Source: an uncultured bacterium (GTDB lineage Bacteria; Fidelibacterota; Marinisomatia; SCGC-AAA003-L08; D37C17). From it: 36,203 nucleotides of DNA. A model generated the notes under the pieces. It saw nothing but the letters and a program-made list of their open reading frames with translations. It was not told the origin of the DNA and did no database searches. Position numbers and translations under genes: made by a program. Position 1 is the first letter of the stretch; each line of letters begins with the position of its first letter. The DNA lies in NCBI GenBank assembly GCA_964552145.1, contig CAZKFO010000003.1, positions 1-36,203 of the forward strand, read 5' to 3'. Of the stretch, positions 1 to 36,203 are shown in pieces.

Positions 1-468
1 GAGTTTATTAATCAACGTGATGTTATTTTGTCTGTATATAATAATATGAATTGTGCAATTGAGCATAAAATTGGGACCATGATTGAATTACCTAGAGCCT
101 GTTTGGTTGCTGATCAAATTGCTGAATACGCTGATTTCTTTTCATTTGGAACAAATGACTTAACACAAACAACATTTGGATATTCGCGCGATGATGTGGG
201 TGGGTTTTTATTTGATTATCTTGATAAATCTTTACTTGGTAATGATCCATTTGAAAGTATTGATGTTAAAGGTGTCGGGAAGCTTGTGAAAATGGCTGTC
301 AAACTAGGTAGAGATAAAAATCCTGATTTAAAAATCGGAATTTGTGGGGAGCATGGCGGTGATCCAAAATCAATTGAATTTTTTAATCGCGCTGGGCTTG
401 ATTATGTAAGCTGCTCACCATTCAGGGTGCCTATCGCCCGCTTATCATCGGCACATTGTAATAAATAA
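1..468 (+). CDS. ppdK: Pyruvate, phosphate dikinase, C-terminal fragment (5' end outside the window)
   Basis: The frame is open from nt 1 (EFINQRDV...). The translation carries PEP-utilizer C-terminal motifs [30 protein letters not shown] and [14 protein letters not shown]. Confidence 0.85.
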
Positions 469-572
469 TATAATAGGGTCTTCAAAAAAACAGTGAAATC
501 ACCACTTTTTGAGAAAAACCAATAAATTTTGTATATTTAGAGGAATTGAGGATTAAAAATTGAGGAGAGAGA

Positions 573-2138
573 ATGTTTAAAAAATTAAATTTACTTATTA
601 TAATACTTTGCGTTGGGTTTGTTGTTGCAGAAGAATTAACACAAAATCAACAAAAAATCATACAAGAAAAAACTCTTGAAGAGTTTGCAAAAATTATTTT
701 TTCTAACGCGATGGAAGCTAAAAGAGCCTTCCAAGCAGCTCAAGTAAGAGAATTACCTATTGAAAACTTTGCCACTACCGCTCCAATATCTGATTTTATT
801 GCAAATGCAGACATATCAGAAGAACTTGCTGCTGGTGTAGAAAGTGCAACAATGTATGTTTCTACTGATAATCAAAGTACATGGCAATCAAACGCTGCAA
901 GTTTGCTTGGTACTGAAGGATATGAGACGACCTGGGCAAGCGCCATATCAACAAACGGTGGAGCCTCATCTTACTCATATCTTGCAGGGGAGGTTGACTC
1001 AGGAGTTTTGGGGGAAGAATTTGGAACTATTTTAGTTTCTAGTTCGCCTCATAATGTTAATGGAAATTGGCCCCCAGGAAATAATTTATATGCGACTCTT
1101 GCCAATGATCCATCTGGAGATGCTTCCTCAAGCTATGATATTACATCAATTCGCGGAACATATAAGGGTACTAATGCTGTAGATGGTGATGGAAATGAAT
1201 ACACTGATATTGAACGGTTTTATTTAAGCTTATCATTAAATGGTGGATGTTGTGATGAGGGGGGATTTTTTGGTCCATGGTATTTATATGGCATTGGAAT
1301 TGTGAATCCAGAATCTGAGGAAGCTGTTGCATATGCAATTGGATATGGTAATGGGGGCTTCGGTGAATTGTCACCTGGCTTACTTAAAATAAGTGGTGAT
1401 CTTGAAAGTGGTGAAATTGATGGGTTTGACTATATTACAACAAATATTGCATACAGCACTTCCGGTAATGATATGCAAGCAACAGCCCTTATGAGCTACA
1501 TAACTAATGATAGTCAGTGGGGCGTGTGGCCTAATTCATATAATGGATTTATTGTTTTGGGTGTAACGGTTGAGGCGGGGCTAGATGGACTTGATGTGGC
1601 AGCTGAAATTCTGGACCAAACTGATCCTGGATTATTTGTCTGTAATACCGTATTCCAAGAAGGTAATGTACCTCCTGTTTTATCAAATCCTTCATATGAT
1701 GATAATACTAAGGTTTTATCTGTTGATTATATAGATAGCAATGGTAATCTACCATGGTTAAAAATTGCAGAAATAGTAGAAGGAGATGTAGCGTTTACAT
1801 TAGATATGATTCCAAGCGACCATACATATGATGAAGGTGTAACATATTCAGCCAATGTTGATGGATTGGGTTTATCTGGAGAGAATGTGGTAGATTTTAT
1901 TTTCTCAGATGGCGATCAAAGTGCTTTGACTTTTGATTTTAATATAGGGGCGGGTGGCTGTTTAATTGGTGATGCAAATGGTGATACCTTGCTTAATGTT
2001 TTAGATGTTGTGTTGCTAGTTAACCTCGTTCTTGTGGCTGATTCTCCATATGATGAATGCTCTGATCTTAATGGAGATGGAACGCTTAACGTATTGGATG
2101 TCGTGCTGCTAGTGAATATTGTTTTAGGCAACGAATAA
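573..2138 (+). CDS. Secreted protein with a C-terminal dockerin-type tandem repeat; N-terminal domain unknown
   Basis: GGAG-type RBS (ttgaggagagagaATG). N-terminal signal peptide MFKKLNLLIIILCVGFVVA. The C-terminus has two EF-hand-like repeats, GDANGDTLLNVLDVVLLVNLVL and DLNGDGTLNVLDVVLLVNIVLG, typical of type I dockerins. Confidence 0.7.
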   Translation: MFKKLNLLIIILCVGFVVAEELTQNQQKIIQEKTLEEFAKIIFSNAMEAKRAFQAAQVRELPIENFATTAPISDFIANADISEELAAGVESATMYVSTDNQSTWQSNAASLLGTEGYETTWASAISTNGGASSYSYLAGEVDSGVLGEEFGTILVSSSPHNVNGNWPPGNNLYATLANDPSGDASSSYDITSIRGTYKGTNAVDGDGNEYTDIERFYLSLSLNGGCCDEGGFFGPWYLYGIGIVNPESEEAVAYAIGYGNGGFGELSPGLLKISGDLESGEIDGFDYITTNIAYSTSGNDMQATALMSYITNDSQWGVWPNSYNGFIVLGVTVEAGLDGLDVAAEILDQTDPGLFVCNTVFQEGNVPPVLSNPSYDDNTKVLSVDYIDSNGNLPWLKIAEIVEGDVAFTLDMIPSDHTYDEGVTYSANVDGLGLSGENVVDFIFSDGDQSALTFDFNIGAGGCLIGDANGDTLLNVLDVVLLVNLVLVADSPYDECSDLNGDGTLNVLDVVLLVNIVLGNE

Positions 2139-2164
2139 ATACATAAAAGATATTATAAGATAAT

Positions 2165-2197
2165 AAAAAAACCCAAGTGATAACGCTTGGGTTTTTT
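2165..2197. terminator. Bidirectional rho-independent terminator between convergent genes
   Basis: 8-bp stem aacccaag (2170-2177) pairs with cttgggtt (2186-2193) around an 8-nt loop. An A-run lies on the left and a T-run on the right. It sits between the stops of 573..2138 (+) and 2226..3161 (-). Confidence 0.75.
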
Positions 2198-2225
2198 ATA
2201 TAGAATAAAATTATAGAAATCTAAA

Positions 2226-3161
2226 CTATTCAATCATTTCATCATTAACGCCTGATAAAATATCTTCTATTCTAATTTCACCAGATTGTGTCATTGATGT
2301 TGCAACCTCTACAACTAATTTTCGTGCACTCATAACATCTTTCTTCTTCATTGGGTTCTCAATTGGAGTATACATCGCCTGTTTCTTTTTAGGAAGCATT
2401 TCAAGAATGGAAGGAACCAATTCTCCATCTACACCCTTTAATGCTTTTGCCAAAACATCTAAATCAATGTCAGGATTAGCCCAAAAATCTGCTGCAATAT
2501 CTTCATTCATAGATAATAAATCATCAAAAGTAAGTAAATATTTTTTTACCTCAGCATAGGTTTCAGGGTCATCATTCATGAGTTGATTAAGATAGCTATT
2601 TGCTTCATCTTCACTCATGGTATTTAAGATGTCTGCTATTTTCTTGCCTCCACCCCTTGAAAATTCTTTGGGCTCTGGCAAGAAGGATGCCTTTTTTTCT
2701 AGTTCTTTTGCAATATTAACCACCATTTCTAAAGGAATGGATTTTAGGCCTCCAAGCTCTTTGATGACTAAATTTTTCATTTCTGATGATAGCTTATTTA
2801 AAAATAAATTTCTCTGTGAATGATCTACTTGGTCAATCGCTAATGCAATAACTGTTTCTTTTTCTGTTTTTAGTAGATAGTGTAACTGTTCATCAGTTAA
2901 ATCATCTAAAAAGTTAAATAAACGAATGGATGATGGTTTACTTTGTTGATATTTATCGGTCATCATTTTGAAATAAAATTCTTCTAATACTATCTTCTTA
3001 AGTGAAACAGGAAGATCTGTAAGTTCTTTAGATCGAATTCTAATTTTTATAATTGCTTCCTCTGGTAAATCCGTAAAAAAGGAAAGGGCTAGCGATTCAC
3101 CATAAACCTGAAATATTATGGCTGCTTTATCTAAACCAGATAAATTTTCATACGTAGTCAT
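2226..3161 (-). CDS. fliG: FliG-like rotor/switch protein (divergent)
   Basis: 311 aa, the length of FliG. The N-terminus LSGLDKAAIIFQVYGESLALSFFTDLPEEAI matches the FliG_N signature (LsG.eKAAilL..lGe..a..v...L..ee). The C-terminus ALKGVDGEL...MLPKKK...SARKLVVEVATSMTQSGEIRI matches the FliG_C layout. It starts 2 nt after the upstream membrane-protein gene. Confidence 0.65.
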   Translation of the reverse strand: MTTYENLSGLDKAAIIFQVYGESLALSFFTDLPEEAIIKIRIRSKELTDLPVSLKKIVLEEFYFKMMTDKYQQSKPSSIRLFNFLDDLTDEQLHYLLKTEKETVIALAIDQVDHSQRNLFLNKLSSEMKNLVIKELGGLKSIPLEMVVNIAKELEKKASFLPEPKEFSRGGGKKIADILNTMSEDEANSYLNQLMNDDPETYAEVKKYLLTFDDLLSMNEDIAADFWANPDIDLDVLAKALKGVDGELVPSILEMLPKKKQAMYTPIENPMKKKDVMSARKLVVEVATSMTQSGEIRIEDILSGVNDEMIE

Positions 3162-3163
3162 AT

Positions 3164-4483
3164 TTATTCTTCCTTCTCTGAATTATTATCATCATTGTCA
3201 CCTGCAATGCCTTCATCTAGCCAATCACTAATAATCTGACTTGCACCTTCTTTTTGCCCAGCACTCATTGTAACAGCTGATTGACGTAAAGAGCGTACTT
3301 CAGATTTTAGCACATCTTGATTCTCTCCGCTTGTAGTTGGAGGGGTGGCGTAGGATGGGGTGGTTTGAGGATCAGGATCTTTGGGTTTTAAATAAACCAC
3401 CTTTTTCTTTCCAAATTTTAATAAAAGAAAACCTGTTAATACACTAACAAAAAATATGATTAATATTATAGCAAACATAGGAATAGAAGACTCACCATTA
3501 AATGATTCAGCTTCTATATTATTATTTTCAGAACCACCTGTTTCTATTAAAGAAAATAAACGCCCCTCTGTATCTTTTGCAGCATCCAATCTTGCTTGAA
3601 TTGACAGCTCATAATCTGATGTCACATTTTCTAAAAGCTGACTTTGTTTTTGTCTATATTCTTTTTCTATTTCCATTAAATTAACATACCTAAGAGAGTC
3701 TAAATTTCTGTCTAATTCTTTCCTTCGTGCTTCTTGGTCTTCCCAAAATTCACGAGCACTAGTAGCCTCATCAAGCTGTCGCTCTAAAAGTTGTTTTTCT
3801 TTGCCATCCATTTCTTTCATATTGTTGAGCTCTTCACGTAATGCTGCTGTTTCCTGCTGAAAAACTGACCATTTAATGGAATCTTTTAGGGCTTCATATT
3901 CAGATACTGTTGATTTAATCACTGCGGTAATAGAATCAAGTTCACTGTTTTGTGTTTTATAACTATTCTTTAAAGGCATTTTATCTAGAACAAAACAATC
4001 AAAACAATTTCTAATTGCTTCAATATTAGTGTTTACAAAGTTGGTGATTGCTTCTCGGGATTCTACATTGTAAATGTTCTCTGATAGATATACCGAAATA
4101 CGGAGGCCGGTCATAATATAATTATCATCTGAATCATCCTTCGCATGACCATTCGAACTGTTTTTTCTTGTTGGGCTACCAGGAAGTGTGGGTAATCCCT
4201 CTAAGCCTAATCCTTCAAAAGGTGAGTAGCTAAATGGATCAACTGTCTCCTTTTTTGAACTTTCTTTTTCTTCTTCTTTTAATTCAACTGCTGTTTTGTT
4301 TTGTAGTTGTACATCCGTATAAACGTAATAATCTACAGGATCATATAGCTTGTTTAAAAAGTTAATGAGCTTTGCGCTATATACTTTTTCTAGCTCAACT
4401 TGCTTTAAAAAAATCTTTGCATCTTGACTAAAGCCTAGCTGCAATGATAAGGTTGCGATTAAGATAATTAAATGTTTTTTCAT
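3164..4483 (-). CDS. Bitopic membrane protein, candidate FliF/YscJ-like ring protein with a periplasmic coiled coil
   Basis: Signal/anchor MKKHLIILIATLSLQLGFS. Two alpha-beta stretches resemble ring-building motifs (LEKVYSAKLINFLNKL..YYVYTDVQL and LRISVYL..REAITNFVNTNIEAI). A heptad-rich segment of roughly 140 aa follows, then a TM helix IPMFAIILIIFFVSVLTGFLLL. The cytoplasmic tail of about 75 aa contains GASQIISDWLDEG, which resembles the FliG-binding C-tail of FliF. Its position directly upstream of the fliG-like gene matches fliF-fliG synteny. Confidence 0.35.
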   Translation of the reverse strand: MKKHLIILIATLSLQLGFSQDAKIFLKQVELEKVYSAKLINFLNKLYDPVDYYVYTDVQLQNKTAVELKEEEKESSKKETVDPFSYSPFEGLGLEGLPTLPGSPTRKNSSNGHAKDDSDDNYIMTGLRISVYLSENIYNVESREAITNFVNTNIEAIRNCFDCFVLDKMPLKNSYKTQNSELDSITAVIKSTVSEYEALKDSIKWSVFQQETAALREELNNMKEMDGKEKQLLERQLDEATSAREFWEDQEARRKELDRNLDSLRYVNLMEIEKEYRQKQSQLLENVTSDYELSIQARLDAAKDTEGRLFSLIETGGSENNNIEAESFNGESSIPMFAIILIIFFVSVLTGFLLLKFGKKKVVYLKPKDPDPQTTPSYATPPTTSGENQDVLKSEVRSLRQSAVTMSAGQKEGASQIISDWLDEGIAGDNDDNNSEKEE

Positions 4484-4501
4484 GCAGACTCCTATAATAC
4501 C

Positions 4502-5239
4502 CTATTTTACACCAAATATTATTTTTATTCTTCTATTTTTTGTTTGTTGTTCTCGTCCATCGTTCATAGATGATATATAATTATCATCTACTTTTCCAGA
4601 TCTTACCTCTGACCATGTGGCACCTGAGGGCCACCTATCAGCATATCCTGATGCTGTGAGTCGACCAGACATAACACCTTTATAAATTAAATAATTAACT
4701 ACATTAGCTGCCCGAGCTGATGATAGTTCCCAGTTCGAAGGATATCGCTTGGCTATTTTACCAACAGGTGGAACATTGTCCGTGTGTCCTTCTACTAAAA
4801 TACTTCGCAAATCATTTGCATTAGACATTAAGCTTTCAACAGCGCTGTCTAGTGCAACTTTTAAATCATCCTTAAGAGTAACAGAGCCCGATCCAAAACA
4901 AATTGATCCATCAAGTTCTAATGCAACACCTCGTGGGTCTTGCGACACTTTTGCTTTGTCCTCTAAGTCCATGTCTTCAATTAATTCTTCTAATTCTTGC
5001 TTGATTTGGGACTGATCCTTTAAAGGTTCATGGGGCATTTCTTGGTCTGTTGATCCGCCTAATTTAGTAGCCTGTGAATTAGCAAAAGCTGCATATTTAA
5101 CAGGGTCTGGTGTAGACATTGAATACAATAACACAAAAAATGCAAATAATAAGGTCATCATGTCTGCAAAGGTTTGCATCCATATTGGTAAACCCTCTTC
5201 AACATTATTATTATTTCTATTTTTCTTCTTAGAAGCCAT
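4502..5239 (-). CDS. motB: Flagellar-type stator protein MotB (OmpA-like peptidoglycan-binding domain)
   Basis: N-terminus LPIWMQTFADMMTLLFAFFVLLYSMS has a single TM helix with the conserved Asp (D26). The C-terminal OmpA-like motifs are ILVEGHTDNVP and NWELSSARAANVVNYL. It lies 1 nt downstream of motA. Confidence 0.85.
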   Translation of the reverse strand: MASKKKNRNNNNVEEGLPIWMQTFADMMTLLFAFFVLLYSMSTPDPVKYAAFANSQATKLGGSTDQEMPHEPLKDQSQIKQELEELIEDMDLEDKAKVSQDPRGVALELDGSICFGSGSVTLKDDLKVALDSAVESLMSNANDLRSILVEGHTDNVPPVGKIAKRYPSNWELSSARAANVVNYLIYKGVMSGRLTASGYADRWPSGATWSEVRSGKVDDNYISSMNDGREQQTKNRRIKIIFGVK

Positions 5240-5240
5240 A

Positions 5241-6038
5241 TTATTCTTCGTCTGTTTTCCTCATTGCTGGTGGAAGATATGCATTTAATCTTTCACGAAT
5301 TTCGATTGGGTGTTTCTTTAATGCCACTAAAATCATACCTTCAGTCATCAATGCACTTTCAACTTTCTTTTGTTCATTTTTACCTTTTAGTTTGTCTGCA
5401 AATGGTAAAAATAAAAAGTTGGCAGCAAACGCACCATACAGAGTAGTAATCAAAGCCACCGCCATAGCACCACCAATATCATCGCCGCCGCTTCCCATGC
5501 CTGCAAGCATATAAATTAACCCTATCAGGGTTCCTATCATTCCAAAGGCTGGGGCATAGGTTCCAAGAGTTTTCATAATATTGACATCTTCACTCTCTCT
5601 TAAATCACGGTAATACTCCGTATTCTCTAAAATGGTTTCTATATCTTCAGGTTTCGTTCCCCCAAGTATTAAACCACACCCATCTTTTACCATATGCATA
5701 CGAAAGGGCATGGATTCTGGTGAACCATCTAACGCGCTTTCTAGGTCTTTTCTGCTTTTTCTGTATGCCTCTGAAAGATTACAAATGTCATCTACTACGT
5801 GACCCAGTGTAAAATTATCATCTTGAAAAATCATTTTTAATAATTTAAAGATATGTAATACTTGTGACATCTTAAATGCAATTGCTGTTGCTGCTAAAGA
5901 ACCACCAAAAACAATTAAAATAGATACTTCATCCCACAAAGATCCAATTGGAACTTTGTTGTTTTCTGCGCCAAGATAGGCTGCAACGCCCATAAGTGCT
6001 GACCCGACTATTAAACCTATAATTGTTCCAAAATTCAT
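5241..6038 (-). CDS. motA: Flagellar-type stator protein MotA/PomA (4-TM, large cytoplasmic loop)
   Basis: Two N-terminal TM helices are followed by a loop of about 100 aa. TM3 reads YAPAFGMIGTLIGLI and TM4 reads VALITTLYGAFAANFLFLPFADKL, with both conserved prolines. The C-terminal MILVALKKHPIEIRERL resembles the MotA tail. Confidence 0.85.
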   Translation of the reverse strand: MNFGTIIGLIVGSALMGVAAYLGAENNKVPIGSLWDEVSILIVFGGSLAATAIAFKMSQVLHIFKLLKMIFQDDNFTLGHVVDDICNLSEAYRKSRKDLESALDGSPESMPFRMHMVKDGCGLILGGTKPEDIETILENTEYYRDLRESEDVNIMKTLGTYAPAFGMIGTLIGLIYMLAGMGSGGDDIGGAMAVALITTLYGAFAANFLFLPFADKLKGKNEQKKVESALMTEGMILVALKKHPIEIRERLNAYLPPAMRKTDEE

Positions 6039-6050
6039 ATTTTATCCTCT

Positions 6051-7463
6051 TTATTTTGTATCTAATTCTGCGGGTTTAAGCTGATTCTTTTTATCTAAAA
6101 GATCTCGCACCTCATCATATTCTGGATCTAATTTTAATGCAATGTTCCAATTAATAGATGCTTTCTGCCTCTCTCCCATACTATAAAAAATTGATCCTTT
6201 ACGAGCATAAGCAATTGATAAATTTGGGTTGATTTCTAGCGCTTTATCAATTTCAATTAATGCTTTATCTAATTCTTGATTGTAATAATATCTCAAAGAT
6301 CGGGCTATATGCCTACTTGCCCTATTAAAGTTTTTAATATCTAAAGCTTGTTGATTATGATGGTAAGATAGAGAGTCTTCTAAGCTTGAAATGTTATGTA
6401 AAAACATAGAATTCTCAATTTCAAGGTTTTCAACAGCAAATGTTAAAAATCTAATGGAATCAGCAATCGCATTATATTTACTATCTGAATCTTGCACCTT
6501 CATATTAAGTGAGTCCATTAACTGAGTAACAGCTTGATGCGTATAAAGAGCCTCGTTTAAATCTTGATTTGTATTACTATCTAAATAGGGATTAACAACT
6601 TTTGACGTGATTTTAGGAGCTCTTTTAGGAACATTCATTTCAAAACCAAAGCATAAAGTTGCTGCATCAGATAAAATAAATTCATTATCATTACCAATTT
6701 TAGAGCGCATGCCAAAATCACCCATGTCGCTAAAATGTACAACCCCCATTGATAATAAATATTCATCTGTTAATGGAATGCGCATACCTAAATTAATACC
6801 TGTTCCATCGTATTCAAATAACAGGCGAATACGGTTTTTTAATCGACGCACTTCTGGAGTTAATAGATTTAATCCAATATATGGCTTCACAATAAACTCT
6901 TCATTGGAAATTAATTCTGATGATGCAACCTGTTTGTCATAACCTATTTTTCCAGTACCAAATCCATAATTCAACATCATAGAATATTTTTCAAAATCTT
7001 TTTCACTGGAAAATAGTGCAAAAAATGATGGGTTTTGTAAGCTTGAGGTGTCATCAACCTGCCGGGCCAAAATATCATTAACACCCACATCAATATTAAT
7101 GTTTCCAACAGAATATACTCGTTTTTGGACATGCAGACCAATTTCAGTTGGCAAGGTATAATCTAAATCAGAATCTATATCGTTTTTTGTTCGAGGGTCT
7201 GATAGGTATGTATAAGAAAATCCTAAATAATAATTATCATTAATATTTGCCTGTAAATAAATTGATGAACTGGCGCTCTTGAGGTCCATATTAACAACCT
7301 CACTAGAAAACCCAACAGAGAACAGTGTTGGGCGACTTGTATCTTGCTCCATCATTGCTCCAGGTGTTCGCAATGTTGATCCTGGTCTTGAAAATGCAAC
7401 CCGTGAATTTGATAGCAAAGTAGATAATAAAATAATAAATAGTAAATAGCGTTTAATTTTCAT
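6051..7463 (-). CDS. Secreted protein: N-terminal beta-rich (outer-membrane-barrel-like) domain, coiled coil and C-terminal TPR repeats
   Basis: Signal peptide MKIKRYLLFIILLSTLLSNSRVAFS. Alternating aromatic/hydrophobic beta-strand patterns occur (YYLGFSYTYL, NINIDVGVN, YSMMLNYGFGTG). The C-terminal TPR-like sequence is ALEINPNLSIAYARKGSIFYSMGERQKASINWNIALKLDPEY. Confidence 0.5.
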   Translation of the reverse strand: MKIKRYLLFIILLSTLLSNSRVAFSRPGSTLRTPGAMMEQDTSRPTLFSVGFSSEVVNMDLKSASSSIYLQANINDNYYLGFSYTYLSDPRTKNDIDSDLDYTLPTEIGLHVQKRVYSVGNINIDVGVNDILARQVDDTSSLQNPSFFALFSSEKDFEKYSMMLNYGFGTGKIGYDKQVASSELISNEEFIVKPYIGLNLLTPEVRRLKNRIRLLFEYDGTGINLGMRIPLTDEYLLSMGVVHFSDMGDFGMRSKIGNDNEFILSDAATLCFGFEMNVPKRAPKITSKVVNPYLDSNTNQDLNEALYTHQAVTQLMDSLNMKVQDSDSKYNAIADSIRFLTFAVENLEIENSMFLHNISSLEDSLSYHHNQQALDIKNFNRASRHIARSLRYYYNQELDKALIEIDKALEINPNLSIAYARKGSIFYSMGERQKASINWNIALKLDPEYDEVRDLLDKKNQLKPAELDTK

Positions 7464-8139
7464 TTGTCATCTCAATTGTTTTTTTATCATATTGCACATA
7501 GGGCAATAAATCACTATCGCTATAATTAGAAATAAATAACGTTATGTTTTCTAAAGCTTCATTGGTCTGTTTTAATTGAACCAAAGCCTTGATTTTGTAA
7601 AATAATAAAATATCTGTTAGTTGGTTATTATCAATAGAATCAAGGTGGCTTAGTGTCTCCTTGTGTTTTTTTGTATAATATAGATTTTGAACATACATCT
7701 CTTCTAGCTCTATGTCATTTTTTATATTTGTTTGTAATATACTGTGTAAGCTTAAAAACTTCCAGTATTCCTTATTTAAAAAGGAATTTTTAAGTATATG
7801 AATTTTATAATCAAGAGATAGGTGCTCTAATAGTTTATCATATGTTTTTGTAATATTAAAATCATTCTTAAGGGGGTTTTTAAACTCATATACAGTTGGA
7901 GCAATAAAGTTATCAGAGTACAGGGCTTTAATATCTTTTTGTCTTGCTGAGGGTTTTGTCTCTAAGGCATCAATATTAAGTTCTTTTTGGTATGTTTCCG
8001 TATTATTTGTTTTGATTACAACTCCCAAATCCCACAACACGTGTTCTGCTGCATATAGATTCATTAGCATGCAGAGTGTTATGCCTAATTTAATGTTGGC
8101 CAATAGTAGATAATTAATCATCATACTGTTCCCAATCAA
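7453..8139 (-). CDS. Hypothetical secreted/periplasmic helical protein (operon member)
   Basis: Hydrophobic N-terminus (NYLLLANIKLGITLCMLMNLYAA). I recognised no family. It overlaps the upstream gene by 26 nt and the downstream gene by 11 nt, which indicates co-translation with the mot genes. Confidence 0.4.
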   Translation of the reverse strand: MIGNSMMINYLLLANIKLGITLCMLMNLYAAEHVLWDLGVVIKTNNTETYQKELNIDALETKPSARQKDIKALYSDNFIAPTVYEFKNPLKNDFNITKTYDKLLEHLSLDYKIHILKNSFLNKEYWKFLSLHSILQTNIKNDIELEEMYVQNLYYTKKHKETLSHLDSIDNNQLTDILLFYKIKALVQLKQTNEALENITLFISNYSDSDLLPYVQYDKKTIEMTNEN

Positions 8140-9157
8140 TAGAATATGAATAGCCTATAAAAGTACCAAAATTAGATGGAATGACTAATTCAAAACTGCC
8201 GATAGCACCAGGTTCAATACTAGAATCTGATTCAATTTGAGAATCAGGCAACACCTGTTTAGATCCCTTGGCAAAAGCGGTTAAAGATTGTGTTTTTCCT
8301 TGCCAGTTCATTCTAAAAACAAAATTAATTTTCACAAAGTCAGCTCGTGCTTCACCTGTGTTTTTAATGTCTCCTCTAAAAATTCTATTTCCCCTAAAAT
8401 CAACTTCTTCTGAAACGTCACCTAATAAAATGGCATTGGCTAGAAGCTTTTTTGCTGTAATTGGTATTTTAGAACCATATTCTTGAATTTCGACAATGTT
8501 CTTTTTTCTAATATCGTCATCACTCATTGTGCTATCTGCGATGTGAGTAATATTTTCCACCACTCTTTTAATGGTGCTTCTTTGAATTGTTAGTTCTCCA
8601 ATTAGAGTTTCAACATATAAAATATCTTGATCTTGATAAACAATTTTTCCATATACGGTTGACCCATTGTTTAAAATGATTTCTTTGTTGTAGATAGAAA
8701 AAGGATTTTCCCAAATTTGTGATTTGGCCTTGAGGGTATATACCTCATCTGTTACGCTTTCAAGTTCTGATTTTAATTTGGTTATTTGATCTTGAAAGTT
8801 CGCTACAACATCTGAGTATGCATCCACCCTGTCATTTGTTGAAAACTCTGATTCATAAGTTAGATTTTCATTGTTATACATATTGTCATCTAATGGATTA
8901 AGTGTGTTGTTTGTAAATATGCTGTCGTTTTCCCAAACCGCATCGTCAATCCAAATATCGCTTGAATCCATTGCAAAGTCACCATTAGTAAAAAGCGAAT
9001 CGCTTGTAAACAAAGAGTCATCTAAAAAGAATGATTCTTCAGATTTATCAATATCAATGTTTTTATCATTTTTTTTAAAAAGTGATGATACTTTTCCACC
9101 ACAGCTTGTTGCAATAAAAAATACTATCGATAGTAATATTGATTTATATTTAAACAT
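8114..9157 (-). CDS. Probable lipoprotein (first gene of the operon)
   Basis: Signal peptide ending IATSC (Cys19), then an acidic D/S/F/N-rich low-complexity linker and a short coiled coil. A beta-rich C-terminal half follows (GKIVYQDQDILYVETLIGELTIQ; ARADFVKINFVFRMNW). No family recognised. Confidence 0.5.
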   Translation of the reverse strand: MFKYKSILLSIVFFIATSCGGKVSSLFKKNDKNIDIDKSEESFFLDDSLFTSDSLFTNGDFAMDSSDIWIDDAVWENDSIFTNNTLNPLDDNMYNNENLTYESEFSTNDRVDAYSDVVANFQDQITKLKSELESVTDEVYTLKAKSQIWENPFSIYNKEIILNNGSTVYGKIVYQDQDILYVETLIGELTIQRSTIKRVVENITHIADSTMSDDDIRKKNIVEIQEYGSKIPITAKKLLANAILLGDVSEEVDFRGNRIFRGDIKNTGEARADFVKINFVFRMNWQGKTQSLTAFAKGSKQVLPDSQIESDSSIEPGAIGSFELVIPSNFGTFIGYSYSIDWEQYDD

Positions 9158-9359
9158 GTTTTACCCTTGTTCTGCCTAATTTATTTGTACTAATAAGTAT
9201 AAAGCCTATGAAAATATTAATAATGTAGAACTATTACCAACAATTTTATGATTTTTACTTGTAGATATTTGTAATAATAACACAATATATAGTATTATAA
9301 AATACTTTATTATATTGCTCCAACCAATATCTTGGTATTAATTTACTCAGACTAATAGA

Positions 9360-9731
9360 ATGGGTAATTTTTTGAAGCTAGAAATTTTAAAGTCAAAAAT
9401 ACATCGCGCGACCGTTACTGATGCAAATTTAAATTATATTGGATCTATTACATTAGATGAAAATCTTATGGAATTAGCAAATTTACATGAATTTGAAAAG
9501 GTACAAATATTAAATATCACTAATGGAAATCGATTAGAAACATATGTTATAAAGGGTGAGCGTGGTTCCGGTGAGGTTTGTATTAATGGTGCTGCAGCAC
9601 ATCTCGTTAATAAAAATGATTTAGTGATTATTGTGGCTTTCTGTACGCTTTCACAAGATGAACTATTAAGTTTTTCTCCAAAAATTATACATGTTAACTC
9701 TAAAAACAAACCTTTGAATAAAACGCTATGA
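9360..9731 (+). CDS. panD: Aspartate 1-decarboxylase proenzyme
   Basis: KSKIHRATVTDANLNYIGSITLD carries the Gly-Ser self-processing site. EKVQILNITNGNRLETYVI and INGAAAH are also present. Length is 123 aa. Confidence 0.92.
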   Translation: MGNFLKLEILKSKIHRATVTDANLNYIGSITLDENLMELANLHEFEKVQILNITNGNRLETYVIKGERGSGEVCINGAAAHLVNKNDLVIIVAFCTLSQDELLSFSPKIIHVNSKNKPLNKTL

Positions 9732-10558
9732 ACACCATTACCGTTGATACAATTAAATCATTTAAAAATTCAAGAAAATGTTTTTCAGCTATCACTGCAT
9801 ATGATTATAGTTCTGCCCAAATTATTGATAGTGCAAATGTGCCTATGATTTTAGTGGGAGACAGCGCATCGATGGTCAGCTATGGGTATTCCACCACAAT
9901 TCCAATTTCTATGGATGAAATAATTTTGGTAACTAGGGCTGTATGCCGTGGTGTAAAAAATGCATTGGTGGTTGGAGACATGCCTTTTCTAAGTTATCAA
10001 GCCTCTGTGGCATCAGCTATTAAAAATGCTGGTTTATTATTAAAAAAGGGTGGTGTGGGAGCTGTTAAATTAGAGGGTGGTTGCGAAATTCTTCCTCAGG
10101 TAAAAAAAATTGTCTCAGTTGGTATTCCCGTTGTTGGTCATGTGGGTTTAACACCACAGTCAGTAAATGTCTTGTCGGGTTATGGTGTTCAAGGGAAAAA
10201 CATAAAATCAGCTCAAAAAATTCTTGATGATGCAAGGGCTTTAGAGGCCGCTGGGGTTTTTTCAATTGTTTTAGAGTGTATTCCAACTCAGTTAGCCAAA
10301 CATATTACAGGGCAACTATCAATTCCAACGATTGGCATTGGTTCTGGGGTTGAGTGTGATGGGCAAATTCAAGTATACAATGATGTTTTAGGTCTTTCTA
10401 CTAATTTCAATCCAAAACATGCAAAAAAATATTTAAATTTAAATAAAGATATTCAGGGTGCAATTAATAAATATAGAGTTGAGGTTGGCAAAAAACAATT
10501 CCCTTCCAAGCAGCATTCTTTTGCATATAAAAAAAACATTATAGATCAATTAAAATAA
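9728..10558 (+). CDS. panB: 3-methyl-2-oxobutanoate hydroxymethyltransferase
   Basis: Motifs ITAYDYSSAQI, ILVGDSASMVSYGY, VVGDMPFLSY and VKLEGG. It overlaps the panD stop by 4 nt. Confidence 0.92.
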   Translation: MNTITVDTIKSFKNSRKCFSAITAYDYSSAQIIDSANVPMILVGDSASMVSYGYSTTIPISMDEIILVTRAVCRGVKNALVVGDMPFLSYQASVASAIKNAGLLLKKGGVGAVKLEGGCEILPQVKKIVSVGIPVVGHVGLTPQSVNVLSGYGVQGKNIKSAQKILDDARALEAAGVFSIVLECIPTQLAKHITGQLSIPTIGIGSGVECDGQIQVYNDVLGLSTNFNPKHAKKYLNLNKDIQGAINKYRVEVGKKQFPSKQHSFAYKKNIIDQLK

Positions 10559-11428
10559 ATGGTAGTTATCAAATCTACGAACGAACTGCTAGCTTGGAGA
10601 AATCAAGTTAACAGAAATCACGTTGTTGGTTTTGTTCCAACGATGGGTGGTTTGCATGACGGACACTTGTCGTTGGTTAAAAATTCTATTTCTAATTCAC
10701 ATATAACAATTATTAGTATTTTTGTTAATCCCAAGCAGTTTTCTGAAAATGAAGACTTTGATACATATCCTCGTAATTTAGAAAAAGACTTAAATAAATT
10801 AAATGGACTTGGGGTGGATGTTGTTTTTGCGCCTAAGTATGAAGATATATATAATGAAAACGTCGAAGCTTTTTCTTTTAAAAATCCACTTGCAACTATT
10901 TTAGAAGGTCGGGCCCGACCTCTTTTTTTTTCCGGGGTTATTAATGTTGTTTCAAGGTTGTTTAATATTGTCAATCCAGATGTTGCTTATTTTGGGAAAA
11001 AAGATGCCCAGCAATTGTTGCTTATAGAAAAATTAGTTCAACTGGGGGGTTTTTCTATTAAAATTGTAAGAGGGGAAACTGTTCGAGAAGACAACGGATT
11101 AGCAATGAGCTCTCGAAATCAATATTTATCTGCTAATGCTAAAGAAATTGCTTCGTGCCTTAATCTTAGTTTGCTTTCTGCAAAAAATATTTTAAGAAAT
11201 GGTGAAACCAATGTAAATAAAATTAAAAAAGAAATGTATGATGTTATAGGTAAAGAAAAAAATATTGTTGTTGATTATATCTCAATATTGTGCCTTGATA
11301 ATTGGGTGGAGGTTGAGGGGGTGGTTGAGGGGCCAGTATTAATTTCTCTTGCTGCTGTGTTAGAGGGTGTGCGCTTAATAGATAATGTTTTTTATGATTC
11401 TATGTCTAGGCCGATATCTACGCTTTGA
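10559..11428 (+). CDS. panC: Pantoate--beta-alanine ligase
   Basis: Motifs VGFVPTMGGLHDGHLSLV, FVNPKQF, AYFGKKDAQQL, GLAMSSRN and RLIDN. It starts at the nt after the panB stop. Confidence 0.92.
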   Translation: MVVIKSTNELLAWRNQVNRNHVVGFVPTMGGLHDGHLSLVKNSISNSHITIISIFVNPKQFSENEDFDTYPRNLEKDLNKLNGLGVDVVFAPKYEDIYNENVEAFSFKNPLATILEGRARPLFFSGVINVVSRLFNIVNPDVAYFGKKDAQQLLLIEKLVQLGGFSIKIVRGETVREDNGLAMSSRNQYLSANAKEIASCLNLSLLSAKNILRNGETNVNKIKKEMYDVIGKEKNIVVDYISILCLDNWVEVEGVVEGPVLISLAAVLEGVRLIDNVFYDSMSRPISTL

Positions 11429-12252
11429 CTTTGATGTGTAAGCGCTCCAATTGATATGCCGTTAACCCCATCTATATTATATTTTAATATGTTTTTGAGC
11501 GTTATTCCCCCAGAAACTTCAATGAAGATTTTACTATGATTTTTTTTCAGTCTATTAATTTTTTTAATACATTGTTTTATTTCTGGTGGGTCCATGTTGT
11601 CTAATAAAAATGCATCTACAAGCTCCGTGTTGCTGTGTGTGATTTGTTCAACGTTATCAATTTCTATTTGAATGGGTGTTTTGTTTTTTAATTTTTTTAA
11701 TTTTATAAGGACTTTGTCTACGTTTTCCTGAAGGTGGTTATCTTTTATCATAACTCCAGAAGACAAATCTAACCTATGGTTACACCCTCCTCCCTGATAC
11801 ACTGCATATTTTTCAAAAATTCTAAGCCCGGGTGTTGTTTTTCTTGTATCTAATATTTTAATATTTTTGTTATTAATTTTCTCTACATATCTATTTGTAT
11901 TGGTTGCTATGCCAGATAGGTGTTGAATCATGTTTAACACGAGTCTTTCTTTTGTTAAAATTTCTCTTTTGTTTCCATATATGTGTGCAATGTTTGTGTT
12001 TGGTTTTAGCTTATCTCCTTCTTTGACGCTCATTGTGGTTTTAACGGCTTTAGAAAATATGTTTTTAAGGATTGTTGACCCACAAAAAACAATTTCCTCC
12101 CGCGTCCGCACAACATATTTTCCTTTGTCTGTTTTTGGGATAACCGTAAGAGTTGTTAGGTCTCCCGCGGGGATATCTTCTTTCAAAAGCTTGGAAAGTG
12201 TTTTTTTGACAAAATCTTTATTTATTTTATTTATTTGTTTATATAACAGCAT
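11392..12252 (-). CDS. nadC: Nicotinate-nucleotide pyrophosphorylase (carboxylating)
   Basis: Motifs DIPAGDLTT, DTRKTTPGLRIFEKYAVYQGGGCNHRLDLS, IKDNH and ISIGALTH. Confidence 0.9.
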   Translation of the reverse strand: MLLYKQINKINKDFVKKTLSKLLKEDIPAGDLTTLTVIPKTDKGKYVVRTREEIVFCGSTILKNIFSKAVKTTMSVKEGDKLKPNTNIAHIYGNKREILTKERLVLNMIQHLSGIATNTNRYVEKINNKNIKILDTRKTTPGLRIFEKYAVYQGGGCNHRLDLSSGVMIKDNHLQENVDKVLIKLKKLKNKTPIQIEIDNVEQITHSNTELVDAFLLDNMDPPEIKQCIKKINRLKKNHSKIFIEVSGGITLKNILKYNIDGVNGISIGALTHQSQSVDIGLDIES

Positions 12253-12282
12253 TTTTCTAAATCTTTCTTTGTCTTTATAATA

Positions 12283-12714
12283 TTAACTAATTCTATTTAT
12301 TAAAAACCCTTTAATTGTACAGTCTCGTAAGGCTTTTGCTGTTATAGCAATTTGACACATATAGGTTGATGGATATTTGTGGTCTTTTTTATTTTTTTCA
12401 AAAGATTTCCCTAAACATGTTGTTGTTATGCCCTTGTAACCACTATATAGTTTTGAAATATCAAAAAACTGTTCGTGGAGTTTGTCTTGGTTTCCAATTA
12501 GTGGGTTTCCTCCTGTTTTATTTATGTGGTCCTTAATCTCTATAATTTCATCTTGTTTGTGCTTTGGGTTATATGTTTGATCATATATGTTTATTTGGTC
12601 AAACGGTATTTGTTTTATTTTATTAAATATGTTTATGCTCGTTTCACAGTTTATATATATTGCATTTTTTACATAAACCTTATTGTTGTTAAATAAAATA
12701 ATGTTTTTTATCAT
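12283..12714 (-). CDS. Short, degenerate purine-nucleoside-phosphorylase (PNP/MTAP family)-like protein
   Basis: KDHINKTGGNPLIGNQDKLHEQFFDISKLY resembles the PNP motif DHIN..g.NPL.G.nd..g.rF.dms..Y. The protein is only about 143 aa and lacks the N-terminal half. I chose the ATG at 12714, which forms an ATGA overlap with the yggS stop, rather than the ORF-track start at 12765. Confidence 0.35.
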   Translation of the reverse strand: MIKNIILFNNNKVYVKNAIYINCETSINIFNKIKQIPFDQINIYDQTYNPKHKQDEIIEIKDHINKTGGNPLIGNQDKLHEQFFDISKLYSGYKGITTTCLGKSFEKNKKDHKYPSTYMCQIAITAKALRDCTIKGFLINRIS

Positions 12715-13298
12715 TTTCTGTTTCCAAAAATTTTTGATCCTATCCTTATTAGTGTTGATCCACACTCAATTGCCTCTTGGTAGTCGTTGCTCATCCCCAT
12801 TGATAGTTCAAGGGGTGTATTATACTTTCTGCTTAATGTGTCTCTTAGTGTTTTTGTTTTAATAAATAATCTTTTTCTATCTTTTTTTGTTTTGTTTAAT
12901 GGTAGAATTGTCATGATTCCTTCAAGTTTTATGTTAGAAAGGTTAATTATTTTTGGTGTTTCTTTTATTAATTCTTTTTCTGAAAACCCTGTTTTGTTTG
13001 AGTCTTTTCCTATATTAATTTGACAGTATATTCTTTGTTTTTTGTTGACTTCTTTTGCTTTTTTGTTGATTTTTTCTGCGAGTTTATATGAATCTATCGT
13101 TTGTATAACGTGAAATAATTTAATGGCTTTCTTTATTTTGTTGCTTTGTAGGTGTCCAATAAGATGAAGTTCTCCCTCTTTAGGAAAAGCATCTTTTTTT
13201 TGTTCTGCTTCTTGTATTTTATTTTCCCCAAAATATAAAACTCCAAGGTTTTTAGCTTTTAAAATTTCTTTATGGGAATGTGTTTTTGTGACCGCCAA
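12711..13298 (-). CDS. yggS: YggS-family pyridoxal-phosphate homeostasis protein (true start probably upstream of 13298)
   Basis: Motifs LLAVTKT (PLP lysine), FGENKIQE, HLIGHLQSNK, LSMGMSNDY and IRIGSKIFG. The in-frame upstream sequence (to 13382) encodes IATTLKNKLSKVYEDIKKISHPNQQVKL, which matches YggS N-termini. See the finding on its start codon. Confidence 0.85.
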   Translation of the reverse strand: MAVTKTHSHKEILKAKNLGVLYFGENKIQEAEQKKDAFPKEGELHLIGHLQSNKIKKAIKLFHVIQTIDSYKLAEKINKKAKEVNKKQRIYCQINIGKDSNKTGFSEKELIKETPKIINLSNIKLEGIMTILPLNKTKKDRKRLFIKTKTLRDTLSRKYNTPLELSMGMSNDYQEAIECGSTLIRIGSKIFGNRK

Positions 13299-13359
13299 TA
13301 GTTTTACTTGTTGATTTGGGTGGGATATTTTTTTAATATCCTCATAAACTTTTGATAGT

Positions 13360-15849
13360 TTATTCTTCAGGGTTGTCGCTATCTTCTCTTGTGGGCTTGG
13401 TGGGCTCTTCTTCCTCTTCCTCTTCTTTTACAACTTTTGCAACAGAAGAAATGGTTGCCCCTTTATCTAATCTTATTAAGCGAACCCCTTGAGTGTTTCT
13501 TCCTATTGTTCTAATTTCGCTTGTTGCCTGCCTAATCATAACGCCTGCGCTTGTTATAATCATAATATCATCCGTTTCTACAACCTCAAGAATGCTTATA
13601 AGTGATCCTGTTTTGGGGGTTTTCTTGAGCGTGTATACGCCTTTTCCAGACCTTTGTTGTATTCTATATTGTTCTGTTTTACTTTTCTTTCCATATCCAT
13701 TTTTAGATGCCACTAATACGTGTCCATCATTTTTAAGCACTAGCATGCCTATAACTTCGTCGTTAGATCCAATTGTTATTCCTTTAACTCCTTTTGTTCT
13801 TCTTCCTGTGGCCCTAACATCTTCTTCTTTAAATCTAATTGATTTTCCATCTCTTGTGGCCATAACAATGTTATCAGACCCATTAGATATTTTTGCCTGT
13901 ATAAGTTCGTCACCCTCTTTTATCTCCATTGCAAAAACACCACCTTTTCGTGGTTTTCCATAAAGAGATAGGGCTGTTCTGTTTATCATGCCATTTTTTG
14001 TGGCCATAATAATATAGTTGGTGTCTAAAAATTCTTTTACTGAAACAAAGGCGTTTACTTTTTCTCCGGTCTCGCAACCAATTAGATTGACAATGGCTCT
14101 GCCTTGTGATGTCCTGCTTGTTTGTGGAATTTGATGAACCTTTAACCAATAACATTTTCCTTTATCGGTAAAAAACAACATTGTGTTGTGTGTTGATGCG
14201 GTAAATAGGTGTTCAACAAAATCGTCGTCTTTTGTTTTTGCCCCCCTCATTCCTTTTCCGCCTCTTCTTTGGGTTTTCCAGGTGTCAGCGGGAAGCCTTT
14301 TTATATATCCATTGTGTGTTATTGTTACAATCATTTCCTCGTCTGCTATCATGTCTTCAAGGCTTAAGTCTCCACTAAATGGAATTATTTCTGTTCTTCT
14401 TTCGTCTCCATGTTTATTTAACACCTCGCCTAATTCTTCTTCTATAATCTCACTTTGTTTTTCATAGCTTTCAAGAATGTGGTTTAAAGATTTAATTAAT
14501 TCTTGTAGGTCGTTGTGCTCCTGAACAACCTTATCTATTTCTAAAGAGGTGAGTTTTTGGAGTCTCATATCTAAAATAGCCTTTGCTTGTTTTTCGCTAA
14601 ATTGATATGTTGATATTAAAGATCCTTTTGCTGTTTCTGGGTTTGATGACCCTCTAATTATTTTTATTATATTATCAATATTTTCTAGGGCTCTTTTTAG
14701 CCCTTCTAATATATGTGCTCTAGCCTCTGCTTCTTTTAACTCAAAAGTTGTTCTTTTTATAATTACTTCTCTTCTAAATTCTAAGAAATGTCCTAAAACT
14801 TCTTTAAGGTTCATTATTTTAGGGACTCCACCAACAAGGGCCAACATAATAACCCCAAAAGTGTCTTGAAGTTGAGTAAATTTATATAGGTTGTTTAAAA
14901 TAATTTCTGCAATAGCATCTCTTTTGCATTCTACCACAACCCTATTTCCATCTTTATCCGACTCATCTCTTAGATCTGATATTCCTTCAAGTTTTTTGTC
15001 TCTAACAAGGTCGGCTATTTTTTCAATCAAGCTAGCCTTGTTTACTTGGTATGGAAGCTCTGTTATTATAATTCTTTGTTTTCCTTTTTCATCTTCTTCA
15101 ATGTTTGCTTTTCCTCTCATTACAATTCGGCCGCGCCCTGTTTTATATGCGTTATTAATTCCATCGCTGCCCATTATAAATCCAGCCGTTGGAAAGTCTG
15201 GTCCAGAAACATGGTTTTCTATTAATTCTTCAATAGAAATGTTTGGGTTTTGTAATAATGCGATTAAACCTGTAACTAATTCTTTAAGGTTGTGTGGTGG
15301 GATTTTTGTTGCCATTCCCACAGCTATTCCCTCTGACCCATTCATAAGAAGGTTTGGTATTTGTGTTGGAAAAACTGTCGGCTCCTCAAGGCTGTCATCA
15401 AAGTTTGGAATAAAGTCGACTGTTTCTTTGTCAAGGTCTTGTAGCATCTCTGCTGCGACTCTATCCATTCTTGCTTCAGTGTATCTCATTGCCGCGGCAT
15501 TATCTCCATCAACCGAACCAAAGTTTCCTTGCCCATCTATTAGTGGATATCTTAAAGACCATTCTTGTGCCATTCGAACCAGAGAATCATAAATAGATTG
15601 ATCCCCATGAGGGTGATATTTTCCCAAAACATCTCCAACAATACGTGCGCTTTTTTTGTGTTTTCTATTCCAAGTTGCGCCTTGCTCTAAAGCCCCATAA
15701 AGCACTCTTCTATGTACTGGTTTTAAGCCGTCTCTAACATCAGGAAGCGCCCTACTGCATATTACTGACATAGAATAGGTTAAATATGATTCTGACATTT
15801 CTTCAACAATGTCTCTGTTTTGAATTGTTTGTGGTTGTTCTTCTCTCAT
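13360..15849 (-). CDS. gyrA: DNA gyrase subunit A
   Basis: Motifs RALPDVRDGLKPVHRRVLY, KYHPHGD and AAMRYTEARM (catalytic Tyr). C-terminal beta-pinwheel repeats and an acidic tail (EEEEEEEP) are present. Length is 829 aa. Confidence 0.97.
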   Translation of the reverse strand: MREEQPQTIQNRDIVEEMSESYLTYSMSVICSRALPDVRDGLKPVHRRVLYGALEQGATWNRKHKKSARIVGDVLGKYHPHGDQSIYDSLVRMAQEWSLRYPLIDGQGNFGSVDGDNAAAMRYTEARMDRVAAEMLQDLDKETVDFIPNFDDSLEEPTVFPTQIPNLLMNGSEGIAVGMATKIPPHNLKELVTGLIALLQNPNISIEELIENHVSGPDFPTAGFIMGSDGINNAYKTGRGRIVMRGKANIEEDEKGKQRIIITELPYQVNKASLIEKIADLVRDKKLEGISDLRDESDKDGNRVVVECKRDAIAEIILNNLYKFTQLQDTFGVIMLALVGGVPKIMNLKEVLGHFLEFRREVIIKRTTFELKEAEARAHILEGLKRALENIDNIIKIIRGSSNPETAKGSLISTYQFSEKQAKAILDMRLQKLTSLEIDKVVQEHNDLQELIKSLNHILESYEKQSEIIEEELGEVLNKHGDERRTEIIPFSGDLSLEDMIADEEMIVTITHNGYIKRLPADTWKTQRRGGKGMRGAKTKDDDFVEHLFTASTHNTMLFFTDKGKCYWLKVHQIPQTSRTSQGRAIVNLIGCETGEKVNAFVSVKEFLDTNYIIMATKNGMINRTALSLYGKPRKGGVFAMEIKEGDELIQAKISNGSDNIVMATRDGKSIRFKEEDVRATGRRTKGVKGITIGSNDEVIGMLVLKNDGHVLVASKNGYGKKSKTEQYRIQQRSGKGVYTLKKTPKTGSLISILEVVETDDIMIITSAGVMIRQATSEIRTIGRNTQGVRLIRLDKGATISSVAKVVKEEEEEEEPTKPTREDSDNPEE

Positions 15850-15851
15850 TT

Positions 15852-18054
<2,203 letters not shown>

Positions 18055-18064
<10 letters not shown>

Positions 18065-19101
18065 TTTATAATTTTTATTTTTTTGTTTTCTTCTTCAAAC
18101 ATACCTTTTATGGTGTTTGTGTTTGTTTGTGTTGTTGTTATTATTGTTTGAAATTTACAATGAAAATATACAAAAATTTTCATGATATTTTTATTGTCAA
18201 GTTTGTCAAAAAAATCATCCAACAAAAGGATTGGATTCTTTTTTGTTTTTTGTTTTATAAGGTTCGCTTCGGCTAGTTTTAAAATATGTTTAAATAGTTT
18301 TTTTTCTCCTTGAGATCCGTGTTCTTGTAGGTTTTGTTTTTTATTTTTAAATACTATAGTGTCTGCTTGTGGTCCAAATCGTGTTTTTTCTTGGTTTTCA
18401 ATTTCTTTTAGTTTCTTTGTATATGTTGTTTTGTTGTTGTTGTTGTTGTTGTTAATATATTTAATGTTATATCCTTCTACTTTTATTTCTTTTTGAACTT
18501 TTTTAAATAGTTCTATTATTTCTGTTATTCTTTTTTCTCTTCTTTCCCAAATAGAAATTCCTCTTCTTGCTATTTGTTCATCCCAGGCGGCTGTTTCTTT
18601 TTTCTGTTCTAAAAGGGTGTTTCTATAAATAAGAAGTTTGTTATATTCTTTTACATCTTTGATGTGTTTTTTTTCTATTTTAAAAATTATTTTGTCAAAA
18701 TATTTCATTTTGTCACTTTTATAGCATTCTACTATATCTGTTTCTTCTGGAGACATACAAACCATTGGATTTTCAATTAAAAGTTCTGATGTTTTTTTTA
18801 TTTTTTGATTATTTTTTGTTATTTTTTTTTTGTTCTTTTCTATTTCTATTTTTATTTTTTGTTCTTTTTTTTCCTGTATAAAAAACCCTTGGGCTTGAAG
18901 TTTTTTTGTTCCTTCTTTTAGAATAGCTTTGTTTTGTTTTTTTCTAAAACTTTTTGCTGTAGATAATAAAAAGAGGGTTTCTAAAATTGTGGTTTTTCCA
19001 GCGCCGTTTTCGCCTATTATTATGTTTGTTTCAGGTATAAAATTATAATGTGCTTCTGATGTTTTTCTTATGTTTAAAAAAGAAATTTTTTTTATAGCCA
19101 T
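18055..19101 (-). CDS. recF: DNA replication and repair protein RecF
   Basis: Walker A GENGAGKTTILE, signature GSQGEKKLF and Walker B ILLLDDFFDKLD. The protein is very Lys/Asn-rich. Its start overlaps the dnaN stop (TAATG). Confidence 0.85.
18433..18453. repeat. (GTT)7 trinucleotide microsatellite inside recF, encoding Asn7 on the minus strand
   Basis: Seven perfect gtt units were read directly at 18433-18453. Two more units lie just upstream, separated by tt. Confidence 0.95.
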
Positions 19102-20222
19102 TAATCATTTAATCTGATCGGCATTAACAAAATAAGCTTGTCTGTTTTGGTTTCTTTGTTTTTTTCAGATATTATTGCTGCGCTTAGAGCAGAATTTAAA
19201 AACATGTTTATTTTATTAGATTCTATTGCCGTCAACGCATCTAAAACAAAGTTTGCATTAAAGCCTATTTTAAGATCTTCATCACTATTAAAAAGACATT
19301 CTATTTTTTCTTTCCCTGAGGCTGAATTTTCAGCGTCCTCTGTTGTTAACTCTAATCTTCCTGATTTAATATTAAATGTTATTTGTTTTGTTGCTCTGTT
19401 TGAAAAAATAGATACTCTTTTAATTGCGCTTATAAGGTCTTTCTTGTCTATTGTTAATGTTTTGTTGTTGTCTAAAGGTATAACCTTTTCATAGTCTGGG
19501 TAGGTGTCTTTAATTATTTTTGAAAAAAGAGAAACCTTTTTATAAGATAAAGACATATAGTTTGAAGAAAGTTCTAATTCTATGTTCTCTGTCTTTTCTA
19601 TTAAGCTTGAAAGAATGGTTAAAAATTTCATGGGAGCTATAATTTCAATCTCTTGGTTTTGTAGTGTTTCTTGTTCTCCTATTATCCTAGACAGCCTGTG
19701 TCCATCTGTAGAAACTCCCAGTATTTGACCTTTGTTTATTTTTAATAAAACACCTTGGAGGGCAGGTTTTAACTCGTCTTTGCTTGTGCTTGTTTTTGTA
19801 AAATCTATTATTTCTAATAACTTTTCAGTGTTAATTGTTAAACCAATAGAGTCTTTCATCGTTGGGTCAGAAGGAAATTCTTTATAATCTTGCCCTGTAA
19901 TAGAAAATGTTCCCGTTGTTGTTTCTAGTACTAAAATATTTTTTGAAGAAAGATCTAGCTTAACTTCTTGGTCTCTAATATTTGCTATTATTTCTAACAA
20001 CCTATTGATAGGTATTGCTATGGGGTCTTGTGGTTTGTCTCCGACATAATCAACATTTACACTAATAGAGGTTTCAAGGTTTGTTGATTTTATAGTAATA
20101 TGATTTTCACTAAAATCAAAATAAGCACACCCCAAAATCGGAAGCGTTGACCTTGAGGGAACAACTTTTATGATTTGTTGCAACCCCTCTAAGAATTCGT
20201 TTGATTTTACAGTGATTTTCAT
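19101..20222 (-). CDS. dnaN: DNA polymerase III beta sliding clamp
   Basis: 373 aa. The N-terminus MKITVKSNEFLEGLQQIIKVVPSRSTLPILGCAYF matches the beta-clamp consensus (r.t.PiL). The length suits three domains. Synteny is dnaN-recF-gyrB. Confidence 0.9.
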   Translation of the reverse strand: MKITVKSNEFLEGLQQIIKVVPSRSTLPILGCAYFDFSENHITIKSTNLETSISVNVDYVGDKPQDPIAIPINRLLEIIANIRDQEVKLDLSSKNILVLETTTGTFSITGQDYKEFPSDPTMKDSIGLTINTEKLLEIIDFTKTSTSKDELKPALQGVLLKINKGQILGVSTDGHRLSRIIGEQETLQNQEIEIIAPMKFLTILSSLIEKTENIELELSSNYMSLSYKKVSLFSKIIKDTYPDYEKVIPLDNNKTLTIDKKDLISAIKRVSIFSNRATKQITFNIKSGRLELTTEDAENSASGKEKIECLFNSDEDLKIGFNANFVLDALTAIESNKINMFLNSALSAAIISEKNKETKTDKLILLMPIRLND

Positions 20223-20234
20223 ATCTTTATTTTA

Positions 20235-20253
20235 ATATATATATATATATATA
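20235..20253. repeat. (AT)n dinucleotide tract 13 nt upstream of the dnaN start
   Basis: atatatatatatatatata was read directly at 20235-20253. Confidence 0.95.
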
Positions 20254-20380
20254 CATAGTAATTACTTATTATTATTATATAGTGTTAACATCTTGATAAC
20301 AACAAAAGAAGAAGACAATAAGCACTCTTTTAAACCAACAAACAATAAGAACTTAAAGTTTTAATTGATGTTGATATCTT

Positions 20381-20389
20381 TGTTGATAA
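20381..20389. promoter_or_regulatory. DnaA-box-like 9-mer TGTTGATAA (one mismatch to TGTGGATAA)
   Basis: Read directly in the dnaN-upstream intergenic region. Weaker relatives are tcttgataa at 20291-20299 and tgttgatat at 20369-20377. The same variant occurs upstream of dnaA. Confidence 0.3.
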
Positions 20390-20393
20390 TTAA

Positions 20394-21683
20394 TTATTGT
20401 TCGAAAATATTTATATAAACATTTTTTTTTGATCTTATCAACCAATCATCTAAAGCCTTCTTGGCTTTTTGTTCTTTTGCCAAACTAGAAATATAATCAA
20501 AGGAGTTTTCAATAGAGGGTTTTGACGGAGGTTTTTTGTCATATAAAGATAGCAGCAATATTGAGCCATTAGAAAGAAGATAGGGATAAAAAAGAAAAGG
20601 AGCCTCTCTTTCTCTTATTTTTGCAGAAATTTCATCTGGAAGGTTTTCAATAGGAATATTAGAATAATTTCCAGAAAAGCTACTAGGCGAAGAGTTCAAC
20701 CCCTCAACATAAGACTCAAGAAAATATAAGTCTTTACTCGATTTTTCATAAAGAGAATTAATTTTTTCTATAGTTTCTTTTTTGTCAGACTCCGTGGGAA
20801 CAACAGCTTTTAATAAATGTTGAGTGTTTACCTTCTCGCCCTTTTTATCAATGATTTTAATAATATGAAAACCAGCATCAGTTTTTACTGGACCAACAAC
20901 AGCCCCAACCTTACTAGAAAAAGCCAATTCTTCATATTCTGGAAAAAGGGTTCCTCTAGCCGTGTATCCAACAATACCAAAAGATTCCAAAGAAGAAAAA
21001 TCATCAGAGTGGTTTATGATGAGAGAATCAAAAACTTCGCGACCACCATCTATGTTTTCTTTAAAAAAAAGACAAAGAGAAAAGATAGAATCTATAGTTG
21101 TTTCGCTGGGAACGAAAGACAAATTTAAAGAAGAAAAAGAGGCTGTTGCAGGAATGTCTGGCAGAGAATCTTTGTTTGTAGAATAAAAATCCTCCACTTC
21201 TTTTTTTCCAATAGAAACACCAGAAAGCAAAGAATATTTAAACCTATCAATTAACATAGAGTGATAAACTTCTTCCCAATAATATTCTTTTATTTTTAAA
21301 AGAGGCATATTAAAAATCTTTTCAAGCTCTTTCTGAGAGCCAACCCTCTCAATAAAAAAAGATATTTGTTGTTCTACTTGCTGTTTTACCTCAGAATCAG
21401 AAACAAAAACAGTTGAATCTTTAATTGCAAAATCCAACAAAACATATTGGTCTATCATATTAGATAAAATTTGATCCGCCAACAGCTCATATTTTTTAGG
21501 AGTAAGAGAGGGGTTTATTCTTTTTTGTTCTGCCGCAAGCGAGAGTTGTTGAAAAAAATCACCTTGGGTTATTATTTCGTCCCCCACAACAGCCATAACC
21601 CCGCCGAGAGGTTGGCCCCCAAACAAAACAACAACAAAAAGAAGACTAATTAAAAAACTGTTTATATTCTTCACCAAAAACAA
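20394..21683 (-). CDS. SurA/PrsA-like periplasmic chaperone with a parvulin-type PPIase domain
   Basis: Signal peptide FLISLLFVVVLFGG. The parvulin motif is GIVGYTARGTLFPEYEELAFSSKVGAVVGPVKTDAGFHIIKI. The start is uncertain: only TTG/GTG candidates exist, at 21683, 21677 and 21674. Confidence 0.7.
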   Translation of the reverse strand: MFLVKNINSFLISLLFVVVLFGGQPLGGVMAVVGDEIITQGDFFQQLSLAAEQKRINPSLTPKKYELLADQILSNMIDQYVLLDFAIKDSTVFVSDSEVKQQVEQQISFFIERVGSQKELEKIFNMPLLKIKEYYWEEVYHSMLIDRFKYSLLSGVSIGKKEVEDFYSTNKDSLPDIPATASFSSLNLSFVPSETTIDSIFSLCLFFKENIDGGREVFDSLIINHSDDFSSLESFGIVGYTARGTLFPEYEELAFSSKVGAVVGPVKTDAGFHIIKIIDKKGEKVNTQHLLKAVVPTESDKKETIEKINSLYEKSSKDLYFLESYVEGLNSSPSSFSGNYSNIPIENLPDEISAKIREREAPFLFYPYLLSNGSILLLSLYDKKPPSKPSIENSFDYISSLAKEQKAKKALDDWLIRSKKNVYINIFEQ

Positions 21684-23328
21684 CCCCTTTATTATTAATA
21701 TATTTATTAAAAGTATCTTTCTTTATTTTTTCTTGTCCCTCTTTTAACAAAAGAGACTCAATCCTTGTGTAAACCTGTTTAATATTTAAATGTTTTTTTT
21801 CTATTCTATCCTCAAGACGAATAAGAGAATAGGTTTTATCAAGGTTTTTTATTGGGCCAGCAACCTCTCCAATTTTTAATTTAAAAGCAACCTCTCCCAG
21901 TTCATTATATTTTCCAGAGGCAAAAGGCTCCATTAACCCAAAAACACTTTTTCTGTTAATAGAAAAAGTACCCGCCAAAGCCTCAAAAGAGGCGACATCC
22001 TTTTCAATCAAAGAAGATAAGCTGTCGGCCAAAGAAGGGCTCTCAACCCTAATTTGTCTAACAACAACCTTTTCCGGATCTAGATATTTTTGATCCCTAT
22101 TCATTAAAAAATATTGTTTTACCTCAGAAGAGTCCACAGAAACGCTATTAACCAAAAACCTTAAAAAAGAATCATACAAAAGCTTTTCTTCTTCTATTTC
22201 AAGGCGCTTGGAAAAAAAGAGTTCTTTGTCTATTTCTAAAGCAATAGCCTTTCGCAAAGCCAACTCTCTCAAAATAAAGGGCTGAAAAAAATCAACAAAA
22301 TCTTCATAGTTTCTAAAATCAGGAAACTTTGAAGGGGAAACCCCTTTTGTTTGTCGAACAAGCCACGCCAAGCCATAGTCTTCATTTAAAAAAGAACAGA
22401 TTAAAAGACGAGTGTCAATGGTTTTTACAAAAGAATTAAAATCAAAAGCTTTTTTCCCAAGGTCTTTTTTTTCTTTTTGAAAATCACCATAAAGAGACAA
22501 GAAAAGATCAACGTTTTTTTTATAAAAAACAATGTTAGAAGCAAAAGACTCGTTGTCATCATATTTTTTAGCTTCAAAACGCAGGGTTTTATTTATACTT
22601 GGCAGAGATGAAGCAAGAACAGCCTGCTTATAACTAGAAGAATCATAAAAAGAAAAACCAGAGGGGCGCCTTTCTTCTACAAGAACCAGATGATATCCAT
22701 AATCAGTTAAAACAGGGCTAGAAAGTTCACCCAAAGATAAAGCCCAAACAGGCTCCTGAAAAGACATTGGAGCCTGCCCCCACTGCAACCAACCCAAAAC
22801 ACCACTGTTTTTTTGAGAACTTGGATCATCAGAAACTCTTTTTGCCAAATCAGAAAAAGCAACCAACTCCCCAGCCAAAGAGTCCGCGAAGCTAGAGGCT
22901 AAAAGATAAGCCTCTTCTTTAGAACGAGCAGGAGGGGAAGATAAAGAGCTAGAACGAAAAGAAACCAAAAGGTGTTTAGCAAAAACCTCCTCCTTTAAAT
23001 TAGAAAGACCTAAGGCCAAAACCTCTTTTCCAATAAGGGGCCTTGCAACAAGCTCTTCATATGCAAAGTTAACCAAAAGCTGTTTCTTAATAGTGTTGAG
23101 TTTTTCTAAAATAAAAGGATCTTTATCAAACCCCATTTCTTTAGCCTCACCCGAACAAGAAAGCCTCTTAACATAGTCTTTTAAAATAGACTCTTTTTGT
23201 TGATCAGAAGCTCTTTCCCATTCAGCCTTAGTATATTTGTTATAAAAATCTTGTTGATCAAAAACAACACCATTAATGTTTACAACAAAAGAAAAACACA
23301 GGTTTAATAAACACAAAAAAAACATCAC
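21646..23328 (-). CDS. PpiD/SurA-like periplasmic chaperone with a parvulin-type PPIase domain
   Basis: N-terminal hydrophobic anchor MMFFLCLLNLCF. The parvulin motif is SGVLGWLQWGQAPMSFQEPVWALSLGELSSPVLTDYGYHLVLV. A second, degenerate copy lies near the C-terminus. Confidence 0.65.
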   Translation of the reverse strand: MMFFLCLLNLCFSFVVNINGVVFDQQDFYNKYTKAEWERASDQQKESILKDYVKRLSCSGEAKEMGFDKDPFILEKLNTIKKQLLVNFAYEELVARPLIGKEVLALGLSNLKEEVFAKHLLVSFRSSSLSSPPARSKEEAYLLASSFADSLAGELVAFSDLAKRVSDDPSSQKNSGVLGWLQWGQAPMSFQEPVWALSLGELSSPVLTDYGYHLVLVEERRPSGFSFYDSSSYKQAVLASSLPSINKTLRFEAKKYDDNESFASNIVFYKKNVDLFLSLYGDFQKEKKDLGKKAFDFNSFVKTIDTRLLICSFLNEDYGLAWLVRQTKGVSPSKFPDFRNYEDFVDFFQPFILRELALRKAIALEIDKELFFSKRLEIEEEKLLYDSFLRFLVNSVSVDSSEVKQYFLMNRDQKYLDPEKVVVRQIRVESPSLADSLSSLIEKDVASFEALAGTFSINRKSVFGLMEPFASGKYNELGEVAFKLKIGEVAGPIKNLDKTYSLIRLEDRIEKKHLNIKQVYTRIESLLLKEGQEKIKKDTFNKYINNKGVVFGEEYKQFFN

Positions 23329-25670
23329 TTTTTCTCCTTTAAAAAAAGACCAATAAATTTATTTAATAAATCTATCAAAACCACACAAATATCACAATCT
23401 AAAGAAACAAAAGAAACAACAAGTCTGTTTCCAGACTTTTGATTAACAGAAAAAGAAATACCCCGCTCTTCAGAAAAAGAACTTAAAAAAAACAAAAAAG
23501 AAACAGAATCAACAACATGTTTTCCTGGCAAAAACAAAAGAGAAAAACCTGATTTAGTTTTAAAAATAGAAGAAACCAAAGCCTTTTGAGCCAAAACCTT
23601 TAGTTGTTGGGTTTGTAAAAGATGTAAAACTTCAACAGGTAGGGGCCCAAAGCGGTCCACCAGCTCTTTTTCAAAAAGATCAATCATTTTTTTTGTTTTA
23701 CAGCTAGATAAAGTTTTATACAAAGAAAGCCTTAAAACATCCTCTTTTATATATTTGGACGGATAACAAGGCGGGGGAGAAAAAACATCAACTTGTGGAT
23801 CAAAAAAAGAAGAAAAGCCTTCTTTTAAAAAACAACCAGCCAAAAGTTTATTATAAAGCTCAAAACCAACAGAGGAACCACCACTTTGTGCATAGCCAAA
23901 AACAGAACCAGCGCCACGAATATCTAAATCTTTTGACGCAATATTATAACCAGAGCCCAAAGAAACATTTTCTTCAATGGCTTTTAATCTTTTTTTAGAA
24001 CGAGAATTTAGTTTTAAAGAACGAGGAATTAAAAGATATGCAAAAGCCTGCCGATCATGCCTTCCAACTCGCCCCCTAATTTGATGTAGTTGAGACAACC
24101 CAAAAAGATGCGCATTATTAATAATAACAGTATTAACGTTTGGAATGTCTAGCCCACTTTCAATAATAGAGGTTGAGATTAATACACTATATTCACCACC
24201 AATAAAAAGGGCCATAGTCTCTTCAATTTCAGAGGGTTTCATTTTTCCATGAACAATAGCAACTTTTATTGTAGGAAGTTTTTCTAAAAGCAGACGTCGA
24301 ACCCGACCCAAAGAAGCAATGTTGTTGTGCAAAAAATAAACTTGTCCCCCTCGTTGAATTTCAACAAGAACTCCCCGAACAATTTTTTCTAAATCAAAAA
24401 AAACAACAGAGGTTTGAATCGGGCGTCTATTTACTGGTGGGGTTGTAATACTGGAAATAGTTTTAATTCCAGAAAAAGCCTGTTGAAGAGATCTTGGAAT
24501 TGGGGTTGCAGACATAGACAAAACATCAATTTTGGAAAAACGATTTAAAAAAACCTCTTTTTGCTTAACACCAAAACGGTGTTCTTCATCAATTATAAGG
24601 AGGTCTAAAGACGAAATTTTTTCAAGAAAAGAAAAAACTCTTTGAGTGCAAATCAAAACATCAACAGAGCCCAAATTAAAAGAGTCAACAAAAGAAGACA
24701 CCTCTTTTTCACTTACAAGCCTAGAAACCATAGCGGTTTGAACAGAAAAAGAATTTAACCTATTAGAAAAAGATTTAAAAAGCTGGTGACACAAAATAGT
24801 TGTAGGGGCCAACACAACAACCCTTCCACCCATTAAAACAGATAAAAAAGCAGCTCTAATAGCAATCTCTGTTTTTCCAAACCCAACATCCCCACATAAA
24901 AGTCGGTCCATAGGTTCGGGTGACTTTAAATCCAACAAAACATCAGAAAAAGCCAAAGCCTGATCTTTTGTGTCTTTGTATTTAAAAGAAGATAAAAAGC
25001 TTGCTAAAAGATCATCGTCAAGGCTAGGCCTATCCTTAACAAGAGAAACCCTTTCAGCATGTTTTAGCAACAAATCCTCTACAAAATGATTTATTTGGCC
25101 AGAAACCTTATTAACTCGCCTCTTCCAAATGCCTTTTTTAGAAATACTATTAAGGGGAATTTCAACACTTGCGCTTTCATAGTAGCTTAAAACAGACAAA
25201 TTATTAAGCCCAACAGAAACCAAACCATCAGCATATTTTAAAGAAACAAACCGGTCATTATCATTTTCATCACAAACAAGACCAACAAAAGCACCAACAC
25301 CAAAATCTTCATGAATAAAATAATCACCAACCTCAATATTAGAAAAATCACTTAAAGCAACAGATTTTACACCCTTGTTTTGCACTTCTAATTTACGGCC
25401 CTCTAAAAACCAAGGGGGAACATAGTGACGCCCATCCAAAGAAACACCACCACCATCAAGGAGGGGGTCAACAACAAAATCACAATCCGGATTTTTATTG
25501 TAAAACCCATAATTACAAGAGTTTACATATATCTTTTTTGTAGGATGTTGCGCCCCAAGAGAATCAAGTTCAACAAAAATCTGAGGCATGTCACACAGAA
25601 GAGAAGAAACAGGCGTTGTAAAAAAACCAGAAGAAGAAACCTTAAAGCGAAAAGAATCAACCTCTCGCAA
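23325..25670 (-). CDS. mfd: Transcription-repair coupling factor Mfd, main (C-terminal) ORF; in-frame homology continues upstream to about 25835
   Basis: RNAP-interaction domain GDYFIHEDFGVGAFVGL, Walker A GDVGFGKTEIAIRAA, DEEHRFGV, SATPIPRSL and GRVGRHDRQAF. The in-frame sequence upstream of the TTG at 25670 reads LLSGLERVPVVLSPGTYAERGSVCDLFPFDSKHPVRIDF, which is the Mfd/UvrB-homology module. Confidence 0.9.
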   Translation of the reverse strand: MREVDSFRFKVSSSGFFTTPVSSLLCDMPQIFVELDSLGAQHPTKKIYVNSCNYGFYNKNPDCDFVVDPLLDGGGVSLDGRHYVPPWFLEGRKLEVQNKGVKSVALSDFSNIEVGDYFIHEDFGVGAFVGLVCDENDNDRFVSLKYADGLVSVGLNNLSVLSYYESASVEIPLNSISKKGIWKRRVNKVSGQINHFVEDLLLKHAERVSLVKDRPSLDDDLLASFLSSFKYKDTKDQALAFSDVLLDLKSPEPMDRLLCGDVGFGKTEIAIRAAFLSVLMGGRVVVLAPTTILCHQLFKSFSNRLNSFSVQTAMVSRLVSEKEVSSFVDSFNLGSVDVLICTQRVFSFLEKISSLDLLIIDEEHRFGVKQKEVFLNRFSKIDVLSMSATPIPRSLQQAFSGIKTISSITTPPVNRRPIQTSVVFFDLEKIVRGVLVEIQRGGQVYFLHNNIASLGRVRRLLLEKLPTIKVAIVHGKMKPSEIEETMALFIGGEYSVLISTSIIESGLDIPNVNTVIINNAHLFGLSQLHQIRGRVGRHDRQAFAYLLIPRSLKLNSRSKKRLKAIEENVSLGSGYNIASKDLDIRGAGSVFGYAQSGGSSVGFELYNKLLAGCFLKEGFSSFFDPQVDVFSPPPCYPSKYIKEDVLRLSLYKTLSSCKTKKMIDLFEKELVDRFGPLPVEVLHLLQTQQLKVLAQKALVSSIFKTKSGFSLLFLPGKHVVDSVSFLFFLSSFSEERGISFSVNQKSGNRLVVSFVSLDCDICVVLIDLLNKFIGLFLKEKK

Positions 25671-25837
25671 GGAAAGCTGAGAGTTAACATCAAAAACATA
25701 AATTTTTATATCATCTTCAAAAGAAAAATCAATACGAACAGGGTGTTTAGAGTCAAAAGGAAAAAGATCACAAACAGAGCCACGCTCAGCATATGTTCCA
25801 GGAGAAAGAACAACAGGAACACGCTCTAAACCAGAAA

Positions 25838-25978
25838 GAAGAACACTATTATAAAGGGGGTTTAGCAGAGTTTGTTTCTTATTTAAACAAAAACCACAAC
25901 CCTATCTTTCCAACACCAGTTCATATAAAAGGAGAAAAAGAACAAGTTCCTGTTGAGCTAGCCCTTTCTTATAACGAA
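25838..25978 (+). pseudogene. gyrB-like gene fragment (47 codons), inverted relative to resident gyrB and embedded in mfd
   Basis: The plus-strand translation is [47 protein letters not shown]. The resident GyrB reads [47 protein letters not shown]. By hand alignment 29 of 47 residues are identical. A 23-nt exact match links 25919-25941 to the reverse complement of 17050-17072. Confidence 0.8.
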
Positions 25979-26305
25979 AGATTCATTCACAAGAACAAAA
26001 GCAGAAGACAAGTCGTCCCTATAAAGAGAAAAGGCGTTACTGGAGACCTGAACAGGAGACAAAAACCCATAAGGAGCCTCTTCTTCCATGTTTGAAACAA
26101 CAGAAAAACGAGACAAAGAAGAACGATATAAAACATCAAAAACAACATTAAAATTAGAATCTTTTACTATTAAACAATATCCACAATAAGCTTGAATTAG
26201 GGTGGGCAAAACAGAGATATCATTAAAAAAGGTAACACAATTAGAAGATAAAATAGAGCGATAGTCGTCTAAAAACGCATTTTTTGTTTCACGTGAAACA
26301 TTCAT
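25958..26305 (-). CDS. mfd: Mfd N-terminal fragment (separate frame from the main mfd ORF)
   Basis: MEEEAPYGFLSPVQVSSNAFSLYRDDL...AFVLVNESF matches the Mfd N-terminal pattern (fp..E..PYd..SP......R...L......ivv). Its ATG overlaps the mnmG stop (ATGA). The ORF terminates inside the gyrB-like insert. Confidence 0.7.
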   Translation of the reverse strand: MNVSRETKNAFLDDYRSILSSNCVTFFNDISVLPTLIQAYCGYCLIVKDSNFNVVFDVLYRSSLSRFSVVSNMEEEAPYGFLSPVQVSSNAFSLYRDDLSSAFVLVNESFVIRKG

Positions 26306-28113
26306 TTTTGCCGGCTATGTATATAGAAAGACAAAACGGTGATGTCGGATTGTCTTACACCATCTATAATTGTTGCCTGTCCAAGGTTTTCTGGTTGTAT
26401 TTTTGAAAGTTTTTCAATAGACTCAGAGCTAAGGTTTGGAATTTTAGCATAATTAAAGTTTTTTGGTATGGGTGTTTTTTCCATTTTTTTAACCTTTTTT
26501 ATTCTTTTAGATTGTATTTTAATATATCCCTCATATAAAGACTCTGTCTCTAAAGCAAAAAATATTTTGGAGGGCAATTTGTTCAAAACACCTTGTATTG
26601 TTTTTGAGGAAACCTGCTTAGTCTTAATTTGGTTCCACAGGCTGTTTGTTTTGTTGTTTATAGTAAAAAGTGTTTCTTTGAGTTTTTTTTCTCCATCCCT
26701 ATATTTTTTATAATAAGAATCAAAAACCCTCTCGTGTTTTTTTGATATAAGATTAAACGTTTTTGCTTTTGGCGTCAACCTTAGGTCGGCGTTGTCTTGT
26801 CTTAATAGCAGGCGATGTTCTGCTCTCGATGTAAACATCCTATATGGTTCATTTATATTTTTTGTTATGAGATCATTGATTAGTACACCTATATAGCTTT
26901 CAGCCCGACTTAAAACAAATGGTTTTTCATTAATATTTGATAAATAGGAGTTTATGCCAGCAATTAAGCCCTGGGCCGCAGCCTCTTCATAGCCGGACGT
27001 TCCGTTGTTTTGACCCGCAAAATATAACCCTGGAATTTGTTTTGACTCTAGGGTGGCTTTTAGTTGGTTAGAGGGAAAATAATCATATTCTATAGCATAG
27101 CCTGGCCTTATAAGGCTTACACCCTCCAAGCCCTTAATTGTTTTAAGCGCCTCAATTTGTACCTCTTCTGGCATGCTAGTTGAAAAGCCATTTAGATATA
27201 TTTGATTAGAATTGTTCCATTCAGGCTCTAAAAACAATTGATGAGAGTCTTTATTTGAAAAACGAACAATTTTATCTTCAACGCTAGGACAATATCTGGG
27301 GCCAACACCATTAATTTTTCCAGAATACATTGGAGACAGGGCTAGGTTTTTTAAAAGAACTTCATGAGTTTTTTTGTTTGTATAAGCCACATAACAAGGG
27401 GTGTTTTTTGGTTTTTTATCGCCAGGGGTTTGAATTGAAAAATAATTAATATTTTTGTCTCCAGGGGAAAGATCTAAGGCCGCCCAATCAATAGAATTCG
27501 ACAAAAGGCGTGGAGGCGTTCCTGTTTTTAATCTCAAAGAAGAAATACCACAAGACTTAAGTTTTTTAGTTATATTTTTAGAGGGGGGCTCCCCAAACCT
27601 TCCTGCGCTATAATTTTTATTCCCCACATGTATTTTTCCATTTAAAAATGTCCCCCCAGTAAGTATTAAGTGCTCTACATTAATTTTTTGACCACCCCTT
27701 AAAACACAACCAGATATTTTATTGTTATCAACACAAATATCAACAACTTCATCAGAAACAACTGTAATGTTTTTATCACTCAAAACAAAGTTCCTTACAA
27801 AGCGAGAATATTGAATTTTATCTACTTGCGCCCGGGGAGACCAAACAGCCCTTCCTTTGGACTTGTTTAGTGTTTTAAATTGAATTGCAGTTTTGTCTGC
27901 TGCCAAACCCATTATTCCCCCCAAAGCATCAATTTCACGCACTAAATGTCCTTTTGCTAGACCACCAATTGCAGGGTTACAAGACATTCTTGCTATAGAG
28001 TTTGAGTCCATTGTAATTAAATAACAGGAACCACCCATTCGAGATATTGCCAACGCAGCCTCGACGCCGGCGTGTCCACCCCCAACAATTGCTATATTTG
28101 GTGTGCTATTCAT
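26302..28113 (-). CDS. mnmG: tRNA uridine 5-carboxymethylaminomethyl modification enzyme MnmG (GidA)
   Basis: Motifs IAIVGGGHAGVEAALA, MSCNPAIGGLAKGHLVREIDALGG, GPRYCPSVEDKIVRF and AGQNNGTSGYEEAAAQG. I chose the first ATG at 28113, which forms an ATGA overlap with the mnmE stop; the ORF-track TTG is at 28125. Confidence 0.95.
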   Translation of the reverse strand: MNSTPNIAIVGGGHAGVEAALAISRMGGSCYLITMDSNSIARMSCNPAIGGLAKGHLVREIDALGGIMGLAADKTAIQFKTLNKSKGRAVWSPRAQVDKIQYSRFVRNFVLSDKNITVVSDEVVDICVDNNKISGCVLRGGQKINVEHLILTGGTFLNGKIHVGNKNYSAGRFGEPPSKNITKKLKSCGISSLRLKTGTPPRLLSNSIDWAALDLSPGDKNINYFSIQTPGDKKPKNTPCYVAYTNKKTHEVLLKNLALSPMYSGKINGVGPRYCPSVEDKIVRFSNKDSHQLFLEPEWNNSNQIYLNGFSTSMPEEVQIEALKTIKGLEGVSLIRPGYAIEYDYFPSNQLKATLESKQIPGLYFAGQNNGTSGYEEAAAQGLIAGINSYLSNINEKPFVLSRAESYIGVLINDLITKNINEPYRMFTSRAEHRLLLRQDNADLRLTPKAKTFNLISKKHERVFDSYYKKYRDGEKKLKETLFTINNKTNSLWNQIKTKQVSSKTIQGVLNKLPSKIFFALETESLYEGYIKIQSKRIKKVKKMEKTPIPKNFNYAKIPNLSSESIEKLSKIQPENLGQATIIDGVRQSDITVLSFYIHSRQK

Positions 28114-29462
28114 TTTCCAACACAAAACTTTGAAAAAATATTATTAATAATGTCGTTTCGACTTACTGGTGAAGAAATATCATTAAAAACACTTAAAAAC
28201 TCATGCAAAATTTCTGCAACAATATCATGCGTAGAGTTATTTTTTAGTTCAGCAATTGCTTGTAAAATTTGCTTTTTGCTTTGAGAGAGAAGATCATAGT
28301 GTCGCCTGTTTATAAGTGTTTCTAGGTTTTTATTGTTTACCCCTGTAATATTTTTAATTTCTGTTGATAATTCTGTTAATAAAGAGTCTATATTTTCTCC
28401 TGTTATTGAAGAGATTTTTATTTGTTCTTTAGAAATATTTTTATATTCCACAATATCTGATTTAGACAAAACCTTAATAGATTTTTTTTCTTTAATTAAT
28501 CTATCATAGCTATTTAGATCTTTAGGATTATCTGTTAAAACTATAACAATATGAGCTAAGGATATTTCTTCTTCTGTTTTTTTAACCGCCACCTTTTCTA
28601 GTGTGTCCTTTGAGTTGATCATACCAGCGGAATCAATCAAAACAACCCTATAGCCACTTATTTCAAAAACAGTTTCTATAGAATCTCTAGTTGTCCCTGA
28701 AACATTAGAAACAATAGCTCTTTTTTCTCCAAGCAAATAATTAAAAAGACTAGATTTTCCAACATTTGGTTTTCCCAAAAGCAACACACGTAAACCATGT
28801 CGTATAATTTTTGAATGAAGAAAAGAAGATTCAATTTTTTTAATTTTATTAAGAATCAAATTAAGTTTTTCAGATATTTTTTGATTGTTTGTAAAATCAA
28901 TTTCATTTTCATTAAAGTCTAATTCGTGTTCTATTAACATCATTATATTTATCACGCTATCCCTAATATCATTAATTTTTTCAGAAAGCTGACCATTAAC
29001 ATTATTAAGAGACCTTTCTGCATACACATTGCTTTCAGAGGAAATTAAGTCATTAATTGACTCTGCTTGAATTAAATCTATTTTTCCATTATAAAAAGCC
29101 CTAAAAGAAAACTCACCAGGAAGGGCGTGTCGAACACACCCCGAATCAATAGAGTGTTGTATAATTTTGTTTGCAACATAATTACCCCCATGACAATTAA
29201 TCTCTATTATATTTTCTCCAGTGAAGGAGTTTGGGGCTTCAAAATATGATATTAAACCGTCATCTAAATGTTCTTGATTAAAGGGAGAATAAATTTTATT
29301 AAAATTAATAGTATTTTTAATAGGTAGTTTTTTTTTATTAGAAATTTTTTGATAAACCCTTTTAAGGTTTTTTCCTGATATCCGAACAACTGAAATAGAG
29401 GCCAAGCCATCTGCTGTTGCTAGCGCAATAATATTATCATCTATATCTAAATAATTTTTCAT
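28110..29462 (-). CDS. mnmE: tRNA modification GTPase MnmE (TrmE)
   Basis: Motifs IIALATADGLASISVVRISG, G1 GKPNVGKSSLFN, TTRD and LIDSAGM, with the C-terminal CVGK motif. Confidence 0.95.
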   Translation of the reverse strand: MKNYLDIDDNIIALATADGLASISVVRISGKNLKRVYQKISNKKKLPIKNTINFNKIYSPFNQEHLDDGLISYFEAPNSFTGENIIEINCHGGNYVANKIIQHSIDSGCVRHALPGEFSFRAFYNGKIDLIQAESINDLISSESNVYAERSLNNVNGQLSEKINDIRDSVINIMMLIEHELDFNENEIDFTNNQKISEKLNLILNKIKKIESSFLHSKIIRHGLRVLLLGKPNVGKSSLFNYLLGEKRAIVSNVSGTTRDSIETVFEISGYRVVLIDSAGMINSKDTLEKVAVKKTEEEISLAHIVIVLTDNPKDLNSYDRLIKEKKSIKVLSKSDIVEYKNISKEQIKISSITGENIDSLLTELSTEIKNITGVNNKNLETLINRRHYDLLSQSKKQILQAIAELKNNSTHDIVAEILHEFLSVFNDISSPVSRNDIINNIFSKFCVGK

Positions 29463-29476
29463 TAAGAGCGAGGCCC

Positions 29477-31180
29477 CTAACTATTTTTTTTAATAGAGAG
29501 CTGTTGTTGGTATGACAAGAAATTATACACAGTATAATATAAGGTTAAACCCGAAGGAAAGGTATTAAAGATTAAAATGAAAAAACCGTTCATAAAATAC
29601 ATAACATATTTTTGAGACTCCTCAGCAGACTGCATAGACACCCTCATGGTTAAAAACATACTTACCCCCATAAAGATTGGCAATATTGCTACAGCAGATC
29701 CATACATTGGAATAGAAAAAGGAAGACTAAAAACATAGTCTGGCTGTGAGAGGTCTGAAATCCACCCAAAAAAGGGTTCTCCACGAAACTCAACTGTAGA
29801 CCTAAAAACAATAAAAAAGGCCATTAAAAGCGGCATTTGAAGCAACGGCGCAATACAGCTCATTGCTGGGTTAAACCCATGTTTTTTCCAGAGCTTTCCC
29901 AGCTCTTTTTGTAACTTTTGAGGATCATTTTTATATTTTTCTTGAATTTCCTTTTGTAGAGGGGCAACAGTTTTCATTTTAATTGAAGACTCATAACTTT
30001 TTTTTGTGAGAGGACCTGTTATTATTCGCATCAACAACGCGAAAAATATAAGAATAACACCATAATTTATTCCTAGAGAGCTTCTCATTACTTTTAATAA
30101 CCACAAGACTAGCTTGCTAAACGGCTGAATAATTGACCACCCAAAATTCATAATTAATTGTATTTCGGGATTAAACTGATTAATCCAATCGATATCTAAT
30201 GGCCCCAAATATGTTGTAAATTTTAACGCCCCCTGATTCATTTTATATCCCAAGGCTGCTTGATATACAGGGGTTACTTGACGATCTCCAAAAACAACGT
30301 TTTTTGAGGATAGGGTAGAGTAATGAGATGGCATGTCAGGAAAAATTGACACAGTGAAAAACTTGTTTCGTATTGCAAACCAATCAGTGTGCCCCTCACT
30401 ATATTTATTTGTTTCAATATTTTGCGTTGATGTTTGAGTGATATAATCTACGGCCCCCTGAGATGAAACATAGGCACCAGAGTATGACAGCTCATCAGCT
30501 TCCATTTTTTCAGCAGGCATAATGCCTGAGCGCCACGCAAGCTCAACGTCTTTGTTGGGGTGTGTATTAGATAAACTAAAATCTATATTAGAGTCTATAT
30601 TATAAGAGTTCCCTACAAAAATTATTTTCTTATCAACAAAGTCACCCAGACTATTTTCAAAGCGATAATGAAGCACGAGCTCTTGATTTCCAGACAGCAC
30701 AATATTATCACCACTTAAGGGAGTTATTAATTTAAAAGGCTCATTAATTAGGGTATTACCACTATCAACAGATAGGCAGGGAGAACACCTAGTATTTAGC
30801 CAATCAACATGTAATAATACGGGATTATTATTGTGATATTCACCCAATCCATCATAAGAACCCGAATATTGTAATTCTCCTTTATCCACACCAACAAGCT
30901 GATAGTTTAATATTGACCCCCCAGACCTATTGGATAACTGTAAAGCAAACAAGTCTGTGGTAATATTAATAATTTTTTCTTTTACATCTAATAGGGACCC
31001 CTCTATTTTATTAGATGAGATAGTTTGCTGCTCATTTTTTATAGATAAAGATTGTTGAGGTGTAGGATTATCTAAGGCTTCTTCTGGGGGCAAAACACCA
31101 ATAAAATCCAAATATATTGGTATCATTAAAAACACTAAAAACATTAAGACCGCTGCAACAATATTTCGAGTAATATTCAT
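29477..31180 (-). CDS. yidC: Membrane protein insertase YidC
   Basis: 567 aa with an N-terminal anchor, a large periplasmic domain and a 5-TM core. The core motif is KKHGFNPAMSCIAPLLQMPLLMAFF. Synteny is rnpA-yidC. Confidence 0.9.
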   Translation of the reverse strand: MNITRNIVAAVLMFLVFLMIPIYLDFIGVLPPEEALDNPTPQQSLSIKNEQQTISSNKIEGSLLDVKEKIINITTDLFALQLSNRSGGSILNYQLVGVDKGELQYSGSYDGLGEYHNNNPVLLHVDWLNTRCSPCLSVDSGNTLINEPFKLITPLSGDNIVLSGNQELVLHYRFENSLGDFVDKKIIFVGNSYNIDSNIDFSLSNTHPNKDVELAWRSGIMPAEKMEADELSYSGAYVSSQGAVDYITQTSTQNIETNKYSEGHTDWFAIRNKFFTVSIFPDMPSHYSTLSSKNVVFGDRQVTPVYQAALGYKMNQGALKFTTYLGPLDIDWINQFNPEIQLIMNFGWSIIQPFSKLVLWLLKVMRSSLGINYGVILIFFALLMRIITGPLTKKSYESSIKMKTVAPLQKEIQEKYKNDPQKLQKELGKLWKKHGFNPAMSCIAPLLQMPLLMAFFIVFRSTVEFRGEPFFGWISDLSQPDYVFSLPFSIPMYGSAVAILPIFMGVSMFLTMRVSMQSAEESQKYVMYFMNGFFILIFNTFPSGLTLYYTVYNFLSYQQQLSIKKNS

Positions 31181-31183
31181 AAT

Positions 31184-31498
31184 TTAATTTTCAAGAAGGC
31201 AGTTGGATAGTTTAAAAAAAATATTTGATATTTGACTATAGTCAATGTTGATTGTTTGGGGTTTTATTATGACACCAACAGGGGACTTAAGGTCGTTTTT
31301 ACACATTGTTGAAAAAACATCTCGACAGCGACGCTTTAGAAGGTTTCGATCCCTTGCAGACCCCAACTGCCTCGGGACAATAAAGCCTAAACAATTATTA
31401 TCATACAAGCTATATATAAGAGTTAAATCTTTATTTTTAATATAGTTTGGAGAGCTGATTATATGATTGAAAACAGACTTATTAATAGAAAACTTCAT
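31184..31498 (-). CDS. rnpA: Ribonuclease P protein component
   Basis: LGFIVPRQLGSARDRNLLKRRCRDVF matches the RNase P protein RNR motif. It is immediately downstream of rpmH. The ATG at 31498 overlaps the rpmH stop (TGATG). Confidence 0.8.
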   Translation of the reverse strand: MKFSINKSVFNHIISSPNYIKNKDLTLIYSLYDNNCLGFIVPRQLGSARDRNLLKRRCRDVFSTMCKNDLKSPVGVIIKPQTINIDYSQISNIFFKLSNCLLEN

Positions 31499-31632
31499 CA
31501 AGCAGACAATACTTTTCTACCTTTACGTCTTCTCCTTGCCAACAATGCGCGACCTGCTTTTGATGCCATTCTTGACCTAAAGCCATGCTTGTTCTTTCTT
31601 TTTCTATTACTTATTTTTATTTTTATTTTCAT
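31498..31632 (-). CDS. rpmH: 50S ribosomal protein L34 (absent from the supplied ORF track)
   Basis: My hand translation of the minus strand gives [44 protein letters not shown] (44 aa). The L34 signature is KHGFR.RM....GR..L..RR.KGRK.LS. Confidence 0.9.
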
Positions 31633-31707
31633 TATTATATACCTTAAATATCAAAGGGGCTCAAATATAGTACACTATTTACTTAGATAAAAAATAATTT
31701 ATTATAA

Positions 31708-32070
31708 TTATTTAGAAGCCGTAATTGTAGTTTTAATACCACCCCTTGGATGAAAGTCTCCAAAAACGGTTATTTGTTTTGGATTTGCTGCGCTTATAAA
31801 ATCATCCATTATACGATTAGTAACATGCTCATGAAAGATTCCCTCGTTCCTATATTTTACAATATATAGTTTTAGTGATTTCAGCTCTACAATTTTATCT
31901 CTAGGGGTATATTTAATATTAATTATCCCAAAATCAGGTAGGCCGGTTCGCGGGCAAACACAATTAAACTCCGGAATTGAAATGTTAATTTCATAATCAC
32001 GATCTATGTATTCATTTTTCACCACCTCTAAATCCTCAAAAGACGGCGATTTAATATCAATTTTATTCAT
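31708..32070 (-). CDS. queF: NADPH-dependent 7-cyano-7-deazaguanine reductase QueF (type I)
   Basis: Motifs EFNCVCPRTGLPDFGIINIKY, ELKSLKLYIVKYRNEGIFHE and the C-terminal HPRGG. I chose the ATG at 32070 (MNKIDIK) because the ORF-track TTG at 32109 lies inside the upstream terminator T-tract. Confidence 0.85.
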   Translation of the reverse strand: MNKIDIKSPSFEDLEVVKNEYIDRDYEINISIPEFNCVCPRTGLPDFGIINIKYTPRDKIVELKSLKLYIVKYRNEGIFHEHVTNRIMDDFISAANPKQITVFGDFHPRGGIKTTITASK

Positions 32071-32106
32071 AGCAGATATTAAATATAATACAAGGTATTC
32101 TGGAAA

Positions 32107-32133
32107 CAAAAAAGGCGCTTATAAAAAGCGCCC
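32107..32133 (-). terminator. Rho-independent terminator after the small-peptide gene
   Basis: On the minus strand the hairpin is GGCGCT-ttttata-AGCGCC (plus-strand stem arms at 32114-32119 and 32127-32132), followed by TTTTTTG. Confidence 0.65.
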
Positions 32134-32144
32134 TTTAAAGTTTT

Positions 32145-32372
32145 TTACCAACCCTTTTTGGGGGGTCTAATTTTTCGACGTCTACGATGCCTTCTTTTTC
32201 TAAAGGTTTTATCATCACCATCATCAGAGTGATCCTCTGTAACAGACTCAACAGACAAGTGAGAATTGTAACCATACCAATCCAAGGCACCTTGTTTATT
32301 ATAACTAGTTGCAGCTGTCGATAAAGACACCATCAACAAATAAACGAATAATATATATATAACTTTTTTCAT
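32145..32372 (-). CDS. Small secreted protein with an acidic centre and a polybasic C-terminus
   Basis: The 75-aa protein has signal peptide MKKVIYILFVYLLMVSLSTAA, then DHSDDGDD, then FRKRRHRRRRKIRPPKKGW. It has its own terminator. No family recognised. Confidence 0.4.
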   Translation of the reverse strand: MKKVIYILFVYLLMVSLSTAATSYNKQGALDWYGYNSHLSVESVTEDHSDDGDDKTFRKRRHRRRRKIRPPKKGW

Positions 32373-32433
32373 TTTTATATCCCTACAATAATATATAGAC
32401 TAAATTTCATAAAGTCAAGATAAACAGAAAAAA

Positions 32434-32787
32434 TCACTTTTCCTGCTTTTTCCACTCTAGGGGGGTTATGGTTTCACAAATAATTTCAACCCTTCGTTGT
32501 CGAATATTATTTTTATCTACCCAAGACTGTGAATGTATTCGACCCTCCACATAAAGAAGTTGTCCTTTAACAACATATTCTTTAATAAACTCTGCAAGCT
32601 TATTCCAGGCAACCAAAGAATGCCATTCAACATGTTCCTTTTTATTCTTTTCAGCGTCCAAGCGAACTTCATTCGTTGCTAGGGATAGAGTAGCAACAGG
32701 ATGTCCTGTTGTAGTATATTTTAGTTCGGGTTGCTGTCCAACATGTCCAACTAAAATAACTCGGTTAATACTGTTTTTAGAAATCAT
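32434..32787 (-). CDS. ssb: Single-stranded DNA-binding protein, OB-fold only (no C-terminal acidic tail)
   Basis: Motifs INRVILVGHVGQQPELKYTTTGHPVATLSLATN, VEWHSLVAWNKLAE and LYVEGRIHSQSW. It is 117 aa and ends ...PLEWKKQEK. Confidence 0.8.
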   Translation of the reverse strand: MISKNSINRVILVGHVGQQPELKYTTTGHPVATLSLATNEVRLDAEKNKKEHVEWHSLVAWNKLAEFIKEYVVKGQLLYVEGRIHSQSWVDKNNIRQRRVEIICETITPLEWKKQEK

Positions 32788-32804
32788 AACTTAACTTATT
32801 TTTT

Positions 32805-34118
32805 TTATATTGGAATTTCAATAGAAAAATCAACATATTGACCTTTAATTGATACAGATAAGTCGCCACCATGTCCCTCTGCCACCTTTTTAGCAATTGT
32901 TAAGCCCAACCCAAACCCAGAGGTGTTATTTTTTACTCTACTTGATCTATAGAAAGGGGTAAATATTTTTTGTATTTCTTCACCGTTTAAATTATGACCC
33001 TTATTGGAAACACTGATAACGCAAAAGTCATTATTGCTAAAAACAGAAATTTTAATTTTTTCTTTTGGGTCACCATATTTTAATGCGTTATCAAAGAGGT
33101 TTCGCAAAGCAATGATCAACTTAGTTTTGTCACCCTTAATTTTTAAACCTACAACATGATTTTTAACATCAAAACTATCTAAATTAACATTAATAAGATC
33201 TATAACAGTATTTAATAAATTTTCAGTAGTAAAAATAGATTTATCAATATTAGAGTAGGGTAGTGACAGCTTATCAGAAAACAAGAGGTTTGAAATCATG
33301 CCTTCTAAAAAAACAACCTCATCAATCATTTTCTTTTTATTTTTATGATCTGGAATCATTTCAATTAGAAGCCGCATGCGAGCTAGGGGCGATCGCAACT
33401 CATGACTAACATCTAGAAGGAGACGCTGCTTTTGTGCCAACAGGGTTTTAATATCATTAATCATTTGATTAATAGACATAGACAATTCTGCCAACTCATC
33501 ATTACTTGTTATTGTAATTTTTGAGTGCATATCTCCTTTTCTCAATGCCTCAATTCGTTTATTAATCCATCGGATAGGACGAAAAAAGTGATTTATAAAT
33601 AAATAAAAAACAACCATAAAAATAAAAGAAAGAATTATAGGAGGCAGATAATTAATATATTCTGGACTAAGCTTTTGATCGGCCACAACAAAAAAATGTA
33701 AAGAATCTTTTTTAACATAGGTTACATATTCTATTAAATCTGTTGATCCAATAGAAACATATAATGGTGTTTTAACACCATGAAGAAACTCCATGTCTTC
33801 ACTGTCTGAATAATTTAAATAACCTTTGGGATTAAATTGTTTGGGATAATACCAATTAATCGTAGAGTCGGGGTTATATATATTAACAATCCAACGAAGG
33901 TTATCAATTTCTGCTTTAATTTTTTCGACATCTTCTAAAAAATTCCATTTTTGTACAATATTAGCATAAAAATATAATTCGTGCGCATCTAACAAGGTGT
34001 CTGGTTCTGTATAGTAATAATCAACAGTATAAAAAATTACTGTTGTTAAGAGAATTGAAAAAAAAGCAACCAACAATCCGATTTTATAAAACAAATGTTT
34101 TGTAAAAAACTTAAACAT
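32805..34118 (-). CDS. Sensor histidine kinase (2 TM, periplasmic sensor, HAMP, HisKA, HATPase)
   Basis: TM helices FYKIGLLVAFFSILLTTVIF and PPIILSFIFMVVFYLFINHFF. HAMP region RPIRWINKRIEALRKGD. H-box DVSHELRSPLA, N-box NLFDNALKY and G2 box GFGLGLTIAKKVAEGHGG. Confidence 0.88.
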   Translation of the reverse strand: MFKFFTKHLFYKIGLLVAFFSILLTTVIFYTVDYYYTEPDTLLDAHELYFYANIVQKWNFLEDVEKIKAEIDNLRWIVNIYNPDSTINWYYPKQFNPKGYLNYSDSEDMEFLHGVKTPLYVSIGSTDLIEYVTYVKKDSLHFFVVADQKLSPEYINYLPPIILSFIFMVVFYLFINHFFRPIRWINKRIEALRKGDMHSKITITSNDELAELSMSINQMINDIKTLLAQKQRLLLDVSHELRSPLARMRLLIEMIPDHKNKKKMIDEVVFLEGMISNLLFSDKLSLPYSNIDKSIFTTENLLNTVIDLINVNLDSFDVKNHVVGLKIKGDKTKLIIALRNLFDNALKYGDPKEKIKISVFSNNDFCVISVSNKGHNLNGEEIQKIFTPFYRSSRVKNNTSGFGLGLTIAKKVAEGHGGDLSVSIKGQYVDFSIEIPI

Positions 34119-34807
34119 TACTTTAAGCGTTTAGCTATAAACAAATATCCGACACCATGAACGGTTTTAATAAATCGAGTGCGTTCAGGGGTTTCTCCCA
34201 ACTTGCTACGTAGACGACTTACTAAAACATCAATAGATCTATCAAATGATTGCCATTGAATTCCGCGCAAATTTTCTACTAAAAACTCGCGATCCAATGT
34301 TTCACCTGCATGGTCTGTAATTAACACCAAGGCTTCAAACTCGGTAGTTGATAGGTGTACCAACTTGTTGTCTAGTTCAACCTCTTGAGTAAGCTTATTT
34401 ATTGAGAGCCCCTCAAACTTTAATACATCCACCATTGATGCGGGCTCTTTAACGCGTCTTAATATAGAGTGAGTACGAGCTAAGAGTTCTTTTGGCTCAA
34501 AGGGTTTTGGCATATAATCATCTGCGCCCAAGTCTAATCCAATAATTCGATCAGAAATTTCACCTCGAGCAGTTAACATAATCACCGGAGTGTCATGTTT
34601 AGTTCTAATTTTTCTTAATACCTGAAAACCATCGATTTCGGGCAGTGTAATATCTAAAATAATTATATTGGGGTCAAAACGCTCAATGGTTTCCAGGCAC
34701 TTTATAGGAGTGTGCATACACTCAATTGCAAAATCATGCTGTGAAAAAAACTCATCAAGTAATTCTGTTAATTTAATATCATCATCAATAATTAAAATTT
34801 TATTCAT
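34118..34807 (-). CDS. OmpR-family response regulator (receiver plus winged-helix DNA-binding domain)
   Basis: Motifs ILIIDDD, IIILDITLPEIDG, MLTARGE, GADDYMPKPF and the wHTH FIKTVHGVGYLF. Its stop overlaps the kinase start. Confidence 0.9.
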   Translation of the reverse strand: MNKILIIDDDIKLTELLDEFFSQHDFAIECMHTPIKCLETIERFDPNIIILDITLPEIDGFQVLRKIRTKHDTPVIMLTARGEISDRIIGLDLGADDYMPKPFEPKELLARTHSILRRVKEPASMVDVLKFEGLSINKLTQEVELDNKLVHLSTTEFEALVLITDHAGETLDREFLVENLRGIQWQSFDRSIDVLVSRLRSKLGETPERTRFIKTVHGVGYLFIAKRLK

Positions 34808-34815
34808 AATTCATC

Positions 34816-36177
34816 CTATGTTTTATTTGATATTTTACTAATTAGCTCATCAATTTTTGTTTTAAAAGCCAAATCTTTATCCATTTTATTTTCAATGTTT
34901 TTACATGCATGGACTACAGTAGAGTGATCACGCCTACCTATCTTTTCTCCTATGGTTGCCAACGGAAACGATGTTAGTTCTCTCGATATAAACATAATTA
35001 TTTGACGCGCCAGAGCAATATCTTTTCTTCTTGATTTTCCCCTAATATGACGCTCAGGGGTTTCCATATGAGATGCTACCAGCCGCATAATTGTATCAAT
35101 ATTAATATTTTCTATAACACTTTCTCCCACCATTTCCTTTAACACTTTTTTTGTTAAATCCATATCTACATCAATTTGTTTTAGAGATGAGATAGCTAAC
35201 AAGCGCACCATAACCCCCTTCATTTTTCTAATATCATTTTTAATTGTTGAAGCAATAAACTCAGTAATTTTATAATTAATTTGTAGATTGTTTGCCTCTG
35301 CATCGTTCATTAATATTGCAACGCGTGTTTCAAAGTCTGGAGGTTGAATATCTACTATAAGGCCTGATTGAAATCTTGAAATTAGGCGATCTCGAATTCC
35401 ATGTAATTCATTGGGATGACGGTCTACAGTTAAAACAATTTGTTTGCCTTTTTCATATAACGCATTAAAAAGATGAAAAAACTGTTCTTGAGTTTGCTCT
35501 TTAGATTCAAAAAACTGTACATCATCAATTAGCAAAATATCTGAGGCCCTATATTTATTTGCAAAGTCTGTTGATTGATTTTTTTGTATTGAGCTTATAA
35601 ATTCTAACATAAATTTTTCACTTGTTAAATATGTGATTTGAAACTTTGGGAAGCGCTTTAATAGTAAATTACCAATTGCCTGCAATAAATGTGTTTTTCC
35701 TAAACCAGTTTCACTATATAACAACAAGGGATTAAAAGGAGTGTTTCCTGGTGTATCAGCAACAGAGCAACATGCTGCTTTTGCAAATTGATTATCTTTT
35801 CCCTCTATGAACGTTTCAAAGGTATATCGTTGATTAAAACTATTATGATTATATTTGTTTTGTAATACCTTCGCGTTGTTTTTTTTATCAAATGATGGAA
35901 TTTCTGTTGTAGTTTTTGATGAAACAGGAATAGTGTAGTTTACCACCAAAGGGTATGATAATGTTGACTTAATAGCATCATCAATTAAATTATGATATTT
36001 AGACTCTAGCCAATCATAATGAAATTTATTGGGTACCAACAAGGTTACTTCATCTTTCGTTATATTGGCCACCTTAACATCATAAAACCATGTTTGATAG
36101 GCGGTTTCTTGAATTCGATCCTTAATATAGGCTAAGCATTTATCCCAAAACTCTTCTATGTTAATTTTTTCATCCAT
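34816..36177 (-). CDS. dnaA: Chromosomal replication initiator protein DnaA
   Basis: AAA+ Walker A SETGLGKTHLLQAIGN and Walker B ILLIDDVQFF. The box VII region and the C-terminal DNA-binding HTH GRRDHSTVVHACKNIE are present. Length is 453 aa. Confidence 0.96.
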   Translation of the reverse strand: MDEKINIEEFWDKCLAYIKDRIQETAYQTWFYDVKVANITKDEVTLLVPNKFHYDWLESKYHNLIDDAIKSTLSYPLVVNYTIPVSSKTTTEIPSFDKKNNAKVLQNKYNHNSFNQRYTFETFIEGKDNQFAKAACCSVADTPGNTPFNPLLLYSETGLGKTHLLQAIGNLLLKRFPKFQITYLTSEKFMLEFISSIQKNQSTDFANKYRASDILLIDDVQFFESKEQTQEQFFHLFNALYEKGKQIVLTVDRHPNELHGIRDRLISRFQSGLIVDIQPPDFETRVAILMNDAEANNLQINYKITEFIASTIKNDIRKMKGVMVRLLAISSLKQIDVDMDLTKKVLKEMVGESVIENINIDTIMRLVASHMETPERHIRGKSRRKDIALARQIIMFISRELTSFPLATIGEKIGRRDHSTVVHACKNIENKMDKDLAFKTKIDELISKISNKT

Positions 36178-36180
36178 AAC

Positions 36181-36189
36181 TTATCAACA
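36181..36189. promoter_or_regulatory. DnaA-box-like 9-mer TTATCAACA (one mismatch to TTATCCACA), 4 nt upstream of the dnaA start
   Basis: Read directly. It is the reverse complement of the TGTTGATAA variant at 20381-20389. Only 26 nt of the dnaA upstream region lie in the window. Confidence 0.35.
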
Positions 36190-36203
36190 AGTTATTAACA
36201 ATA

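What the first reader, a model, noticed from the sequence alone, without database searches (positions are those of the whole stretch)
2226..9157. Stand-alone MotAB + FliF-like + FliG-like operon with three envelope proteins and no other flagellar genes
Seven minus-strand genes are packed with junctions of -26, -11, +12, +1, +18 and +2 nt. The unit is bounded by an AT-rich divergent intergenic region (9158-9359) and a hairpin terminator (2165-2197).

Gene order is:
- a lipoprotein
- a secreted helical protein
- an OM-barrel-like/TPR protein
- a 4-TM MotA/PomA-type stator
- MotB, with the conserved TM Asp and an OmpA-like domain
- a bitopic membrane protein with a FliF-like cytoplasmic tail
- a full-length FliG-like protein

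Canonical flagellar loci run fliE/fliF-fliG-fliH-fliI-fliJ. Here nothing resembling fliH/I/J/M/N, flhA/B, fliPQR, rod, hook or flagellin is present in 36 kb. The neighbours are panDBC, ppdK and a dockerin protein.

This composition (rotor track, membrane anchor, ion-driven stator and OM/periplasmic partners) suggests a rotary, proton- or sodium-powered envelope machine that is not a flagellum. It would be conceptually parallel to GldLM/T9SS, AglRQS/Glt or Tol-Pal, but would use a FliG-type rotor.
Basis: partly seen in the sequence, partly recalled or inferred. Interest (0 to 1): 0.85.

Follow-up and report, generated by a model that had tools for sequence, protein, structure and literature searches.

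The report
Flagellar-type rotor and stator without flagellum
A seven-gene operon kept across an abundant group of ocean bacteria (Marinisomatota/SAR406) combines flagellar motor parts (FliG-like, cut-down FliF-like, MotAB) with outer-membrane proteins but no flagellum genes, pointing to an undescribed ion-driven envelope machine.

Summary
Seven tightly packed minus-strand genes (2226-9157) encode:
- a lipoprotein
- a TPR protein
- an outer-membrane beta-barrel/TPR protein
- MotA and MotB
- a 439-aa bitopic protein (G6)
- a three-domain FliG-like protein

G6 is a truncated FliF homologue. It has one RBM3-type ring domain, a 137-residue helix, one TM helix and a FliF-like tail (profile-profile probability 96%).

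The same operon, in the same order, is present in all 34 Marinisomatota loci fetched, down to 33% FliG identity. It is under purifying selection.

In other lineages (MAGs labelled Fibrobacterales and Pseudomonadota), G6-like and FliG-like parts are fused in one protein. That gene sits beside a TPR lipoprotein, an outer-membrane barrel protein and usually MotAB.

Both groups lack the FliM-binding EHPQR motif. In a published MAG table, 11 of 15 Marinisomatota MAGs have fliG, and none has fliM, fliN or che genes.

The best reading is a non-flagellar rotor-stator machine coupled to the outer membrane, with unknown output. Rotation, ring formation and genome-wide absence of flagellar genes remain untested. 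I found no prior description.

The parts
8114..9157 (-). G1: outer-membrane-type lipoprotein (347 aa). It has a lipobox with Cys19, a disordered linker, a short coiled coil, a small conserved beta domain (149-200) and a conserved C-terminal domain (about 240-347).
   Evidence: Cys19 is invariant in 11 family members. It is the first gene of the operon in all loci. Its only family match is a Leptospira N-terminal domain of unknown function, found in 11 of 11 members. The profile found no PDB match.
7453..8139 (-). G2: secreted TPR-like helical protein (228 aa, TTG start).
   Evidence: Weak TPR matches in the window copy. Deep-clade orthologues, often duplicated in tandem, have a coiled coil plus TPR_6, with weaker YfiO-like and TolA_bind_tri-like matches, giving a CpoB/YbgF-like layout.
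6051..7463 (-). G3: outer-membrane beta-barrel (residues 46-279, nt 6627-7328), an 86-residue periplasmic helix (309-394, nt 6282-6539) and TPR repeats (398-458, nt 6090-6272).
   Evidence: AF2 model with mean pLDDT 79. Foldseek top hits are the NanC/KdgM porins, E 1.7e-5, probability 1.0. Pfam TPR_2 and TPR_1. Present in all loci.
5241..6038 (-). MotA/PomA-type stator A subunit (265 aa). The charged loop YRKSRKDLE is residues 92-100 (nt 5739-5765). TM3 is PAFGMIGTLIGL and TM4 is ALITTLYG.
   Evidence: Pfam MotA_ExbB, 82.8 bits. NCBIfam PomA 142.9 bits against TolQ 14.6 and ExbB 18.6. The closest solved structures are flagellar stators: 6ysf at E 2.4e-32 and PomA 8bri at 3.9e-28. The Arg and the (D/E)LE of the loop are conserved in 21 family members.
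4502..5239 (-). MotB-type stator B subunit (245 aa): TM helix with D26, plug region and OmpA-like peptidoglycan-binding domain.
   Evidence: Pfam MotB_plug 62.5 bits and OmpA 54.2 bits. 6ysf MotB at E 9.8e-27. The Asp is invariant in the family alignment.
3164..4483 (-). G6: truncated FliF homologue (439 aa). It comprises a signal-peptide-like N-terminus (1-21); an RBM3-like split alpha-beta/beta-alpha-beta domain with an insertion (22-170, nt 3974-4420), including an invariant CxxC (160-163); a single long helix (179-315, nt 3539-3949); a TM helix (336-357, nt 3413-3478); and a two-helix cytoplasmic tail (388-424, nt 3212-3322) with invariant LRQ and W421-L422.
   Evidence: AF2 model. Family alignment. 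hhalign against canonical FliF: residues 15-172 align to FliF 225-421, probability 96%, E 4.3e-9; residues 298-426 align to FliF 384-531, P 0.0025. Tail-only comparison, P 1.9e-4. Foldseek top hits are FliF MS-ring entries, best E 7.4e-3. hhalign to the N-terminal half of the fused proteins: probability 99.3%, E 2.6e-20.
2226..3161 (-). FliG-like rotor protein (311 aa): FliG_N (6-71), FliG_M (91-159) and FliG_C (193-298). The Gly-rich linker SRGGGK is at 168-173. EHPQ is replaced by EKET (100-103) and the R160 equivalent is E135. The torque-helix region is ALKG...LPKKKQAMYTPIENPMKKKDV (240-276).
   Evidence: Pfam. TIGR00207 scores 81 bits, below the 226.7-bit cut-off. Alignment to T. maritima FliG 1lkv, E 1.2e-17. 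Family alignments.
2166..2197 (-). Hairpin terminator (12-bp stem followed by a T run, with an A run before it) shared with the convergent dockerin-like gene.
9158..9359 (.). A+T-rich divergent intergenic region between the operon and panD. It is the presumed promoter region.
   Evidence: Sequence. The promoter-like matches here are no more frequent than in shuffled sequence, so no promoter is shown.

Best explanation
The seven genes encode a self-contained envelope-spanning machine that is independent of any flagellum. It is built around a flagellar-type rotor and stator.

Proposed mechanism:
- The FliG-like protein docks through its N-domain on the cytoplasmic two-helix tail of G6.
- G6 is a cut-down FliF that keeps only the RBM3 ring-building domain, the second TM helix and the FliG-binding tail.
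- MotAB/PomAB-type stator units are anchored to peptidoglycan by MotB. They use the H+ or Na+ gradient to push on the charged C-domain of the FliG-like protein. This most likely turns a G6/FliG ring in the inner membrane.
- G6's periplasmic RBM3 ring and its roughly 20-nm helix pass that movement to an outer-membrane set: a beta-barrel with a periplasmic helix and TPR (G3), a TPR protein (G2) and a lipoprotein (G1).
- There is no export gate, rod, hook, filament or FliM/FliN switch.
- The output is not known. My best guess is mechanical work on the outer membrane or cell surface, such as non-flagellar motility, movement of surface proteins or outer-membrane upkeep.

Shown: the homologies, the domain layouts, the conservation, the gene fusion in relatives, the loss of the FliM-binding motif, and the absence of fliM/fliN/che in published Marinisomatota MAGs.

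Inferred: ring formation, rotation, contacts with the outer-membrane proteins, the coupling ion and the output.
For: FliG-like protein:
- It has FliG_N, FliG_M and FliG_C above the Pfam thresholds.
- The FliM-binding EHPQ...R motif is reduced to E...E. EHPQ is found in 0 of 21 Marinisomatota and 0 of 45 fused proteins, against 21 of 24 canonical FliGs.
- The family keeps K264- and R281-like positive charges. The deep clades also keep acidic residues at the D288/D289 positions and an Arg pair near R297.

Stator:
- It is of the flagellar kind, not Tol/Exb.
- The MotB Asp and the MotA loop Arg/Glu are invariant.

G6 is a FliF homologue:
- RBM3 region: probability 96%, E 4.3e-9; TM2 plus tail: P 0.0025.
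- Tail motif ...GASQIISDWLDE against canonical ...NPxxxAQLVRxWLxE.
- FliF MS-ring entries top the Foldseek list.
- It has no room for RBM1 or RBM2.

Fusion in relatives:
- About 45 clusters of 560-725-aa proteins carry a G6-like N-half and a FliG-like C-half.
- In four of the six distinct contexts examined (L053 and L054 hold the same protein and count as one) the fused gene lies beside a TPR lipoprotein and MotAB, and in three of these also beside a secreted protein with a presumed outer-membrane barrel; in the other two it lies beside a TPR lipoprotein and small barrel proteins with weak OMP_b-brl Pfam matches, without MotAB.

Conservation:
- Gene content and order are the same in 34 loci of GTDB species genomes down to 33% FliG identity. 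Nothing else is conserved around them.
- dN/dS is 0.02-0.37 for all seven genes.

Outer-membrane parts: G3 is a barrel plus TPR and G1 has an invariant lipobox.

Absence of flagellar genes:
- None lies in the 36-kb window or in the Pfam-annotated +/-10-kb flanks.
- In Supplementary Dataset 3 of PMC10359470, 11 of 15 Marinisomatota MAGs have fliG and 0 of 15 have fliM, fliNY, cheA, cheB or cheR. The set includes MAGs that are 93%, 90% and 88% complete.
- In the two table parts I read in full, the only fliG-only MAGs were Marinisomatota.
Against: - There is no experimental or multimer-model evidence for a ring, for rotation or for any contact with G1-G3.
- Genome-wide absence of flhA, flhB, fliPQR, fliI, rod, hook and flagellin could not be tested. 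The MAG table covers only fliG, fliM, fliN and che genes, in incomplete MAGs.
[quoted passage not shown] These may be just motAB and fliG.
- In the window's clade the torque-helix region has a 4-residue deletion where D288/D289 would lie.
- Pfam FliF models do not hit G6, and all Foldseek E-values for G6 are above 1e-3.
- The AF2 model of G6 is of only medium confidence (mean pLDDT 67). The position of the ring domain relative to the membrane is ambiguous because of the long helix.
Confidence: 0.65

Rival explanations
1. It is a force transducer of the Tol-Pal or TonB kind rather than a large spinning ring. MotA5B2 units turn only on themselves. They tug on a small G6/FliG oligomer, whose long periplasmic helix (like TolA domain II or GldM) pulls on the outer-membrane proteins for outer-membrane upkeep, division or transport.
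For: - G6 is bitopic with a 137-residue helix.
- G2 of the deep clades has a CpoB/YbgF-like coiled coil plus TPR_6, with a weak TolA_bind_tri match.
- The partners are an outer-membrane barrel, TPR proteins and a lipoprotein, as in Tol-Pal.
- No axial structure is encoded.
Against: - The stator is of the flagellar type, not TolQ/ExbB (PomA 142.9 bits against TolQ 14.6).
- A complete three-domain FliG and an RBM3 ring-building domain are kept under selection. In every known case these parts form large rings.
- The fused relatives lack the long helix altogether.
Confidence: 0.2
2. It is an ordinary but dispersed flagellar locus. The rest of the regulon lies elsewhere in the genome, and these are the cell's only fliF, fliG and motAB.
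For: - Some sources annotate the protein as the flagellar motor switch protein FliG.
- One paper reports 'flagellar assembly' genes in Marinimicrobia MAGs.
Against: - G6 lacks RBM1 and RBM2, which in flagella surround the export gate.
- The FliG-like protein lacks the EHPQR motif.
- fliM, fliN and che genes are absent from 15 of 15 Marinisomatota MAGs in a published table.
- The genes are always linked to outer-membrane and TPR genes and never to fliE, fliH or fliI, whereas canonical loci fetched in the same scan show fliE-fliF-fliG-fliH-fliI.
Confidence: 0.04
3. It is a decaying remnant of an ancestral flagellum with no present function.
For: Flagella occur in other phyla of the FCB group, so a flagellated ancestor is plausible (general knowledge). 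One long-read contig shows split genes (L006).
Against: - ORFs are intact and in the same order in 34 loci, down to 33% identity.
- dN/dS is 0.02-0.37.
- Functional residues are invariant: MotB Asp, the MotA loop charges and the G6 tail Trp.
- The L006 frameshifts lie in a pilon-polished long-read assembly and are probably errors.
Confidence: 0.02

Closest known systems
Bacterial flagellar motor core (FliF MS-ring, FliG of the C-ring, MotAB/PomAB stator)
   Same: - The proteins are homologous: three FliG domains, the FliF RBM3 domain plus TM2 plus FliG-binding tail, and a flagellar-clade MotA and MotB with plug, Asp and OmpA-like domain.
- The adjacent gene order FliF-like then FliG-like is the same.
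- The charged MotA loop is kept, and FliG C-domain charges are partly kept.
   Different: - There is no RBM1 or RBM2, no EHPQR motif and no linked fliE/H/I/J/M/N, export gate, rod, hook or filament gene.
- A 137-residue helix is inserted between RBM3 and the TM helix.
- The genes are always linked to an outer-membrane barrel/TPR protein, a TPR protein and a lipoprotein.
- Scores are far below the equivalog cut-offs (FliG 81 against 226.7 bits; PomA 143 against 341 bits).
Tol-Pal (TolQRA, TolB, Pal, CpoB) and ExbBD-TonB
   Same: - An ion-driven 5:2-type stator in the inner membrane.
- A bitopic protein with a long periplasmic helix.
- Outer-membrane and lipoprotein partners, and a CpoB-like coiled-coil/TPR protein.
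   Different: - The A subunit belongs to the flagellar clade.
- The driven partner is a cytoplasmic FliG-like protein on a FliF-like anchor, not a TM helix held inside the stator.
- No TolB, Pal or TonB domain was found.
GldLM/PorLM motor of the type IX secretion and gliding system; AglRQS-Glt of Myxococcus
   Same: The concept is the same: a MotAB-family motor whose work is carried across the periplasm by an elongated protein to outer-membrane components. GldLM occurs in the same FCB superphylum.
   Different: No GldL, GldM, Agl or Glt homology was detected by Pfam or NCBIfam. Those systems have no FliG or FliF relative.
Fused mini-FliF/FliG proteins in MAGs labelled Fibrobacterales, Saccharospirillaceae/Pseudomonadales and Pseudomonadota
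   Same: - They share the RBM3-like domain, the TM helix, the FliF-like tail motif and a FliG-like part with the same E...E replacement of EHPQR.
- All six distinct contexts examined have a TPR lipoprotein; four have MotAB, and three of these also a secreted protein with a presumed outer-membrane barrel; the other two have small barrel proteins with weak OMP_b-brl Pfam matches.
   Different: - They are one polypeptide rather than two.
- They have no long periplasmic helix.
- Gene order differs, with the rotor gene before the stator genes.
- The outer-membrane protein is not demonstrably homologous to G1 and only weakly similar to G3.
Zorya anti-phage system (ZorAB)
   Same: It is a MotAB-family pair used outside the flagellum.
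   Different: MotA gives no ZorA match in PADLOC, MotB gives only generic ZorB similarity, and there is no ZorC, ZorD or ZorE.

Membership tests
FliG (flagellar rotor/switch protein) | Three-domain architecture FliG_N, FliG_M and FliG_C | tested here: met
   Pfam scores are 34.3, 31.9 and 70.2 bits, all above the gathering scores.
FliG (flagellar rotor/switch protein) | Equivalog-level similarity to flagellar FliG (TIGR00207 cut-off 226.7 bits) | tested here: not met
   81 bits. Identity to canonical FliGs is 20-24%.
FliG (flagellar rotor/switch protein) | EHPQR motif of the middle domain, which binds FliM | tested here: not met
   The window protein has EKET and E135 instead. EHPQ occurs in 0 of 21 family members against 21 of 24 canonical FliGs.
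FliG (flagellar rotor/switch protein) | Charged torque-helix residues facing MotA (E. coli K264, R281, D288, D289, R297; numbering from my own knowledge) | tested here: inconclusive
   K242 (ALKG) and the Lys clusters at 258-260 and 271-273 are kept. The acidic pair is lost in a 4-residue deletion in the window clade. In the deep clades, acidic residues at the D288/D289 positions and an Arg pair near R297 are kept.
FliF (MS-ring protein) | Match to the Pfam models YscJ_FliF or YscJ_FliF_C | tested here: not met
   The window protein has no hit at E <= 1. Only 2 of 35 family members hit YscJ_FliF_C, at best E 0.024.
FliF (MS-ring protein) | RBM3 ring-building domain with an insertion at the beta-collar position | tested here: met
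   hhalign gives probability 96% and E 4.3e-9 to FliF 225-421. The AF2 topology is alpha-beta, insertion, beta-alpha-beta. FliF S-ring entries lead the Foldseek list, but at E of 7e-3 or worse.
FliF (MS-ring protein) | RBM1 and RBM2 domains, which surround the export gate | tested here: not met
   Only about 21 residues precede the RBM3-like domain, and no other globular domain is predicted.
FliF (MS-ring protein) | C-terminal cytoplasmic tail that binds FliG_N | tested here: inconclusive
   The motif match gives P 1.9e-4 and P 0.0025. W421 is invariant. Natural fusion of a G6-like part to a FliG-like part in relatives argues for a physical partnership. No complex could be modelled.
Flagellar-type stator MotAB/PomAB | MotA_ExbB 4-TM A subunit; B subunit with a TM Asp, a plug and an OmpA-like domain | tested here: met
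Flagellar-type stator MotAB/PomAB | Charged cytoplasmic loop of MotA (E. coli R90/E98, PomA R88/E96; numbering from my own knowledge) | tested here: met
   The Arg and the (D/E)LE of the loop are conserved in 21 family members.
Flagellar-type stator MotAB/PomAB | Equivalog-level score to PomA, MotA or MotP | tested here: not met
   The best is PomA at 142.9 bits against a cut-off of 341.
Bacterial flagellum (whole system) | FliM/FliN switch complex in the same genome | tested here: not met
   In the published MAG table, 0 of 15 Marinisomatota MAGs have fliM or fliNY, while 11 of 15 have fliG. These are indirect, HMM-based calls on incomplete MAGs.
Bacterial flagellum (whole system) | Type III export gate, ATPase, rod, hook and filament genes | not testable with these tools
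   None lies in the window or in the +/-10-kb flanks of the related loci. Whole genomes could not be read.
Tol-Pal / ExbBD-TonB | TolQ/ExbB-type A subunit with TolA/TonB, TolB and Pal partners | tested here: not met
   TolQ scores 14.6 bits and ExbB 18.6 bits, against PomA at 142.9. No TolA, TonB, TolB or Pal domain is present in the operon.
GldLM/PorLM (T9SS motor) | GldL and GldM homologues | tested here: not met
   No such Pfam or NCBIfam match for any of the seven proteins.
Zorya defence system | ZorA with a long tail, plus ZorC/D/E | tested here: not met
   No ZorA match in PADLOC.

The most novel reading that the evidence does not exclude
This is a previously unrecognised class of bacterial nanomachine. 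A minimal FliF(RBM3)-FliG rotor is driven by flagellar-type MotAB stators and wired to outer-membrane barrel, TPR and lipoprotein partners, with no secretion system or filament. It is universal in Marinisomatota, as split genes plus a roughly 20-nm periplasmic stalk. It is also present as single fused rotor proteins in MAGs labelled Fibrobacterales and Pseudomonadota. It would power an unknown envelope process, such as non-flagellar motility in abundant deep-ocean plankton or outer-membrane dynamics. It would show that the flagellar rotor-stator module can exist and work apart from the type III export apparatus, either as an offshoot of the flagellum or as a relative of its precursor.
Probability: 0.5. 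Interest if true: 0.92.

Novelty: new variant of a known kind. Interest (0 to 1): 0.85.

Why it matters
FliG and FliF are known only as flagellar parts. A conserved, selected FliF/FliG/MotAB module that has shed the export gate, the axial structure and the switch, and is instead tied to outer-membrane proteins, would be the first non-flagellar use of the flagellar rotor.

It bears on an old question: can the torque-generating module exist separately from the type III secretion core? That question shapes models of how the flagellum arose.

It concerns Marinisomatota (SAR406), one of the most abundant uncultured lineages of the dark ocean and of oxygen-deficient zones.

It also has a practical side. 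Surveys that score motility from fliG or motAB will miscall these organisms.

The fused single-protein rotors in other lineages are compact candidates for structural and heterologous study.

Tried and rejected
- **Single-sequence searches of G6, G1 and G2:** Pfam, NCBIfam and PDB gave nothing useful. Only profile-profile comparison revealed the FliF relationship.
- **Foldseek of the G6 model:** FliF ranked first, but every E-value was above 1e-3 and OsmC/Ohr folds were mixed in. I used it only as support.
- **Zorya defence system:** rejected, because there is no ZorA match.
- **Tol/Exb identity of the stator:** rejected on scores.
- **Homology between the outer-membrane protein of the fused-type loci and G1 or G3:** none to G1 (P 0.33) and only weak to the G3 barrel (P 7.5e-4, probability 25%). 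The strong TPR-TPR match (E 4e-23) is generic.
- **dN/dS:** dS is saturated in all but the nearest pair, so the ratios are rough.
- **Literature searches (nine):** I searched for FliG-like or FliF-like proteins outside flagella, and for Marinimicrobia, Marinisomatota, SAR406 or Fibrobacter together with FliG, flagella or motility. I found no description of this system. The 2025 MotAB phylogeny paper does not mention Marinimicrobia or non-flagellated hosts.
- **Whole-genome test for a flagellar regulon:** not possible with the tools. I substituted the published MAG table.
- **Other scans:** tRNA and Rfam scans of the window found nothing. The promoter scan was no better than shuffled sequence.
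- **Coupling ion:** TM3 (GMIGTL) and TM4 (ALITT) resemble PomA, but I did not verify the Na+ signature and do not rely on it.

Full report
**1. What is in the window**

The junctions recomputed from them are -26, -11, +12, +1, +18 and +2 nt. A hairpin with a 12-bp stem, an A run before it and a T run after it, lies at 2166-2197 between the last gene and the convergent dockerin-like gene. Upstream, 9158-9359 is an A+T-rich divergent spacer before panD. Promoter-like matches there are no more frequent than in shuffled sequence, so I claim no promoter.

The rest of the window is housekeeping DNA around the replication origin. It holds a ppdK fragment, nadC, gyrB, gyrA, recF, dnaN, SurA-like proteins, mfd, mnmG, mnmE, yidC, queF, a two-component pair and dnaA. 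There is no flagellar, chemotaxis or type III secretion gene. panDBC was identified by tblastn matches to Pfam-annotated pan genes in related loci. No tRNA or Rfam family was found.

**2. The recognisable parts**

- **FliG-like protein (311 aa).** It matches FliG_N, FliG_M and FliG_C above Pfam's thresholds. It scores only 81 bits against the FliG equivalog model, whose cut-off is 226.7.
- **MotA.** It matches MotA_ExbB. It is far closer to PomA, MotP and MotA (up to 143 bits) than to TolQ or ExbB (15-19 bits). Its nearest solved structures are flagellar stators.
- **MotB.** It has the plug, an invariant TM Asp (D26) and an OmpA-like domain.
- **MotA loop.** The charged cytoplasmic loop (Arg, then (D/E)LE) is conserved in all 21 family members aligned.
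- **Zorya.** PADLOC finds no ZorA, so this is not a Zorya system.

**3. The 439-aa protein (G6) is a cut-down FliF**

Single-sequence searches found nothing. An AF2 model built on 35 homologues gives, in order:
- a signal-peptide-like N-terminus;
- an alpha-beta / insertion / beta-alpha-beta domain (22-170);
- one uninterrupted helix of 137 residues (179-315, pLDDT above 90);
- a TM helix (336-357);
- two short cytoplasmic helices (388-424).

I took six canonical FliF sequences from ordinary flagellar loci that the genome scan had brought in and compared profiles.
- G6 residues 15-172 align with FliF 225-421, the RBM3 domain with its beta-collar insertion, at probability 96% and E 4.3e-9.
- G6 residues 298-426 align with FliF's second TM helix and C-terminal tail at P 0.0025.
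- The tail motif ...GASQIISDWLDE, with an invariant Trp, parallels the canonical ...NPxxxAQLVRxWLxE.
- Foldseek puts FliF MS-ring structures at the top of the list, although no E-value passes 1e-3.

G6 has no room for RBM1 or RBM2. From established knowledge of the MS-ring, these are the FliF domains that surround the export gate.

**4. The outer-membrane parts**

- **G3** is predicted (mean pLDDT 79) as a beta-barrel, an 86-residue helix and TPR repeats. Its barrel matches 12-strand porins such as NanC and KdgM (E 1.7e-5).
- **G1** has an invariant lipobox cysteine and two conserved domains with no known relatives.
- **G2** is a secreted TPR-like protein. In deep clades it is often duplicated and looks like CpoB/YbgF, with a coiled coil plus TPR_6.

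**5. Source organism and conservation**

Homologues of the FliG-like protein number 617 in the 90%-clustered collection, and the named ones are Candidatus Marinimicrobia. A scan of one genome per GTDB species returned 34 loci of this family. Labelled records are Neomarinimicrobiota or Marinimicrobia, apart from two labelled Lentisphaeria. The same scan returned 11 ordinary FliG loci from other phyla.

In every family locus with enough flank the order is G1, G2, G3, MotA, MotB, G6, FliG. This holds down to 33% FliG identity, and no other gene is conserved beside them. dN/dS is 0.02-0.37 for all seven genes, although dS is saturated in the distant pairs. This is a core, selected operon of the phylum and not a relic.

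**6. Is it part of a flagellum?**

- The FliM-binding EHPQ...R motif is reduced to E...E in the whole family.
- Canonical loci fetched in the same scan show fliE-fliF-fliG-fliH-fliI. The family loci never do.
- I could not read whole genomes. Instead I used Supplementary Dataset 3 of PMC10359470, which lists HMM calls per MAG.
 - Of the 15 Marinisomatota MAGs I could read, 11 have fliG and none has fliM, fliNY, cheA, cheB or cheR. The set includes MAGs that are 93%, 90% and 88% complete.
 - In the two table parts I read in full, the five fliG-only MAGs were all Marinisomatota. Every other fliG-positive MAG also had fliM or fliNY.
- A statement elsewhere that Marinimicrobia MAGs carry 'flagellar assembly' genes names no genes. 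It may rest on these very genes.
- Absence of the export gate, rod, hook and filament remains untested.

**7. A wider family with a fused rotor**

I searched the FliG-like protein against 1.84 billion representative proteins. The search gave 24 hits at E <= 1e-30, mostly full-length proteins or fragments resembling the Marinisomatota form. Next came about 45 clusters of 560-725-aa proteins whose C-terminal half is FliG-like, mostly ranking ahead of canonical FliGs.

Their N-terminal half holds a hydrophobic start, an RBM3-like domain, a TM helix and a FliF-tail-like helix. It aligns with the G6 family at probability 99.3% and E 2.6e-20. The long helix of G6 appears as an insertion that the fused proteins lack. 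So G6 and the FliG-like protein are one polypeptide elsewhere, which is strong indirect evidence that they work as a unit.

These proteins share the E...E replacement of EHPQR. No curated family exists for them.

Their labelled sources are MAGs called Fibrobacterales, Saccharospirillaceae/Pseudomonadales and Pseudomonadota. I examined seven loci, six of them distinct contexts (L053 and L054 hold the same protein).
- Four contexts encode a TPR lipoprotein, the fusion and MotAB, and three of these also a secreted protein with a presumed outer-membrane barrel.
- Two have a TPR lipoprotein and small barrel proteins with weak OMP_b-brl Pfam matches, but no adjacent MotAB.

The theme of rotor, stator, TPR protein and outer-membrane protein is therefore not confined to one phylum.

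**8. How it most likely works**

Shown:
- the homologies;
- the topology of G6 (periplasmic ring domain, one TM helix, cytoplasmic tail);
- the pairing of the G6-like and FliG-like parts;
- conserved stator residues for ion passage and for contact with FliG;
- anchoring domains for peptidoglycan and the outer membrane.

Inferred:
- G6 forms a ring through RBM3.
- The FliG-like protein lines the ring's cytoplasmic face.
- MotAB units turn it using H+ or Na+.
- The ring, lifted or extended by the roughly 20-nm helix, engages G3, G2 and G1 under the outer membrane.

What the movement achieves is unknown. No adhesin, secretin or axial protein is linked. My preferred guess is work on the outer membrane or cell surface. 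The main rival is a Tol/Ton-like pulling device without a large rotating ring.

**9. Comparison with known systems, and novelty**

The system works like the flagellar motor core and is built from its homologues. It fails membership tests for the flagellum as a system: there is no switch-binding motif and no RBM1 or RBM2. It also lacks linked flagellar genes and scores well below the equivalog cut-offs.

It is not Tol-Pal, ExbBD-TonB, GldLM, Agl-Glt or Zorya by sequence. Nine literature searches found no description. The recent MotAB phylogeny paper treats the flagellar-type clade as flagellar and does not mention this lineage.

I rate it a new variant of a known kind: the flagellar rotor-stator put to a non-flagellar use. 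There is a fair chance that it deserves to be called a new class of machine.

Noticed in passing
L052:5251-7263, L053:10001-11920, L054:4043-5962, L055:998-3172, L056:5890-7917, L057:10001-11827, L058:10001-11980: Single proteins of 608-724 aa fuse a G6-like mini-FliF (RBM3 domain, TM helix, tail) to a FliG-like C-half. Sources are MAGs labelled Fibrobacterales, Saccharospirillaceae/Pseudomonadales and Pseudomonadota, plus unlabelled metagenome contigs. Every locus has a TPR lipoprotein; five loci (four distinct contexts, L053 and L054 being the same) have MotAB, four of them also a secreted protein with a presumed outer-membrane barrel; the other two have small barrel proteins with weak OMP_b-brl Pfam matches.
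   Followed up: yes
window 573-2138 (+): A 521-aa secreted protein ends in two dockerin-type repeats (Pfam Dockerin_1, 22.5 bits, just under the cut-off). It is convergent with the operon. It is conserved at that position in most loci with FliG identity of about 46% or more, but was not detected there in the deeper clades.
   Followed up: partly
window 12000-36203: This is the replication-origin neighbourhood: dnaA (34816-36177), dnaN (19101-20222), recF, gyrB, gyrA, yidC and mnmE/G. dnaA and dnaN lie about 14.6 kb apart. An A+T-rich kilobase (GC 0.25) sits at 18001-19000. Stretches of more than 500 bp with no ORF of at least 120 aa lie at 31181-31707 and 32110-32804.
   Followed up: no
L040:2668-4089 and L041:9959-11377: In Bryobacteraceae and Terriglobia MAGs, a canonical-length FliG is followed directly by a FliN-like ORF of 113-117 aa. 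No FliF lies upstream. This is another non-standard FliG context.
   Followed up: no
L031:3075-5070, L032:3379-5203, L034:4205-5736, L035:4081-5609, L036:4557-5620, L037:4105-5608: G2 is duplicated in tandem in the deep clades. It has a CpoB/YbgF-like layout of coiled coil plus TPR_6, with weak TolA_bind_tri and YfiO matches.
   Followed up: partly
window 3995-4006 (G6 residues 160-163) and 4172-4234 (about residues 84-104): An invariant periplasmic CxxC replaces the 'RGD' of FliF's last RBM3 strand. A conserved motif, DPFGY..EGLGL.G.LPT.PG, sits where FliF carries its beta-collar. Neither is explained.
   Followed up: no
window 5700-5738 (MotA residues about 101-113): MotA of the window's clade has a 6-residue insertion (ESMPFR) right after the charged loop that faces FliG. 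In the same broad group, the FliG-like protein has a 2-residue insertion (NP) in its C-domain. Possible co-variation was not analysed.
   Followed up: no
L006:7023-8419 and 11499-12432: In a 1.8-Mb pilon-polished long-read contig, G3 and the FliG-like gene are each split in two. These are probably frameshift errors of the assembly rather than pseudogenes.
   Followed up: no
L031, L032: Two MAGs labelled 'uncultured Lentisphaeria bacterium' carry the full Marinisomatota-type operon at 38-39% FliG identity. This is either a label problem or a wider host range.
   Followed up: no
Literature: PMC10359470 Supplementary Dataset 3; bioRxiv 10.1101/2020.06.03.132969: Motility calls based on fliG or on KEGG 'flagellar assembly' can be misled by this operon. 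In the table parts I read, Marinisomatota MAGs are the fliG-only class. They are reported elsewhere as carrying flagellar assembly genes.
   Followed up: partly
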